A DNA stretch of 62,006 nt, from NCBI GenBank assembly GCA_041674205.1, contig JBAYWF010000007.1:1-62006 (forward strand), read 5' to 3'. Below, piece after piece: positions 1-62,006 of the stretch (the stretch's first letter is position 1; the number at the start of each line of letters is the position of its first letter). The position numbers were made by a program, and so were the translations under genes. Source of the DNA: Parcubacteria group bacterium (GTDB taxonomy: Bacteria; Patescibacteriota; Minisyncoccia; Moranbacterales; UBA2206). Under the pieces are notes generated by a model that searched no databases, was not told where the DNA came from, and worked only from the letters and a program-made list of their open reading frames with translations.

Positions 1-1
1 C

Positions 2-652
2 AAATCCGCCGGCTCATCAACCTGGGTAGCTGAAGGCAGCTGTATCGTCACCAATGGCGCCTGCACCTTCACCACCACCCACGCCACCACCTACACAGTC
101 AACGGCGACGGTTCCCTCTCCGGCGAAACCAGCATCAACCAATCGCTGCCGATCGAAGCCACCATCGCCATCACTTGCACTGACGCGATCAACTTGAATC
201 CCATCATCGGTACCGGTATCTCCACGATCGACGCTACCAACGAAGCCACCTGCAACGTCAAGACTAACAACTCCAACGGCTACAAGCTGGAATGGAGCAC
301 CGCCAGCACCGATCTCACCAACGCCAACGCCGATACCATCTCCGGCTACATCCCGACAAATCCCAATACGCCCGAAACTTGGAACTTGGACCAAGCCACT
401 GCGGCTTGGGGCGCCCGCCTCAAATCCACTTCCGCCGACCCAGACACCGACACTTGGGGCTCAAGTGACGGCTACGCCGGCAAATGGCTCAACATCGACA
501 CTAGTGCCTACCAGATCGTTTCCCGTTCCACCGAAACCCTCCAGACCGGTTCAGATGAAATCCTTCAATTCGGTGCTGAGATCGGCTCTAACAAATTCCA
601 ACCAAGCGGCACCTATGCTACGAGCGTGGTGTTGACGGCGACGACGTTGTAG
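2..652 (+). CDS. secreted/surface protein, C-terminal fragment (gene begins upstream of window)
   Basis: Frame 2 is open from the window edge to the TAG at 650-652, so the Met at 194 in the ORF track is internal. Composition is Thr/Ser/Asn/Gly/Asp-rich and low-complexity. No family recognised. Confidence 0.5.
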   Translation, partial: KSAGSSTWVAEGSCIVTNGACTFTTTHATTYTVNGDGSLSGETSINQSLPIEATIAITCTDAINLNPIIGTGISTIDATNEATCNVKTNNSNGYKLEWSTASTDLTNANADTISGYIPTNPNTPETWNLDQATAAWGARLKSTSADPDTDTWGSSDGYAGKWLNIDTSAYQIVSRSTETLQTGSDEILQFGAEIGSNKFQPSGTYATSVVLTATTL

Positions 653-846
653 GGGGATGGGTTGAATTTTTATTTTGAAATAGAAGGCGCTGTTTTTTAA
701 AACGGCGTTTTTATTTGAAACGGAATAGGGCAGTAAGCATTCAAAACAGTCGGTTATTTCCAGTGTTTACTTTTCGAAGGCTAGACATTATACTATGGAT
801 AGGGCATTTTCCAGTCTGATAACTATAAATATTAAATAATAATCCG

Positions 847-1446
847 ATGTCTGAAGTTTTAGAAAGTCTTTTTGGTTCAAGGGAGAGGGCAAGTCTGCTT
901 AGGTTTTTTTTACAAAATCCGGATCAGGAATATACGTATGCTGAAATCGTGCGTCGGAATATGCTGAGGGGCAATGTCAAAGGAGAAGTGGAAAAGCTCA
1001 AAAAAATAAAATTTATTTCACGCCACGTCCATAAAGGGAAAATTTCCTATGTCTTGAACCAGGAATTCAGTTTTTATCCGGAATTGAAAAATCTTATTTC
1101 CAAATCGAACGTTTATCCTCAATGCAAAAGCCTGGCTAACGTGGGGAAAATCGGGAATATAAAATTGGCGGCTATCAGTGGCGTCTTCATTAATTATCAA
1201 AAAGGCAAAGCCGATATGATAATCGTCGGCGATGACATCCGGCGCGCCAAGCTGAAAAATCTGATGTCAAGTTTGGAAGCTGAAATAGGAAAAGAAATCG
1301 ATTTCGTACTGATGAGCGGGGAGGAATTCAAGTACCGTTTGAATATGTTGGATAAATTCATCCTGGAATTCCTGGAAGGACCGCATGAAGAACTGGTCAA
1401 TAAAATCCCGGGACTTAAACATTTTATCGCTAAAAGAAAAGCATAA
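847..1446 (+). CDS. hypothetical protein, winged-helix-like N-terminus (possible transcriptional regulator)
   Basis: 199-aa ORF with ATG start. Its stop overlaps the next start (TAATG). The N-terminal ~70 aa resemble a wHTH. No firm family call. Confidence 0.55.
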   Translation: MSEVLESLFGSRERASLLRFFLQNPDQEYTYAEIVRRNMLRGNVKGEVEKLKKIKFISRHVHKGKISYVLNQEFSFYPELKNLISKSNVYPQCKSLANVGKIGNIKLAAISGVFINYQKGKADMIIVGDDIRRAKLKNLMSSLEAEIGKEIDFVLMSGEEFKYRLNMLDKFILEFLEGPHEELVNKIPGLKHFIAKRKA

Positions 1447-2531
1447 TGACTTATATTTTTCCAATCATCGCCATATTGGCGTTCATAGTTTTCCTCGTAT
1501 GGTTTGTCGGTTTTCTTAGACAGACCCAGGGAAACCGGAGCAACGACACGGTGGCGATAGTCGAGCGTCTGAGGATGCTTTCTGAACAAAATGAGGATTT
1601 GCGCGATATGGTCGATCGGAAATTATCGGAAACCCATCGCACGACGCAAGCCCAAATCAATCAAACGATCCAAACCGTCCAGGGAATCAGCGGGCAATCG
1701 CATAAATTGATAACCGATGTGACGGAGAAATTGACCAAGTTGGACGAGACTAATAAACAAGTGGTCAATTTTTCGGCCCAGCTCCAAAATTTGCAGGATA
1801 TCTTGAAAAATCCGAAACAAAGAGGCGTTTTGGGTGAATATTTCCTGGAAGAAACATTGAAGAATGTTTTGCCGCCGAATTCCTACCAGATGCAACATGT
1901 TTTTTCCGACGGGGTGATCGTGGACGCGGTGGTTTTCGTCAAGGATAAAGTCGTGCCGGTCGATTCGAAGTTTTCCCTGGAGAATTACGAGCGCATTTTA
2001 GGCGCGATGGATATGAAAGAAAAAACCGAGTTGGAAAAAATATTCAAACAGGATTTGAAAAACAGGATCGATGAAACTTCGAAATATATAAAACCGGAAG
2101 AAGGAACGATGGATTTCGCTTTTATGTTCATTCCATCTGAGGCGATCTATTACGACTTGTTGATCAACAAGGTGGGTGCGGTCAAAGTCAATACGCGCGA
2201 CCTGGTGGAATATGCCTTTCGGGACAAGAAAGTCATCATCGTTTCCCCGACGTCCTTCCTGGCCTATCTGCAGACCGTCCTGCAAGGATTGCGCGCTTTC
2301 CAAATCGAAGAAAGCGCTAAGGAAATCCGGGTGAACGTGGAGAAACTCGGAAAGCATATCGTAGCATTCGAGGAATATATGAAAAAAGTGCAAGGAAGTC
2401 TCGGAACGACAGTTAATCATTTTAATACTGCTTATAAGGAGCTTGGAAAAATTGACAAGGATGTTTCCAGAATAACCGAGGTGGAAAAAAGCATTGAACC
2501 GATCATGCTAGACAAGCCAAGCGCAGAATAA
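1446..2531 (+). CDS. rmuC: DNA recombination protein RmuC
   Basis: N-terminal TM helix and a long coiled coil. C-terminal RmuC-like block (GVLGEYFLE, FAFMFIPSEAIYYD, IIVSPTSFLAYL). Confidence 0.85.
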   Translation: MTYIFPIIAILAFIVFLVWFVGFLRQTQGNRSNDTVAIVERLRMLSEQNEDLRDMVDRKLSETHRTTQAQINQTIQTVQGISGQSHKLITDVTEKLTKLDETNKQVVNFSAQLQNLQDILKNPKQRGVLGEYFLEETLKNVLPPNSYQMQHVFSDGVIVDAVVFVKDKVVPVDSKFSLENYERILGAMDMKEKTELEKIFKQDLKNRIDETSKYIKPEEGTMDFAFMFIPSEAIYYDLLINKVGAVKVNTRDLVEYAFRDKKVIIVSPTSFLAYLQTVLQGLRAFQIEESAKEIRVNVEKLGKHIVAFEEYMKKVQGSLGTTVNHFNTAYKELGKIDKDVSRITEVEKSIEPIMLDKPSAE

Positions 2532-2535
2532 TGCC

Positions 2536-2955
2536 GTGGGGAAAATAAAATTAAAACATATCGGATCTTGGATGGTCCAGGGTCCGCGAGCCGGAATCAA
2601 GTCTTTTTTTGCCCAGGAATATTTTAAAAGCCATATAGTTATCTGGCTTTTAATTTTAAGCTTGACGGCTAACCTTGCCAACTGGGTTATCTTGAAAATA
2701 TGGATCCAGCCAGTCGATTTTCCCATCATTTTGCATTATAACGTTTATTTCGGAGTCGATCTGGTAGGCGGCTATCGGCAGGTTTATATTTTGCCGCTGA
2801 TAGGATTCGCCCTGTTCCTGATCAATGTCGCCCTCTCAATTTATTTTTATGGACAAAAAGAGCGGATTGCCAGTTATATCTTGCTGATAGCCGTCCTAAT
2901 GATCCAGTTGAGTCTGGTTGTCGCGTCTGCCAGCGTCATCTTGATTAATTATTAA
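2536..2955 (+). CDS. small integral membrane protein
   Basis: 139-aa ORF with GTG start and about 4 hydrophobic helices. Tightly packed between rmuC and the GT4 gene. Confidence 0.55.
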   Translation: MGKIKLKHIGSWMVQGPRAGIKSFFAQEYFKSHIVIWLLILSLTANLANWVILKIWIQPVDFPIILHYNVYFGVDLVGGYRQVYILPLIGFALFLINVALSIYFYGQKERIASYILLIAVLMIQLSLVVASASVILINY

Positions 2956-2970
2956 CGCGTCGAAACAAGA

Positions 2971-3993
2971 ATGCTAAAGTACCTGATTCCATTCGTAACC
3001 GCTTTCATCATCACGGTATTGCTCGTGCTATTGCTCAAACCTATCGCAAAAAAAATCAATTGGGCCGAGCGCAATTCATTCCGGCATATCCACCAAGGCG
3101 ATGTTTTCCGGATCGGCGGCATAGCGATGGTGATCGCGTTCAATCTGGCCATCTGGTCCAATCAGGATCTTTTCATCACGACGCAATTATATGGGGTGAT
3201 GGCCGCTTCGCTGGTCATTTTAGCGGTAGGCGTTTGGGATGATTTGCGCGAGGTTTTTTGGAAAACCCAGCTTTTCTACCAGGTAGTCGTCGCGATCCTG
3301 GTGTTCATACTCGGTTTGCGGATATATAACGTCGCCAATCCGTTCACAGGAAGCGTCTTGAATTTTGACGCCGGATCTTTTGGCATCATTTTTTCCATCT
3401 TCCTGGTCGTGTTTTGGATCGTAGTGATGATAAATTCAATGAACTGGCTGGATGGTATTGACGGTCTTTCCGGGGGGATTTCTTTCATTTGCGCGATTAC
3501 GATATTCATCTTGAGTTTGCAGCCGGAAGTCAATCAGCCGCCGGTCGCCATATTGGCAGTGATCCTGTCGGGAGCGATTCTCGGATTCGTGTTTTTCAAT
3601 TTCCATCCGTCCCTTGTGCTTGCCGGAACATCCGGTTCGATGTTTATGGGATTCGCCTTGGCAGCATTGGCTATTTTTTCCGGGACCAAAATCGCGACCG
3701 CGATTTTGGTCCTATCTTTGCCGATCATTGATTTCGTCTGGGTGATAGGCGAGCGGATCCGCAATAAAAAATCGGTTTTTATGGCGGATAAGAACCATTT
3801 GCATCATAAATTATTGGAGCTGGGTTGGTCCCAGCGAAAAATCGCCCTGCATTTTTATGGCGTGACCGCCCTGATTGCGATCGTAGCCCTTAATACGCGC
3901 GCTATCGGCAAAAGCATAACTTTGGCGATCACATTCATCATCATAGCGTCCGCCATAGTTTTCATAAATAAGAAACTGGCCCATAAGGGATAG
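2971..3993 (+). CDS. glycosyltransferase family 4 polyprenyl-phosphate sugar-1-phosphate transferase (WecA/TagO/MraY superfamily)
   Basis: Polytopic membrane protein with the NSMNWLDGIDGLSGG and VWDD motifs typical of the family. Confidence 0.85.
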   Translation: MLKYLIPFVTAFIITVLLVLLLKPIAKKINWAERNSFRHIHQGDVFRIGGIAMVIAFNLAIWSNQDLFITTQLYGVMAASLVILAVGVWDDLREVFWKTQLFYQVVVAILVFILGLRIYNVANPFTGSVLNFDAGSFGIIFSIFLVVFWIVVMINSMNWLDGIDGLSGGISFICAITIFILSLQPEVNQPPVAILAVILSGAILGFVFFNFHPSLVLAGTSGSMFMGFALAALAIFSGTKIATAILVLSLPIIDFVWVIGERIRNKKSVFMADKNHLHHKLLELGWSQRKIALHFYGVTALIAIVALNTRAIGKSITLAITFIIIASAIVFINKKLAHKG

Positions 3994-3997
3994 ATAG

Positions 3998-4465
3998 ATG
4001 GAAAAAATAACGATATCATCCGGCATACTGATATTGGCAGCGGTATTGGCGATTTTTTGGATGCATCCTGGAAAAAACAAACCGGAATATCCCGCATCCG
4101 CCTTTGGCAATCCGGTAGTGGAAATGCGGATCGCAGACAATGATTTTAGGGCCGAGGTGGTGTCGGATGAAGAGAAGAGAGAACTGGGTTTGTCCGGGCG
4201 CGAAGAAATGTGCCGGAGCTGCGCGATGCTGTTCGTTTTTCCCAAGCCGGCCCGGTATTCTTTTTGGATGAAGGGTATGCGATTCGATCTCGACATAGTT
4301 TGGATATCCGGTGCGTCGGTAGCAGCTATTGAAAAAAACGTGCCTTTCGCGGAAGGGGAGCGCAAAACGATAAGTCCGGATGTGCCGATTGACAAAGTTT
4401 TGGAAGTCAACGCCGGAGTGAGCGACGAAATCGGTTTGAAAATCGGCGACGAAATCCATTTTTAA
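3998..4465 (+). CDS. DUF192 domain protein
   Basis: N-terminal signal/anchor. FWMKGMRFDLDIVWI and VLEVNAG blocks are typical of DUF192. Confidence 0.7.
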   Translation: MEKITISSGILILAAVLAIFWMHPGKNKPEYPASAFGNPVVEMRIADNDFRAEVVSDEEKRELGLSGREEMCRSCAMLFVFPKPARYSFWMKGMRFDLDIVWISGASVAAIEKNVPFAEGERKTISPDVPIDKVLEVNAGVSDEIGLKIGDEIHF

Positions 4466-4484
4466 GGCGGTTGCCTTCCAAAAC

Positions 4485-4516
4485 GCAAAACCCCCGGAAT
4501 TAATCGGGGGTTTTGC
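4485..4516. terminator. bidirectional intrinsic terminator
   Basis: GCAAAACCCCC-loop-GGGGGTTTTGC hairpin flanked by A-run and T-run, between convergent genes. Confidence 0.6.
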
Positions 4517-4587
4517 TATCAGAAAGTAATATTATACTTGGCTGGATAAAGGAACGGTAGGATTTTTTAATCTATCCCTTGAAAAAA

Positions 4588-5172
4588 TTATGACAGTGAC
4601 GGAACCCGAACGGCATATTTGTGCAGGTTCTGAAGCTGTTTCTCATTCAAGTTCTTTGATTTTTCAATCGCATCCTGGATCAGGCTCTTGGAAAATTCCA
4701 CTGAAGTTCCGACATAGATGCCTCCTTTATGGGAAACATTTTTTCTCAGATAGTCTTCAATGTAAATCTTATGTTCAGGTGTCAGGGCTGAGTCAGGATT
4801 TTTTTCCAGATGGTTCGCAAGCGCCCTGCGGGCCAAGACGGTCAAGCTGTCTCCTCTACCAGCGGTTTCAACGAAAGTGTTTTCCGTTTCCTGGCTGGAT
4901 GCGGCAGGCGCAGTCTTTTTTTCCGTCGTAGCGTTTTCAGTCGCACTGTCGATAGAGGTCGTCGTGTCTTCTTGTGTCATTTCTTCGGCGGTTTCTTGCC
5001 TGTCGGTTGTCGGCGCTTCGGTTCTTTTCGAATAAGAATAGATTCCGCCAGCTATAGCGACTACGATCAGGATGCTGATGATGACGCGCAAGTTGTCTTG
5101 TAACCATTGCCCGGTCGTTTCTTGGTTCGTTTCATCTTCGGTTTTGATTTCATCCTCCATATGTTTTGTCAC
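4588..5172 (-). CDS. hypothetical membrane-anchored protein
   Basis: 194-aa ORF. Acidic N-terminus, one TM helix (VIISILIVVAIAGGIY), a Thr/Glu-rich linker and a conserved-looking C-terminal domain. RBS-like GGAAGGTG lies upstream. Confidence 0.6.
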   Translation of the reverse strand: MTKHMEDEIKTEDETNQETTGQWLQDNLRVIISILIVVAIAGGIYSYSKRTEAPTTDRQETAEEMTQEDTTTSIDSATENATTEKKTAPAASSQETENTFVETAGRGDSLTVLARRALANHLEKNPDSALTPEHKIYIEDYLRKNVSHKGGIYVGTSVEFSKSLIQDAIEKSKNLNEKQLQNLHKYAVRVPSLS

Positions 5173-5283
5173 CTTCCTTTCTATTTTTAATTATTAAGGG
5201 GCTTGCGTTGAAGCTTGTCCGCCTAAGGCGGGCGTTTTACTCCATAAGTTGGAGCATTCCGACCAAATCCTAGTCTGTCTTTA

Positions 5284-5311
5284 AATTCTAGCAAAGCTGG
5301 CGGGGGCGTCA
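5284..5311 (-). promoter_or_regulatory. sigma70-like promoter (TTGACG-16-TAGAAT) for the 4588-5172 gene
   Basis: The reverse complement reads TTGACGcccccgccagctttgcTAGAAT. This implies a ~110-nt 5' UTR. Confidence 0.4.
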
Positions 5312-5644
5312 ACTAGACAAAGGATGTCATTTAGGGCTTAATATCGAGGATAACGGAAACCTTTTGCGTTTAGGATGATCCGAATAAGTCCGGCTGGAAA
5401 ATATGTAATAGAATATATTTTTCCAATCGGCGCTTTCAAAATAATTCCAGACAATAATATTTTTTTAATTTAATTTTAAATTATTTCCAGCGGAATGTTT
5501 TCTTATCCGGCGAATCGATAACAAATTTTAATTTATATCCAGGATTTTTTCGGATATCGCAAGAAATATTTTCCGCGTGATTTTGTAATATGGTTATAGT
5601 CGGTTTATTTTTGTAAAAATTTATCTGTGGATAACTTTTTGCTA

Positions 5645-5672
5645 TTGCAAAATAAATTATATGTTCTATAAT
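5645..5672 (+). promoter_or_regulatory. sigma70-like promoter (TTGCAA-16-TATAAT)
   Basis: Near-consensus hexamers about 135 nt upstream of the lysine-rich ORF. Confidence 0.4.
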
Positions 5673-5806
5673 TTATTCAGCTGGTAAATATTTTTTTTAA
5701 AAAAATATTTTATGCGAAAAGGTCGAAACAAAAATAAATTAAAATATCAGCGCGAGGCTGATCCCGCTAAGCGGGAAAATTAAAATAGAAAGGAAGGTGA
5801 AACAAA

Positions 5807-5950
5807 ATGGCAGCCAAGAAAAAAGCAGTAAAAAAGGCAGTAAAGAAGACTGTGAAAAAAGCAGTAAAGAAGACTGTGAAAAAAGCAGTAAAAAAGGCAG
5901 TAAAAAAAGCAGCTCCAAAGAAGAAGGTAGCAGCTAAGAAAAAGAAATAG
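5807..5950 (+). CDS. 47-aa lysine/alanine-rich basic protein (histone H1-like, probable nucleoid/DNA-binding protein)
   Basis: ATG preceded by GAAAGGAAGGTG. Translation is MAAKKKAVKKAVKKTVKKAVKKTVKKAVKKAVKKAAPKKKVAAKKKK. An intrinsic terminator follows. Too short for the ORF track, whose antisense ORF 5767-6021 is an artefact of this gene. Confidence 0.55.
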   Translation: MAAKKKAVKKAVKKTVKKAVKKTVKKAVKKAVKKAAPKKKVAAKKKK

Positions 5951-6032
5951 TCTTTTTCCGTATAACTTGCCAACTTTTGAATAAATCTGTAAATAAATTC
6001 ATTTAGGGATTTATAAGACAAGGTTGCATATC

Positions 6033-6058
6033 AAAAACCCGCTAACATGCGGGTTTTT
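6033..6058. terminator. bidirectional intrinsic terminator
   Basis: AAAAACCCGC-taacat-GCGGGTTTTT between the lysine-rich ORF (+) and prmC (-). Confidence 0.6.
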
Positions 6059-6070
6059 GATATGTGAAAA

Positions 6071-6976
6071 TCAAAGCGTTATCCGGCATACGCGCCATTT
6101 CCGAGCCAAGTCTTTCAGGAATTCGACGCGGGCTCCAGGCAGGTATTTTTTCAGCAGTTTCGGAAGTTTGGTTTTTTGTTCCGGACTGATTTCCAGAAAA
6201 ATTTCAATCCGCGATCCTTGATCTGCGATTATTTTTTCCAGCTGCTTGAATAATCCTTCATAATGCGCCAGTCCTTCACTTGGACTGTAGAGCGCCGATT
6301 TCGGTTCGTACTTTTTTACGTTCGGCGGAGCGGCGGCATAGATCTCCCGCGAGAGATAGGGAAGGTTGGCGATGATGATGACGGAACGCGGAACGCGGAA
6401 CGCGGAACGTATTTTGATCAGCGGCTCGAGCAAATTTCCGCGCATGAATTTTATTTTTTCCAAAACGCCATTGGATTTGGCATTGCTTCGGGCTATCGAC
6501 AGGGCTTCTTTGGAAATGTCGATGCCGTATAAATTTAAATTCGGAAGTTTGAATTCCGAACCGCTTAAATTTCTTGCGAGGGAAACGATTATATTGCCTG
6601 AACCGGTGCCGATATCGCATACCGTATGGAGCGTCCCGTCTGGAAATCCGGATGTGCGCGTCTCGCGTTCCAATTTTTGCGTTACGAGTTCTACGAGTAA
6701 TTCGGTTTCGGGACGAGGGATGAGGGTGGCAGGCGTGACTTTGAAATCAAAACCGTAGAATTCTTTGTGGCCCAAAATATAGGCCAAGGGCTCGTGTTTG
6801 GCGCGTCTGGCGACGAATGACCGGATCGCAGCCGATTGGGCTTGCAGGAGCTCGTGTTCCGGATGCGACGCGACGAATTCCCGTGATTTTCCGATCGTAT
6901 GCGCGATAATCAATTCCAAATCAAGATAGTCGATTTTTTTAAAATATTTTTTCCGGATGCCGATGATGGTTTGCAT
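6071..6976 (-). CDS. prmC: peptide chain release factor N5-glutamine methyltransferase
   Basis: HemK/PrmC layout with the SAM motif DIGTGSGNI and the substrate motif IANLPY (an NPPY variant). Confidence 0.85.
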   Translation of the reverse strand: MQTIIGIRKKYFKKIDYLDLELIIAHTIGKSREFVASHPEHELLQAQSAAIRSFVARRAKHEPLAYILGHKEFYGFDFKVTPATLIPRPETELLVELVTQKLERETRTSGFPDGTLHTVCDIGTGSGNIIVSLARNLSGSEFKLPNLNLYGIDISKEALSIARSNAKSNGVLEKIKFMRGNLLEPLIKIRSAFRVPRSVIIIANLPYLSREIYAAAPPNVKKYEPKSALYSPSEGLAHYEGLFKQLEKIIADQGSRIEIFLEISPEQKTKLPKLLKKYLPGARVEFLKDLARKWRVCRITL

Positions 6977-7087
6977 AAAATTTGAATGTTCGTAATTTAA
7001 GGATAAAATAAATTTAGCACAAGCCTAGCTGATGTACAATTGGAATCCATACGACCATCCAGGACTCCATTGCCTGAAACTTTTCAA

Positions 7088-7287
7088 AAAAAATAAAAAA
7101 TCCATCGGCTTATAAAAAGAATACTATCTTTTTAGCGATGGATTTTCGTCGGGTTGTCACTGGAGGAGCCTCTTCCTTGATAGGAAGGAACGTGCATGCC
7201 CCTTATGGTCTATGGAACTGCCGAGGCCTTCCTTAACATGCCCTCCGGAGCGGAATCACGCCGGCATAGCGTGAAACCTCATCCCAA
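7088..7287 (-). ncRNA. unclassified ~200-nt structured RNA (or transcribed leader upstream of prmC)
   Basis: Bounded by a consensus promoter and a strong intrinsic terminator (ATCCATCG...CGATGGAT plus a long T-run on the minus strand). Contains several GC-rich stems and no credible ORF. Confidence 0.35.
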
Positions 7288-7293
7288 CATAGG

Positions 7294-7322
7294 AGTATAG
7301 CACATCCTTGACTTTTTGTCAA
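7294..7322 (-). promoter_or_regulatory. consensus sigma70 promoter (TTGACA-17-TATACT)
   Basis: The reverse complement reads TTGACAaaaagtcaaggatgtgcTATACT. Confidence 0.5.
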
Positions 7323-7393
7323 TGACCAGTGCCTATGTTGCTTTTAAAAGGCTCAAATAAGGCTTTTTATGGATTACAAGTGCGATTCGTAAT

Positions 7394-8476
7394 ATGGAAT
7401 GGGTTGTGATACAATCCGGATATGGAACACCTTTTGATTTAGCGGGAATGGGCAATGAAATCGTGGAAAAATATTTCAAGCACGCCAACTTCGCGGATGA
7501 GGAAAAGAGGGCGCTTGCGGAAATAATCGCCAAGACGGACTTCCGGCCGGAGAAGGAGATTTTTCGTGGCCGGATATATGATGATGACAAAGTGGCCAGC
7601 CTGGTTTATAAAGGTGTTTGGCGGGACAGGCCGGCGGTGTTGAAAATCCAAGGGCTTCAGCCAGAGATCGATGAGATCGAGATGATCGGCGCATTCAACG
7701 GACAGAATGGAAGCGCCGTGATCAGACTGCCGGAATTTTACGGCGGTTCGAAGTGGGATGGTCGATCCGGCTATGGCTATCTGCTTTTGGGATATATCGA
7801 TGCGTCTCGGATCTATCAACCGCCTTTAGCCGACCGGGAGCGTATGGATGATTTTTGCTCCTTCTATCAAGAATATAAAACCGGATGCTTGCGCAAGCCA
7901 TTCTTTCCGAAAGAGCCGAATGAACAAAGCAGTTTGGTTTTTACCGCGCAACGCGTTGCGCATTGGGCGAGAATCGCGCAATCCAAGGGGCATCTGACCG
8001 GAGCCGGGGTGAAAAATGTAGAAAGGTTCCTTTCCCTGGCTGGGCGCCATTTGCCTTCGATCGGAATGGAATTTATGCATGGGCATCTTACCAGTGAGGA
8101 TATTTTCAAACTCCCTGATAATGGGTATGTCCTGATGTCAAACCTGTTCTGGTCCTATCGGCCGGAATATTATGATACTACTTTCCATCTCTGGTACGGC
8201 TTGAAGAGCTTGCGCGATCAAAAAATGACTGTCGTACGGATCAAAAGATATTTGCAAGATTGGCTGGAGGCGTATAAAAAAATCCCCGTCATTATGCAAG
8301 ACGCGGATTTCGAAAGGAAATTCGATATGGCGATGGCGGAACGCTGCCTCGGCGCTCTCCTGGTCGACATCCGGAATCAGCATTATGCCGAGGGCCGTGA
8401 AAGATATATCGGGCATCTGACGGGAATATTCCAAGAACTATTCGGATATTTCGCGGACAAATTGGAAAAAATGTAA
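7394..8476 (+). CDS. aminoglycoside/choline-kinase-like phosphotransferase fold protein (possibly non-canonical catalytic loop)
   Basis: 360-aa ORF. The FMHGHLTSEDIF...LMSNLFWSYRPEYYD region resembles the HGDLxxxN...D loop of the APH/ChoK family, with substitutions. Confidence 0.5.
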   Translation: MEWVVIQSGYGTPFDLAGMGNEIVEKYFKHANFADEEKRALAEIIAKTDFRPEKEIFRGRIYDDDKVASLVYKGVWRDRPAVLKIQGLQPEIDEIEMIGAFNGQNGSAVIRLPEFYGGSKWDGRSGYGYLLLGYIDASRIYQPPLADRERMDDFCSFYQEYKTGCLRKPFFPKEPNEQSSLVFTAQRVAHWARIAQSKGHLTGAGVKNVERFLSLAGRHLPSIGMEFMHGHLTSEDIFKLPDNGYVLMSNLFWSYRPEYYDTTFHLWYGLKSLRDQKMTVVRIKRYLQDWLEAYKKIPVIMQDADFERKFDMAMAERCLGALLVDIRNQHYAEGRERYIGHLTGIFQELFGYFADKLEKM

Positions 8477-8538
8477 ACCAGACGGGGGTTTGGCGGATTT
8501 GTGTGGTATAATCAATATAATATAAATCGCGGCTTCAG

Positions 8539-8823
8539 ATGCGCCAGTGGCCATCCGGAATCGCGCGTATAAAAAATATGGATAAAATGGAAAGGTTTAA
8601 TAATTTTGATAGGGGGAATGAAGAAGCGACGGATATGGAGATAGTTATGAATTTGATCGGGCATATCAATAACCCGTATATAGTGGACGAACAAGGGAAT
8701 AGCGCAAGGGAGGTATATATCGAAGAGGCTAGGAATATTTTAGACAAACTTACGAATCCGGAGGCTAGAAAGATGCTTGAGGATGCCATAAAGGAGCATT
8801 CGCCGGAGGACGTGGAAAAATAA
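8539..8823 (+). CDS. hypothetical small acidic protein
   Basis: 94-aa ORF followed by a terminator. Start is uncertain (alternative ATG at 8578). Confidence 0.4.
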   Translation: MRQWPSGIARIKNMDKMERFNNFDRGNEEATDMEIVMNLIGHINNPYIVDEQGNSAREVYIEEARNILDKLTNPEARKMLEDAIKEHSPEDVEK

Positions 8824-8836
8824 GAAGCTGAAAACA

Positions 8837-8864
8837 AAAAGCTCCGGCTAGTCGGAGCTTTTTG
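8837..8864. terminator. bidirectional intrinsic terminator
   Basis: AAAAGCTCCG-gctagt-CGGAGCTTTT between convergent genes. Confidence 0.6.
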
Positions 8865-8873
8865 TATCGAAAG

Positions 8874-9935
8874 TTATTTTTGCATTCTGAGTTTGATATC
8901 TTCTTCGATCAGCGCGTTGATGATGTCATCGAGGCCGCCTTCCAGGATACCGTGGATGTTGCTCCAATTCTGTTTGATGCGATGGTCGGTGATGCGGTCT
9001 TGCGGGAAATTGTAGGTCCGGATCTTCTCACTGCGGTCGCCGGTTCCGATTTGGCTTCTTCTGGCGTCGCCCAATTCTTTACTCCGGCGGTCTTCTTCAA
9101 TCTGTTTGAGGCGCGAGCGCAAAACTTTCATGGCTTTTTCTTTGTTTTTGATCTGGGATTTTTCATCTTGGCAGGAAACGATAAGTCCGGTCGGGATATG
9201 GGTCAGGCGCACGGCGCTTTTGGTGGTATTGACGGACTGTCCGCCGGGACCGGAAGAACAGAAAGTATCCACGCGGATATCGTTGTCATCCAGCTTGAAA
9301 TCCATTTCCTCGGCTTCCGGCAAAACGGCTACGGTCGAAGTGGAAGTGTGGACCCGGCCGTTCTTTTCGGTTTCCGGAATCCTTTGCACCCGGTGGACGC
9401 CCGATTCGAATTTCATTTTGCCATAGGCGCCGAGCCCGTTTATTTCAAAAGTTACTTCCTTGTAGCCGCCGACGCCGGTGACGTTGGAATTGAGAAGTGC
9501 CACGCGCCAGCCGTTTTTTTCGGCGAAGCGGGCGTACATCCGGAAAAGTTCGGTGGAAAACAAAGCGGATTCGTCCCCGCCGGCTCCGGCGCGGATTTCC
9601 ACGATGATGTTCTTATTATCATTTGGATCTTTAGGGATAAGTATCGATTCCAGCTCTTTTTCGAGTTTTTCCTTTTTTTCGGCGAGCCCTATGTTTTCGT
9701 CCATCGCCATTTGTTTCATTTCGGCATCCTCGTCGGTATTGATGATTTCCGCGTTATCTTTCATAGTCGTTTCCATTTTTTCCAGAGCTTCTATCTTGGC
9801 GATAGTGTCGGAAAGTTCCGCTTGCCTTTTGCCCAGTTGGGCCATTTTGGCCATATCGGAAAACAGCTCAGGCGAATTGAGCTGGGCTGATATTCCGGCG
9901 TATTCTTTTTTGATTTCTTCTATGAGGGGATTCAT
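8874..9935 (-). CDS. prfA: peptide chain release factor 1
   Basis: GGQ motif ([11 protein letters not shown]) and an RF1-type block [15 protein letters not shown], which aligns to the PxT tripeptide region. Confidence 0.9.
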
Positions 9936-10045
9936 ATTTTTCGGCCTTGAAAAAAGTTTTACTTCAAAACCTTAGTGTATTATAATGTAGACGCGCGCTA
10001 AAGTCAAAAGGTCCGGGTCGTGATTAATTTTTTTAAATCAAAATT

Positions 10046-10543
10046 ATGGAGAATATGGATAGAGTTGCTTCCAGTGGTTCTAATGGTCTGGAAATCAACG
10101 GGATCATATTGGGGATGGAAAAAGAAAGCTGGAAAAGTTTATCCGATAAGGCTGGCGGATTGAAAAGCGGCAAACCGGCAGAACCGGGGAGCGCCGGTAT
10201 GGATTTGGATTTAAGTATGGAAAACGATATTTTTAATGGGTCTGATGGAGCAAGTAATAGCAGGGCGGATGAATTCGCTTTTAGCAAAGAGGGTCTCGGC
10301 CGTAATTATGAAGAAGAAACGCGGAAAATTTTCAATTTAGTGAATAAGTTGGTGGATTCTTTCGTGTCCGCCATCAAAATAATGGAGGATAAGGAAGCGA
10401 TAAGGGAACGCGGCGGGGAAATCAAGAGGGAATTGTCGAGCCATCTGGAAATTCTAGGGAATGACGAAGATTTTTCGGAAGCGAGGAATAAGATCAATGC
10501 CGGCATCGAACAGATTGAAAAGATGATGCAGTATCGAAATTGA
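10046..10543 (+). CDS. hypothetical protein
   Basis: 165-aa ORF with ATG start and TGA stop, followed by a terminator. No family recognised. Confidence 0.5.
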   Translation: MENMDRVASSGSNGLEINGIILGMEKESWKSLSDKAGGLKSGKPAEPGSAGMDLDLSMENDIFNGSDGASNSRADEFAFSKEGLGRNYEEETRKIFNLVNKLVDSFVSAIKIMEDKEAIRERGGEIKRELSSHLEILGNDEDFSEARNKINAGIEQIEKMMQYRN

Positions 10544-10623
10544 ATAAGCGGACTGGATCAATCCTATCGATTCATGCGTGTCCGTTGGATGGTTTGTACG
10601 GTATCTTGGAAGATTTGCAAAAT

Positions 10624-10657
10624 AAAAAAGGATAATCCGCGCGGACTATCCTTTTTT
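10624..10657. terminator. bidirectional intrinsic terminator
   Basis: AAAAAGGATAaTCCGCGCGGAcTATCCTTTTTT hairpin between convergent genes. Confidence 0.6.
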
Positions 10658-10678
10658 ATTTTTTTCGTGACTGCTTTG

Positions 10679-13600
10679 TCAGGATTCTTTATGTTCGAAA
10701 AGATAATAGAAGATCGGGAAGACCAACAAGGTGAGTAATGTGGAAGCGGTGAGGCCAAAGACGATCGCCCAAGCCAAGCCTTCCCAAACCGGATCGCTGA
10801 CGATCGTGAGCGAGCCGAGGATGGCGGTAAGGGAGGTGAGAATGATCGGCAGAAGACGGATGCGTCCGGTTTCGACCAGCGCGTCTTTGAGCGGCAAACC
10901 TTTCCGGCGGAGCGGTTCCAGATATTCCAGATAAATGATGGCGTTTTTGACCGCCAAGCCTGACAGGGCGATGACGCCGATCATCGAGGTCGCGTTGAAA
11001 TAGGTGCCTTTGATGAATCCCAAGACGGCGAATCCAGGCAAAACTCCGATGAGCGAAAGCGGGATGCTGCCCATAATCAGAAGGGGAACGACTAATGATT
11101 CAGTTTGTGCGGCGACGACGAAATAAATCAGGAACATCACCAAAGCCATCACGATACCTAGGTCGCGGAAAACTTCCAAGGTCAATTTCCACTCGCCATC
11201 GATCATAACGGAATATTGCTCGCCATTTCCCATATCAGTGTAGGTGACTCCGAACGGAGTCCAAGTGGCTTTGGTTTCTTCCGCACCCGGCAATTTATAA
11301 TCCAATAATTTCGGAAAAATATCCAGAACGGCATAGACTACGCTGCGGTTTTCCATCTCAGCTGACAAGGAAACCGTTTTTTGCCGTTCATCGGTATAAA
11401 TCATACTTTCAATTTTGGAATCGGTCGCAACCAGGAGTTCTGAAACGGGAATTGGCGTACCGTCGCTGCTCGGCACTGTCAACCGATTCAAGTCTTCTTG
11501 AAATTTACGGTCTTCTTTATCCAAACGGACTATGATTTGTTCTTCGTCGCTTTCCCGTCCGAGCGTGTTGTCTCGGCGGTTATATAAACCGACAGGCATT
11601 CCGTGCAATTCAAGAGATAGGACTTGGTTGACGCTGGATGGCGCGATGCCCAGCTGTTGGCACTTCTCTGTATTGATGCGGTAAGTGGCGTTGGCGTTTT
11701 GTTCCGGTATGGACGTATCGATATCGACAACGCCTTTTTCTTCGGTGATGGTTTCTCTCAAATCCCGGGCTATAGCGGTGATTTTCTCGGTATTTTCCCC
11801 GTGGACTTTCAGGAATAAGGTAGCCTGGACCGGAGGTCCCGGCGGATCTTCGACGATTTTAATATTGGCATCCGGATGCAGGTTTGAAAAATCTTGGGAA
11901 ATCGTCCTGACTTTGGAAGCGATTTCTTCGCTGGTTGAATCCCTGGACTCAGGCTTGGTCAGATTTATTTTCAAAGTCGCTTGGTTTTCTTGGATGCGGA
12001 ATGAGCTGCCCTTGAAAAGCCCGTTGAAATCGACTACCTGCGACTCTCCGACAAAACTTTCCACGCTCTCAATGTTTTCCTGGGGCAGAATCAATTTTTC
12101 CAATTCCACCGTAAGCGTATCGGTTTTCTCGATAGCCGTTCCGTTCGGAAGATCCAAATATAGATAAAATTGTTCTTTGTCGGCCTTGGGAAGCATACGG
12201 AATTTCACGATCTTAAATAATGGCAATGAAAGGGATATTATGACGGCCAAGGCTGTCCCGGCCAAGAATATCCTCCGAGACTTCGCATTATCAAGTAGAA
12301 ACCCGATCGTTCTGGCATAGACCGATTCGACCCGCTGGATTATCCGGCCGATGATGTTCGGTTTTTCATCTTGCGCTTTCTCTTTGACAAGAAGATGCGC
12401 GAAAAACGGATTGAGCGTAACGGCGAAAAGCAGGGAGGCCGCCAGGGCGACCGGTACGAAAAAAGGAATCGGTCCGATGTATGGTCCCATCATCCCGGTA
12501 ACGAAAGCCATCGGCACGAAAGCCAATATCATAGTGAGCGTCGACATAAAAAGGGCTGAGCCGACTTCATCAACGGCTCGGACTACGGTTTCGGTCTTGC
12601 TGAGCCCGAGTTTCATCCGAAAATAGCGGTTGATGTTTTCCACCACTACGATCGCGTCATCCACCAATAATCCAAGGGAAAGGATGAGGGCGAAAAGGGT
12701 GATGCGGTTGATCGTTTGTCCAAATAGGTCGCCTATCGCAAAAACCGCGAAAAGTATGAGAGGAATGACCAATGAAACGATAAGGGCGCTGCGGAAACCA
12801 AGGATCAGGAAAAGGACCGCACCGACTATGGCGATTGATTTTATAAGTTCGATGGAAAGATTGGTGATTTCCTCATCGGCGGTCGCGCCTTCGTTGCGGA
12901 GGATTTGCGTTTTGATTTCTTGCGGGATTGATGCTTCTTTGGCTTCATCCAATTTTGCGATAATCGCGTTGGCGACAGTGGTGGCATTGGTGCCTTTTAA
13001 TTTAGAAATGGCTATATGGACGACCGGTTTCGCTTCATCGATATTTTCTTTTTCACGCAAACGGACGTAATCGGTTATTTCTCCCGGGCCATAGGTCACG
13101 GTGGCAACATCGGCGACCCGGATGACTGAAGAACCCTGCGCGCGGACTATGATATTTTCCAATTCCTGGGTGTCACTGATGTTTCCATCCACCGTCAAAA
13201 CCGCGTTATAATCGTTGTTTCTAAGCGTGTGTACGCCATAGGTGCCATTGGCGGATTGGATGGCTTGGGTGACTTCGAAGGGGGAAACTTTCAAAGCTAC
13301 CAGTTTTCCGGCTTCAAGATCCACATTAAGATTGTTTATGCGTCCGCCTTTGATTTCGATTTTGGAAGTTCCTGGAACCTGTTTGAGATTGTCGGCGATA
13401 TCATTGGCGGCTTTGCGGAGACCTGCCTCGGAAAATTTATCGGAAGTAAGTCCGATGGAAATTATGGGCACATCTTCCGGATCCATCGTTTGGACTATCG
13501 GATCGGAAGCGCCGGCAGGTTTTAGTTGGGCGTTATCGCGCAGTTTTTGCGTGAGGGTAATTTTGGCCTTTTCCAAATCCGAGCCGACGTAGAACTTTAC

Positions 13601-13912
13601 CATAACCATGCTTTTTCCGCCTGAGAATGATTGGGAAGATATTTCATCCACTTCCGGGATCTCTTTGATAGTATCCTCCATCCGGCGGGTAACCAATTCG
13701 AAGACTTCTTGGCTGGTGGCGTTGGGCAGATCAGTGGAAATGATGAAAGCCGGAGCGACGATTTCAGGATTGTATTGTTTTGGCATCAGGATGAAACTGA
13801 CGATGCCCCAGGCGGCTATGATAAGTATGGAAAGGATGCTCAACTCTCTATTTTTCAGGAAGAGACGCGTTATTTTGCCTGAGATTCCGAGTGTATTTTT
13901 TTCAGTGTCCAT
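10679..13912 (-). CDS. RND superfamily efflux transporter (AcrB/HAE-type inner-membrane pump)
   Basis: 1077 aa with a 12-TM, two-large-loop architecture. Typical AcrB-family TM4/TM10 regions (LGLLVDDAIVVVENI, GLAVKNAIIYLEY). Confidence 0.9.
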   Translation of the reverse strand: MDTEKNTLGISGKITRLFLKNRELSILSILIIAAWGIVSFILMPKQYNPEIVAPAFIISTDLPNATSQEVFELVTRRMEDTIKEIPEVDEISSQSFSGGKSMVMVKFYVGSDLEKAKITLTQKLRDNAQLKPAGASDPIVQTMDPEDVPIISIGLTSDKFSEAGLRKAANDIADNLKQVPGTSKIEIKGGRINNLNVDLEAGKLVALKVSPFEVTQAIQSANGTYGVHTLRNNDYNAVLTVDGNISDTQELENIIVRAQGSSVIRVADVATVTYGPGEITDYVRLREKENIDEAKPVVHIAISKLKGTNATTVANAIIAKLDEAKEASIPQEIKTQILRNEGATADEEITNLSIELIKSIAIVGAVLFLILGFRSALIVSLVIPLILFAVFAIGDLFGQTINRITLFALILSLGLLVDDAIVVVENINRYFRMKLGLSKTETVVRAVDEVGSALFMSTLTMILAFVPMAFVTGMMGPYIGPIPFFVPVALAASLLFAVTLNPFFAHLLVKEKAQDEKPNIIGRIIQRVESVYARTIGFLLDNAKSRRIFLAGTALAVIISLSLPLFKIVKFRMLPKADKEQFYLYLDLPNGTAIEKTDTLTVELEKLILPQENIESVESFVGESQVVDFNGLFKGSSFRIQENQATLKINLTKPESRDSTSEEIASKVRTISQDFSNLHPDANIKIVEDPPGPPVQATLFLKVHGENTEKITAIARDLRETITEEKGVVDIDTSIPEQNANATYRINTEKCQQLGIAPSSVNQVLSLELHGMPVGLYNRRDNTLGRESDEEQIIVRLDKEDRKFQEDLNRLTVPSSDGTPIPVSELLVATDSKIESMIYTDERQKTVSLSAEMENRSVVYAVLDIFPKLLDYKLPGAEETKATWTPFGVTYTDMGNGEQYSVMIDGEWKLTLEVFRDLGIVMALVMFLIYFVVAAQTESLVVPLLIMGSIPLSLIGVLPGFAVLGFIKGTYFNATSMIGVIALSGLAVKNAIIYLEYLEPLRRKGLPLKDALVETGRIRLLPIILTSLTAILGSLTIVSDPVWEGLAWAIVFGLTASTLLTLLVFPIFYYLFEHKES

Positions 13913-13925
13913 AATCTAGGTAAAA

Positions 13926-15071
13926 TTAATAAATTATCGGATTGTTGTCGCTGATTTCATAGATGCCTTGCGTGATTATGGTTTCTCCGGGTTGCAAGCC
14001 TGAAATGATTTCCGTTTTGCTTGCGGCCGTCGCTCCCGTGACGACATTTTTTTTGTGAGCTATGTTGTTCTCAACGGTAAAAACGAAAGAATCGCCGAAT
14101 TCATGCAAGATGGAACTTTCCGGGATTGCCAGAGCTTCCTTCGGTTGGGAGAGCGGGAAATCGGCGCAGACATAATCTCCGATTGAAACGGAAGTTTCTG
14201 CGGGATTTTCCATACGCAAGCGGACGATGCCGTTCGGGCTTCCGAAATTCAAAAAAGGGTTTTTAGCGAAAACGAAACCGATAGTTGCAAGCGAGCCTTT
14301 TTTAGTGATGCTGATTTTTTGATTAGGAGAAAGTTTTTCGATTATCGACTTCGGGGCGCTTAATTCGATTTCAATCGTTCCAGGGGCGGAAAGGGAATAG
14401 ACCGGCATTCCTGCGGAGATGAACGATCCGACGGTCGTATGCTTCTGGGTGATCGTGCCGGAGAAAGGAGCGCGGATAGTTTGTTTTTGGGCATAGCTGC
14501 CGGCCACCAGGCTTTGGCCTTCAGCTCCGGAGACCTGGACGCGGGCCGTGGCTATTTGCAGGTCGCGGGCGCGCTTGGCGCTATCGACAGCTTCTTCAGC
14601 CAACTTGACGTCTTCTTTAGTCGCGTCCCCGCTATCGAAACTCGCTTTGCTTTTTTTGAGGGCGACCTTGGCTTCATCGACTTTCTGCTCATAAAGCTTT
14701 TTGGTGTCGGTATAAATCTTGTTTGAATCCTGGGCTACCTTGGATGAGCTGCTGACTTGCGCGTCAAGGATAGAATTGTCCACGATGGCGACTATTTCTC
14801 CGGCGCGGACAGTTTCACCTTCGTTTTTGAAGAGTTTTTGGACGGTGCCGTTTATTTCAGGCATGATTTCCGCCCGTTGGGCGCCGGTGGCAAACCCGCA
14901 ATAGGGGCTTTGGGGCGAAAAATCCGCAAGGCTGATTTCGGCTACGCTTACTTTTTTGGCGGAATCAGTATCGGCGGCATCCGTGTTTTTGGCGGATGGA
15001 CGCATAAATATAAAAGTGGCGGAAACGGCGGAAACGGCCGCGAGCGTCAGGAAGATTTTCTTCTTCGACAT
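13926..15071 (-). CDS. efflux RND periplasmic adaptor (membrane fusion protein, HlyD family)
   Basis: Signal/anchor, lipoyl-like and coiled-coil segments, beta-barrel C-terminus. Lies 14 nt upstream of the RND pump. Confidence 0.85.
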   Translation of the reverse strand: MSKKKIFLTLAAVSAVSATFIFMRPSAKNTDAADTDSAKKVSVAEISLADFSPQSPYCGFATGAQRAEIMPEINGTVQKLFKNEGETVRAGEIVAIVDNSILDAQVSSSSKVAQDSNKIYTDTKKLYEQKVDEAKVALKKSKASFDSGDATKEDVKLAEEAVDSAKRARDLQIATARVQVSGAEGQSLVAGSYAQKQTIRAPFSGTITQKHTTVGSFISAGMPVYSLSAPGTIEIELSAPKSIIEKLSPNQKISITKKGSLATIGFVFAKNPFLNFGSPNGIVRLRMENPAETSVSIGDYVCADFPLSQPKEALAIPESSILHEFGDSFVFTVENNIAHKKNVVTGATAASKTEIISGLQPGETIITQGIYEISDNNPIIY

Positions 15072-15100
15072 AATGTTTGTTTAGGCTGATTATAAAAAAA

Positions 15101-15382
15101 TTATTTATTCTGCGCGGTGCGGACTATTTTCAATATTTCCGTATGCATCGACTCGAGTTCGCGGCGGGATATTTTTTTATCAGGATCGATATGCTGGTCT
15201 ATGTAACTTTCCAGCATCAGGAGATTGGTGTTTTTCAGGAGTCCGATGATAGCCAGGTTCTGCTGGATGATCAAAAAACAATCCTTTCCCTGGTCAACCA
15301 TCGGGATGATTTTTTCCAGAGAGGCTGACGCTTTTTTCAGGGCGATGGCGATGCGTTCTTTGTTGTTGGTCGATTTTTTCAT
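15101..15382 (-). CDS. metal-sensing transcriptional repressor, CsoR/RcnR (DUF156) family
   Basis: 93-aa all-helical protein with the family layout (LKKASASLEKI..MV..GKDCFLIIQQ..AI.G.L). First gene of the efflux operon. Confidence 0.7.
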   Translation of the reverse strand: MKKSTNNKERIAIALKKASASLEKIIPMVDQGKDCFLIIQQNLAIIGLLKNTNLLMLESYIDQHIDPDKKISRRELESMHTEILKIVRTAQNK

Positions 15383-15403
15383 AATGGGAAGATAAATTAT
15401 TTA

Positions 15404-15430
15404 TATACCTATACCTATGGTGTAGGTATA
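15404..15430. promoter_or_regulatory. palindromic operator candidate TATACCTATACC-TAT-GGTGTAGGTATA
   Basis: 12-bp arms with 1 mismatch, 22 nt upstream of the CsoR-like start. It overlaps a TATAAT on the + strand facing the divergent methyltransferase gene. Confidence 0.45.
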
Positions 15431-15527
15431 ATACTACGGCGGGCGCCGCTTGTCAAATAATCGGCCAAACAGGCCCGGGATGATTGCCGGGATGGCCAGA
15501 AAGAAGGTTTTTTGTTAGGATTGGGGT

Positions 15528-16460
15528 ATGATGGATCATAGGGCAGAAAACAAATTAAGTTTGGAAATATTGGAAAATCCGTTACGAATTTTGGAAAGTG
15601 CGGCTGTTTCAGAAGCGCTGAAAAAACATTGGATCGGCAACCATGAGAATCTCACTCGGCCGGAAAAATTCGTGGCGGAGTTTTTTGCATATCTGGAAGT
15701 TGCCGCCAGACAGGGCGGGATTCCGGCGCAGGAAATCAAAAAATACTATAAAAAGAAACTTAAGGAATATCGGGATGAAGATCTGGCAGCAGAAAAACCG
15801 GGTGATATGTTTTTGGAAATGCTGCAAGGTGACTTGGCGGGAATCGGAACCGTTTTGGATTTCGGTTGCGGCAAACTGGTGTTTCTTAAAAATATGGCCG
15901 AGCAATATGGAAATATCGAAAAAATGATCGGCATCGATCCCAAGAGCCAGCCGGATTTGGATGGCTTGGATCCGCGCATCGGATTCGCGCGGAGCTTGGA
16001 GGTCATTGCGGAGGCGTCGGTGGATTTGGCAGTTATCAAATTGGTTTTGCATCACTTGGATGGCGATCGGGAGGCGCAAACTATCTTTAAAAAACTCAGG
16101 CGGGTCTTGCGGCCAGGCGGCAAACTGGTCGTTTTTGAAGAATCTTTTCCGGCTGCGCCTTGTGAAGCTATGGAAATTGGAAATTATTCAGCCGGATTCA
16201 ATTTGGAAATGGCGGAAGTGACGCAGGATTTTTTAGGATTGTCGGAGGAAGAAAAAATCCATTTTCTTTTCTTGAACGATTGGTTGATGAATCTGCAGAA
16301 CCCCTATATGCCCTGGACGGGTTTATACAAACCAATGGAAGATTGGATTGGACTGATCGAATCGGCCGGCTTTGAAAAACGATCTGCGCATTTTTTGGGC
16401 GCCATAAAACATCGGAAAAGGAAACAGGGAATGACGGCGATGCTGACTTTCTTCCGGTAG
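15528..16460 (+). CDS. class I SAM-dependent methyltransferase
   Basis: Motif I VLDFGCGKL and motif post-II/III LRPGGKLVVFE. Confidence 0.75.
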   Translation: MMDHRAENKLSLEILENPLRILESAAVSEALKKHWIGNHENLTRPEKFVAEFFAYLEVAARQGGIPAQEIKKYYKKKLKEYRDEDLAAEKPGDMFLEMLQGDLAGIGTVLDFGCGKLVFLKNMAEQYGNIEKMIGIDPKSQPDLDGLDPRIGFARSLEVIAEASVDLAVIKLVLHHLDGDREAQTIFKKLRRVLRPGGKLVVFEESFPAAPCEAMEIGNYSAGFNLEMAEVTQDFLGLSEEEKIHFLFLNDWLMNLQNPYMPWTGLYKPMEDWIGLIESAGFEKRSAHFLGAIKHRKRKQGMTAMLTFFR

Positions 16461-16466
16461 GCCAAA

Positions 16467-16491
16467 CAAAAAACTCCTTGCGGAGTTTTTT
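16467..16491. terminator. bidirectional intrinsic terminator
   Basis: AAAAAACTCC-ttgc-GGAGTTTTTT. Confidence 0.6.
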
Positions 16492-16511
16492 GAATATCGC
16501 TCGAAGTAGGA

Positions 16512-16772
16512 TTATTTCTTGTTTTTGGCGACGCGAGGAGCTTTCTTTTTGGCGTCCACTTTTTTAGTGGCGGCTTTTTCAGCCAGTTTTTTGAAGCGGT
16601 CGACCCGGCCGGTCGCATCAAGATTTTTCTTCTTGCCGGTGTAGAAAGGATGGCAAGCGGCGCAAATTTCGACCTTCATTTCCTTCAAAACCGATCCGGT
16701 TTCAACGATGTGGCCGCAAGCGCAGATTATTTTCGCGTCATTATGGTAGTCTGGGTGGATCTTTTTTTTCAT
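16512..16772 (-). CDS. rpmE: 50S ribosomal protein L31 (with Lys-rich C-terminal tail)
   Basis: MKKKIHPDYH...CACGH...CAACHPFYTGK is the L31 signature. The ORF-track start at 16856 is upstream of the conserved N-terminus, so I place the start at the ATG at 16770-16772. Confidence 0.85.
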   Translation of the reverse strand: MKKKIHPDYHNDAKIICACGHIVETGSVLKEMKVEICAACHPFYTGKKKNLDATGRVDRFKKLAEKAATKKVDAKKKAPRVAKNKK

Positions 16773-16893
16773 ATGTCTGAAAATTACGAATCCCGTACGA
16801 ATTTGCAAATTGCAAATATGCCTGTACGGGTTGGAAATTATATTAATAAAAGGCATTTAAATTACTTAGACAATCTAGCATATCCTGCGGGAA

Positions 16894-16922
16894 TTGACAA
16901 GGGGTGAGGGGGCTGATATACT
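16894..16922 (+). promoter_or_regulatory. consensus sigma70 promoter (TTGACA-17-TATACT) of rpsB-tsf
   Basis: Perfect -35 and near-perfect -10 hexamers. This leaves a ~160-nt GC-rich leader before rpsB. Confidence 0.5.
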
Positions 16923-17086
16923 GGCTAGGTATAAAACACATACTTTTCGGGCCTATTCCTGCCTCTCTGCCTTTGGCGGAGCGGATTAAAAGGCCAAATC
17001 GATTCCTGTATCCTGATGGATTATGGGTCGGGCAAACGGGAAGTAGCGGTCCCTTCGGGGAAATAATAATTAAGGATTAAAAAATA

Positions 17087-17941
17087 ATGACAGAGGAACA
17101 AAAGACTGCCGTAGCGCAGGAGGGGGCGGTTGAAACTGGCGCCAAAGAATCAGCTTCAAAAACTGGCAGCGAAGACTATTTCGCTGGTTTTGATTTTGCC
17201 AATTTGGCAGTCGATATGAATATGATGCTCAAAGCCGGCGTCCATTTCGGCCATCAAAAGTCAAGAAGGAATCCGAAAATGGACGAATATATCTTCGGTA
17301 CCAGGAACGGCGTGAATATCATTGACTTGCAGAAAACGGTATCTAAACTGGGTGAAGCCGTCAAATTCATCGAAAAAACCGTTTCGGAGGGACAGGAAAT
17401 ACTTTTTATCGGAACTAAGAAACAAGTCAAAAAATTAGTGGAATCGGGAGCTAAGCGGTGCGGAGCTCCATATGTCATCGATAGATGGTTAGGCGGGACA
17501 TTTACGAATTTCAGCGCCATATCCAGCCGGACGAGATTTTTGCGCGATGGGGAAGAGAAGACGAAGCGGGGCGACTATGACAAATACACCAAGTTCGAAC
17601 AGATGAAAATAGCCGAGGAATTGGAAAGATTGGAGAGAAGGATGGGCGGAATCAAGAATATGATGAAATTGCCAGCTGCGATTTTCGTGACTGGAGTCAT
17701 CGAAGATGATTTGGCGATCAAGGAAGCGATAAAAAGGAATATCCCGATTATCGCTTTCGTGGATACGAATGTCGATCCAAGTATGATCGATTATCCTATT
17801 CCGACAAATGAAGACGCGGTTTCTTCGTTACGCTTGATGATGGCCCACATAGTGAAGGCGGTGCTGTCCGGAAAAGAAAAGGCCATGGTGTTGAAAAATT
17901 CCGCCGCTGCAGTCGCGGTAAAAACGGAAAGTAAAAATTAA
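17087..17941 (+). CDS. rpsB: 30S ribosomal protein S2 (with ~40-aa acidic N-terminal extension)
   Basis: AGVHFGHQKSRRNPKM and DRWLGGTFTNF signatures. Confidence 0.9.
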   Translation: MTEEQKTAVAQEGAVETGAKESASKTGSEDYFAGFDFANLAVDMNMMLKAGVHFGHQKSRRNPKMDEYIFGTRNGVNIIDLQKTVSKLGEAVKFIEKTVSEGQEILFIGTKKQVKKLVESGAKRCGAPYVIDRWLGGTFTNFSAISSRTRFLRDGEEKTKRGDYDKYTKFEQMKIAEELERLERRMGGIKNMMKLPAAIFVTGVIEDDLAIKEAIKRNIPIIAFVDTNVDPSMIDYPIPTNEDAVSSLRLMMAHIVKAVLSGKEKAMVLKNSAAAVAVKTESKN

Positions 17942-18021
17942 TAATAAACAATGGACGCGGCTGACGGCTGACGGAAAATTATCGGTTTCCGGCCGTTGGA
18001 AACCGGCCATTGAAAAAAAAT

Positions 18022-18606
18022 ATGGCTACATTGGAACAGATAAAAAGTTTGCGGGAAAGGACCGGCGCCGGAATCGTAGAGGTTAAGAAGGCGTTGGAAG
18101 AAGCGCAAGGCGACGATCAGAGAGCGATCGAAATTTTGCGCAAGCGCGGCCAGGAAAAGGCTATGAAAAAATCGGACCGGATCGCCGGGGAGGGAGTGAT
18201 AGTCTCATATGTGCACTCCAACGGCCGGATAGGTTCGATTGTGAAGCTTCTTTGTGAGACTGATTTCGTGGGGCGCAATGAGGAATTCAAGGCCTTGGCC
18301 CAGGATATCGCGATGCATATTACAGCGACTAATCCGAAATATCTGAAACCGGAAGATGTTCCGGCTGAAATAGTGGCTAAAGAGAGAGAAATTTGGATGG
18401 CGCAATTGGCTTCTGAGAATAAGCCCAAAGATATTATGGATACCATCCTGGCCGGCAAAGAGAAAAAATTCAGGGAAGAAAATTCCCTTTTGACCCAGTC
18501 GTTCATAAAAGATCCGGACCAAACTATCGGCGGATTGCTAACTGAAAAAATAAGCAAGATGGGGGAAAACATCCAGGTCGGTGAATTTTCCCGGCTTGAA
18601 TTATAA
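18022..18606 (+). CDS. tsf: elongation factor Ts (short form)
   Basis: UBA-like N-terminus LRERTGAGIVEVKKAL and core SYVHSNGRIGSIVKL. The ATG at 18022 is preferred over the in-frame TTG at 18010. Confidence 0.9.
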   Translation: MATLEQIKSLRERTGAGIVEVKKALEEAQGDDQRAIEILRKRGQEKAMKKSDRIAGEGVIVSYVHSNGRIGSIVKLLCETDFVGRNEEFKALAQDIAMHITATNPKYLKPEDVPAEIVAKEREIWMAQLASENKPKDIMDTILAGKEKKFREENSLLTQSFIKDPDQTIGGLLTEKISKMGENIQVGEFSRLEL

Positions 18607-18672
18607 AATGCGGATAGTTGCGAATGTATGTATGGCTTGCCCAGGTACATTTGTTCCTAGAATCGCGATAAT

Positions 18673-19452
18673 TTGCAAATGAAAGTTTTAGTCAGCCTAT
18701 ATTCCTGGGAGAGTCCCAAATTGTACGCGAGCGATTTCAAATTGGAAAAAGGAGATAAAGTTATCGTGGCGACCGAGTATGCCAATGAGATAGGCATCGT
18801 AACCGATGTCGATGTGGACACTAAGGAAGAACCTAAGGAGCGGATCCTGAGGGTCGCTACCGAAAGGGATCGGGATGTTTTTTCACAGAATGAAAAGCAG
18901 AAGCAAGATTGTTTGGAGGCGTGCCGCAGCGAGATAAAGCTGGCTAAGCTGGAAATGAAATTGATCGACGCGCGGATCAGTCTGGACGGCAAACAAATCA
19001 TTTTCGCTTTTACGGCGGACGGACGGATAGATTTCCGGGAATTGGTCAAAAACCTGTCCAGGCAATTCAAGAGGCTGATCCGTATGCAACAGATCGGATC
19101 GCGGGATGAAGCGCGGAAACTGGGAGGATATGGCATTTGCGGACGCGAACTTTGCTGCGTGAGGAATAATGGCAATATGCAAAGCATCACGACGGATATG
19201 GCAAGGGTCCAGCAGATCGCCCATCGGGGGACTGACCGGATATCGGGCTTGTGCGGCCGGTTGATGTGCTGCCTGATTTACGAGGCGCAGCAATACAAGG
19301 AAATGCTGGTGGGTATGCCGGAAGTCCATAGTACGGTGAATACCACTGAGGGAAAGGGGTTCGTGATCGAAGTGAATGCGATTACGCAGGATATAAAAGT
19401 GAAATTGGAAAGCGGGAAATATATATCAGTAAAAAAGGACGCTATAAAATAA
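18673..19452 (+). CDS. PSP1 C-terminal domain protein (YaaT/RicT-like)
   Basis: PSP1 block DGKQIIFAFTADGRIDFRELVK...IRMQQIGSRDEARKLGGYGICGRELCC. Confidence 0.8.
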   Translation: MQMKVLVSLYSWESPKLYASDFKLEKGDKVIVATEYANEIGIVTDVDVDTKEEPKERILRVATERDRDVFSQNEKQKQDCLEACRSEIKLAKLEMKLIDARISLDGKQIIFAFTADGRIDFRELVKNLSRQFKRLIRMQQIGSRDEARKLGGYGICGRELCCVRNNGNMQSITTDMARVQQIAHRGTDRISGLCGRLMCCLIYEAQQYKEMLVGMPEVHSTVNTTEGKGFVIEVNAITQDIKVKLESGKYISVKKDAIK

Positions 19453-19455
19453 ATT

Positions 19456-20208
19456 ATGTTGTATTCTATCATACCTCCGATATTGATAATCCTGAGCCTG
19501 GCCGGAATCATAGTGTTTTTTATGAAAAAGGCCTCGCAAATCGCGAACTTGGGTGATGAGGAGGATTTGGATAGGGAACGCGAGGAATCATTGGCGAAGG
19601 CCGGATTTTTCAAACGGATTTTTATCCGGTTGAAGGGCATTGGTTGGAATGACGCCAAGCATCTGTTCTTGGTGGTTTCGGAAAAAATGACCCGGCGGGC
19701 CAGGATCGTATTTCTGAAACTGGAAAGCAGGTCGCGCAATCTGAATGATTCGATCCGGAATACGAAAAACAAACATAGATTGGGCAATAGCGGTCCGCGG
19801 GATGGCGAAGTGGAAAATATCGGAAAGGATGATATAATAGATAAAGTTAAAAATTACCAGCCGGTCGGTAAGAAAAAATATTTGGCTGGTCCGGGGGCAT
19901 CCGTTTCCCAAGACGGGCTTGAAACAGACAGGGAGGAACGGATAATCAGGCCGACGGTCAGTGACCGGGTAGTTACGCCGAAAGTCCGGATGGAAATGAA
20001 AGATCGCCTGGAAGATTTGTTGATTGAAAGGATCGCGGCCAATCCGAAAGACATCGAAGCCTATGAACGGCTGGGGGAATATTATATGGAAATCGACAGT
20101 ATGAACGACGCCAAAGAATGTTTCAAACAGGTTTTGAAATTGGATCCGAAAAACCGCAATGTGAGATATCGGATGCGGAGGCTGGAAACGATGATGCACA
20201 AACGTTGA
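19456..20208 (+). CDS. membrane-anchored TPR-repeat protein
   Basis: N-terminal TM helix and a C-terminal TPR-like segment (YERLGEYYMEIDSMNDAKECFKQVLKLDPKN). Confidence 0.6.
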   Translation: MLYSIIPPILIILSLAGIIVFFMKKASQIANLGDEEDLDREREESLAKAGFFKRIFIRLKGIGWNDAKHLFLVVSEKMTRRARIVFLKLESRSRNLNDSIRNTKNKHRLGNSGPRDGEVENIGKDDIIDKVKNYQPVGKKKYLAGPGASVSQDGLETDREERIIRPTVSDRVVTPKVRMEMKDRLEDLLIERIAANPKDIEAYERLGEYYMEIDSMNDAKECFKQVLKLDPKNRNVRYRMRRLETMMHKR

Positions 20209-20241
20209 TTCTCCGGAGCCTATTTTTTGAAAACAGCATAA

Positions 20242-20313
20242 GCCGCTTTAGCTCAACGGTAGAGCAACTGTTTTGTAAACAGTAGGTTTTCGGTTCGAAT
20301 CCGAAAAGCGGCT
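20242..20313 (+). tRNA. tRNA-Thr (anticodon TGT)
   Basis: Cloverleaf folded by hand. Acceptor GCCGCTT/AAGCGGC, anticodon arm ACTGT-TTTGTAA-ACAGT, T-arm TTCGG-TTCGAAT-CCGAA. No encoded CCA. Confidence 0.85.
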
Positions 20314-20418
20314 CACGCATTGTAAATTTTAAATTTTAAATTTTAAATCCCGAACGGATTTAAGATGTATAAATTTCGAATTTTCAAATTTGAAATTTGA
20401 GCCCGCAAGGGCGTATAC

Positions 20419-20501
20419 GGGCAAGTGGTAGAGTGGTCAATTACATCAGACTGTAAATCTGACAACTTCGGTTTACGGGGGTTCGAATCCCTCCTTGCCC
20501 A
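20419..20501 (+). tRNA. tRNA-Tyr (anticodon GTA), long variable arm
   Basis: Acceptor GGGCAAG/CTTGCCC, anticodon arm TCAGA-CTGTAAA-TCTGA, long variable arm, T-arm GGGGG-TTCGAAT-CCCTC. Confidence 0.85.
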
Positions 20502-20508
20502 CCGGAAC

Positions 20509-20581
20509 GCCTGGGTAGCTCAGTTGGTAGAGCACATCCTTGGTAGGGATGAGGTCACCGGTTCAATTCCGGTCTCAGGCT
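20509..20581 (+). tRNA. tRNA-Thr (anticodon GGT)
   Basis: Acceptor GCCTGGG/CTCAGGC (one G-U pair), anticodon arm CATCC-TTGGTAG-GGATG, T-arm ACCGG-TTCAATT-CCGGT. Confidence 0.85.
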
Positions 20582-20621
20582 CAGGTCAATCAAGAACAAG
20601 ATAATTAGTAATCCAAATATT

Positions 20622-20786
20622 ATGGCGAAAAAAGGAAATGACAATCTGGCTAAAATGAAATGCGAAGTCTGCAAGACGACCAACTATTTCACGACCCGCA
20701 ACAAGAAGACGTTGAAAGAAAAGCTGGAGATGAAAAAGCATTGTCCGAAATGCAAGGTCCACACGACGCATAAGGAAGCGAAATAA
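20622..20786 (+). CDS. rpmG: 50S ribosomal protein L33
   Basis: 54-aa ORF not in the ORF track: [54 protein letters not shown]. Carries the CxxC...CxxC zinc-ribbon L33 signature. Confidence 0.85.
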
Positions 20787-20931
20787 CATTGGAAATCCTA
20801 ATTTCTAATATCTGATTTCTAAACAAATCCGAATAACCAAAACCCAAATTCTTTAAAAATATTTGGATTTAGGAAATTTGAATTTTGATATTGTTTGGGA
20901 TTTGGATTTTAGAATTTAGGATTTTAATTTT

Positions 20932-21002
20932 GCGGGTGTAGTTTAGCGGTAGAACGGAGGTCTCCAAAACCTTTAGTGAGGGTTCGACTCCTTCCACCCG
21001 TG
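20932..21002 (+). tRNA. tRNA-Trp (anticodon CCA)
   Basis: Acceptor GCGGGTG/CACCCGT (G1-U72), anticodon arm GAGGT-CTCCAAA-ACCTT, T-arm GAGGG-TTCGACT-CCTTC. Confidence 0.8.
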
Positions 21003-21010
21003 CAGACATA

Positions 21011-21037
21011 AAAAGAGGCTTTATTTAGCCTTTTTTT
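21011..21037 (+). terminator. weak intrinsic terminator after the tRNA-Trp gene
   Basis: GAGGCT-ttattt-AGCCTT followed by a T7 run. Confidence 0.4.
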
Positions 21038-21108
21038 GTTTGGGGTAGAAGGAGTTAACTCTGAAATGATGATGCATTGACCTTAGGATATATTTATGCT
21101 AATCTATC

Positions 21109-21510
21109 TTGAAGTATCTTAACAACAAATTTAAACTTCTGGAGGATGGAACATTGAAGATACCACAAATAGCATATACTTTCTACAAACAATTGAATGA
21201 GGCTGCTAAGCGTGAAGATGCAAAATTATCATTAGTTAAAAAAATTAAGGAAGAGGAGGATTTGGAGAGGGCATTTTCCTATGTTTTAGTATTTGAATTT
21301 GCTCAGAGGGGTTTTCGTTTGGGGCAATGGGGAAGTCTTTCTGCGAGTCAATTTATGGGTGATAAAATAATAGCCCTTAAACTACTAGGGATAGAAGTCC
21401 CAGATATTCCCAAAGAAGTGATTACTTTCTTGGAGGTGGAGGGCGCACCTATTACAATGGAGTTGCATGAATTTCTTGAAGAGATGAAAAACTATGATTT
21501 AAGGAAGTAA
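21109..21510 (+). CDS. hypothetical protein (first island cassette)
   Basis: ORF with a TTG at 21109. A more likely start is the in-frame TTG at 21154, preceded by GGAGGA and downstream of a TTGACC-17-TAATCT promoter at 21077-21105. Confidence 0.5.
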   Translation: MKYLNNKFKLLEDGTLKIPQIAYTFYKQLNEAAKREDAKLSLVKKIKEEEDLERAFSYVLVFEFAQRGFRLGQWGSLSASQFMGDKIIALKLLGIEVPDIPKEVITFLEVEGAPITMELHEFLEEMKNYDLRK

Positions 21511-21639
21511 ATATGCCAGTGGCGAGCGAATTCATGGATTCATTTATGTTCGCTTGTCGGATGGCGGATTGGGCAAGTTTTAGTTTCGCAACATCGCGAC
21601 CGGGTAGGTTGGGTTTACATAACCCTCCTGCCCGTTTTT

Positions 21640-21769
21640 TTATTTCATCAACGCCATAGCACGCTCTAACCTCACCTCAATCCTATCCCAATTTTCCAAA
21701 ATATTGTTCCTAGTCGTATCCATAGCCCCGTGCATTCCAGAAACATCGGTCGCGAAAGCCGGTGTTTTT
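21640..21769 (-). repeat. cassette-junction module copy A (mini-ORF MHGAMDTTRNNILENWDRIEVRLERAMALMK at 21640-21735, then hairpin type a)
   Basis: Shares the conserved ~95-bp module ending CCGTGCAT (21730-21735). The hairpin ACATCGG...CCGGTGT plus T-run is identical in type to copy G. Confidence 0.8.
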
Positions 21770-21861
21770 GTTTGCCAGAAGCCTCAAGCACGCGTAAGAT
21801 GGAGGTGGGTAGGGAGATACCCACCTAGATAACCATCTCATAAAAAAACTGACAAAAACAG

Positions 21862-22038
21862 ATGGCTATTCGAAAAACGGAAGAAAAAACTGTTCGCAAA
21901 CTGGCGAAGATCGGCAAATAATCGGTCGGTGTGACATTGCCGATTGAAGAAGTGCGGGCGCTGGGGTGGCGGAAAGGTCAGAAGCTTTACATAAAAAGGA
22001 TCAAGTGCGGATTTGAGGTGAGGGATTGGAGAAAATGA
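21862..22038 (+). pseudogene. AbrB/MazE/SpoVT-family antitoxin-like gene with in-frame TAA
   Basis: MAIRKTEEKTVRKLAKIGK*SVGVTLPIEEVRALGWRKGQKLYIKRIKCGFEVRDWRK. The stop at 21919-21921 interrupts the conserved (G)xSxxVTLP swapped-hairpin motif. Confidence 0.6.
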
Positions 22039-22173
22039 AGGTACCTGACCCCTTCATCTCCCTTCATCCGTGCAAATAGTTAAGAAACGCTTGAATAAGG
22101 CGTTTTTTCCGTTTTTGCTTGCTTTTTAAATCAAAGTAAGTTTATACTAATATGAAATAATAATATCAATAAG

Positions 22174-23136
22174 ATGGCTGAATTTAATCTGGAAAAATAC
22201 ATTTCTCAGATAACCAGAAAACTTAAGAATGATATAAAAAATGAGGCAATTTTGATTGCAGTTTCTGGCGGTGTTGATTCCTCAGTTTCTGCCGCATTAT
22301 TAATTAAGGCAGGATTGAAAGTTAAATTGCTCTTTATAAACACAGGTTTTTTGCGTGATAATGAAAATAATGAAGTCCTTGATTCTTTAAAGAGGGCAAA
22401 TTTTGATGTTGAATATATGGACGCAAGCAGAAAGTTTTATTCAAGATTGAAAAATAAAACTTCTTCAAGCGAAAAGAGAGAAGAATTCAGGAAATTATAT
22501 TTTGAAATATTATCAAAATATGCGGTTAGAGATAATATAACCTATATAGCGCAAGGAACCCAATTTCATAACGGAACTGCAAAGATATATCATAATTGTC
22601 CAACTGAAAAATTTTTGAAAGAGGGATTTAAAAATATAGAGCCGGTAGCGGGATTAAAAAAGGATGAGATAAGATTGCTTGCTGAGAAATTAGGATTGCC
22701 AAGAAGTATAGCACAAAGAATATCATTTCCAGGTCCTGGACTACTGATTAGATTTGGAGGAAAATTTTCTCATGAGAAATTAAAGTTGATACGAGAAGCA
22801 ACTAGCATCGTAGAAAAATTTGTTATTGATAATTTTTCAGAGTTCAAAAATTGCTACCAAATATTTCCTTATTTAAGCTTGGATAACACTGTAACTTTTG
22901 TTGATCAAAACGGAAATGGAAGTAATGGGTTTGTTCTTTTGCTTAGAGTCATTCAGGTTGAAAAAAATGGTAAGGAATTGGCGTACAAACCTTTTTTTAT
23001 TAAACCAAAAACTCAAAATAAACTTGTTGATGAAATTATGTCTAAGTTGCCGATTTCAAGAGTTTGTTTTGATGCGACTTGTAAATATGGTTTTGGTGAT
23101 AAAGTGATGCCGGGAGGCACTATCGAATATGCCTAA
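22174..23136 (+). CDS. PP-loop ATP pyrophosphatase, GMP synthase ATP-PPase-subunit-like
   Basis: SGGVDSS PP-loop at the N-terminus. The C-terminal end (KVMPGGTIEYA) resembles the GMP synthase dimerisation tail. Codon usage is very AT-rich. Confidence 0.7.
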   Translation: MAEFNLEKYISQITRKLKNDIKNEAILIAVSGGVDSSVSAALLIKAGLKVKLLFINTGFLRDNENNEVLDSLKRANFDVEYMDASRKFYSRLKNKTSSSEKREEFRKLYFEILSKYAVRDNITYIAQGTQFHNGTAKIYHNCPTEKFLKEGFKNIEPVAGLKKDEIRLLAEKLGLPRSIAQRISFPGPGLLIRFGGKFSHEKLKLIREATSIVEKFVIDNFSEFKNCYQIFPYLSLDNTVTFVDQNGNGSNGFVLLLRVIQVEKNGKELAYKPFFIKPKTQNKLVDEIMSKLPISRVCFDATCKYGFGDKVMPGGTIEYA

Positions 23137-23140
23137 ATTT

Positions 23141-23275
23141 CTAGATTTGTTTTAACAGTGTATTTGCACGCTCTAATCTAATCTCAATCACATCCCAATT
23201 TTCCAGTATATTCTCTCGAAGCGCATACCCAAGCCCGTGCATGCTAAACAGAGCTCAGTCGAGCTCTGTTTTTGT
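23141..23275 (-). repeat. cassette-junction module copy B (mini-ORF MHGLGYALRENILENWDVIEIRLERANTLLKQI at 23141-23242, then hairpin type b)
   Basis: Conserved module ending CCGTGCAT (23237-23242). Hairpin AAACAGAGCTC-agtc-GAGCTCTGTTT plus T-run. Confidence 0.8.
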
Positions 23276-23363
23276 ATAGAGAAATGAGTCTTCGAACAAA
23301 AAATTATGGATACTTACCATATTTTGTGTTAAAATAGGCATAAATTAAAGTAAATCTAAAAAT

Positions 23364-23858
23364 ATGGAGAAGGAAGTCATTTGTAGCGATATCGAAGGAA
23401 ATGAATTTAATGTGCCAGTAAACGAATTATCTTTTCGCCCTTCTGTTTACGCTCTAATTATTGAAAACGGAAAAATCCTACTTTCAAAACAGTGGGACGG
23501 ATATGATTTTCCAGGAGGAGGAATGGATCTTGGTGAGACTATAGAAGAAGCTTTAAAAAGAGAGGCAATGGGGGAAACTGGTATTGAAGTTCATGTTGGC
23601 AAAGTCATTGCTTGTGAAAATTCATTTTTCAAATTGCCATTTTCAGGTACGCATGTCCACTCGATCCTTATGTATTTTTTATGTAAAAATATTGGAGGAA
23701 TATTAACAACAGATAACTTTACTGAGAACGAAAAGAAATATGCTGATATGCCAGAGTGGGTAGATTTGAATAATATTGTTAAAATTAAGTTTTGTAACTC
23801 GGTTGATAGCGTGAGAATTATTAAAGAAGCAATAAAATTGCAAGCAACGAAGGATTAA
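23364..23858 (+). CDS. NUDIX hydrolase
   Basis: Nudix box GGGMDLGETIEEALKREAMGETGI. Confidence 0.8.
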   Translation: MEKEVICSDIEGNEFNVPVNELSFRPSVYALIIENGKILLSKQWDGYDFPGGGMDLGETIEEALKREAMGETGIEVHVGKVIACENSFFKLPFSGTHVHSILMYFLCKNIGGILTTDNFTENEKKYADMPEWVDLNNIVKIKFCNSVDSVRIIKEAIKLQATKD

Positions 23859-23861
23859 GAT

Positions 23862-23997
23862 CTAAATTTGCTTCATCAAAGCCATCGCACGCTCCAACCT
23901 GATCCCAATCACATCCCAATTTTCCAGCATATTCTCTTGAAGCGCATACTCAAACCTGTGCAGTTTAGCAAAAAAGCGCTTGAAAAAGGCGTTTTTT
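23862..23997 (-). repeat. cassette-junction module copy C (mini-ORF with CTG in place of ATG: LHRFEYALQENMLENWDVIGIRLERAMALMKQI, then hairpin type c)
   Basis: Module ends CTGTGCAG (23958-23963). Hairpin AAAGCGCTT-gaaaaa-GGCGTTTTTT resembles the orphan junction hairpin at 22083-22112. Confidence 0.75.
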
Positions 23998-24087
23998 AGT
24001 TTTAGGGTTGACTTTTGTTTTGTGGATGCTAGATTTCTTATAGTTCTTATTCAAGCGTTTTTAATAAAAAAGCAATCCAGGAGGGAA

Positions 24088-24510
24088 ATGGATATGCCGG
24101 AAAATGACAAGTTGTCTTTAGCGAGGGAGGCGTATGCGAACATGAGAAGGGGTCTAGGAAATGAGGCTTCTCTTGAGGAGGCCTTGGACAACCTGAATGG
24201 CCCTAGGGCGGAGGGCTTAATGGAGTATCTATTGCTGATGGATGGCGGTCGCATAGTCCGTCTGGATGGCAGGCTGGTAATTTTTACCAGCGAGACCAAG
24301 GGGCGGCTGTTTCATACTTTCAGCCGTGCAGGAAGTGATCTGGTGCGGGCTACAAAAGCAGAATTGCTCAAGCAGATAAATCCCGATCTGGAAGTCGTGG
24401 TTGATCCCGGAAGCTCTCCGACAACTTCTCCGGGATCAATGATGGCTCTTTCTGAACTTCCTGCGATGAATGCTTGCATTCATCGCGCGCTTAACATCAA
24501 TCTGAGATAG
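24088..24510 (+). CDS. hypothetical protein
   Basis: The in-frame ATG at 24088 is preceded by AGGAGGG. The upstream part of ORF 23980-24510 overlaps the promoter-like region and is unlikely to be coding. Confidence 0.55.
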   Translation: MDMPENDKLSLAREAYANMRRGLGNEASLEEALDNLNGPRAEGLMEYLLLMDGGRIVRLDGRLVIFTSETKGRLFHTFSRAGSDLVRATKAELLKQINPDLEVVVDPGSSPTTSPGSMMALSELPAMNACIHRALNINLR

Positions 24511-24516
24511 GGGAGG

Positions 24517-24732
24517 ATGAGTATGAATTATCCATTATTGCTTTGTATTTCTTCTATATTATTGGCTGGGAGTGGCGGTCTGAATTTTGGCCTTGCTCCG
24601 TCAGTGGAACAGGAGGGCGGATGGATGATAGCGGCCCTTAGTGGGTTCTTTATCATCGCGGGCTTCTTCGGCATAATGCTGGCTTTCCAATCTTTGTTTA
24701 AGAAAGAAGAAGGTTTGGCGGATATTTCCTGA
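24517..24732 (+). CDS. small membrane protein (2 TM helices)
   Basis: 71-aa ORF with RBS GGGAGG 7 nt upstream. Two hydrophobic helices. Followed by a terminator. Confidence 0.55.
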   Translation: MSMNYPLLLCISSILLAGSGGLNFGLAPSVEQEGGWMIAALSGFFIIAGFFGIMLAFQSLFKKEEGLADIS

Positions 24733-24797
24733 CCTGCCCCAAGCTCGATTGCAATACGAAGGCCAGTGATTTCCAATAGGTTATCGCTGGTCTTTTT

Positions 24798-24924
24798 TTA
24801 TTGCATCAGTGCCATCGCGCGCTCCAATCTAATCCCGATTGTATCCCAATTTTCAATGATATTTGTCCGAATACTATCAAGCGTTCCGTGCATACTAAAC
24901 AGAGCTCAGTTGAGCTCTGTTTTT
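24798..24924 (-). repeat. cassette-junction module copy D (mini-ORF MHGTLDSIRTNIIENWDTIGIRLERAMALMQ at 24798-24893, then hairpin type b)
   Basis: Module ends CCGTGCAT (24888-24893). The hairpin and following promoter-like stretch are homologous to those after copy B. Confidence 0.8.
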
Positions 24925-25010
24925 ATAAAGAGAAATAAAATCTGTGGATATTTGCGATATTTGTGTTAAGCTAGGCATAATAATAAAAAAATAATTTGTA
25001 AAGAAATATT

Positions 25011-25613
25011 ATGAAAAATATTCAGGATAAACTCGATGCGTTTAAAGATATTGTTATAAAGAATATTCAAGGCAATGAAAATTTTCCATACAGGGAATGG
25101 TTTATTGATGATCACTTGATGATCGTTGAACGTATAGCCTTGGAGCTTTGCGACATTTATCCAGATGCCGATAGAAACCTGGTTGAGGCTCTTGTTTGGT
25201 TTCACGATTTTGGAAAACCAATTGACATGGGTAATGAATATGAGACAACTAAAACAAGAGGGGTTGAAGCTATGCGATCTATTGGTTTTGAGGAAAAATT
25301 TATCGAACGTGTTCTTGAACTGTGGGTAACGATGGAAAAAGAACAAGAGATTGATATTTCCAAAGAGGCTATCGAAGTACAGATTATCTGTTCAGCAGAT
25401 GGAGCTTCACATTTCACGGGGTTGTTCTATTCAAGCTATTTTCGCGATGAACGAGGCGAAAGCCTGGAATCGATTAAAAATCGGATTAGGGCGAAGATAA
25501 GAAAAGATTGGGAGAAGAAAATGGTGCTACCAGAAATAAAAAAAACATTTGAAAAACGATATATTAGAGCTTTGGAAATCGTTGGCGAATATCCGAATAA
25601 TTTTATTGTCTAA
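25011..25613 (+). CDS. HD-domain phosphohydrolase
   Basis: H...HD motif (ALVWFHDFGKP) and a downstream D (SADGASHF). Confidence 0.7.
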   Translation: MKNIQDKLDAFKDIVIKNIQGNENFPYREWFIDDHLMIVERIALELCDIYPDADRNLVEALVWFHDFGKPIDMGNEYETTKTRGVEAMRSIGFEEKFIERVLELWVTMEKEQEIDISKEAIEVQIICSADGASHFTGLFYSSYFRDERGESLESIKNRIRAKIRKDWEKKMVLPEIKKTFEKRYIRALEIVGEYPNNFIV

Positions 25614-25667
25614 AATTAATCTAATTACAAAGCTTTGAATCATATAGTGAGCAGCGCCGTGGGGTAA

Positions 25668-25790
25668 TTATATTTTCAAATCAGGAATATAGATATATCC
25701 TTTTGCATTCATAAAAATAGTTCTAACGTCCATGACTACCCCGTGCATGAAAAAATGAGGCTGAAAAAAGCCTCATTTTTGATAGGGGCA
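25668..25790 (-). repeat. cassette-junction module copy E, divergent (mini-ORF MHGVVMDVRTIFMNAKGYIYIPDLKI at 25668-25748, then hairpin type e)
   Basis: Only the CCCCGTGCAT end (25743-25748) and the first ~12 codons resemble copy A. Hairpin AATGAGGCT-gaaaaa-AGCCTCATTTTT. Confidence 0.55.
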
Positions 25791-26042
25791 AATTCATCTT
25801 CGGACACATTTCGATTTTTTTAATAAATTCATAGCATTTTTAGTGTGATGGTGATTTGTTCTTGACCAAGCGTAAAAACGTTGACATCCATTAAATCAAA
25901 TGCTAGGATTGCATATTCTTGATATATTACTAAAATAGTTCCTTGATACAAATAATTGTTATGCAAAAGGCCGCCATTGGCGGTAAACCAGGGTATGCGT
26001 TTTATAAAGCGTGCGCCCAAAACAAAAAAGGAGGTATGCATC

Positions 26043-26981
26043 ATGAAAAAAGATGTGCGCCAGCAAGAAGCTGAAGCAAAAGAAGAAATCGGACGTCGTC
26101 AGGGAGAGCAGTTGATTACAGCCCTGGAAAAGGCTGGGATAACCAAAAGACTCGGGAGCTTGATAGTGGAAAAAGAAGAGTATGCGAGATCCATTGTCCA
26201 TCTGCTTAGTTCTGGATCCCCAAAGATTTTCACAATGGACGATGAATCTTTGAGGAAAGTTTATTGGCATTGTTTCACGGGCATAAAAAGCCCGGAGGAG
26301 CAGGTTGATATTCTTTCCAAAGCATTCAAGGAGTTGGCAGACATACAGCTCAAACCTGGAAATGTTCTCGAAATGGCTGGTCGTATGTTTCCTTATTATC
26401 CCAAGCCGGCTGGTCCAGAAGGAATTCTTATTGTTCCCAAACTATCCTTCGTGATTAAGTGGGGAACTGGTGACTATTGCCTTGGATCAAAGAGGGTTCA
26501 GCGGGTAGTCGAAAGCACTCTCGACTTCTTGCAGTGGAATGTGGAGCCACAAGACAATTTTAATGAGAAGCGCGTGAGGCTTAATGAGAAAACAGAGAAG
26601 TCGCTTAAAAAGGTCGATCTGGAATTTAGTGGCGACTTGGTGGCTATACCCTTTCAGTTTGGAGCGTTACATAGAAGTTGCCCAAACTATGTTGTGGATA
26701 TGAGACTGCAGTGGGACGAATTCAAGTTGCCGACTTATGCAGGCGCTTGTGCGCTTATTACGCATCCAAATCGTCTTCAAATGAAAGGGTGTATCTCTCG
26801 TGACTCCTTGCATCTGGGATGTTCAGGGGATGAATTTTCTAGCAAGGGAGATGGGAATTTTGATGGGTATTGCTTTTACTACATAGGACCTGAAAGGGGC
26901 TATGATGCGAACCTTGGAGTCAGAATGGACGAGGTCGATAAATACCTTCCCAAGTTTGCCCCTATGACCGGATGGTGTTAA
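26043..26981 (+). CDS. hypothetical protein
   Basis: The ATG at 26043 is preceded by AAGGAGG. A TTGACA-17-TAGGAT promoter lies at about 25875-25903. Cys-rich C-terminal half. No family recognised. Confidence 0.6.
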   Translation: MKKDVRQQEAEAKEEIGRRQGEQLITALEKAGITKRLGSLIVEKEEYARSIVHLLSSGSPKIFTMDDESLRKVYWHCFTGIKSPEEQVDILSKAFKELADIQLKPGNVLEMAGRMFPYYPKPAGPEGILIVPKLSFVIKWGTGDYCLGSKRVQRVVESTLDFLQWNVEPQDNFNEKRVRLNEKTEKSLKKVDLEFSGDLVAIPFQFGALHRSCPNYVVDMRLQWDEFKLPTYAGACALITHPNRLQMKGCISRDSLHLGCSGDEFSSKGDGNFDGYCFYYIGPERGYDANLGVRMDEVDKYLPKFAPMTGWC

Positions 26982-27036
26982 GTCGTAAGTAATATTTCAA
27001 AGACAGGAGAGCCGAGGCTTTCTCTCCTGTCTTTTT

Positions 27037-27164
27037 TTATTTCATCAAAGCCATCGCTCGCTCTGATCTGATTTCAACTTTATCCAAATTCTCAAGGATA
27101 TTTGTCCGAATACTATCAAGCGTTCTGTGCATTCAAGAAGCAAGGCTTATTCGAGCCTTGCTTT
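27037..27164 (-). repeat. cassette-junction module copy F (mini-ORF MHRTLDSIRTNILENLDKVEIRSERAMALMK at 27037-27132, then hairpin type f)
   Basis: Module ends TCTGTGCAT (27127-27132). Hairpin GCAAGGCT-tattcg-AGCCTTGC plus T-run is the same type as in copy H. Confidence 0.8.
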
Positions 27165-27237
27165 TGCGTAGGGGTGGTGGGAATTAGAGCTGAATAATGA
27201 GATTGACATGGTTTCAGCAATGATATAAAATTTAAAT

Positions 27238-27621
27238 ATGAACAAGGACAATGCGACAAAACAAGAAGTAACCTTGGGTGACTTAGCAGCGATGGTGCGA
27301 GATGGTTTTGTCAATTCAGAAAAGGCGACGGACAAAAAAATCGATGACTTAGCAGCGATGGTGCGAGATGGCTTTGTCAATTCAGAAAAGGCGACGGACA
27401 AAAAAATCGATGACTTAGCGGCGATGGTACAAGAAGGTTTTTTGAGTGTGGAAAAAAGAATGGATGGTCTTGAGTCAAATATGAATGAGATTAAAACCGA
27501 TCTTTCGATTGTGAAATCCGATGTGTGCGAGGTCAAGGCTGAGCTGAATAAAAAAGTGGACAAGTTTGAACACAAAGACTTGGAATATCGTGTGGAAAAA
27601 TTAGAAAAGAAATTCGCCTAG
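27238..27621 (+). CDS. coiled-coil protein with 22-aa tandem repeats
   Basis: DLAAMVRDGFVNSEKATDKKID repeated about 2.5 times (66-bp DNA period, 27280-27440). TTGACA-17-TATAAA promoter upstream. Confidence 0.6.
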   Translation: MNKDNATKQEVTLGDLAAMVRDGFVNSEKATDKKIDDLAAMVRDGFVNSEKATDKKIDDLAAMVQEGFLSVEKRMDGLESNMNEIKTDLSIVKSDVCEVKAELNKKVDKFEHKDLEYRVEKLEKKFA

Positions 27622-27665
27622 AAATTCACGAAGTATTTAAAAAATGCGGAGGTAGTCCGCTTTTT

Positions 27666-27832
27666 TTATTTGCTCATTAAGGCTCTAGTTCGCTCCAATC
27701 TAATCCCAATCACATCCCAATTTTCCAGTATATTCTCTCGAAGCGCATACCCAATTTTTCAAAATATTGTTCCAGGTCATATCCATGACCTCGTGCATTC
27801 CAGAAACATCGGCCGCGAAAGCCGGTGTTTTT
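27666..27832 (-). repeat. cassette-junction module copy G, chimeric (B-type 3' part fused out of frame to an A-type 5' part), then hairpin type a
   Basis: 27666-27750 matches copies B/H. 27751-27798 matches copy A (ATATTGTTCC...GTGCAT). The downstream 27799-27940 is homologous to 21736-21860 but lacks the AbrB-like gene. Confidence 0.75.
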
Positions 27833-28012
27833 GTTTGCCAGAAGCTTCAAGCAAGCGTAAAATGTAGGTGGTAAGAGGATATCCATCTATAAACACTCTT
27901 CCTCATAAAAAACTAACAATAAAAAAGGTACCTGACCCAAATAACTTTTTTTCAAAGGCGGATTTGAAAGCATAGATTGGAGTGGATAAATATTATATTA
28001 TAATGAAAAAAT

Positions 28013-28462
28013 ATGGCAGAGGAATTTGAATTTTTTATGATTGGGCAGAAAGCCGCTCTTATCAGGGATGGAAAATGCTTGATCATTGAAATGGCAAGTA
28101 GGCCTGGTTTTTGGGAGCTGCCTGGCGGAAGAATAAACAAAGGCGAACTCAGAGAACAAGCTTTACGGAGAGAAATAAAAGAAGAGCTTGGATTGGATGA
28201 TTTTGAAATTTTGGGCGTGGTTGACTATGATGTCTGGCATCACAAAGGTGATGGCACGCCGTTTTGCGCTACTGTGCATTTGATAAAAAATGATTTTGAC
28301 AAGATTATTTTAAGCGATGAAAGTCTGCGATATGAATGGATCGCAGAAAATGAAATAGATAATTACAAATATTTTTGGGAAGCTTCACCGAAATTTATAA
28401 AAAATGGATTCAAATCGTATGGATTTATGAAAAAAGATCGGGAAATAGAGAAAGATGCCTGA
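28013..28462 (+). CDS. NUDIX hydrolase
   Basis: Nudix box GGRINKGELREQALRREIKEELGL. Confidence 0.8.
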   Translation: MAEEFEFFMIGQKAALIRDGKCLIIEMASRPGFWELPGGRINKGELREQALRREIKEELGLDDFEILGVVDYDVWHHKGDGTPFCATVHLIKNDFDKIILSDESLRYEWIAENEIDNYKYFWEASPKFIKNGFKSYGFMKKDREIEKDA

Positions 28463-28496
28463 CTCCTTTTTTCCATAATTATAATAGCCAAAAGTG

Positions 28497-28928
28497 ATGA
28501 AGCTAGAGAGGGCAACAATTGAAGATATCCAGGTGCTTTTGGAAATTGAAAAAACAACGGTGGGATTGAAGGTATATTCTGGATATTTCAATGAGAAAGA
28601 AATCGAGGGGTGGATTAAAAATGATGTCGTCTATCTTATCAAAAATGGGGAAAAAATTGCCGGCAGTATTTCATATGAAATAAAAGGCAAGGATCATGCA
28701 TATATAAGCGGATTAGTGATAAAGCCGGAATTTCAAAAACAGGGACTGGCCAAACAGGCGATGGAGTCGCTTTTTGGGGAATTGAAAGGCTTCGAAAAAA
28801 TAAGTCTCGTAGTCCACCCCGATAATCACGCAGCCAGGTTGTATGAATCATTTGGATTTGTGATTGAATCGCGCAAGGAAAACTATTTCGGTGATGGCGA
28901 GCCTCGCGTAGTTATGGTCAAACGCTAA
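28497..28928 (+). CDS. GNAT family N-acetyltransferase
   Basis: Acetyl-CoA motif A (VIKPEFQKQGLAKQAM) and YESFGF. The ATG at 28497 is preferred to the GTG at 28494. Confidence 0.75.
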   Translation: MKLERATIEDIQVLLEIEKTTVGLKVYSGYFNEKEIEGWIKNDVVYLIKNGEKIAGSISYEIKGKDHAYISGLVIKPEFQKQGLAKQAMESLFGELKGFEKISLVVHPDNHAARLYESFGFVIESRKENYFGDGEPRVVMVKR

Positions 28929-29065
28929 AGTTTAACGCTATTCATCAGAGCCATCGCACGCTCCAATCTAATCTCAATCACATCCCAATTTTCCAGTATA
29001 TTCTCTCGAAGCGCATACCCAAGCCCGTGCTGATTAAAACAAGGCTTATTCGAGCCTTGTTTTTG
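28925..29065 (-). repeat. cassette-junction module copy H (B-type mini-ORF lacking ATG; core GTGCTG), then hairpin type f
   Basis: Nearly identical to copy B across the module. It overlaps the GNAT stop codon. The hairpin AACAAGGCT-tattcg-AGCCTTGTT plus T-run matches copy F. Confidence 0.8.
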
Positions 29066-29243
29066 TATGAGTGCTTGACAAAAAAATGACTATGACAGAT
29101 AGTATTCTTAGAGTTCTAATTGGAAAAGTAGCCACACTTCTTATTAGGTCTTTGAAAATTATCATCAGGTAGTTTTCAGATCTTGAGATACTTATCTCAG
29201 GGAAATGTAGTTCTTATTATTTTTGCAAGAGGAGGTATAAATC

Positions 29244-29333
29244 ATGAAGTCCATTGTAAAAATCGAAAACATCGTTCTCCCGCCTGATTTCGTTTTTGAT
29301 GAAATCAGGCAACTCAACTCGGGCTCGGGCTGA
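29244..29333 (+). CDS. 29-aa candidate RiPP precursor/leader peptide (MKSIVKIENIVLPPDFVFDEIRQLNSGSG)
   Basis: Strong RBS (AGAGGAGG, 8 nt spacer), ATG start, TGA stop. Lies 135 nt upstream of a radical SAM/SPASM gene, with a hairpin+T-run attenuator in between. Confidence 0.45.
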   Translation: MKSIVKIENIVLPPDFVFDEIRQLNSGSG

Positions 29334-29414
29334 AGCATCAAATTTAATCACTCGGAGAGTGATACCTGCCGTATCTGCTGCGATTAAACTGGGCGAAGTG
29401 AGTCACTAAAACCA

Positions 29415-29453
29415 GCGGGGCGGGCTCATTTAGAGCTTTCCCCGCATTTTTTT
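29415..29453 (+). terminator. intrinsic terminator/attenuator between peptide ORF and radical SAM gene
   Basis: GCGGGG-19 nt-CCCCGC followed by ATTTTTTT. Confidence 0.5.
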
Positions 29454-29467
29454 AAGGAGGACTTGAG

Positions 29468-30466
29468 ATGGATCTTCGAGATGTGATAGATAGTTGTCAA
29501 ATTGATTTAACTAAAAATTGCAATTTGACCTGTTCGTTTTGTCGGCAAACCAACGAATCGGACTTGCCGGACAGCATGAGTTTCGTTCAATGGTCTTCGG
29601 TAATAGACCAGTTGCGCGGAATGAGCTGTAAGATGGTGGCTCTTGCGGGAGGTGAACCTTTGATGCATAAAGATTTCTTTTCAATTCTCGGTCTAGCAAC
29701 CGACATGATTGAGGATGTCTATGTGTTATCAAACGGAACATTGATCACGCAAAAAATTGCTACGCAGTTGGCCGAGAAGAAAATCAAGGGGTTGCAAATA
29801 TCCCTAGATGCTCTCAACCCAGTTTTGCATGATAAAATAAGGGGCAAGGTTGGCACTTGGGAGAAGGCCACGAGAGGAATGCGGTATGCGATAGACGCTG
29901 GAATCCCGGTAACTATCCGTACTACTGTTTATCGTGAGAACGTGCAAGAGGCAATGTCTCTCTTAGAATTCGCGCATGATATTGGGGCGAGAATCTATGG
30001 GATTAGGCGTGTGGTCCCGACAGGAAGGGGTGGATCGGTGGATTTGCTGAAGCCGGATGAATTGCATACATTGTTCGTGGCTTTGGCTAATAGAGCCAGT
30101 GAACTGAAGATGCGTCTTTCTTTGGGTGATCCATTTTCCCGTTCATTGCTGAATGAGCAATCATTTGTTGAAGGTAAGATAGGTGGATGTTCTGTTGGGC
30201 TGAATATTATGTATATAGCCCAAGACGGTTCGGTCTTGTTGTGTCCATGTCTCCCGGTGTATTGCGGAGATGTGAAACAGGATTCTGTGAAATCCATCTG
30301 GAGCGATGCAAAAGCTTATTCTGTTGCCAGATCTTTGCGATCAAATTTGCAGGGCAGGTGTGGAGAATGCAAGTACAAATTCCAATGCGGGGGCTGTAGG
30401 GCATCAGCTTTCTACTCATCTGGTAATATTTGCGGCGAGGATCCGGGTTGCTGGTACAAGCCTTGA
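29468..30466 (+). CDS. radical SAM protein with C-terminal SPASM domain (peptide-modifying maturase-like)
   Basis: CNLTCSFC (CX3CX2C) at residues 18-25, and GGEPL. The C-terminus has GGCSVG...CPC and CGECKYKFQCGGC...C auxiliary-cluster cysteines. Confidence 0.85.
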   Translation: MDLRDVIDSCQIDLTKNCNLTCSFCRQTNESDLPDSMSFVQWSSVIDQLRGMSCKMVALAGGEPLMHKDFFSILGLATDMIEDVYVLSNGTLITQKIATQLAEKKIKGLQISLDALNPVLHDKIRGKVGTWEKATRGMRYAIDAGIPVTIRTTVYRENVQEAMSLLEFAHDIGARIYGIRRVVPTGRGGSVDLLKPDELHTLFVALANRASELKMRLSLGDPFSRSLLNEQSFVEGKIGGCSVGLNIMYIAQDGSVLLCPCLPVYCGDVKQDSVKSIWSDAKAYSVARSLRSNLQGRCGECKYKFQCGGCRASAFYSSGNICGEDPGCWYKP

Positions 30467-30516
30467 GAGTGAGGGGGACGAATTTATTTAAAAAATCCCC
30501 CTTACTCTGAAATATT

Positions 30517-30948
30517 ATGAATAAAATTAATTTAGAAATTTTTGATAAAAAATATATTCCCACTTTGATGGGTTGGTATTCCAATCCTAATAATAGGAAA
30601 TACATGCTAACGCAAACTACTACGGAGGAGAATGCTTTTAAAATGATTCGGAATGATGAGAATAGAAAGTGCTATTGTATTGAGTTGGATAATCTGCCAA
30701 TCGGGTATATTGTGCTTATGAATATTCAATCTAAAATCGGAAGAGTTGTCATGATGATTGATGAACCATTTACCAAAAAAGGATATGGATTTCAATCGCT
30801 TGTCATTTTGGAAAAGGAGGCTGTAAAATTGGGGGTGGAAAGATTAACTTTGGAGGTTCGCACGGATAATGTCGCCGCTATTTCTCTTTATAAAAAATTC
30901 GGATTTGGTTTGAAGTATATCGAAGCAGTAATGGAAAAAGAAATATAA
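30517..30948 (+). CDS. GNAT family N-acetyltransferase (RimJ/RimL-like)
   Basis: 143 aa with KKGYGFQSL and YKKFGF motifs. No terminator between it and the radical SAM gene. Confidence 0.7.
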   Translation: MNKINLEIFDKKYIPTLMGWYSNPNNRKYMLTQTTTEENAFKMIRNDENRKCYCIELDNLPIGYIVLMNIQSKIGRVVMMIDEPFTKKGYGFQSLVILEKEAVKLGVERLTLEVRTDNVAAISLYKKFGFGLKYIEAVMEKEI

Positions 30949-31079
30949 AAATAAGTGCTTCATTGGATCCCATTTCTTTATTTTGAAATATTAAAGCGCA
31001 TTGGCAGTATTATATAATGGGTATATATTCATAATATATGCTTAGTTTAAAATCTAAAATAGAAAGGTGGGTGATAAAT

Positions 31080-31328
31080 ATGCCACAACAAGATACGACG
31101 GGACCGATGGGAATGGGACCTATGACCGGAAGAGGCGCGGGTTCTTGCGGAAAAGGATCCGGCTTAGGAATGGGCAGGGGTTATGGCAGGGCGATGTGTG
31201 GATGGTTTTATCAAAAATACCAGGCTATGCCGAAAAATGAAAGAAAAGACATGCTAAAATCGGAAATTGAAGATTTGAAACAAGAAATGCGAATGGTGGA
31301 GGAAGAACTGGAAGAACTGGAAAAGTAA
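31080..31328 (+). CDS. DUF5320 family protein (Gly/Met-rich N-terminus, coiled-coil C-terminus)
   Basis: MPQQDTTGPMGMGPMTGRGAGSCGKG... is the characteristic DUF5320 N-terminus. The ATG at 31080 is preceded by AGGTGG, and a terminator follows. Confidence 0.7.
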   Translation: MPQQDTTGPMGMGPMTGRGAGSCGKGSGLGMGRGYGRAMCGWFYQKYQAMPKNERKDMLKSEIEDLKQEMRMVEEELEELEK

Positions 31329-31412
31329 CCATTTCTATCATGAGCAGTCTTTCTCCTTCTTTGTCCAGTAAAGAGGGAGGAGATTGTTTTTGATAGCAGG
31401 ATTAATCAGCTA

Positions 31413-31700
31413 ATGAATAAATTTATGGTAAGGCCAAGAATGTTTCGCAGGCTTCGTTTCAGGCCCGAAAGTCACTATTTCAAACCCCAGGGAATTCCTA
31501 TGCATCAACTGGAGGAAGTGATCTTGACTAAAGAAGAAATGGAAGCGATAAAGCTGAAAGATTTTGACGGATTGGAACAGATTGAAGCTTCGGAAAAAAT
31601 GAATACTTCGCAAAGCACTTTTCAGCGGATCCTAACTTCGGCTAGAATTAAAATCGCCGAGGCGATTGTCAAGAGCAAATCATTAAAAATCGAAGAATAA
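31413..31700 (+). CDS. DUF134 (UPF0251) family putative DNA-binding protein
   Basis: FKPQGIP...LTKEEMEAIKLKDFDGLEQIEASEKMNTSQSTFQRIL matches the DUF134 HTH layout. Confidence 0.75.
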   Translation: MNKFMVRPRMFRRLRFRPESHYFKPQGIPMHQLEEVILTKEEMEAIKLKDFDGLEQIEASEKMNTSQSTFQRILTSARIKIAEAIVKSKSLKIEE

Positions 31701-31794
31701 CAACTTAAATAATATGCAAGTTACATAGTAATAAGGCTAAATCAAGCCTTATTTTAGGTGTAGTATCTTTGATTGCCGGGTCGCTACATCAATA

Positions 31795-31823
31795 TTGACA
31801 AGAAATCAAATTAATAGTATAAT
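31795..31823 (+). promoter_or_regulatory. perfect-consensus sigma70 promoter (TTGACA-17-TATAAT)
   Basis: Read directly from the sequence. Lies 60 nt upstream of the 499-aa ORF, which has RBS GGGAGGA. Confidence 0.55.
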
Positions 31824-31884
31824 GGCAAGTTCGTTTCCAATTTAATATATACAGAAAAATCAGAAAAACCATATCCTGGGAGGA

Positions 31885-33384
31885 ATGGCTATGAAAAAAA
31901 ATGAAATTATCGCGTCTGCGAAGAAAGTCCCTTTTTTATCAGGATGGAAACTGGATGAAGCAAAGAAGAGGATCGTTAGTTTCATCCTTAAAAACAATAA
32001 TTCTGAGCAGATAATGGGGAGGATAAGTCTGATTGCCAGCGCTCTCCATAGCGTAAGGGATCGGAACAAGGCAAAGAGCGATGGCGTATGGAGGTTGCTG
32101 ATAGAAACGCTTTTCGCGCAAAAAAAACAAGATGTGTTGCTGGATGGCTATTGGTGCACCAGACACTTTTTGGTGAATAATGGTAATGGGGAGAATGCCG
32201 GACTTAATAGGCTGATGATAGAGTTTTTCAAATTTTTGGGAGGCTCTGTTGACAACTCAATTATTTTTTGCCTGTATCTTTTTGAAATTTTCCATAAACA
32301 ATTCGTAGAGAGCAATACGATAGAGAAAATTTCTACGGCAAAATTGATCATTGATGAAAGGTTTTCTGTGGCGTATGATTTTATCGCGCTAAGCGTGGCT
32401 CTTCCGGAAAGAGCGGAATTTCCTCAATCCCTATGGTTTCACAATCTTATGAGAGCCGCTCAAAGCAATAAGGCTGCTATGGAAGTATTCCGTTCTATCA
32501 TAGCAGTTATTTCCGATGGGGGAAGTCAGGAAATAAAATTTATGGATTTCAGCAAGGCGACTTCCAATGAGTGTGTCCAATTCCTCAGCGGTCTTACGGT
32601 GGATTATAAAAACATCGTATTCGCCATTTCCTCAGAAGAGGACCGTATGTTGACTAAAAAATTGATGGAAGGGGAATCTTCTGATGCGCTTCGCATATTG
32701 AAAAATGGTCAGAAAGCTTATTCCTGGTTTCTTGAAAACAGGAATGAATTGATGATTAAAAAGAAAAGGAAATGCGAGGAGATTATGGAGAAGCCTTCGA
32801 GGGGGTTGAGATCCAATGGGGCTGATCATATCAAGATAGCCGTAAGCACGCTTTACGCTTCCGGAATAAAGGCCGTGGTTTTCCATCCCGAGGGCTATCA
32901 GTTTCCCGATATGAAAGTCAGGGTCATGGTATCAAAGTGGACGCCTCATTTCCTGTCTTTCGAGGGTGAGCTGAGAGGATTTGAGTTGATTGTTAAGGAG
33001 ATGCTCTTCGTCAATGGATGGTTTAAAAACTATACCGTTCTCAAAGAGATGCTGGAATGTATAATTATCGATGCGTTGCATCGTATAGTCGTCGTCCAGC
33101 GGGAGGAAATGAAGAATAGCGGAGGAACTAAAAAAACAAGCAGGAGTGCATCTGCCTGCGAAAAGGAGCGGGTCAGCGAAGTCCGTCCCCATTTCAGGAA
33201 GTTGCCGGAAGGATGGCAAGCCAGTGAGGAGGCCAAGGCCTGGGCTGAATCCCAGCAGGGTTGGAAACTGCCCCCGGGAAGGACTTTCGTAAGAGGCCAT
33301 TACCGGAATGGTCAAATCGATTATGGCGTTGAAACCGAACCCATAATCATATATGATGATGAGTTTTTGTGGGAGCTGATATAA
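31885..33384 (+). CDS. hypothetical 499-aa protein (orphan; basic C-terminal tail)
   Basis: Long ORF with good RBS, promoter and terminator. No family recognised. The C-terminus has a duplicated VRxH(F/Y)R motif (VRPHFRKLPEGW...TFVRGHYRNG). Confidence 0.65.
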   Translation: MAMKKNEIIASAKKVPFLSGWKLDEAKKRIVSFILKNNNSEQIMGRISLIASALHSVRDRNKAKSDGVWRLLIETLFAQKKQDVLLDGYWCTRHFLVNNGNGENAGLNRLMIEFFKFLGGSVDNSIIFCLYLFEIFHKQFVESNTIEKISTAKLIIDERFSVAYDFIALSVALPERAEFPQSLWFHNLMRAAQSNKAAMEVFRSIIAVISDGGSQEIKFMDFSKATSNECVQFLSGLTVDYKNIVFAISSEEDRMLTKKLMEGESSDALRILKNGQKAYSWFLENRNELMIKKKRKCEEIMEKPSRGLRSNGADHIKIAVSTLYASGIKAVVFHPEGYQFPDMKVRVMVSKWTPHFLSFEGELRGFELIVKEMLFVNGWFKNYTVLKEMLECIIIDALHRIVVVQREEMKNSGGTKKTSRSASACEKERVSEVRPHFRKLPEGWQASEEAKAWAESQQGWKLPPGRTFVRGHYRNGQIDYGVETEPIIIYDDEFLWELI

Positions 33385-33630
33385 CAGTAGCAGTTCCCAA
33401 AAAGGGATGCGGGGTATTTTTCTACCCTCCATCCCTTTTTTATTACGCGTGCTGGATGAGTAGGCAAAAAAATGAAGAATCTGCCTATGACGGCGATTTA
33501 ATATCGCCGTGTCCGAAGGTCCGACCTTCGGAATTTTTGCATCCGGGAGTATAATTGAATCGCAGGTCTATCATGTTTGCGATATGCAAAAAACAAAACC
33601 CGAGTATTTCATAATACGCGACTAAATGGA

Positions 33631-34203
33631 ATGAAAATAACAACGCTCGAAAACCAGATAGTCCAGAACGAGGACTGGTCAGGCAGGAAACCGGATCTTC
33701 TGGAAATTTATAATTGTAAATTTTCCAATTGTGATTTTTCCGATACCAGATTTCTCGGGACTAAATTCATAGATTGCCGGTTTTCGGCATGCAATTTTTC
33801 CAACACGGAAGTGCTGAACTGCAGTTTCCAAAACGTGGTTTTTAAAGACTGCAAAATGGTCGGTGTCGTGTTCAGCTTGGTCAATAAATTCCTGTTGGCG
33901 TGGGAATTCGAAGGCTGCGCCTTGACCCTGTGCAACTTCAGCAATTTGGACATCAAGAAATCTAAATTTTCAGATTGCTTGATCCGGAGCACGGATTTTA
34001 TCGATGTCGACCTGTCCGGATCGGATTTTTTAAATTGCGATTTGCAGGAAAGTAAATTTCAGAATGCCGACCTGCGGCACGCCGATTTTTCCGGTTCCCG
34101 CAATTACCGCATCAATCCGCTCAGCAACAAGATCGCGAAAGCCAAATTTTCCGCCGACGAGGTCATCTCGCTTCTCGGAGCTTTCGATATTATAATAACC
34201 TGA
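33631..34203 (+). CDS. pentapeptide-repeat protein
   Basis: Continuous A(D/N)LXX-type repeats (CKFSNCDFSDTRFLGTKFIDCRFSACNFSNTEVLNCSFQNVVFKDC...). The ATG at 33631 is preferred. Confidence 0.8.
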   Translation: MKITTLENQIVQNEDWSGRKPDLLEIYNCKFSNCDFSDTRFLGTKFIDCRFSACNFSNTEVLNCSFQNVVFKDCKMVGVVFSLVNKFLLAWEFEGCALTLCNFSNLDIKKSKFSDCLIRSTDFIDVDLSGSDFLNCDLQESKFQNADLRHADFSGSRNYRINPLSNKIAKAKFSADEVISLLGAFDIIIT

Positions 34204-34341
34204 TGGCCCATCTCTGATTTTTTGGCAAAGACAGAAAGCCTTTGTGGCATTAAAAATCCTGGCATCCTGGATTGCCTCGCGCACCGATAAAAAACAATCC
34301 CGAATGCCCGGGATTGTTTCGATGTCGATGGATTTTCACTT

Positions 34342-34584
34342 CTAGCGGCGCACGGCCCGCACAATCGCGATCAGCACGACGGCGCCGAGCAACGCCACGA
34401 GGAAACTATAGAGATTGAAACCGGTAACGCCTGAGCCTCCGGCGAAGCTTATGATCCATCCGCCTAGCACCGCACCGATGATGCCGACGACGATGTCCCA
34501 AATCAAACCGCCGCTGGATCCCATAACCATAGAGGCCACCCAGCCCACCAGGGCTCCGAAGATGACCCAGATAAGTATGCTCAT
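34342..34584 (-). CDS. GlsB/YeaQ/YmgE family stress-response membrane protein
   Basis: 80 aa with Gly-rich TM helices (GALVGWVASMV, VGIIGAVLGGWI). Confidence 0.8.
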   Translation of the reverse strand: MSILIWVIFGALVGWVASMVMGSSGGLIWDIVVGIIGAVLGGWIISFAGGSGVTGFNLYSFLVALLGAVVLIAIVRAVRR

Positions 34585-34856
34585 TTTTTTAAAAAATTAA
34601 TAATTATAACTATTTCGTAATACACTGGCCGGCGGTTTATATTTCGTGTGATTTTTAACCGGCAGCTGTTTCTGATCATGCTGTCCCGGTGGCACATACT
34701 GAAAAAGGCCGGGAAAAATTTAAAAAAACGGAACAATGGAGAGTCAGAATCGGAACCGGCTGGCCATATTGACAAAACATTCCAAATGTGACAAGATGCA
34801 CAGTTGGCTGGTGAGGAGGATAAACCTTCTTTTACAATATAACAGAGGTGCGGAAT

Positions 34857-35738
34857 ATGGTTAAAGACGTATCGTCAGGTTGCTGTATGGAGTTAGATGA
34901 ATTGAAAAGCTTTCTTGATAACGCCCATGATTTGTTCCAGGGCGTAGATGGGGAAGGAAAAATAGTATATGTCAACAAGGCTTGGCTTGACAGCCTTGAA
35001 TATGATAAAGAAGAAGTCATGGGTAAAAATATTTTCACGTTTATCGCTCCGGACTCATTGGATCATTGCTTGAAAAAATTCGAGCATTTGATGAATGGCG
35101 GGAAACTTGTGAATCTGGAGGTGACGTTTCTGACGAAATCCGGAGGAAGGATTATTGCAGAGGGAAACGTGGTCCTGATTCACAGGGCGGACGGATCATT
35201 TTTTACCCGCGGAATCTTCCGCGACATAACGGAGCGGCGGGAATTGGAAAAAAATATTTTCCATCTCGCTACCCATGACGCATTGACGGACTTGATGAAT
35301 CGTCACGCATTCATGGATTGTTTGGCTAAGGATATGGAATATGCCAAACGTTATGGACAAAAAATAGCCATCGTTTATTTCGACCTGGATAGGTTCAAGC
35401 AGATCAATGATAGTTTTGGCCATGCTGCCGGGGACGCTGTCCTGGTGGCGGTGGCAAACAGGCTGAAGGCCTATATGCGCGGCAGCGATTATGCCGTTCG
35501 TTTCGGTGGCGATGAATTCGGGCTGGCGATAAAGTCTATCAGTAGCCAGGAAATATCCGTGGTGGTAAATAGGCTGACCGAAGCCGTTACGGAACCGATC
35601 ATTTTCAGCGGTCACACGCTGACCGTGGGTATGAGCGTCGGTCTGGCCATCTATCCGGATGACGCTCAAAAGGCGGAGGAATTGATAAGATTGGCCGATG
35701 CCAAGATGTATGGGAATAAGGCACGGCAAAGGGATTGA
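34857..35738 (+). CDS. PAS-domain diguanylate cyclase (GGDEF)
   Basis: PAS N-terminus and a GGDEF domain with RFGGDEFG. Confidence 0.85.
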   Translation: MVKDVSSGCCMELDELKSFLDNAHDLFQGVDGEGKIVYVNKAWLDSLEYDKEEVMGKNIFTFIAPDSLDHCLKKFEHLMNGGKLVNLEVTFLTKSGGRIIAEGNVVLIHRADGSFFTRGIFRDITERRELEKNIFHLATHDALTDLMNRHAFMDCLAKDMEYAKRYGQKIAIVYFDLDRFKQINDSFGHAAGDAVLVAVANRLKAYMRGSDYAVRFGGDEFGLAIKSISSQEISVVVNRLTEAVTEPIIFSGHTLTVGMSVGLAIYPDDAQKAEELIRLADAKMYGNKARQRD

Positions 35739-35750
35739 GCATGCGCTCGG

Positions 35751-35785
35751 AGGGGTTGTAAAAAATTACAACCCTTTTTTTTGTA
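35751..35785 (+). terminator. intrinsic terminator
   Basis: GGGTTGTA-aaaaat-TACAACCC followed by a T8 run. Confidence 0.6.
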
Positions 35786-35991
35786 TTTTTTATCGTGGCG
35801 CATGGATTCGGATATGCCTTGACCGGAATGGTACCAGGCGAAAACGCGTCAATCAGCTTGTGAAACGATTGTGGATTGAAGCTGGAATCTTGAAAAACGG
35901 CATAAACGACGCTATCGCCTGAAAATGTAGAATAAAAATAAAAATAAATTGTAATTAGATGCAGTGGCGCATAAATGATTGATAAAAAATT

Positions 35992-36423
35992 ATGATACAA
36001 AAAGCATATTTGGCGATGGGTTGTTTTTGGGGGCCGGATGAATTCTTCTCCGATTTGCCGGGTGTTTTCAGGACACGCGTCGGATATAGCGGAGGAGGGA
36101 AAGCCAATCCGACGTATAACGATTTAGATGGGCATTCCGAGACTGTCGAAATCGAGTTTGACCCTGGAAAAATGCCGTACGCGGAGATTCTAAAATATTT
36201 TTTCAGCGAGCAGGATCCCGGAAGCCGGGAAGAAACACGGTATCGCTCAGCTATTTTTTATTTGGATGATGCGCAAAAAGAGATCGCCGAAGCGGCCAAA
36301 AAAGAAGCGGAAAAAGAATATGGTCCGATTGCGACCTCTATCGAGCCTTTTGGAAAATTTTATCCAGCCGAAGGATACCATCAAAAATATCTGCAAAAAT
36401 TAAAAGCTGAAAAAATGCTATGA
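35992..36423 (+). CDS. msrA: peptide-methionine (S)-S-oxide reductase
   Basis: GCFWG active-site motif and GYHQKY. Confidence 0.9.
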   Translation: MIQKAYLAMGCFWGPDEFFSDLPGVFRTRVGYSGGGKANPTYNDLDGHSETVEIEFDPGKMPYAEILKYFFSEQDPGSREETRYRSAIFYLDDAQKEIAEAAKKEAEKEYGPIATSIEPFGKFYPAEGYHQKYLQKLKAEKML

Positions 36424-36830
36424 TTGAGAAAATAAACAAAAGTTCGGACGAATGGAAAAAAATCCTGACTCCGGATGTTTATGCGATTACGCGTGGCAAC
36501 GGAACCGAACCGGCTTTCAAAAATGCCTATTGGAACAATGAAAAAGAAGGATTATATAAATGCTCCAATTGCCAGCTTGTACTTTTCAGTTCCGAACATA
36601 AATTCGATTCCGGAACCGGCTGGCCGAGTTTTTGGAGGTCCTATAAAGAAGAAAATGTGGTTTTCCATACCGATCGTTCACAGGGCATGGTTCGGAAAGA
36701 AGCCCGTTGCGCCCGTTGCGGTTCGCACTTGGGGCATGTTTTTGAAGATGGTCCGGTGCCGACAGGTTTGCGGTTCTGTATGAATTCCGCCGCGCTTATT
36801 TTTGAACAGGATCTACCCGATGAAATTTGA
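36420..36830 (+). CDS. msrB: peptide-methionine (R)-S-oxide reductase
   Basis: CxxC...CxxC zinc site, GHVF and RFCMNS motifs. The start overlaps the msrA stop (ATGA). Confidence 0.9.
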   Translation: MIEKINKSSDEWKKILTPDVYAITRGNGTEPAFKNAYWNNEKEGLYKCSNCQLVLFSSEHKFDSGTGWPSFWRSYKEENVVFHTDRSQGMVRKEARCARCGSHLGHVFEDGPVPTGLRFCMNSAALIFEQDLPDEI

Positions 36831-36970
36831 AGCAGGTCCATCCGAGGTTTTGACGCAAACAGCTAGAATGAAGCCATTTGAAGTCCGGCCGTTTTGATGT
36901 TAATGTTTTTTTAATATACGTCTGCTAAACTGAAGTTGTACAGGCAAATAATCCGTTATCTAATAAAAAT

Positions 36971-37636
36971 ATGCGCATTTTAGTCGTAGAAGACGAACCG
37001 GCAATCGTGAGAATAATCAAAAACGGCTTGCAACAAAGCGGGCATATAGTCGATACCGTGGAAGATGGAGGTGAAGCGAAGAGCCGCGTGGAGATTTATG
37101 ACTACAATGTCATAATTTTGGACATAATGCTGCCGGGAGCTGACGGGCTCGAGATATGTAGCTATATCAGGAAATTGGAGCTGGATTCTAAAATAATAAT
37201 GCTTACCGCCAGGGATGATATCGATAACAAAGTTTCCTGCTTGAACGCGGGCGCTGACGATTATATGACCAAGCCTTTTTCCATCGTGGAACTGGAAGCC
37301 CGCGTCCGGGCGGTCGGCCGTCGGGAACGGATCGCTTGCGGGACGAAATTGGAAATGAAAACTTTGAAAATCGACCCGCTTACCAAAGCGGTTTTCGTGA
37401 AAGGCAAACCCATCAAGACATCCTTGACCGAATACCGCCTTTTGGAATATCTTTTGCGCCACCGGAATGAAATCTGCACCCGGACGATGCTGGGCGAGAA
37501 CGTTTGGGGCGACAAGGAGCATGTTTCCAACGTGATAGACGTCACTATCAGCAAATTGCGGAAAAAACTGAAAAAAGCCAACGACGATATGGACATAATC
37601 CACACGATTCCGAAATCCGGGTACAGGGTCTATTAA
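36971..37636 (+). CDS. OmpR-family response regulator
   Basis: Receiver domain (VEDE...ILDIMLPGADG...K) plus a C-terminal winged-helix trans_reg_C domain. Confidence 0.9.
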   Translation: MRILVVEDEPAIVRIIKNGLQQSGHIVDTVEDGGEAKSRVEIYDYNVIILDIMLPGADGLEICSYIRKLELDSKIIMLTARDDIDNKVSCLNAGADDYMTKPFSIVELEARVRAVGRRERIACGTKLEMKTLKIDPLTKAVFVKGKPIKTSLTEYRLLEYLLRHRNEICTRTMLGENVWGDKEHVSNVIDVTISKLRKKLKKANDDMDIIHTIPKSGYRVY

Positions 37637-37650
37637 AAGTTTCAATTAAA

Positions 37651-38808
37651 ATGGATATGGATAAATTGAACGAACTGAATAAACGGATTTTGGATAGCGC
37701 GCCTATCAGTATCATAACCATAGATAAGAATGGGAATATAACTTCGGCTAATAAGTATTATCAAAATTTTTCCGAAAACAAGAATTATCAAAATTGCAAT
37801 ATATTCACCAATGACTTTTTCATAAGAGAAGGGTTGTTGAAAGATTATAGGAGACTGCTGGATAAAGGCGTAGCGTTCAGGAAAGAAAATTGTTATGAAC
37901 GGAATAACAAAGGTGAAGATAAATACTTCAAAATTATCGCGGTACCATTGCGCGATAAGAATGGGAATGTAGATGGCGCTTTATCTATGGCGGTAGATAC
38001 CACTGACGCCGTGCTGTTCAAGAATGAATTGGAAAAATTGAACAGGGAATTGGAGGCTAAGGTAAAACTGAGAACCATCAAATTGAATGACGCCAATAAA
38101 AAACTAAATAAGGTTCTTGAATTGAAATCTACGTTTATGTCCGATATATCCCACGAGCTTCGGACCTCGCTGGCAATTATCCAAGGCAACGTCGAATTGT
38201 CCGTCAATTGTTTGGGTATTAAGGTTGATGATCTGGAATCTTGCAAACAGGTCACTCTGGAAATCAAGCGGATGTCGTCTATGCTGTCAGATTTGACTTT
38301 GTTGTCCAATTCCAGCGCGTCCGAACAAAAATTGAAATTTGAAAAATTCAATTTGGATGATCTGATCAAATCCACACTCAAGGCATTAAAGGCGGTGGCC
38401 CGAGAAAAAAACGTCAAGTTGCGACACAAAAAAAACGAAGCTTCCTTGGAAATAAAGGCCGATTATGACAAGTTGGAAAGATTATTGATTAATCTGATCA
38501 GAAATGCTATACGTTATAATAAGCCAAATGGCTGGGTGGATGTCTGGGCTGAAGAGGTAGGGGATAATATCGTCCTGAAAGTGAAGGATAATGGCATCGG
38601 GATACCCAAGGAGCATCTATCTAACGTTTTCGAACGTTTTTATCGGGTAGACAAGGCCCGATCAAGGCGTGAAGGCGGTTCCGGTCTGGGCCTGGCCATT
38701 TGCAAATGGGTTGCGGAAGCGCATAATGGCCAAATAGATGTTTCCAGTGAAGTCGGAAAAGGCACTCTTTTCACGGTGCGTTTGCCGAAGAAACTGAAAA
38801 AACAATGA
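37651..38808 (+). CDS. cytoplasmic PAS sensor histidine kinase
   Basis: ATG at 37651; the longer ORF from 37504 overlaps the RR gene. PAS domain, H-box SHELRTSL, N/G boxes NAIRYN, DNGIGI, GGSGLGLAI. No TM segments seen. Confidence 0.85.
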   Translation: MDMDKLNELNKRILDSAPISIITIDKNGNITSANKYYQNFSENKNYQNCNIFTNDFFIREGLLKDYRRLLDKGVAFRKENCYERNNKGEDKYFKIIAVPLRDKNGNVDGALSMAVDTTDAVLFKNELEKLNRELEAKVKLRTIKLNDANKKLNKVLELKSTFMSDISHELRTSLAIIQGNVELSVNCLGIKVDDLESCKQVTLEIKRMSSMLSDLTLLSNSSASEQKLKFEKFNLDDLIKSTLKALKAVAREKNVKLRHKKNEASLEIKADYDKLERLLINLIRNAIRYNKPNGWVDVWAEEVGDNIVLKVKDNGIGIPKEHLSNVFERFYRVDKARSRREGGSGLGLAICKWVAEAHNGQIDVSSEVGKGTLFTVRLPKKLKKQ

Positions 38809-38872
38809 ACATGGAAGTTTAAAAGAGGCGTATGGATCCTAAATGATCTTTAAAAACCAATGAGGTGATGAG

Positions 38873-40198
38873 ATGGAAAAAAATGAGAAGTTAAAAGTTC
38901 TGATTGTGGATGACAGCCACTTTGATCTCACTCTCATTGCCAATCAGCTTGACGGCAGTGAGTTCGAGGTTTTTTTGGCCCAGGATGTCAATGAGGCGGT
39001 GGAGGCAATGCGGAACAATCATTTCTCCCTGGCAATGATTGACATCAATCTGGGAGTGGAGGATGGCTCCCAGGTCGGAAGGGCTTTGCAGGAAGCCGAT
39101 CCTGCAATGGCAACCATCTTGATGACCGGGGCGGTCGGAAACTTCCGCGAAGCCTTCGAGGGCTTTGACGAATATATCGTCAAGGGGTGTTGCGAAGAAG
39201 ATTTATTGCGGATAATCCGAAACACTTTATATAGGCATATGATGCCTCGCGAAATAAGGTTTCGGAGGCTGGAATTGTTATACAATCTTCAGCCATGCAA
39301 AGAATTGCTTTCGGGCGTGTATCGCAGGATAATTTCCGAGCCTGCTGGCGACCTCGAAAAGATGGTCGGAAAACTGTCCAAGGATAAAAAATTTATTTCT
39401 TGGAACGTATATAGGCTCATGACAAGTCCTAATGCGTTTACGACCAGTTGTGTTTCAACGGTCGGATGCATCGGCCGTTGCCGTTTTTGCGTGCACGGTC
39501 GGGACTATCTTGTCCGGCTTCTGGACTGGCAGGAGATAGTCGCCCAAGTCCTGTATTCCCTGGACAGTCTATTGGCCAAAGGGGTTTTTGAACCAGACAT
39601 GGTTTTGCAGCCTAAGCTCAACTTTACGGGTATGGGCGAACCCCTTTCCAATCTTAAAAATGTTAATCTGGCTATTCGTAGGTTAGCCGCCATCAAGGAT
39701 CTTGACTTCAGGTTCATAATTACGACCATCGGTCGTGAACTCGATTTGAAAATGTTTGTCAATAGCCTTGATAATCTAGATATGGATCTCTCGAGATTGA
39801 GATTGTATCTGTCAATCAATTTCATGGATCCGGAAATGCGAAAAAAGATGATGCCGGCCACTAAGAACCAGAATCTGGCGGCAATCCGGGACTGGGCTCT
39901 CAAGTTCGGAGAGAAAACCGGAAACACCACTACGGCGTCGTTCATCTTGGTTCCTGGAATGAATGACGGTGATGCCGAAGGTATGGTCAGGGATTGGGGC
40001 GAGTTCGATATAAAATTGCAAGCTTTTGCCTCGTCTCCGGGCTTCAAGCCGTTAAAAACGGCCAGCAAGTCCCAGTTGGAAGAATTCAGGGAAAAGCTGG
40101 TCCAGGCCGGTGCGAAAAATGTCCGCATCCGGACCGTGATCGGCAGCTCTCGGAATGCTGGTTGCGGTTCAAATTCACCAGATCGGGAATTGTTTTGA
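38873..40198 (+). CDS. receiver (REC) domain fused to RlmN/Cfr-family radical SAM methyltransferase
   Basis: Residues 1-120 are CheY-like (VDDS, MIDINL). The C-terminal part has SCVSTVGCIGRCRFC, GMGEPLSN, SINFMDPEMRKKMMP, ILVPGMND and a terminal NAGCG. These are collinear with RlmN/Cfr motifs, including both mechanistic cysteines. Confidence 0.75.
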   Translation: MEKNEKLKVLIVDDSHFDLTLIANQLDGSEFEVFLAQDVNEAVEAMRNNHFSLAMIDINLGVEDGSQVGRALQEADPAMATILMTGAVGNFREAFEGFDEYIVKGCCEEDLLRIIRNTLYRHMMPREIRFRRLELLYNLQPCKELLSGVYRRIISEPAGDLEKMVGKLSKDKKFISWNVYRLMTSPNAFTTSCVSTVGCIGRCRFCVHGRDYLVRLLDWQEIVAQVLYSLDSLLAKGVFEPDMVLQPKLNFTGMGEPLSNLKNVNLAIRRLAAIKDLDFRFIITTIGRELDLKMFVNSLDNLDMDLSRLRLYLSINFMDPEMRKKMMPATKNQNLAAIRDWALKFGEKTGNTTTASFILVPGMNDGDAEGMVRDWGEFDIKLQAFASSPGFKPLKTASKSQLEEFREKLVQAGAKNVRIRTVIGSSRNAGCGSNSPDRELF

Positions 40199-40603
40199 TT
40201 TCAAAAGGATAGCTGGCGCGATATCGCATCGGCTATCCTTTTTTTAATGGATTTTTAATCCATAAATATTGATATTTGCTTTATTTAAGGAGAATATCGT
40301 TTTTTAATAAATATTTAATAGGTTAATTTGGTATTATGGTAATACCTTTCGGGATATTCCATAATGGAGTATGGGAGGATCAGACGACGGCTATTTGTTG
40401 GTCCGATAAAAAAATCGGCCGATAGCCGAAAAAATTATGCCCGAAGCGATCGTCGCGGTCCGACAAAAAATAATTTTCTTTCGATAAAAAATCCGGATTA
40501 CTCCGGATTTTTGCCGGGCTTGACTCCTTTTTTCCGGCGGATGGATCGCGAAGTTTTTTTGAGGTCAGTTCCAGCGGACGCTTTTTTGTGGTAGGATTTA
40601 CGT

Positions 40604-41770
40604 ATGGAAAATAAAACATATTTGCCGGACTATCGGGGTGGGAGTATCGTCAATCTGATAAGTTCAATTAAGAAAGCTTTCGGAGGGAGTTCACAGTATG
40701 AACCGCTCAAGGATTTTGATGTTTCAGGTTTTGCGAAAAAAAGCATAGTGATAATCGTCATAGATGGATTGGGTTATGAATATTTGGTCAGATACGGCCA
40801 AGGCAGTTTTTTGCGTGAAAATCTGAAAGGCCGGATGACTTCGGTTTTTCCGGCGACAACCGCCGCGGCGATGACGAGCCTCCTATCCGGCGTCGCTCCG
40901 CAGCAACACGCCTTGACGGGCTGGTTTATGTATTTGAAGGAAATCGGGATACTTTCGGTGGTTATTAGATTTGCCTCTAGAGCTGGTAGGATTAATTTAT
41001 GCAAAAGCAGGATAAGCTTTGGTGATGTTTACGGACAGGAAAGTCTTTTTGAAAAATTGGATGCGGTTTCATTTTTGGTCAAGCGCAAGGATTATATCGG
41101 CAAGGCATATTCCCTTGCGACTTCCCGGGGAGCGGAGCGATTGGGCTACGTGACTTTGAACGGATTTTTCCGGCAGATACACAGGGCTTTGGATGGCAAT
41201 CGGAGCAGGAAATACGTATTCGCGTATTGGGACAGGTTCGATAACGTATGTCACAAAAAAGGGACGGATAGCCGGGAGGCGGAAAAACATTTCAGGGAGC
41301 TGGATAAGAAAATAGCGTCATTAGCCAAATCATTGGAAAACGAAAACACGGCGATTATCGTCACGGCCGACCATGGTTTGATTGACACGAAGGAGAGCGA
41401 TAGGATCATCGAATTGAAAAACCATCCGGAATTCGCCGCGACATTGTCGATGCCGCTGGCTGGAGAATTGCGGGCCGCCTATTGCTACGTGAAGCCGGAT
41501 ATGATCGGACAATTCGAGGATTATGTCAAGAGAAATTTCAACCAGTATTGCGATATGCATAAAAGCGCGGATCTGATCGAAAAAAATTATTTCGGTCTCT
41601 ATGGGCCGGATAGTAGGTTGGCAGATCGGATCGGCGATTACACTCTCATAATGAAAGAAAATTATATCATAAAGGATTCGGTTTTGGGTGAGGAGTATAA
41701 AATTTTTATCGGCAACCATGGTGGGACCAGCAAGGAGGAAATGTTCGTGCCGCTGGTCGTCATAGGATAG
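40604..41770 (+). CDS. alkaline-phosphatase superfamily phosphodiesterase/pyrophosphatase-like protein
   Basis: VIDGLGYEY, FPATTAAAMTSLLSG (nucleophile Thr) and IVTADHG metal-site motifs. Confidence 0.7.
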   Translation: MENKTYLPDYRGGSIVNLISSIKKAFGGSSQYEPLKDFDVSGFAKKSIVIIVIDGLGYEYLVRYGQGSFLRENLKGRMTSVFPATTAAAMTSLLSGVAPQQHALTGWFMYLKEIGILSVVIRFASRAGRINLCKSRISFGDVYGQESLFEKLDAVSFLVKRKDYIGKAYSLATSRGAERLGYVTLNGFFRQIHRALDGNRSRKYVFAYWDRFDNVCHKKGTDSREAEKHFRELDKKIASLAKSLENENTAIIVTADHGLIDTKESDRIIELKNHPEFAATLSMPLAGELRAAYCYVKPDMIGQFEDYVKRNFNQYCDMHKSADLIEKNYFGLYGPDSRLADRIGDYTLIMKENYIIKDSVLGEEYKIFIGNHGGTSKEEMFVPLVVIG

Positions 41771-41972
41771 GGGTCAATATGGCCGGTAATCGGAAAGTTA
41801 CCCTATTTTTTGCGGAAGACCGACTGGGTCCGTGCAGTATCGTGCGTGGCAATTTATCCGTAGTGGATCAAATCAAGAATCGTAAATACATATTATTCCA
41901 GCTGTCGCTATGATGGCAGAATAAAAACCACCAGCTTGTCCGCCGGTGGTTTTTTTATCCGTTGCGATATTA

Positions 41973-43208
41973 TCAGTTGATGAAAGTCAAAGCAGTCCCG
42001 GTTTTGTCAGCGCGACCGGTCCGGCCGATACGGTGGATGTAGTCTTCATAGCTGGCTGGCAGATCGAAGTTGATGACATGGCTGACGTTTGGGATATCTA
42101 ATCCGCGGGCGGCGACATCGGTAGCGACCAGGATATCTATGCGGCCGTTCTTGAATTGCTGCAATGAGTGTTGGCGCTGGTAGTGCGATTTATCGCCATG
42201 GATCGATTCCGCTTTGAAACCTAACTTAGCGAGGGCTTGGGAAAGTTTTTCCGCTCCGCGCTTGGTGCGGGTAAAAATCAGGATTTTTTGGAAATGCGAT
42301 TGGATGAGCAGTTTGCGCAGGACTTCCACTTTGTCTTCATCTTTGCCGACACGCACGATATCTTGGTCGACTTGGGCCGAAGTCTCGCGCGACTTGATGG
42401 AAATCCGGATCGGATCAGTCAGGAATTGTTGGACTAAAGCTTCGATCTCCTTGGAAAGCGTGGCGGAGAAAAGCAATGTGTGCCGCGGACTGGACAAAAG
42501 TGACATCAATAATTTGACATCATTGATAAAGCCCATATCTAACATCCGGTCGGCTTCGTCCAATACGACATTAGTGAAAGTTTCCAGTTTCAAATCTTTG
42601 CGGTTGATGAGGTCTTTGAGCCGTCCGGGCGTACCGATGACGACATTGTGTCGCGAACGCAGGCGTTGGATCTGTGGACGGATATTGGCACCGCCGACCG
42701 CTACGACCGCCTGGATGCGGAGCCCTTCGGTAAAAGCGATGAATTCTTCTTGGATCTGGATGGCAAGTTCGCGGGTCGGAACGACAATTAGCAGTTTCTG
42801 TTTTGGATCGTGGATGATCTTATCGATCATCGGCAACAAGAAAGCGCCGGTCTTGCCGGTGCCGGTATTAGCCAGTCCGATGACATCTTTGCCAGCCAGG
42901 ATGTGGGGGATAGTTTTAGCTTGGATGTCGGTAGGATGCTCAAATCCGCGTTTTTCAATCGCGCGTTTCAAAAGGCTATCGAGGGCGAGATCGGCAAAAA
43001 GCGATTTTACGGTATGGACCGTTTCCGCTTGCGCCGGCTCGGCTTTGTTGATGAACATCTTCGGGTCGATATAGGCGCCGGTAAATCCGCCTTTGCGGCT
43101 TCCGCCGGAACTTTTACGGCTATTGGCGGTTTTTACGCCTCTGAATCTTGAATTTTGGGCAGGCCGTCCTGTCGGGGCGGAATTGCGCCTCGGGTTTCTA
43201 TTGTACAT
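41973..43208 (-). CDS. DEAD-box ATP-dependent RNA helicase
   Basis: Q-motif, AxTGTGKT, DEAD, SAT and HRIGRTGR motifs. Arg/Gly/Ser-rich N-terminal tail. Confidence 0.9.
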   Translation of the reverse strand: MYNRNPRRNSAPTGRPAQNSRFRGVKTANSRKSSGGSRKGGFTGAYIDPKMFINKAEPAQAETVHTVKSLFADLALDSLLKRAIEKRGFEHPTDIQAKTIPHILAGKDVIGLANTGTGKTGAFLLPMIDKIIHDPKQKLLIVVPTRELAIQIQEEFIAFTEGLRIQAVVAVGGANIRPQIQRLRSRHNVVIGTPGRLKDLINRKDLKLETFTNVVLDEADRMLDMGFINDVKLLMSLLSSPRHTLLFSATLSKEIEALVQQFLTDPIRISIKSRETSAQVDQDIVRVGKDEDKVEVLRKLLIQSHFQKILIFTRTKRGAEKLSQALAKLGFKAESIHGDKSHYQRQHSLQQFKNGRIDILVATDVAARGLDIPNVSHVINFDLPASYEDYIHRIGRTGRADKTGTALTFIN

Positions 43209-43393
43209 CTGGTTGAAACATAAAAATTAAAAATTTTATGTCTCAACTCGACTAGAAGAAGCTATCCGTGAAGTATTAACATAAAAAGCCAGTATACCAG
43301 CTTGCGGAAGGTTTGTCAATAGGCCGGGCCGGATGTTATAATAAAAGAAGAAAAATATCGGGACACATAAGCCTTAAATCTAAGTAAAAAAAT

Positions 43394-44221
43394 ATGGCAA
43401 TGGAAACTGAAATCCAACCGGAAGCGGTCCGACCACGGGCTGAAAAGATGTTCCTCCTGGTTTTTGTCCTGCTGATAGCCGGTTCGATAGGCGTAACCTA
43501 TTGGAAGATAATGGTCAAGCGCGATTATGTGATTATGGCGCAAGCCGATTGTGATCCATATGAGGAAAAATGTTTCGTGCATATTTGCGATCCGGATCCG
43601 GCTGCAGACGGGGAGTGGTGCACGGGCGATCCGGAAGAGGATACTTGGTATACGAAAAACATCCGTCGTATGGCCTATAATATTCCGGATTGCGATCCGA
43701 ATGACGAGGATTGCGCGGCTCTGGTTTGCGAAGAAGGGGAGGAAAATTGTTCCTATGAATATTGCGACGGAACAAATGTTCCGGAAGGCGACACTTGCAA
43801 CGATCCGGTGCGATATGCTATAGATAATCCGGCGGAGGATGAAGAAGCTGAATGTGATCCGGAAACGGAAGAAGATTGCGTCATTGAAGAGGGGGTGGAA
43901 TGTGATCCGGAGACCGATGATTGCGCGGCCAGCGAAGGAACTGAGTGCGATCCGGCCACTGAGGATTGCAACGTCGAAGAGAATCCAGCCGCATGCGATC
44001 CGGAAACGGAAGATTGCGCGGTGGATGGAACCGCTGAATGTGATCCGGCTACGGAAGATTGTAGTGCTGGGGATGCTGCTGAGTGCGATCCAACCACGGA
44101 GGATTGCGGCGCGGATGGGAATTCTGCGGCTGGCGAAAGCCTTTCGGTTTCAGATGGCATAAATGCGGATAGTTCCTGCCAAAGCGATGCTGACGGAGTA
44201 TGTCCGCTGGGAAAAGAATAG
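43394..44221 (+). CDS. membrane-anchored acidic Cys-rich repeat protein (CDPxTEDC repeats)
   Basis: One N-terminal TM helix, then 11 CDP motifs including 7 tandem ~14-aa units of xECDPxTEDCxxxx. Confidence 0.65.
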   Translation: MAMETEIQPEAVRPRAEKMFLLVFVLLIAGSIGVTYWKIMVKRDYVIMAQADCDPYEEKCFVHICDPDPAADGEWCTGDPEEDTWYTKNIRRMAYNIPDCDPNDEDCAALVCEEGEENCSYEYCDGTNVPEGDTCNDPVRYAIDNPAEDEEAECDPETEEDCVIEEGVECDPETDDCAASEGTECDPATEDCNVEENPAACDPETEDCAVDGTAECDPATEDCSAGDAAECDPTTEDCGADGNSAAGESLSVSDGINADSSCQSDADGVCPLGKE

Positions 44222-44263
44222 ATAAGACAGGTGTTTTTTGAAGGCTGATATCATAATTAATCT

Positions 44264-45079
44264 ATGGATCCGTTGTATATTCTTAAAATCGGGGGAAGCG
44301 TGGCGACTCACAAGGACAGAGAGGGTGTTTCGGTGCGGACGGACTTGCTTGGAAAAATCGCCCGTTCCATCAAAAGGGCGCAAGCCAAAAAAAAATTCGA
44401 CCTCATCCTGATACATGGTGCCGGGGCGGCCGGACATCAAATGGCGAAAAAATACGGCTTGGAAAACGGATCGGTGGGCGATAGCGGGAAATTCAAAGGC
44501 TCCCTGCTGTGCAACCTGGAAATCCAAAAATTGGATAATGCGGTGCTGGAGGTTTTTGTGTCCAATGGAATGGAAGTTTTTCCTATCCGCACTTCTTCGG
44601 TCATCGTCCAAAAAAACAAAGGGATAGGGTATTTCGATACGCGGATGATCGAAGAGTCCCTCAATCGCGGCTGCCCCCCGATGCTTTATGGCGAGATGGT
44701 TTTCGATTCCGAGCTGGATATGTCCGCTTGTTCCGGCGATACGATCGCCGTTTTTTTAGCCCGGAAAATGAAGGCGGAAAAGATATTTTTCGCTTCCGAT
44801 ATCGATGGGATTTTCGACCGGGATCCGCACAGACATAGTGACGCGAAATTGGTAGAAAATATAGGATTAAAAGAAATCTTGAATAGCGACAAGATAAAAA
44901 TTTCCGGTTCGCATAGCGTGGATGTCACGGGCGGCCTGGGGGGAAAAATAAAAAGCCTCGGCTTGAAACACGGAAGCCATTTGAAGACTGTGGAAATTTT
45001 CAACGGTTTGGAAGGAAAGAATTTTGAAAATGTCTTGTTGGGTAAAAATTTCCCCCATACGGTGATAAAAATAAAATAA
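44264..45079 (+). CDS. isopentenyl phosphate kinase (amino-acid kinase family)
   Basis: ILKIGGSVATHKD, LILIHGAGAAGH..AKKYGL and VDVTGGLGGKI are collinear with archaeal IPK signatures. Confidence 0.7.
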   Translation: MDPLYILKIGGSVATHKDREGVSVRTDLLGKIARSIKRAQAKKKFDLILIHGAGAAGHQMAKKYGLENGSVGDSGKFKGSLLCNLEIQKLDNAVLEVFVSNGMEVFPIRTSSVIVQKNKGIGYFDTRMIEESLNRGCPPMLYGEMVFDSELDMSACSGDTIAVFLARKMKAEKIFFASDIDGIFDRDPHRHSDAKLVENIGLKEILNSDKIKISGSHSVDVTGGLGGKIKSLGLKHGSHLKTVEIFNGLEGKNFENVLLGKNFPHTVIKIK

Positions 45080-45124
45080 GGGCGGTCCAAATATGGATCG
45101 CCCGTTTTGATGGGGGTGATGGAA

Positions 45125-45577
45125 TCAGGCGAAATCCGCCTGTATCCGTAGAGTGAAATCCTCTAAGATGGGTCGGACTTCTACCCGCCGGGGATCCGCT
45201 TCATATAGGCATGTTGGAGTCAACCAACCAAAGATTTCAACGTTGGTACTTTCCGGTTGGAACGTCCGATGAGGGTCTCCGAGAAAACTGGCTGCGCCAT
45301 AATAGATGCGAATGTCTTCTCTTTTTGGAATGGGATTGAAAATCTTCGGACATATTCCCCAGATTTTCACCTCTTTTTTGGATAGTCCCAGTTCTTCTTT
45401 CAGAAGACGGACTAGGGTGCCTTTGGTATTCCTGTCTTCCTTTTCGAAAGTTTCAAAAGGGAAAGAAAGCATTCCGACTTGTTTGTGGTACTGGGGTTTG
45501 TTTTCCAATTCCCGGACTGTTAATATTTGTCCTCTTGAAAAAAGTAGTAAACCGACTCCTACGACGATGTCGCCCAT
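45125..45577 (-). CDS. NUDIX-like hydrolase (degenerate Nudix box)
   Basis: GMLSFPFETFEKEDRNTKGTLVRLLKEELGL approximates GX5EX7REUXEEXGU. Confidence 0.5.
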   Translation of the reverse strand: MGDIVVGVGLLLFSRGQILTVRELENKPQYHKQVGMLSFPFETFEKEDRNTKGTLVRLLKEELGLSKKEVKIWGICPKIFNPIPKREDIRIYYGAASFLGDPHRTFQPESTNVEIFGWLTPTCLYEADPRRVEVRPILEDFTLRIQADFA

Positions 45578-45770
45578 CGTTTCCTCCTTGACGTATGTTT
45601 TTTTGATTGATTTTCTGTAAGGTACTAAAAGATGCTAGCACGAAAAAACGTCCGGTGCAAGGCAGGTGAGGTCCTAGGCGGCTATTTATTTAGGTGTAGG
45701 CTGGATTTATTGCGGTTTAAGGCATATAATAGTGATTGAAAACAAGCTAATCGGTTAATATAATAAAAAT

Positions 45771-46823
45771 ATGAAAAAATATCTTTCCCGGGTAGTTAAA
45801 GTCGGACCATATAAATTAGGCGGCAAGAATCCGGTGCGCGTGCAATCGATGTGCAACACGGATACGCGCGACGTGGATGCGACGGTCAAACAGATTTTGG
45901 CTTTGGAAAAAGAGGGTTGTGAAATCGTGCGGGTAGCGGTTTTGGATATGGAAGCGGCCAAGGCGATCGGCGCGATCAAAAAAAGAATCCACATCCCGCT
46001 GGTGGCGGACATCCATTTTGATCACAAATTGGCGCTGGAAGTGATTGCGCAAGGCATCGACAAGGTGCGCATCAATCCGGGCAATATCGGTTCGGAAGAA
46101 AAAACGAAAGCGGTGGTGATGGCCTGCAAAAAGAAAAAGATTCCGATCCGCATCGGCATCAATGGCGGGTCGTTGGAAAAAGACATTTTGAAAAAATATA
46201 AAAACAAAGTGACGGCTGAGGGGATGGTCGAATCGGCGATGCGCCATATCCGTATTTTGGAGAAATATAAATTCAAAGACATTTTGGTTTCCTTGAAAGC
46301 GTCCGATATCGAAAGGACGGTTGAAGCCTACCGTCTGCTGTCCAAAAAGGTGGATTACCCGCTGCATATCGGCGTTACGGAGGCTGGAACGGCTTTCCGC
46401 GGCACGATTATGTCTTCAATCGGACTGGGTATCCTGCTCTATGACGGCATCGGCGCGACGTTGCGCGTTTCGTTGACGGCCGATCCGCTGGATGAAATCG
46501 GCGTGGCGTGGGAAATCCTGAAATCTTTGAAGTTGAGGAAGAGAGGCGTGACCATCACGAGCTGTCCGACTTGCGGACGCACGCAAATCGCCCTGATCGA
46601 GCTGGTGAAAAAAGTGGAGGAGGCGACCAAAGATATCGACAAGGATATCCATATTTCCGTAATGGGTTGCGTAGTGAACGGTCCGGGCGAAGCACGGGAG
46701 TCCGATATCGGGGTGGCGGGCGGCAAGGGGATGGGAGCGATTTTCCGCAAAGGCAAAGTCATCAAATCGGTCAAGGAAGATGAAATCCTCGCCAGTCTTT
46801 TGGAGGAAATCGATAAATTATAA
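45771..46823 (+). CDS. ispG: 4-hydroxy-3-methylbut-2-en-1-yl diphosphate synthase
   Basis: GcpE family: VQSMCNTDT, ADIHFD, RINPGN and a C-terminal CPTCGR...GCVVNGPGE cluster. Confidence 0.9.
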   Translation: MKKYLSRVVKVGPYKLGGKNPVRVQSMCNTDTRDVDATVKQILALEKEGCEIVRVAVLDMEAAKAIGAIKKRIHIPLVADIHFDHKLALEVIAQGIDKVRINPGNIGSEEKTKAVVMACKKKKIPIRIGINGGSLEKDILKKYKNKVTAEGMVESAMRHIRILEKYKFKDILVSLKASDIERTVEAYRLLSKKVDYPLHIGVTEAGTAFRGTIMSSIGLGILLYDGIGATLRVSLTADPLDEIGVAWEILKSLKLRKRGVTITSCPTCGRTQIALIELVKKVEEATKDIDKDIHISVMGCVVNGPGEARESDIGVAGGKGMGAIFRKGKVIKSVKEDEILASLLEEIDKL

Positions 46824-46844
46824 ATCAAATAAACCTGAAAAAAT

Positions 46845-47258
46845 ATGGATCAAGAAGGGATTTTAGAAATGACCCATTTCGGCGAGCATCTGACTATCGA
46901 CGGCTATGGCGGCGACTTGGCTAAACTCGGTGATAAGCAGAATGTTTTCGATGTGGTCAATGAATTGCCGAATCTTCTCAAGATGAAAAAATTGAGCACG
47001 CCGGCGGTTTTCTTCGCGCCGGAAAACGGGGAAAAAGATCCGGGCGGCTGGCGCGGTTTCGTGGTAGTGGCGGAAAGCCATATCGCCTTGCATACTTTTC
47101 CAGCCCGCGGTTTCGTGAGCGCCGATATCTATACTTGCCGCAACGGCTTGCAAGTCGGTTTCGTGGTGGACTATTTCAAGGAAAAATTCAAGCTTAAGGA
47201 TATCGAAACCAATTTGATCCGGCGCGGGATGAAATATCCGGCCAAGAATATCTATTAG
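46845..47258 (+). CDS. speH: S-adenosylmethionine decarboxylase proenzyme (small prokaryotic type)
   Basis: VAESHIALHTFPARGF (self-cleavage ES site) and DIYTC. Confidence 0.8.
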   Translation: MDQEGILEMTHFGEHLTIDGYGGDLAKLGDKQNVFDVVNELPNLLKMKKLSTPAVFFAPENGEKDPGGWRGFVVVAESHIALHTFPARGFVSADIYTCRNGLQVGFVVDYFKEKFKLKDIETNLIRRGMKYPAKNIY

Positions 47259-47280
47259 GATGGGCGGTTGGAGCGCGGAT

Positions 47281-47312
47281 AAAACAAAAAACAGCCTAGG
47301 CTGTTTTTTTTG
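47281..47312. terminator. bidirectional intrinsic terminator
   Basis: AAAAAACAGCCTAGGCTGTTTTTTTT between the convergent AdoMetDC paralogues. Confidence 0.6.
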
Positions 47313-47355
47313 CATCGCCGCAAGCGGCACAGTTTATCGAATTTTTCCGAAGGGC

Positions 47356-47748
47356 TTATTTTCTCAATAAGATATTGACTTTGGACGATTCGGCTTTGAA
47401 AAATTTTTTGCAGAAGTCCGCCGTGACTTGGGGGTCGAAATATTTGCAACTGAAGACGTCGATGAAAGCCCGGTTTTCCGGTTCGTCGAAATGGGCCGTG
47501 ATGGACGAAGTTTCGATGAATTGCATAAAGGAGTAACCTTCCAGGGTGCCGTCTCCGAAGCGGTCAATCAGGGTTTCCCCGTGGCGCGTCATTTTGATTT
47601 CTTGGCAAAGCGCTTTTACGAAAGCGCGGATATCATCCGGATTGCTGATCATTTTCGGATCGCAGCCGTAAAGGTCGACGGAAGCGAGAAGCCCCCAATA
47701 GTTTTGCTCCGTGAATTGCCGTTCACTGAGGACAGGTTGTTCATTCAT
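47356..47748 (-). CDS. AdoMetDC-family pyruvoyl decarboxylase paralogue
   Basis: DLYGC...FIETSSITAHF...IDVFSC is collinear with the family but diverged from the neighbour. Confidence 0.7.
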   Translation of the reverse strand: MNEQPVLSERQFTEQNYWGLLASVDLYGCDPKMISNPDDIRAFVKALCQEIKMTRHGETLIDRFGDGTLEGYSFMQFIETSSITAHFDEPENRAFIDVFSCKYFDPQVTADFCKKFFKAESSKVNILLRK

Positions 47749-48029
47749 TTCTTTTTTCGTGTAAGTTGGATTAAAATTTAAACAATGAATTTATTATACT
47801 AACTTGTCGGATAATACACAAGATTAAACCGGCGGTGAAACGGATAAATCTGATGATAGGGCAAAAATGACATTTTTAAGTTTAATCCGGTTATCCTGGT
47901 TTGTCCAGAAATCCTATTTTTGCTAGAATAGGCTTATGAAAATCGGATGACAGGGCACATCGATATTTCAATGATTTTTTCAACTAGGGATTTGTCGGGG
48001 CATAGGGGAAAAAATAAAAAAACAGGCGT

Positions 48030-48057
48030 TTGACAAGTTTTCCGGATTTGCTAAAAT
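48030..48057 (+). promoter_or_regulatory. sigma70-like promoter (TTGACA-16-TAAAAT)
   Basis: Read directly from the sequence, at the start of a long non-coding stretch. Confidence 0.45.
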
Positions 48058-48063
48058 GGGAAC

Positions 48064-48272
48064 AAGCTTAACAATTTCAAAGCCTGCAAATCGGATCCCG
48101 TTGCCTGAAAAAGCGATGGGGTTGGGTCCGGTTTATCCCGCCAGTCGGGAAAGGCGGTTTCTGCGCTAGTGGAAACCCGGCATCCTCCGTAACCATAGGA
48201 TAATCGATCATCATTCCGCTCGGCGGGATTGAGTCGATGAGTGGGAATCTGGTCCGCCCCGGCGGATTTTTT
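48064..48272 (+). ncRNA. unclassified ~210-nt structured RNA/leader ending in an intrinsic terminator
   Basis: GC-rich stems (CCGCC-10 nt-GGCGG; long-range ATCGGATCCCG / CGGGATtgagtCGAT). Terminator TCCGCC-cc-GGCGGA plus T6. No ORF. Confidence 0.3.
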
Positions 48273-48403
48273 ATTTCCAGAAAAAAGGTGGCAACCCGAA
48301 GCGGTCTAAGACTCTTCGTCCTTTTGCATGATTTTTATCGTGTGAAAAGACGGGGAGTTTTTTTGTTTTTTTCGATGGACTTTAACAAGAGAGGCGTATC
48401 GTG

Positions 48404-48592
48404 ATGAATAAGAGCATATGTTGTTTCGCGGATGTAAATCGTCTGGATGGTAAGGATTTTTGTTCGAAATGCGGGCAGGAAATCGCCGTACGGATAACGC
48501 CTGCGGACAAACAGTCCGAACCGAAGCGGGTTATCATCGATAATCCGGAAAAAACGGCAAAAATCAGATCAGTCGGCTGGGGAACCACCTAA
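48404..48592 (+). CDS. small zinc-ribbon protein
   Basis: 62 aa with CC...CxxC (MNKSICCFADVNRLDGKDFCSKCGQ), followed by a strong terminator (11-bp stem, 48618-48653). Confidence 0.4.
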   Translation: MNKSICCFADVNRLDGKDFCSKCGQEIAVRITPADKQSEPKRVIIDNPEKTAKIRSVGWGTT

Positions 48593-48652
48593 AGATTGAT
48601 TGGCAAAAAACCAACCCTAGGGGTGTCACGATGTGGCACCCCTCTATTTTTT

Positions 48653-48825
48653 TTGACAAAATTTATCAAAATGCTATGATAAGGGTATGAATAATTTCAA
48701 ATGCACAAATTCAATCCCGGCAGATCCGCATCCTAGACAATTAGGCTGCTTATGTGTGTTTGAAATCAACAGGTAAAAAAGATTTTAGATAGACACGGGA
48801 CAGCCTAATGGATAGGCTGTTTTTT
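48653..48825 (+). promoter_or_regulatory. promoter (TTGACA-16-TATGAT) plus ~140-nt leader with terminator/antiterminator alternative upstream of proB-like gene
   Basis: Terminator ACAGCCT-aatggat-AGGCTGT plus T5 (48800-48825). The upstream TTAGGCTG (48741-48748) can pair with the terminator's 5' arm plus 2 nt (CAGCCTAA, 48801-48808). Confidence 0.45.
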
Positions 48826-48863
48826 AGTTCTTTGTTTAATCTTAGAAAAAGGGGAAAACCAAG

Positions 48864-49661
48864 ATGGAAAAAAAGAGAATCATCGGTATCAAGTTGGGAT
48901 CAGCTACTTTGGTTTCTGAGGAGAAAATCAACCGGCAGTTTATCCGGCGGGTCTGCAAGCAGATCGCGGCACTCGTCCAAGACGGCAATGGGGTTTTCGT
49001 CGTAACTTCCGGAGCGATCGCCAGTGACCCGAGCGAAAAACGTTCCAGAAACCTGCGTTCGGCAGTCGGGCAGATCCGGATCGTGAACCGCTACGCCATG
49101 GAGCTGGAAAAGCTGGGCATCGATGCGGCACAGATGTTGCTTACGGATGACTATTTGTTTGACGCGAAAAATAATCCGAAGACGTGTCTGACAAAAAAGA
49201 TCATGCTGGAAGCTTTCGCGGCCGGCGTGGTTCCGGTCATCAACGCCAACGACGTGATTGACAACGAAGAAATCAAAGCGTTGGAACATTGCGCGGACAA
49301 TGACCGGCTGTTCAAATTGATGTGCCTTTTGGTCGGAGCGGACATTGCGATTATCGGCTTTGACCAACCGGGCTTCCTCAATCGAGAAGGAAAAGTGATG
49401 CATCGCGTCAATGTTTCCGAAATTGAAACGGTGTTGGAATGTGCCAAGGGCGGAAGCGTTTTGGGGCACGGCAACAACGGTATGCGGACCAAAGTGCTGG
49501 TCTTGGCTGAGCTGGCGCAAGCCGGCACGCAAGCGCATCTGGCGCCGGCCAAGGAAAATAATTTCATCCTGCGGACCATCCTGTGGGAAAAAAATTTCGG
49601 AACCCAGTTCTATATCAATGATGTGGAGCCGGCAAATCATCGGGAATATATGTTTTTTTAG
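48864..49661 (+). CDS. proB: glutamate 5-kinase-like amino-acid kinase (no PUA domain)
   Basis: IGIKLGSATL, VFVVTSGAIA, VPVINANDV and CADNDRLFKL..VGADIAII are collinear with ProB. Confidence 0.7.
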   Translation: MEKKRIIGIKLGSATLVSEEKINRQFIRRVCKQIAALVQDGNGVFVVTSGAIASDPSEKRSRNLRSAVGQIRIVNRYAMELEKLGIDAAQMLLTDDYLFDAKNNPKTCLTKKIMLEAFAAGVVPVINANDVIDNEEIKALEHCADNDRLFKLMCLLVGADIAIIGFDQPGFLNREGKVMHRVNVSEIETVLECAKGGSVLGHGNNGMRTKVLVLAELAQAGTQAHLAPAKENNFILRTILWEKNFGTQFYINDVEPANHREYMFF

Positions 49662-49810
49662 ATGCATCCCGAATGCATAGGAAAAGGAAGGGCATTGCAA
49701 ATACACGTACAATGCCCTTCCTAAAAATAATTAAAGCATAGCTCTTGTTTGGCATAAAATTTGGCAAAAGAAGCTTTTTGTAATAGACTTATAATATTAA
49801 AATAAACCGC

Positions 49811-51049
49811 ATGAAACAATCGCAACTATTCACCAAAACCCAGAAAGACGCCTTGAAAGACGAAGTGAGCGTGAACGCCCAGCTTTTGATCCGGGCCGGA
49901 TTCGTCGACAAGGAAATGGCCGGAGTCTATACGATCTTGCCGCTGGGATTGCGCGTGATGAACAAAATTGAGAATATCATCCGGGAGGAAATCAACGCTT
50001 TGGGCGGACAGGAAATCTTTATGCCGTCGATGCAACCGAAAGAAAATTGGCTGAAGACCGGACGCTGGGACAGTATGGATGATTTGTACAAAGTGAAGGA
50101 CGCCAGCGGGCGCGAGGCGGCGCTGGGACCGACCCATGAAGAAATCGTGGTGCCGTTGGCGCAGAAATTCATCAACTCGTATAAAGATCTGCCTTTTTCC
50201 GTCTATCAGTTCCAGAACAAATTCCGGATGGAATTGCGCGCCAAATCGGGCATCTTGCGCGGGCGGGAATTCATTATGAAAGATTTGTATTCTTTCCATT
50301 TGGATGAAGCGGATCTGGATGCGTATTATGAAAAATCCAAAAGCGCTTATTTCAAAATTTTCGAGCGTGCCGGTCTCAAGGACGTGACGCATCTGACTTT
50401 CGCTTCGGGTGGATCTTTTTCCAAATATTCGCACGAATTCCAAGCTATCACGCCGGCCGGAGAGGATATCATCTATGTCTGTGAAAAATGTGGTTTGGCG
50501 GTCAATAAAGAAATCAAGGCGGAAGTGGTGGAATGTCCGGAATGTAAAAATACCGATTTTAAGGAAGAAAAGGCGATCGAAGTGGGCAACATTTTCAAAT
50601 TGATGACCAAATACACGCAGCCTTTCGGTCTGACCGTTAAAAACGAAAAAGGCGAGACCAAAGAAATTTTGATGGGATGCTATGGCATCGGCTTGGGCCG
50701 GCTGATGGGCACGGTCGTGGAAGTACATCATGATGAAAAGGGAATGGTTTGGCCAGAAACAGTGGCGCCGTTCCAGGTCCATTTGCTGAGCCTGAACCAG
50801 AATGAGAAAGCGGAAGAAATTTATAACGCGCTGGTCGGAGCCGGAATCGAGGTTTTGTTCGACGATCGCGACGTGAACGCGGGCGTGAAATTCGCCGATG
50901 CGGACCTGATCGGCTTGCCGCACCAATTGGTAGTCAGTGAAAAAAATATGCGGGATAACCGCGTGGAAATTAAAAACAGAAAAAACGGCGCAGTGGAATA
51001 TGTGTCTTGGGACAGTTCGGAGATAATCAAATATTTCCGGAACGAATAG
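49811..51049 (+). CDS. proS: prolyl-tRNA synthetase (compact, INS editing domain replaced by a CxxC...CxxC mini-insert)
   Basis: Bacterial-type N-terminus (QLLIRAGFV..AGVYTILPLGLRV), class II motifs and an anticodon-binding C-terminus (LFDDRDVNAGVKFADADLIGLP). Confidence 0.85.
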   Translation: MKQSQLFTKTQKDALKDEVSVNAQLLIRAGFVDKEMAGVYTILPLGLRVMNKIENIIREEINALGGQEIFMPSMQPKENWLKTGRWDSMDDLYKVKDASGREAALGPTHEEIVVPLAQKFINSYKDLPFSVYQFQNKFRMELRAKSGILRGREFIMKDLYSFHLDEADLDAYYEKSKSAYFKIFERAGLKDVTHLTFASGGSFSKYSHEFQAITPAGEDIIYVCEKCGLAVNKEIKAEVVECPECKNTDFKEEKAIEVGNIFKLMTKYTQPFGLTVKNEKGETKEILMGCYGIGLGRLMGTVVEVHHDEKGMVWPETVAPFQVHLLSLNQNEKAEEIYNALVGAGIEVLFDDRDVNAGVKFADADLIGLPHQLVVSEKNMRDNRVEIKNRKNGAVEYVSWDSSEIIKYFRNE

Positions 51050-51119
51050 TCCGAGAGAAGATTCCGCCGCTCCGCTAAAACGGAGCGGTTATTTATTTAG
51101 TGTGTTAAAATAAGGGAGT

Positions 51120-52919
51120 ATGGGCCAAGAAAAAAAACAGGAGTTTTCAGCGGAAAAGATCAAGGGATATGATATCCACGGTTTTTGGTCGCGCATTTGG
51201 AAATTATTGAAACCTTCGCACGTTCAGATCAGGCGGCTTTTGACAGTAACATTCTGTCTGGAACTGATGCGCCTGGGCGGGCCGTATATTTTGAAATTGA
51301 TCATCGATCTGGTGACGAATTTTTCAGCCGCCGACGTCAGCCTGTTGCTGGCGTATGTGGCGGGGATGTTTTTGGCCAACCAGGCTACGTCGCTTTTGGC
51401 TTTCCTGCAGGATAGGAAAATCTTCAAGATATTGGTCGATGTCGAAGTATACCTGTATGGCGACGCTTTCAAAAAGATGATGTCTTTGAGCTTGGGCTAT
51501 CATGAAAAAGAAAATACCGGCAACAAAATCACCAAGATCCAAAGGGGCTTGACCAAAATCGACGAACTTCTGGGCAATTTTTTCTGGGAAGTGGCGCCGA
51601 CCAGCCTGCAGTTGGTCTTTACGGCAATCACGCTGTTTGTCATCGATTGGCGTTTCGGCCTGGTAATCGTGGTTTTTGCCATAATCTTCGTGTTGCTGAC
51701 AATCGCGATCAATAAGGCTGTCTATCCGTTTCGCAAAGCCAGGTTCAAGATGGAAGAGGAAGCTTCGGGCAATATGACGCAGGCGATCATCAATATCAAC
51801 GCCGTCAAATCATTCGTGCAGGAAGATCGGGAAATCGGATTTTTCGGAATGATCCGCGACAAGATACGCAAGCAAATTTTGTTCGAATTCGGCAAAATTA
51901 TGCGGCAAAACCTAAAAAGAAATTTGATAATCGACTCAGGCCGGGCTTTTATCCTAATTTCCGGGATGTATCTCATCTACCAAGGCAACATCACGATCGG
52001 TACGATGGTTTTTGTCTATACCATTTCAGAAAAAGCCTTGCTGTCGCTCTATCGCATCTCCAGATTGTATGACCGCATAATGGAAAGCGCTGAGGCGGTG
52101 GACCGCCTGTACTATCTGTCATTGGAAAAATCCGATATCAAAAATCCCAAGCACGGTTTGAAACCCGAATCTTTGCGCGGGGAAATCGAATTCAAGGGGG
52201 TGGATTTCGCATATGCCGACAGCTCGCTCAAAGCGCTGGACGGAGTCAATTTGAAAATACAATCCGATTGCGTGACAGCCCTGGCGGGTCCGTCGGGCGG
52301 CGGCAAAACTACGGTGGTCAGGATGGCCTACCGGCACTATGATCCGACCAAGGGTGAAATATTGCTGGATGGCAAAAATATCAAGGATTATGATTTGAAA
52401 GGCTTCCGTAAATTTATGGCGATCGTGCCGCAGGACGTGGAAATTTTCAGCGCTTCGATCCGCGACAATATCAGTTATGCGAAGCCGGACGCGACCGATC
52501 GGGAAATCCGGGCGGCGGCGCGCGTGGCTAACGCGGAAGAATTCATCGCGCAATTCCCTGACGGCTATGGAACGCTGGCCGGGGAGCGCGGCATCAAATT
52601 GTCCGGCGGGCAAAGGCAAAGGATCGGCATCGCGCGCGCCATTTTGGCTAATCCGAAAATTTTGATTTTTGATGAAGCGACCAGCAATCTGGATTCGCAA
52701 AGCGAACGGCTCATCCAGGACGCGATGGACAAAATCTGCAAGAACCGCACCGTAATCCTGATCGCGCACCGCTTGAGCACTATCCGCAAGGCTGACAAGA
52801 TCATCGTCCTGGAAAAGGGCAAGGTCATCGAATCCGGCAGCCATCACGAACTGGCCAAAATGGACGGCGGCCTCTATCAGAAATTATTGCAATTGCAACA
52901 GGTGGGCGACGTGGACTAA
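51120..52919 (+). CDS. ABC transporter, fused permease/ATPase exporter (MsbA-like)
   Basis: 6-TM N-domain, Walker A GPSGGGKTT, signature LSGGQRQR, Walker B ILIFDEATS. Confidence 0.9.
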   Translation: MGQEKKQEFSAEKIKGYDIHGFWSRIWKLLKPSHVQIRRLLTVTFCLELMRLGGPYILKLIIDLVTNFSAADVSLLLAYVAGMFLANQATSLLAFLQDRKIFKILVDVEVYLYGDAFKKMMSLSLGYHEKENTGNKITKIQRGLTKIDELLGNFFWEVAPTSLQLVFTAITLFVIDWRFGLVIVVFAIIFVLLTIAINKAVYPFRKARFKMEEEASGNMTQAIININAVKSFVQEDREIGFFGMIRDKIRKQILFEFGKIMRQNLKRNLIIDSGRAFILISGMYLIYQGNITIGTMVFVYTISEKALLSLYRISRLYDRIMESAEAVDRLYYLSLEKSDIKNPKHGLKPESLRGEIEFKGVDFAYADSSLKALDGVNLKIQSDCVTALAGPSGGGKTTVVRMAYRHYDPTKGEILLDGKNIKDYDLKGFRKFMAIVPQDVEIFSASIRDNISYAKPDATDREIRAAARVANAEEFIAQFPDGYGTLAGERGIKLSGGQRQRIGIARAILANPKILIFDEATSNLDSQSERLIQDAMDKICKNRTVILIAHRLSTIRKADKIIVLEKGKVIESGSHHELAKMDGGLYQKLLQLQQVGDVD

Positions 52920-52973
52920 AAAATAATCCTAAAGCCGAGTTTCGGGACGGGTCAAAAACATTAATTTAAATAT

Positions 52974-53960
52974 ATGATCCCAAAAAAAATTAAAGTTGGT
53001 GATGAAATAAGGATTATTGCTCCGTCAAGAAGTCTGGGAATAGTTTCGCAGGAAACCAGGAAATTTGCTGAGGAAGCATTGGCGGGTATGGGGCTTCGGA
53101 TTTCATATGCAAAAAATTCGGAAGAAATCGATGGCTTCCGATCATCTTCAATTGAATCGCGAGTAGCTGATCTGCATGAAGCGTTTTCCGATAAGGACGT
53201 GAAGGGAATCCTGACGGTTATCGGCGGTTTTAATGTCAATCAGATTTTAAAATATTTGGATTATGACCTTATAAAAAATAATCCAAAAATTATTTGTGGC
53301 TATTCGGATATAACAGCTCTTTCCAATGCGATTTATGCGAAAACCGGATTGACTACGTATTCAGGACCGCACTTTTCAACTTTTGGCATGACCAAAGGCA
53401 TAGAATACACAAGTGCATATTTCGAGAAATGTTTGATGCGGGAAGGCTCATTTGAAATTATGTCGTCGGATAAATGGAGTGACGACGCCTGGTATCTGGA
53501 CCAGGAAAACAGAGAGTTTATTAAAAATGAAGGATTTTATGCGATTAACGCCGGCGAGGCGACAGGAATAATTATCGGCGGGAATCTTTGCACTCTTAAT
53601 CTATTGCAAGGTACGGAATTTATGCCTAGCCTGAAAGATGCGATATTGTTTTTAGAAGATGATGATATGAATGGAAAAATGTTTCCGGTAAATTTCGATC
53701 GTGATTTGCAATCACTCATCTATCAGCCAGGATTTAAGGATGTTCAAGGGATTATCATTGGAAGATTTCAGAAAGGTGCTGATATGACTAAGGACAAACT
53801 TGACAAAATCATTAAGTCTAAGAAAGAACTCTCAAAAATCCCAATTATTGCCGGAGTGGACTTCGGGCATACGACTCCTCAAATCACCTTTCCTATCGGA
53901 GGTACGATTAGATTGGCGGCTAAGGATGGAAAAGTGAAATTAGAAATTATCGAACATTAA
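52974..53960 (+). CDS. LD-carboxypeptidase (peptidase S66, LdcA/MccF-like)
   Basis: GYSDITAL nucleophile motif and a C-terminal GHTTPQITFPIG. Confidence 0.8.
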   Translation: MIPKKIKVGDEIRIIAPSRSLGIVSQETRKFAEEALAGMGLRISYAKNSEEIDGFRSSSIESRVADLHEAFSDKDVKGILTVIGGFNVNQILKYLDYDLIKNNPKIICGYSDITALSNAIYAKTGLTTYSGPHFSTFGMTKGIEYTSAYFEKCLMREGSFEIMSSDKWSDDAWYLDQENREFIKNEGFYAINAGEATGIIIGGNLCTLNLLQGTEFMPSLKDAILFLEDDDMNGKMFPVNFDRDLQSLIYQPGFKDVQGIIIGRFQKGADMTKDKLDKIIKSKKELSKIPIIAGVDFGHTTPQITFPIGGTIRLAAKDGKVKLEIIEH

Positions 53961-54018
53961 AATATTAAATTATTTCCTGATTCCTAAAACTTCGTTGTAG
54001 GAATCAGGTGTAAAAAAT

Positions 54019-54900
54019 ATGAAAATCACATTGAGCCAATTTGCGGGGTTTTGCGACGGGGTGCGCCGGGCTTTTGAAATCGTGGATAATCTGGAATCTG
54101 ACAAGGTGAAAAAACCCGTCTATGTGTTGGGATCCCTGGTGCATAACCAGGATGTGGTCAGGAAAATCGAAGAAAAAGGCATCCGGAAAATCGATTTGGA
54201 AACCTTCGCCAAAGCTGAATCGGGCGAAATCGGCACATTGATCATTACGGCGCACGGTGCCGGCCCGCAGATCTACGAAATGGCGCGGGAGAAAAATATC
54301 GATGTCGTCGATACGACCTGTCCGAAAGTCATCAAAGTCCAGCGTTTGGCGCAGGCCTATTCCAAGCGTGGCTATGCTGTCGTATTGGTGGGGGACAAGG
54401 ATCATAAGGAAGTGAAAAGCATCTTCGAATGGGGAAATGGCCAGGCAACCGTCATCTCCAACCGTGAGGATTTGAAAAATATCGATTTGGCGCAGTCGGA
54501 AAAAATCATCATCCTCTCGCAGACCACCCAGAGCCGGGATTTCGTAGACGAAGTATACGGATTCGTGAAAGAAAAATATCCGGCCGCTGAAATCGCGGAT
54601 ACTATCTGTTTGGCGACCAACCAACGGCAAGGCGAGGTCAAAGAAATAGCCCGTGAAAATGATGCCGTGGTAGTGATCGGATCTCCGGAAAGCGCCAATT
54701 CGACGCGTTTGTACGAAATCGCCAAAAGCCTTAATGATAAGGCGGTTTTTGTCGAGAACGACGAGGCTATGCCGGAATGCGGATTTTTTAAGGGAATGGA
54801 AAAGGTGGCGGTGACGGCCGGCGCTTCCACACCGGATTGGATAATTGAGAGGGTGATCGCGCGCCTGGAAGGTTGTAAAAATAGCTTGAATGCTGTATGA
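54019..54900 (+). CDS. ispH: 4-hydroxy-3-methylbut-2-enyl diphosphate reductase
   Basis: LytB family: GFCDGVRRA, HN..V, TCP.V.KV, SNS.RL. Confidence 0.9.
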   Translation: MKITLSQFAGFCDGVRRAFEIVDNLESDKVKKPVYVLGSLVHNQDVVRKIEEKGIRKIDLETFAKAESGEIGTLIITAHGAGPQIYEMAREKNIDVVDTTCPKVIKVQRLAQAYSKRGYAVVLVGDKDHKEVKSIFEWGNGQATVISNREDLKNIDLAQSEKIIILSQTTQSRDFVDEVYGFVKEKYPAAEIADTICLATNQRQGEVKEIARENDAVVVIGSPESANSTRLYEIAKSLNDKAVFVENDEAMPECGFFKGMEKVAVTAGASTPDWIIERVIARLEGCKNSLNAV

Positions 54901-54927
54901 TTTAAAAATAAACTTATTTTCTAAGCT

Positions 54928-55293
54928 ATGGCTAAAATCATTATCGTCGAAGATAATCCGATGATCGCTGAAATATACCTGAAAAAATTTTCCAATTCGG
55001 GATTTGAGGTTTTTCCGGCGACCACGGCTGAGCAAGCTCTCAGTATCGCCAAGATAGAAAAAATAGACGTGCTTATGACCGATCTGATTATGCCGAAAAT
55101 GGACGGTTTCCAGCTGATCGAAGAATTGCGGAATGGAAAATACGATCCAGCTATGAAAATAATCGTGGCAAGTAATTTGAGTCAGAAGGAGGATCGGGAC
55201 AAGGCTATCCAGCTGGGAGCCGACGGTTTCGTGGCTAAATCCGAATTCAGTCCGAGCGAACTGGTGGTGGAAATCAAGAAATTTCTATCCTAA
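54928..55293 (+). CDS. single-domain response regulator (CheY-like receiver)
   Basis: IVEDN, LMTDLIMPKMDG and a K-containing receiver fold. No output domain. Confidence 0.85.
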   Translation: MAKIIIVEDNPMIAEIYLKKFSNSGFEVFPATTAEQALSIAKIEKIDVLMTDLIMPKMDGFQLIEELRNGKYDPAMKIIVASNLSQKEDRDKAIQLGADGFVAKSEFSPSELVVEIKKFLS

Positions 55294-55367
55294 CGCCAAT
55301 AGTCTGTAAAATCAAGCGTAAAGAGCTAAAATTTAAATAAGGTTAAATAATTCGAGGAAATAAATTT

Positions 55368-56687
55368 ATGCAAAGAATTTTAATCGATGAGACGCCGAAA
55401 CTGATCGGCCAAGTCGTGAAACTGCAGGGCTGGGTCAGTATCCGCCGCGACCACGGCAAGCTTATTTTTATCGATTTGCGCGATCGGAGCGGGAAGATCC
55501 AGATGGTTATCATTCCGGATAAGGAAGATGCCTACAAGGCTGCCAAGGAAATCCGCAGCGAATGTATCATCGAAGTCGAAGGGCTGGTGAAAGCGCGGCC
55601 GGGCGGAGCGAAGAATGAGAAAATTCCGACTGGCGGAGTGGAAATCGAAGTGGAGAAGTTGGATGTGATTTCCAAACCGGAGGTGGAGCTGCCGGTCGAC
55701 ATATCGGTCGAAGGGCTTAACTTGAACTTGGATACGCTTCTGGACAATCGGACACTGACCTTGAGGAATGAAAAAATCAAAGCTATTTTCAAGATTTATG
55801 CTGAGATGATCGGTGCTTATGCGCGTATCGCGAAACAGGAGGGATTTTTGGAAATCAAGACTCCCAAAATCCTTGATTCGGCCACCGAAGGCGGAGCTAA
55901 TTTTTTCAAAATCAAATATTTCGATAAGGATGCCTATTTGGCTCAAAGTCCGCAATTTTACAAACAAGCGGGCGTAGGGATTTTTGAAAGGGTCTTCGAA
56001 GTCGGCTCGGTATTCCGGGCGGAACCGCATTACACTACCCGGCACGTCAATGAATACATCGGGCTGGATGCTGAAATGGGTTTTATTGAAAACTTCGAGG
56101 ATGTGATGGTTGAATTGGAAAAGGTTATGACATATGTGATGAGGGAAGTTTCCCAAAATTGCCAGAGTGAATTGGAATCATATGGCGCACAAATTTTGCC
56201 AGTGGAAAAAATTCCTCGGATGAAATTGACCGAAGCGTTGGATATTCTTGATAAGGAATATGGCAAGAAAATGGACGAAGTCGACATCGATGCCGAAGGC
56301 GAGCGTCTGATTTGCGAATGGGTCAAGAAAAATCATAATTCCGATTTCGTATTTTTGACGCACTACCCGGCTGCTATCCGGCCATTCTATTCCATGCCAA
56401 GTCCTGACCCGCAATATACGGACACATTCGATCTTTTGTTTATGGGCGTGGAAATTGCCAGCGGCGGCCAGCGTATCCATGATTACGGCCAATTGGTGGC
56501 CAATATGAAAAAGCATAAGTTGAATCCAGAAGAATTCAGCCATTATTTGGATATCTTCAAATATGGCATCCCGCCGCATGGCGGTTGGGGCCTGGGTTCC
56601 GAGCGGATCGTGCAAAAAATCCTCGGTTTAGGCAGTATCAAGGAAGCGATCCTGTTTCCGCGCGACGTAAAGAGATTGACCCCGTAA
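55368..56687 (+). CDS. aspS: aspartyl-tRNA synthetase, archaeal/eukaryotic-type (class IIb)
   Basis: OB-fold N-domain (FIDLRDRSGKIQ), QSPQFYKQ, FRAEPHYTTRHVNEYIGLDAEM, GGWGLGSERI. Confidence 0.85.
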   Translation: MQRILIDETPKLIGQVVKLQGWVSIRRDHGKLIFIDLRDRSGKIQMVIIPDKEDAYKAAKEIRSECIIEVEGLVKARPGGAKNEKIPTGGVEIEVEKLDVISKPEVELPVDISVEGLNLNLDTLLDNRTLTLRNEKIKAIFKIYAEMIGAYARIAKQEGFLEIKTPKILDSATEGGANFFKIKYFDKDAYLAQSPQFYKQAGVGIFERVFEVGSVFRAEPHYTTRHVNEYIGLDAEMGFIENFEDVMVELEKVMTYVMREVSQNCQSELESYGAQILPVEKIPRMKLTEALDILDKEYGKKMDEVDIDAEGERLICEWVKKNHNSDFVFLTHYPAAIRPFYSMPSPDPQYTDTFDLLFMGVEIASGGQRIHDYGQLVANMKKHKLNPEEFSHYLDIFKYGIPPHGGWGLGSERIVQKILGLGSIKEAILFPRDVKRLTP

Positions 56688-56788
56688 CGGCTTTAAGATA
56701 AATATAAAAATAAAAAATCACCCATCCGGATTTAGCGGTGTCGCGTTGGAGCAGCGGTTTTCCAGATTGGGTGTTTGGAAAAAAATAG

Positions 56789-58003
56789 ATGGAAAAAAAC
56801 AAGCATAATGAGCAATTGGATGAAACCCGGCTCCGTTTGTCGAGTTTCGTGACTTTCCTGATGGGCTTTTCACAGGCGGTCCTGATTTATGTGATGTCTT
56901 CGTATTTTGAATTGGCCACCGGTATGCGGAATGTCGGGGTTTTTTACGCGGCTTCCTATGGGATATTCCTGTTGATTCTGTTCAATCTGCATAAATTGGT
57001 CCGGCTTTGGGGCAAATCGAATGTTTTCTATTTTTCCCTATTGGCTAATATCATCGTGATCACCTTGCTTATCTTCGCCCAGCCGTCGATGGTCGGCGTC
57101 TTGCTTCTGATGCTCTATATAATTTTGGGCCATATCCAATGGGTGGCGTTGGATGTGATAGTGGAAAGTTTTTCAGTGGACAGGATGTCCGGACGGATCC
57201 GCGGTTTGCATTTGACCATCCTTAATGCCGGCTTTATGTTCGGACCGTTCGCTTCGACCTATATCCTGGACCGGATGGATTTCCAGGGGATTTTTATTTT
57301 CGCCTTGATTTTCAATTGTTTCGTGTTTATCTTCGCCTTGATCGGTTTCAGGAACATTAACCATAAATTCGAGCAAAAACTGAGAGTGATGGATATCTTG
57401 CGGAAAGTGCGCCGCAAGGCGGATATCATGCGGATATATTATATTTCATTCGTTTTGGAATTTTTCTATGCCTTGATGATAATCTATACTCCGATTTATC
57501 TGCGTGATCTGGGATATTCCTGGGAGAATATCGGTTGGATTTTTACGGCTATGTTGGTGCCTTTCGTGGTTTTACAGTACCCGATGGGGATTTTGGCGGA
57601 CAAGAAAACCGGTGAGAAGGAGTTTTTGATCGTGGCGCTTTTGCTGATGGCTTGTTCGACTTCGGCTGTCTATTTCATCGGAACCGGCACGGCGGCTATT
57701 TGGGCGACAGTCCTGTTCGCTACCAGGATCGGGGCGGCGCTGATAGAAATCCTGCGCGATTCGTATTTCTTCAAGAAAATCGACGCGACCGACGTGGATC
57801 TTATCAATTTCTTCCGAACATCCGTGCCGGTAGCCAACATCATGGCTGCGGCCCTTTCGTCCGTGGTGTTGATTTTCGCACCGATCAAATTCACCTTCAT
57901 CTTGACCGGACTGGTCGTCCTGTCGGCCCTCTATCCGGCGTTTAAGCTGGTGGATAACGCGAGTGAGAAGGAACTGCGCGCCAAGGCGGCCGCCAGGGCT
58001 TGA
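56789..58003 (+). CDS. MFS transporter
   Basis: 12 predicted TM helices with an MFS-like loop 2-3 motif (DRMSGRIRG). Confidence 0.75.
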   Translation: MEKNKHNEQLDETRLRLSSFVTFLMGFSQAVLIYVMSSYFELATGMRNVGVFYAASYGIFLLILFNLHKLVRLWGKSNVFYFSLLANIIVITLLIFAQPSMVGVLLLMLYIILGHIQWVALDVIVESFSVDRMSGRIRGLHLTILNAGFMFGPFASTYILDRMDFQGIFIFALIFNCFVFIFALIGFRNINHKFEQKLRVMDILRKVRRKADIMRIYYISFVLEFFYALMIIYTPIYLRDLGYSWENIGWIFTAMLVPFVVLQYPMGILADKKTGEKEFLIVALLLMACSTSAVYFIGTGTAAIWATVLFATRIGAALIEILRDSYFFKKIDATDVDLINFFRTSVPVANIMAAALSSVVLIFAPIKFTFILTGLVVLSALYPAFKLVDNASEKELRAKAAARA

Positions 58004-58120
58004 TCGGAGCGAGGCATCCGGACGTTTTTTTTGTTTGAAAAAAATAATAATCAGTGATAGTATGTAAGAAGTCGATCCAGTGGTTTTAATAGCGGCGGAC
58101 GAGAGGATAATGTTTGAAAT

Positions 58121-58837
58121 ATGGCGTATAATGTAAAAATAGAGAAATTCGAGGGGCCGATGGATTTGTTGTTGGAACTGATCGAGAAGGAGAAATTGAA
58201 CATCACCGAGCTGAGTTTGGCGCATGTGGCGGATCAATATTTGGACTATATCAAGGCTAATGATGATATCAAATTGGAAAATTTGGCTGAATTCCTGTCG
58301 GTGGCGGCCAAATTGATTTTGATTAAATCGCGCGCGCTTTTGCCGCTTTTGCAATTCACGGAAGAGGAGGAAGAGGAAATCAAGGACTTGGCTAAGCAAC
58401 TGGAAGAATATAAAAAATTCAAGGAAGCTTCAATCGTGTTGGGAAAACTGGCGGAAGCCGGCAGGATCAGTTATGCGCGGCCGGGCTATGCCGGAGTGCA
58501 AACCATCTTCTATCCGCCCGAGGATATCAATGTTTATGATTTTCGGAAATATTTCCAATTCGTCCTGGCGGAAATTCCGGTCGTAGAACAGCTGGATGAG
58601 GAAGTGGTCCGGGAGGTCATCACGCTGGAGGAGAAAATCAACGATTTACAAAATACCTTGCGCCAGCGGGTCGAGATGTCATTTTCCGAATTGACAACCG
58701 GAGCGACGGACAAGATCGATGTGATACTTTCATTTCTAGCTATGCTGGAGATGGTGAAACAGCGGATTATCGATGTTGAACAGGGCGAGTTATTCGAAGA
58801 AATCCGATTGAAAAATAAGACGACAAGCCAATTTTAA
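58121..58837 (+). CDS. scpA: segregation and condensation protein A
   Basis: FEGPMDLLLELIEKEKLNITELSLAHVADQYL N-terminus typical of ScpA. Followed by scpB. Confidence 0.85.
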   Translation: MAYNVKIEKFEGPMDLLLELIEKEKLNITELSLAHVADQYLDYIKANDDIKLENLAEFLSVAAKLILIKSRALLPLLQFTEEEEEEIKDLAKQLEEYKKFKEASIVLGKLAEAGRISYARPGYAGVQTIFYPPEDINVYDFRKYFQFVLAEIPVVEQLDEEVVREVITLEEKINDLQNTLRQRVEMSFSELTTGATDKIDVILSFLAMLEMVKQRIIDVEQGELFEEIRLKNKTTSQF

Positions 58838-58861
58838 ATGTAGGTTTTAAAATTTTATATT

Positions 58862-59404
58862 ATGGAACAAGAAAAATTAAAATCGGCCATCGAAAGCATC
58901 CTGTTTGTCAGTGGAGAACCGGTAGCCGTGGCTAAAATCGCCAAAGTGACTGAATCTTCGCTTGAGGATGTCGAACGGTCCGTAGCGGTTTTGCAGGAAG
59001 AATATTCCGCGGCGAAAAGAGGGATGGTCATCATCAGGAAAGAGAATGAATTCCAGCTGGCGACCAATCCTGAGAACGCGGTTGTCGTCGAACAATTGGT
59101 AAAAAGCGAGATCCAAGAAAATTTGAGCAAAGCCGGTTTGGAAGTGTTGGCGATAATAGCATATCGCGGACCGATTACGAGAGTCGAAGTCGAAGCGATC
59201 CGGGGAGTCAATTGCAGCTTCACCGTCCGCTCCCTGCTGATGCGCGGACTTTTGGAGCGGATCGAAAACCCCAAGGATAACCGAGGATATTTATATAAAA
59301 TTTCATTCGATTTCCTGAAGAAATTGGGAATCGACAGTATCGAAAAATTGCCGGACTATGAAACATTGTCTAAGGATGATAGGATTGATAGTATAATAAC
59401 GTAA
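58862..59404 (+). CDS. scpB: segregation and condensation protein B
   Basis: ESILFVSGEPV and LEVLAIIAYRGPITRVEVEAIRGV winged-helix motifs. Confidence 0.85.
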   Translation: MEQEKLKSAIESILFVSGEPVAVAKIAKVTESSLEDVERSVAVLQEEYSAAKRGMVIIRKENEFQLATNPENAVVVEQLVKSEIQENLSKAGLEVLAIIAYRGPITRVEVEAIRGVNCSFTVRSLLMRGLLERIENPKDNRGYLYKISFDFLKKLGIDSIEKLPDYETLSKDDRIDSIIT

Positions 59405-59431
59405 TTATGAGTAAGCTTTAATGGTTTTCCT

Positions 59432-60490
59432 ATGTTGAACCTGATTATCACATTTTTAATAATACCGTTCGCCCCGATTTGGTTTTACGGGGATATGGCC
59501 GGCAGTATGCGAGGAACGGAAGTGTCGATGCCCAGCGTTTCTTGCCAAGCGGAAGCGGACGTTTGCGGTTTGCCTCCGTCAGGCAAAGAGGATGCCTTCG
59601 ATGGTTTTGATGCGAAAAAAAATGAAAAATATAGCATCTTTCCAGTGGACCCGGTGATGGCTTCCGGGCTTGTACCGACACGCAAACAAGGAGTCTCGGA
59701 TCTTAAAATCTGGGCCGGTTCATCCGTGGCTATCGATGCCGATAGCGGCACGATCATCCATTATGATAACGGACGCAAGCGGACCCAAATCGCCTCACTG
59801 ACGAAGATGATGACAGCGATTTTGGCTATAGAAAATATAGAAAATCTGGATGAGGAAGTGCTCATCACCAAAGAAGCGTTGCGGGTGGACGGGACCGTCG
59901 TGGGTTGTCCGACCAGCGTTTTTTGCAATGGCAATCAGATGTTTGTCGGGGAGAAAGTCCGTGCCAAGGACCTTATGCGGGCGATGTTGATGAATAGCGC
60001 GAATGATTCGGCTACGGCGCTCGGCATCCACATCGCCGGATCTCCGGAAAAGTTTGTGGATATGATGAATAAGAAGGCTAAGGATATGGGGCTGAAAGAA
60101 TCGAATTTTTGCACCCCTTCGGGGCTTGAAATCGACGATCATGAGGATCAATGCTATTCGACGGCCTATGATATCGCCCGGATCGCCGCGTATTCTTTGA
60201 AATATGAAACCATCTGGAATATCATGATGGTTCCTGACGGAAGATTCTATTCCGCGGACGGAAAATATATGCATGAGCTTAAAAATACCGATATGTTGCT
60301 GGCGACGATGCCGAATTGTATCGGCGGCAAGACCGGCTTCACGCCTTTGGCGGGAAAGTCGCTGATGATGGGCGCCGAGGATCCGGCCGGCAAGCATCGG
60401 ATAATCGCGGTCCTTTTGAATGACGAACAGCGTTGGGACGATATGAAAACGCTGGTAGATTGGATTTTTAATAATCATACTTGGCAATAA
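59432..60490 (+). CDS. D-alanyl-D-alanine carboxypeptidase (peptidase S11, PBP5/6-like)
   Basis: SLTK (SxxK), SAND (SxN) and KTGFT (KTG) motifs. Confidence 0.85.
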   Translation: MLNLIITFLIIPFAPIWFYGDMAGSMRGTEVSMPSVSCQAEADVCGLPPSGKEDAFDGFDAKKNEKYSIFPVDPVMASGLVPTRKQGVSDLKIWAGSSVAIDADSGTIIHYDNGRKRTQIASLTKMMTAILAIENIENLDEEVLITKEALRVDGTVVGCPTSVFCNGNQMFVGEKVRAKDLMRAMLMNSANDSATALGIHIAGSPEKFVDMMNKKAKDMGLKESNFCTPSGLEIDDHEDQCYSTAYDIARIAAYSLKYETIWNIMMVPDGRFYSADGKYMHELKNTDMLLATMPNCIGGKTGFTPLAGKSLMMGAEDPAGKHRIIAVLLNDEQRWDDMKTLVDWIFNNHTWQ

Positions 60491-60491
60491 T

Positions 60492-61601
60492 ATGGGCTTG
60501 GCACAGATACAAAACATCCCGTTGGTCGTGAATGTCATCAAGGTTTTTTCGACCGGCTTTATCGCTTTTGTGTTAGCCTTTTTGTTTACGCCGCTCTTGA
60601 CCAATTTCCTGTATAAAAAACGTATCGGCATACGGATCAAACAGAATTCCGTCGATGGGGAAAAACTCACCTATGTGAGCCAGTTGCACAAAGATAAGAG
60701 TGGAACCCCGACGATGGGCGGAATCCTGGTTTGGGCGACCGTATTGGTCCTGATTTTCACTTCACACTACGTTTTCCCCTGGCTGGCCGAGATGTTTGAC
60801 ACTAATTTTATCGCACGCCTGGATTTTTTGAGCCGTTCGCAGACTTGGCTGCCGCTTTTCGCTTTGATTTCCGCCGGGATTTTGGGATTGTTCGATGATT
60901 GGATGAGCGTGCGGGGCATCGGAAAAAATAAGGGCGGCGGTATGCGCTTTGCGATGCGTTTCGGCTGGCTGATCGTGATCGCCATAGCCGGGGCTTGGTG
61001 GTTCTATTATAAATTGGAAATAGACAGCATCCATATTCCGGCGATGGGCAACTTTGAAATCGGACTTTGGTATCTTCCACTTTTCATTTTCGTCATCTTG
61101 TTCACTGCTATCTCGTCGAATGAAACTGACGGATTGGACGGGCTCAATGGCGGAATTATGCTGATCGCCTTCAGTTCTTTCGCCCTCATCTCTTTTTTCC
61201 ATAACAAGATGGACATCGCGGCTTTTTGCGCGGCCATCGCCGGAGCGCTGCTGGCTTTTTTGTGGTTCAATATCTATCCCGCCCGGTTTTTTATGGGCGA
61301 TACCGGAGCGGTGGCATTGGGCACAACTTTGGGAGTGGTGGCGATGCTGACCAATTCCGTCATCGCCTTGTTTATCATCGTCTTTATCTATGTCATCGAG
61401 TCGGGTTCGGTCTGTATCCAACTGGCTTCAAAAAAAATATTCAAACGCAAAGTCTTTTTAGCGGCGCCGATCCACCATCATTTCGAGGCCAAAGGCTGGC
61501 CGGAAACCAAGGTGACGATGCGGGCTTGGATCTTCACTTTGGTGACGGCGATGATCGGGGTGATTATCGCGGTGTTGGGGATGGGGAGAGGGAATTTTTA
61601 G
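60492..61601 (+). CDS. mraY: phospho-N-acetylmuramoyl-pentapeptide transferase
   Basis: 10-TM protein with NETDGLDGL, GDTG and HHHFE motifs. Confidence 0.9.
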   Translation: MGLAQIQNIPLVVNVIKVFSTGFIAFVLAFLFTPLLTNFLYKKRIGIRIKQNSVDGEKLTYVSQLHKDKSGTPTMGGILVWATVLVLIFTSHYVFPWLAEMFDTNFIARLDFLSRSQTWLPLFALISAGILGLFDDWMSVRGIGKNKGGGMRFAMRFGWLIVIAIAGAWWFYYKLEIDSIHIPAMGNFEIGLWYLPLFIFVILFTAISSNETDGLDGLNGGIMLIAFSSFALISFFHNKMDIAAFCAAIAGALLAFLWFNIYPARFFMGDTGAVALGTTLGVVAMLTNSVIALFIIVFIYVIESGSVCIQLASKKIFKRKVFLAAPIHHHFEAKGWPETKVTMRAWIFTLVTAMIGVIIAVLGMGRGNF

Positions 61602-61629
61602 ATTATTCATCGTCTTATTTTTTTAAATT

Positions 61630-62006
61630 GCAGCGCTAGTGCGGTTCGCCATTTTCTTTGGCGGCAAAGAAAGTGGCAAAAAGAAACCGCCGGCACCGGC
61701 TCGTGCTGTCTAAATTCCTAGCTTGGTCGCTAAAATTTTTAATGCGGCCACAAGAGGCGTAAAAATTTCTTAACGCTCCCGCGCTGGAATTTAGAAACGC
61801 ACTACGCCAAGGTGCGGATTTGTTTTTTAGCGTCAAAACTATTCCCGCACTAGCGGAATACCAAGCTACAAATTGAGATTTAGGAGCGTAAAAAAATACT
61901 GGTCCGCCGCGGGGCAACCGGTATTTTTTAGCGAATAAATTGAAAATTTGTCTTGGTATCCAGCCGTGCGGCCTTTTTCTTTTTTGCCACTTTTCTTTTG
62001 GGAAAA
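61630..62006. repeat. inverted-repeat-dense non-coding element, truncated by window end
   Basis: About 40-bp imperfect terminal inverted repeats (61664-61705 vs 61963-62002, core AAAGAAAGTGGCAAAAAGAAA / TTTCTTTTTTGCCACTTTTCTTT). Nested IRs CGCTAGTGCGG/CCGCACTAGCG, CTAAATTCC/GGAATTTAG and TAGCTTGGT/ACCAAGCTA. Confidence 0.45.

Follow-up and report, generated by a model that had tools for sequence, protein, structure and literature searches.

We describe a 441-residue protein, here called REC-rSAM, in which a CheY-like receiver (REC) domain is fused to a radical SAM (rSAM) core of the RlmN/Cfr type. Its gene comes from a Candidatus Moranbacteria genome. We read the protein, with a probability of about 0.55 for the whole of this statement, as a response regulator with a predicted catalytically competent radical SAM output, whose C-terminal domain would add a third branch, so far undescribed, to the RlmN/Cfr (class A methylase) superfamily.

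The REC-rSAM gene closes a three-gene operon

The analysed stretch of DNA, referred to as the window, comprises 62,006 nucleotides of Parcubacteria group bacterium contig JBAYWF010000007.1 (assembly GCA_041674205.1). Positions 36971-40198 hold the genes of an OmpR/PhoB-type response regulator, a histidine kinase and REC-rSAM, all on the forward strand (Table 1). A sequence-only reading of this DNA had reported that the regulator and a soluble PAS kinase precede the REC-rSAM gene in the same orientation; open reading frames and Pfam matches confirmed this order and the ORF coordinates, and the quoted motifs (MIDINL, SCVSTVGCIGRCRFC, GMGEPLSN, LSINFMDPEMR, ILVPGMND and NAGCG) were all found in the translation. 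The kinase probably starts at an in-frame ATG, 14 nt past the stop codon of the regulator. The three genes form a single transcription unit with a strong terminator at its end: the RNA fold of the hairpin has a dG of -24.7 kcal/mol (z -5.2), which none of 200 shuffled sequences equalled, and the hairpin is conserved with compensatory changes at the related locus L005 and partly at L001. In the 405-nt spacer between the terminator and the following phosphodiesterase gene, an Rfam scan found no family at gathering score. Genes for oxidative repair, msrA and msrB, lie just upstream in the window. In a PADLOC search for defence systems the REC-rSAM protein was unmatched, and a defence-system role was rejected on this basis.

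Table 1 Features of the REC-rSAM operon, in positions of the window
Feature	Position	Strand	Basis
OmpR/PhoB-type response regulator, 221 aa, REC + winged-helix	36971..37636	+	ORF, Pfam, CheY alignment
Soluble PAS-HisKA-HATPase histidine kinase, 385 aa from ATG 37651	37651..38808	+	ORF 37504-38808, Pfam
Shine-Dalgarno-like GAGGTGA, 4 nt 5' of REC-rSAM ATG	38862..38868	+	Read from sequence
REC-rSAM protein, 441 aa	38873..40198	+	ORF
REC (CheY-like receiver) domain, residues 1-122	38873..39238	+	Pfam, CheY alignment, modelled (beta-alpha)5 fold
D13/D14	38909-38914	+	
Phospho-acceptor D57	39041-39043	+	
T85	39125-39127	+	
K104	39182-39184	+	
Connector, residues 123-185	39239..39427	+	AF2 models, hhalign
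Family-specific Y180 (in connector)	39410-39412	+	
RlmN/Cfr-type radical SAM core, residues 186-441 plus stop	39428..40198	+	NCBIfam, phmmer, hhalign, Foldseek
S192/C193	39446-39451	+	
Cluster C199/C203/C206	39467-39490	+	
GMGEP, residues 253-257	39629-39643	+	
Family-specific K381	40013-40015	+	
Methyl-carrier-equivalent C431	40163-40165	+	
Intrinsic terminator, 17-bp hairpin then TTTTTTT, directly 3' of REC-rSAM stop	40203..40249	+	RNA fold

A receiver domain takes the place of the RlmN N-terminal domain

Pfam assigned residues 9-115 of the protein to Response_reg (E = 6e-14) and residues 195-373 to Radical_SAM (E = 5e-9). Alignment with E. coli CheY placed all five signature residues: D13, D14, D57, T85 and K104 correspond to CheY D12, D13, D57, T87 and K109. 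Among 87 representatives of the family described below, D57 is kept in 80, K104 in 82 and Thr or Ser at position 85 in 81. The REC domain is thus intact, as had been proposed, with the acceptor aspartate and the remaining signature residues in place. Its predicted secondary structure (AF2) consists of five beta-alpha units over residues 7-122, and Foldseek matched it to receiver domains such as 3CRN (TM 0.83), with RocR, PorX and RssB also matching structurally at the level of REC.

The sequence-only reading had further held that REC stands in place of the usual RlmN N-terminal domain, and profile comparison agreed. The hhalign alignment begins near RlmN residue 90, with residues 1-90 of RlmN unmatched, and RlmN_N (PF21016) matched neither the 441-aa protein nor any of 66 members of the family; the same model found its domain in E. 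coli RlmN, our control, at residues 18-77. Between REC and core, AF2 models show a long helix (residues 126-145) and then three long beta-strands (146-182), the latter equivalent to RlmN residues ~90-115.

This architecture recurs in proteins 81%, 75%, 45%, 43% and 30% identical to ours from independent samples. An exhaustive profile search brought the family to no fewer than 87 clusters (50% identity) that share this arrangement of REC and core, and every credibly named source belongs to the CPR/Patescibacteria. A frameshift or an assembly fusion of two genes was therefore rejected, and the idea that the protein is a one-off did not hold up either. Its near-unique look was a sensitivity artefact of word-indexed searching, as the exhaustive search showed: a word-indexed search with the single protein returned 7 family members only, and one with a 66-sequence profile returned mostly REC-only proteins and hardly any further members. 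A pattern scan of metagenomes yielded one locus, L096. A pattern scan across the species representatives of GTDB picked up canonical RlmN genes only (24-33% identity) and no fused member, which is weak evidence of absence because the patterns were narrow. Database names are 'response regulator' only at NCBI and RlmN/CheY-like in the JGI pipeline. In the literature searched, no relevant account of a REC or CheY-like domain fused to a radical SAM enzyme turned up, characterised or published, in agreement with the earlier statement that no characterised REC-RlmN fusion was known.

The radical SAM core lies outside both RlmN and Cfr

Aligned with RlmN by hhalign, the family profile gave a probability of 100% (E = 2e-41) over 270 columns, starting at family residue ~161 and RlmN residue ~92. 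The best sequence match in the PDB by phmmer was E. coli RlmN (3rf9, E = 5e-12); 6FZ6 also matched, with E = 1e-10. The AF2 model of the 441-aa protein (pLDDT 95.2, pTM 0.93) recovered 6FZ6, E. coli RlmN and Cfr as its top 11 Foldseek matches in the PDB (E = 9e-19 to 4e-10). The best of these structurally, 6FZ6 (E = 9e-19, TM 0.69 on target), is a Sphaerobacter thermophilus radical SAM methyltransferase that has no REC domain and is uncharacterised by its PDB title. E. coli RlmN, the dual-specificity enzyme for 23S rRNA m2A2503 and tRNA m2A37 (PDB 3RFA, 5HR7; Foldseek E = 1e-15 to 1e-16), shares with REC-rSAM the partial TIM-barrel radical SAM fold with its beta-extension, the CX3CX2C motif, the cysteine of a C-terminal A/G-C-G loop and the G-x-G-E/D, S-x-H/N, R and N-D motifs. 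On the hhalign and Foldseek evidence the C-terminal domain is a true homologue within the RlmN/Cfr superfamily, as the sequence-only reading had recognized.

RlmN was also the top-scoring curated family (NCBIfam), and REC-rSAM could be a housekeeping RlmN, modifying 23S rRNA A2503 and tRNA A37, that has gained a regulatory REC domain. The RlmN-like GMGEPLxN and AGCG motifs are kept in the window's clade, the automatic JGI name points the same way and no canonical RlmN is encoded within the 62-kb window. Canonical rlmN is only patchy across CPR genomes (PMC12641178), which makes its replacement by REC-rSAM conceivable. However, the match scored 71.3 bits against the 290-bit equivalog cut-off of TIGR00048 (PRK11194, 53.3 against 633), and the RNA-contacting RlmN_N domain is missing, REC and a helix standing in its position. 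REC-rSAM has about 30% core identity to RlmN and 26-27% to Cfr, and in similarity to RlmN it stands below Cfr (~22% against ~36%). In a neighbour-joining tree of 240 core columns, 98 of 100 bootstraps contained a clade free of RlmN and Cfr from which no more than three family sequences were missing, the exact split of the family from the rest being recovered in only 0-1 of 100. Given also an unconserved C118 position, differing substrate-proximal residues and a dedicated kinase, which would be unexpected over a constitutive ribosome-maturation step, we regard a housekeeping RlmN as unlikely.

Cfr-type C8 methylation of A2503 confers multidrug ribosome-antibiotic resistance, and the sequence-only reading had suggested a Cfr-like enzyme of this kind, which a signal, for instance exposure to an antibiotic, might turn on. 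Cfr (23S rRNA m8A2503, PhLOPSA resistance; PDB 9P0P) does share superfamily, fold and a cysteine-based mechanism template with REC-rSAM. However, it is a weaker match than RlmN, its models (TIGR04432/NF000424) scoring 42-46 bits against cut-offs of 530-550, and the tree showed no grouping of the family with Cfr or Cfr(D). Most residues that surround A2503 in the published Cfr-rRNA model are not kept in the family; the cytoplasmic kinase has a PAS domain and nothing that is obviously a drug-sensing module; and the loci lie amid ordinary chromosomal genes, not resistance genes or mobile elements. Nothing supports Cfr-like resistance, which we consider hardly credible; the proposed rRNA A2503 or tRNA A37 target was likewise an extrapolation. 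The phylogeny that the sequence-only reading had called for relative to the RlmN and Cfr clades thus sets the family apart from both. Judged by the two curated cut-offs, the separate clade and its own conserved pocket residues, REC-rSAM is neither an RlmN nor a Cfr.

The putative methyl-carrier cysteine is fixed and the resolving cysteine varies

The cysteines of the cluster motif, C199-x3-C203-x2-C206, are kept in 87, 87 and 86 of the 87 representatives, respectively. C431, within 'NAGCGS', aligns with RlmN C355 (Cfr C338), and a cysteine is kept there in 83/87. The roles of C355 as methyl carrier and of C118 in RlmN have been described (PMC5130265). In the column of RlmN C118 and Cfr C105, seven residues before the first cluster cysteine, REC-rSAM has S192, with a cysteine next door at 193 that occurs only in the window's clade (3/87). 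Position 192 is Cys in 14/87 representatives and otherwise Gly, Ser or Ala, about 80% having no cysteine there. Alternative cysteines are found at 253 (41/87) and at 264/265, and 11 of the 87 carry C431 and no cysteine at 192, 193, 253 or 264/265. C193 is a candidate to stand in for the resolving cysteine; with that cysteine absent at the homologous position, canonical RlmN chemistry may not apply. The 'complete RlmN/Cfr core' of the sequence-only reading therefore says too much, the position of the resolving cysteine being occupied by Ser192 with a cysteine one residue on.

In common with RlmN and Cfr, the family has G255, an acidic residue at 256, S314, R323 and N364. Pocket residues unlike both are Y180, N250, T252, Y312 and K381, and these together with T284 are family-specific relative to RlmN.

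The loss of the second mechanistic cysteine in most members would fit an Fe-S module without catalytic activity, such as a sensor of redox state or oxygen, in a protein that acts as phosphate sink or scaffold for the kinase; the PAS domain of the kinase and the msrA/msrB genes upstream could be taken in the same sense. Yet proteins only 25-30% identical still share the C431 loop and the motifs of SAM binding and of the core, which is not expected of a purely structural Fe-S module and leaves this explanation very improbable.

A soluble PAS kinase is co-inherited with REC-rSAM

The OmpR-type regulator, whose gene opens the operon (Pfam Response_reg 3e-30, Trans_reg_C 4e-21; phospho-acceptor Asp within 'IILDIM'), is limited to the window's own clade and L003 and is missing at most other family loci. 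The kinase contains PAS_4, HisKA and HATPase_c domains and the H-box 'SHELRTSL'. It has no transmembrane segment, its maximum 19-residue Kyte-Doolittle mean being 1.17, so the label 'soluble' stands. Within 8-10 kb on either side on each contig, 10 of 13 informative loci have a HisKA/HATPase kinase gene as the immediate upstream neighbour in the same orientation, and in two more such a gene is at most two genes away. Full-length orthologues (40-60% identity) adjoin REC-rSAM genes in L004, L007, L093, L095, L096 and L097, and the kinases keep this identity even between loci whose rSAM proteins share only ~33%. The exception is L003, where the kinase is large, downstream and 26% identical. Kinase and REC-rSAM regulator are co-inherited, and the linkage is stronger than the sequence-only reading had supposed, with an orthologous kinase beside nearly all relatives. 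As most loci have no other regulator beside the kinase, REC-rSAM is probably its partner, and the window kinase would be the cognate kinase. By sequence, domain content and kinase linkage, we take the 441-aa protein to be a genuine response regulator, and the near-constant kinase adjacency suggests signal-controlled radical methylation.

Phosphohydrolase neighbours hint at a nucleotide-type substrate

In the 12-member sub-clade of the window, the next gene always encodes a phosphohydrolase, the superfamily of which varies: HAD-IA in L004, L095 and L096 (at most 73 nt after the rSAM gene or overlapping it), MazG in L007 and a nucleotide pyrophosphatase/phosphodiesterase type in the window, L001 and L005. 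In P0229 (671 aa), REC, rSAM and HAD are joined in one polypeptide. This linkage hints at a non-rRNA, nucleotide-type substrate. The rSAM domain might thus act on a small molecule, be it a free nucleotide, a metabolite derived from one or some other compound, perhaps by a chemistry other than the two-cysteine one, with the partner phosphohydrolase processing substrate or product; the variable resolving cysteine, the loss of the RNA-binding N-domain and the family's own conserved pocket are in line with this. However, the linkage is absent outside the sub-clade (L003, L097, P0163, P0165 and P0182 loci) save for a convergent HD gene in L093, the window phosphodiesterase gene lies beyond the terminator and spacer, and since HAD, HD and similar genes are common the association may be chance. 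The net charge of the core (+5) is like that of RlmN, and to our knowledge every class A methylase characterised so far acts on RNA. We therefore hold a non-rRNA substrate to be conceivable, if rather improbable.

A model for REC-rSAM function

For our preferred reading, a response regulator with a catalytic radical SAM output, we infer phosphotransfer, gating by REC, methylase chemistry and substrate as follows. The adjacent soluble PAS kinase would sense a cytoplasmic cue, autophosphorylate and pass the phosphoryl group to D57 of REC; in the window's clade it would probably also phosphorylate the OmpR-type regulator. REC is predicted to sit where RlmN has its N-terminal RNA-binding domain, joined by helix 126-145 to the three-stranded extension 146-182, which would line the barrel on the side of the substrate and contains Y180, invariant in the family. 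Given this position and connection, phosphorylation would control catalysis or the access of substrate. Bound by C199/C203/C206, a [4Fe-4S] cluster would cleave SAM, and C431 would act as C355 does in RlmN, first as methyl carrier and then as thiomethylene radical. The likeliest reaction would be C-methylation of a purine sp2 carbon in RNA or a nucleotide-type substrate. More tentatively, and on balance doubtfully, CPR/Patescibacteria may have a two-component pathway of their own in which a cytoplasmic PAS kinase directly switches a radical SAM RNA methylase on or off, for signal-dependent, post-transcriptional C-methylation of rRNA or tRNA in the translation apparatus, by a third class A lineage with the resolving cysteine re-engineered or dispensed with.

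The outputs described for response regulators comprise binding to DNA, RNA or protein and a few enzymes (methylesterase, c-di-GMP cyclase/phosphodiesterase, phosphatase). CheB (methylesterase), PleD/WspR (GGDEF), RocR (EAL), PorX (alkaline-phosphatase-like) and RssB (PP2C-like) resemble REC-rSAM in having an N-terminal REC that controls a C-terminal enzyme, control that for REC-rSAM is presumed, and a kinase partner. We know of no enzymatic response-regulator output that is a radical SAM enzyme, and the literature searched contained none among described output domains. A radical SAM enzyme would thus be a new class of response-regulator output, and one of few instances in which two-component signalling acts on a radical-based modification directly, not on transcription. 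The family would be a third lineage beside RlmN and Cfr in which the methyl-carrier cysteine is fixed and the resolving cysteine wanders or disappears, either a natural experiment on the resolution of the covalent intermediate or a sign of different chemistry. Surveys of which CPR genomes have rlmN may be skewed by the current database names of the family. CPR bacteria have minimal genomes with few regulators, so a two-gene signalling module kept across divergent CPR lineages likely matters to their physiology.

REC-rSAM is encoded in a two-component operon

Three consecutive plus-strand ORFs at 36971–40198 of the window encode an OmpR-type regulator, a histidine kinase and a 441-aa protein (REC-rSAM), in which a CheY-like receiver (REC) precedes an RlmN/Cfr-like radical SAM core; residue numbers refer to this protein unless RlmN, Cfr or CheY is named. 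The ORFs and their Pfam domains confirm the sequence-only reading of a REC–radical SAM protein placed after two-component genes, and all motifs quoted there were found in the translation. The kinase start codon lies 14 nt past the regulator's stop, a GAGGTGA motif is found 4 nt 5' of the REC-rSAM ATG, and a search of the kinase for a hydrophobic segment found none. As the REC-rSAM stop codon is directly followed by a 17-bp hairpin and a T-run (ΔG −24.7 kcal/mol, z −5.2), the transcription unit comprises regulator, kinase and REC-rSAM, and a phosphodiesterase-like gene 405 nt downstream is separate from the operon. Immediately upstream of the operon lie msrA and msrB (methionine sulfoxide reductases), and three divergent loci (the window, P0182 and L095) have a PAS-GGDEF diguanylate cyclase in the vicinity of REC-rSAM. 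These neighbours are a possible hint that the PAS kinase is linked to redox conditions or oxidative stress.

Features of the window and of related loci (L and P numbers denote loci of relatives; unprefixed positions are in the window)
Feature	Position	Strand (window)	Remarks
Low-GC stretch	~21000–31500		
tRNA cluster Thr-Tyr-Thr-Trp	20242–21003		
PP-loop ATPase-like ORF	22174–23136		low-GC stretch
HD-domain ORF	25011–25613		low-GC stretch
Radical SAM-SPASM maturase-like ORF	29468–30466		low-GC stretch
PAS-GGDEF diguanylate cyclase / msrA / msrB	34848–35738 and 35992–36830; P0182 locus; L095:11584–12783		
OmpR-type regulator, 221 aa	36971–37636	+	ORF; Pfam Response_reg + Trans_reg_C
Histidine kinase	ORF from 37504, sensible start ATG 37651	+	Pfam PAS_4 + HisKA + HATPase_c
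REC-rSAM, 441 aa	38873–40198	+	Pfam Response_reg 9–115 (E 6e-14), then Radical_SAM 195–373 (E 5e-9)
Spacer element	40340–40515; L001:9395–9600; L005:9445–9650	+	
Alkaline-phosphatase/NPP-type (nucleotide pyrophosphatase/phosphodiesterase) gene	40604–41770		after REC-rSAM, window's clade
HAD-IA gene	L004:8631–9323; L095:9373–10077; L096:2516–3196		after REC-rSAM; within 73 nt of or overlapping the rSAM gene
MazG gene	L007:3139–3804		after REC-rSAM
DEAD-box RNA helicase	41973–43208; L001:14878–16113; L093:14402–15661	−	
275-aa repeat protein	43394–44221	+	

The receiver was aligned with E. coli CheY and with the OmpR-type regulator of the same operon. D13/D14, D57, T85 and K104 align with CheY D12/D13, D57, T87 and K109, and the receiver residues are conserved across 87 family representatives (50%-identity clusters; D57 in 80, K104 in 82 and T/S85 in 81). 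The claim of a full REC domain thus stands: the phospho-acceptor Asp is present, so the domain is not a pseudo-receiver.

A putative third branch of class A methylases

The best NCBIfam match was RlmN (TIGR00048; 71 bits, cut-off 290). Cfr models scored only 42–46 bits against cut-offs of 530–550. No specific evidence favours the proposed Cfr-like resistance enzyme. By phmmer against PDB sequences, residues 190–435 matched E. coli RlmN (E 5e-12), and a 66-member family profile matched an RlmN/Cfr profile with 100% probability (E 2e-41; family columns 159–438 corresponding to RlmN 90–362). An AlphaFold2 model built from the 66-sequence alignment (pLDDT 95.2, pTM 0.93) had as its 11 best PDB matches a Sphaerobacter methyltransferase (6FZ6), E. 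coli RlmN and Cfr. The cluster motif C199-x3-C203-x2-C206 is present, and C431 in NAGCGS aligns with RlmN C355, the methyl carrier and site of the thiomethylene radical (PMC5130265). Conservation of C431 and of the SAM-binding motifs makes it unlikely that the protein is a non-catalytic Fe-S sensor.

The first ~90 residues of RlmN, however, have no counterpart in the family, and the RlmN_N domain (PF21016), at residues 18–77 of E. coli RlmN, was found in 0 of 66 members. The RlmN N-terminal region is replaced here by REC (1–122), a long helix (126–145) and the first of three long beta-strands. RlmN C118, which is required for methylation and whose mutation traps a covalent RNA adduct (PMC5130265), lies seven residues before the first cluster Cys, whereas the homologous column here is Ser192, with a Cys at 193. 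This +1 Cys occurs only in the window's own clade (3/87 representatives); across the family, position 192 is Cys in 14/87 and otherwise Gly (38), Ser (16) or Ala (16). An alternative Cys is found at 253 in 41/87 (CEGD instead of GMGE) or at 264/265, and 11 of the 87 have C431 and no Cys at any candidate second-Cys site. When projected from a published, AlphaFold3-generated Cfr–rRNA model (bioRxiv 10.1101/2025.09.18.677109), the Cfr residues within 5 Å of A2503 correspond to a set peculiar to the family (Tyr at 180 in 83/87, N250 kept in 64 and T252 in 62), of which only R420 and C431 are common to RlmN/Cfr. The family has K381 where RlmN and Cfr have an Asn that is invariant in eight aligned references.

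In a neighbour-joining tree of 240 core columns with 44 RlmN and two Cfr sequences, 98/100 bootstraps contained a clade with all but at most three family sequences and free of RlmN and Cfr, the exact family-versus-rest split being recovered in just 0–1 of 100 replicates. Mean identity was 0.22 for family–RlmN, 0.23 for family–Cfr and 0.36 for RlmN–Cfr. Given the patchy presence of rlmN across CPR genomes (PMC12641178), it is conceivable that a housekeeping RlmN has been placed under regulation, but the scores, the phylogeny, the missing N-domain and the altered pocket all speak against this. Overall, the missing RlmN_N, the shifted second Cys, the pocket and the phylogeny argue that the core is a third branch of class A methylases, neither RlmN nor Cfr. 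Of the earlier assignment to an RlmN/Cfr-type methyltransferase, homology, fold, cluster Cys and C431 hold, but the second Cys is atypical and the enzyme belongs to neither named group.

REC-rSAM is co-inherited with a soluble PAS kinase

We recovered 13 informative loci from across the family. In 10 of them (the window, L001, L005/6, L004, L007, L093/94, L096, L097, P0163 and P0165), the gene immediately before REC-rSAM, in the same orientation and 26–190 nt away, encodes a HisKA/HATPase kinase that usually carries PAS_4. A kinase is close by in two more: one gene separates it from REC-rSAM in L095, and L003 has a larger PAS kinase (26% identity to that of the window) as the next gene downstream. 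At P0182, the 3.7 kb before and the 7 kb after the REC-rSAM gene contain no kinase. The kinases located upstream are orthologous to that of the window over their full length (60%, 56%, 45%, 43%, 43% and 40% identity), none with TM segments. Most loci have no second regulator beside the kinase, the OmpR-type regulator being an addition in the window's clade and L003. Thus, the conserved unit is REC-rSAM together with its soluble PAS kinase, and comparison across loci strongly indicates that they are a cognate pair, in line with the two-component link proposed from the window.

Downstream genes and a candidate RNA element

The most serious rival reading is that the substrate is not rRNA but of nucleotide type. 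In the window's 12-member sub-clade the next gene always encodes a phosphohydrolase, of varying superfamily, and the representative P0229 is a single REC-rSAM–HAD polypeptide of 671 aa with the C-terminal Cys loop kept. These neighbours may indicate that the substrate or product is of nucleotide type, although the linkage is absent outside the sub-clade, except that L093 has a convergent HD phosphohydrolase gene.

The spacer that separates the phosphodiesterase-like gene from the REC-rSAM terminator harbours a conserved, structured-looking element (mean column identity 76% over three loci), for which RNAalifold predicts 42 pairs, 5 with compensatory changes. It has an AT-rich promoter-like stretch upstream and its own terminator-like hairpin (CCGGA-n5-TCCGG and a T-run, ~40493–40515), and an Rfam search returned no family above threshold. 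The element is a candidate small RNA, or a riboswitch/leader of the downstream gene. Only 6 nt separate the ATG of that gene from a preceding TGgTAGGAT extended −10-like box, a hint that its mRNA may be leaderless.

In Moranbacteria and Staskawiczbacteria loci, a gene for a DEAD-box RNA helicase is found 2–6 kb downstream of REC-rSAM on the opposite strand; the proximity may be fortuitous or reflect a weak link to RNA. Farther downstream in the window, a 275-aa protein without a Pfam match has an N-terminal hydrophobic segment followed by ~8 tandem acidic Cys-rich repeats (E-C-D-P-x-T-E-D-C).

Source and distribution of the family

IspG encoded in the window shares 96% identity with a protein from a Candidatus Moranbacteria MAG, and its next ~100 named matches are from Moranbacteria or Patescibacteria, which marks the window as a piece of a CPR chromosome. 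Its further genes include those for ribosomal protein S2, aminoacyl-tRNA synthetases and an AcrB-type pump, along with tRNA genes. Just past a tRNA cluster, GC content falls to as low as 0.34, versus about 0.46 elsewhere, in a stretch that also holds many small ORFs and may represent an acquired island or a cluster for peptide modification.

A word-indexed search of 5.8 billion proteins suggested just seven REC-rSAM proteins. When the family profile was run exhaustively with HMMER against 1.84 billion representatives, at least 87 full-length (about 420–500 aa) 50%-identity clusters matched across both domains, in addition to fragments; the clusters are tiny (1–3 members each). Named sources among the matches listed were Candidatus Staskawiczbacteria, Candidatus Moraniibacteriota, 'bacterium' and one 'Leadbetterella sp.' MAG. 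The latter (L001; GCA_030681715.1, JAUXRQ010000084.1), labelled as Bacteroidota, holds a 75%-identical orthologue in a gene order shared with the Moranbacteria window (pentapeptide protein, Transgly_assoc, response regulator, histidine kinase, REC-rSAM, phosphodiesterase, DEAD helicase and AA_kinase), so its label is probably wrong, reflecting a mis-binned or mis-assigned contig.

A model for kinase-coupled methylation

We propose that the kinase phosphorylates D57 of a receiver that would stand where RlmN has its RNA-binding N-domain. A single long helix is predicted to join REC to the beta-extension bearing pocket residue Y180, so REC could gate substrate access or catalysis. The core would use SAM twice, as RlmN does, with C431 as methyl carrier, and would thereby methylate an sp2 carbon, most plausibly one in a purine of RNA or of a nucleotide-type substrate. 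The atypical resolving Cys is the main weakness of this mechanism, so the chemistry may depart from the textbook RlmN cycle. The original observation is thus borne out and its interpretation supported in part. Family proteins are recorded only as 'response regulator' at NCBI and as 'RlmN / CheY-like' by the JGI pipeline, and our literature search for a REC–radical SAM protein found no paper describing one. REC-rSAM is best placed in a so far undescribed family of kinase-coupled REC–radical SAM enzymes, which among the matches listed comes only from CPR-type sources.
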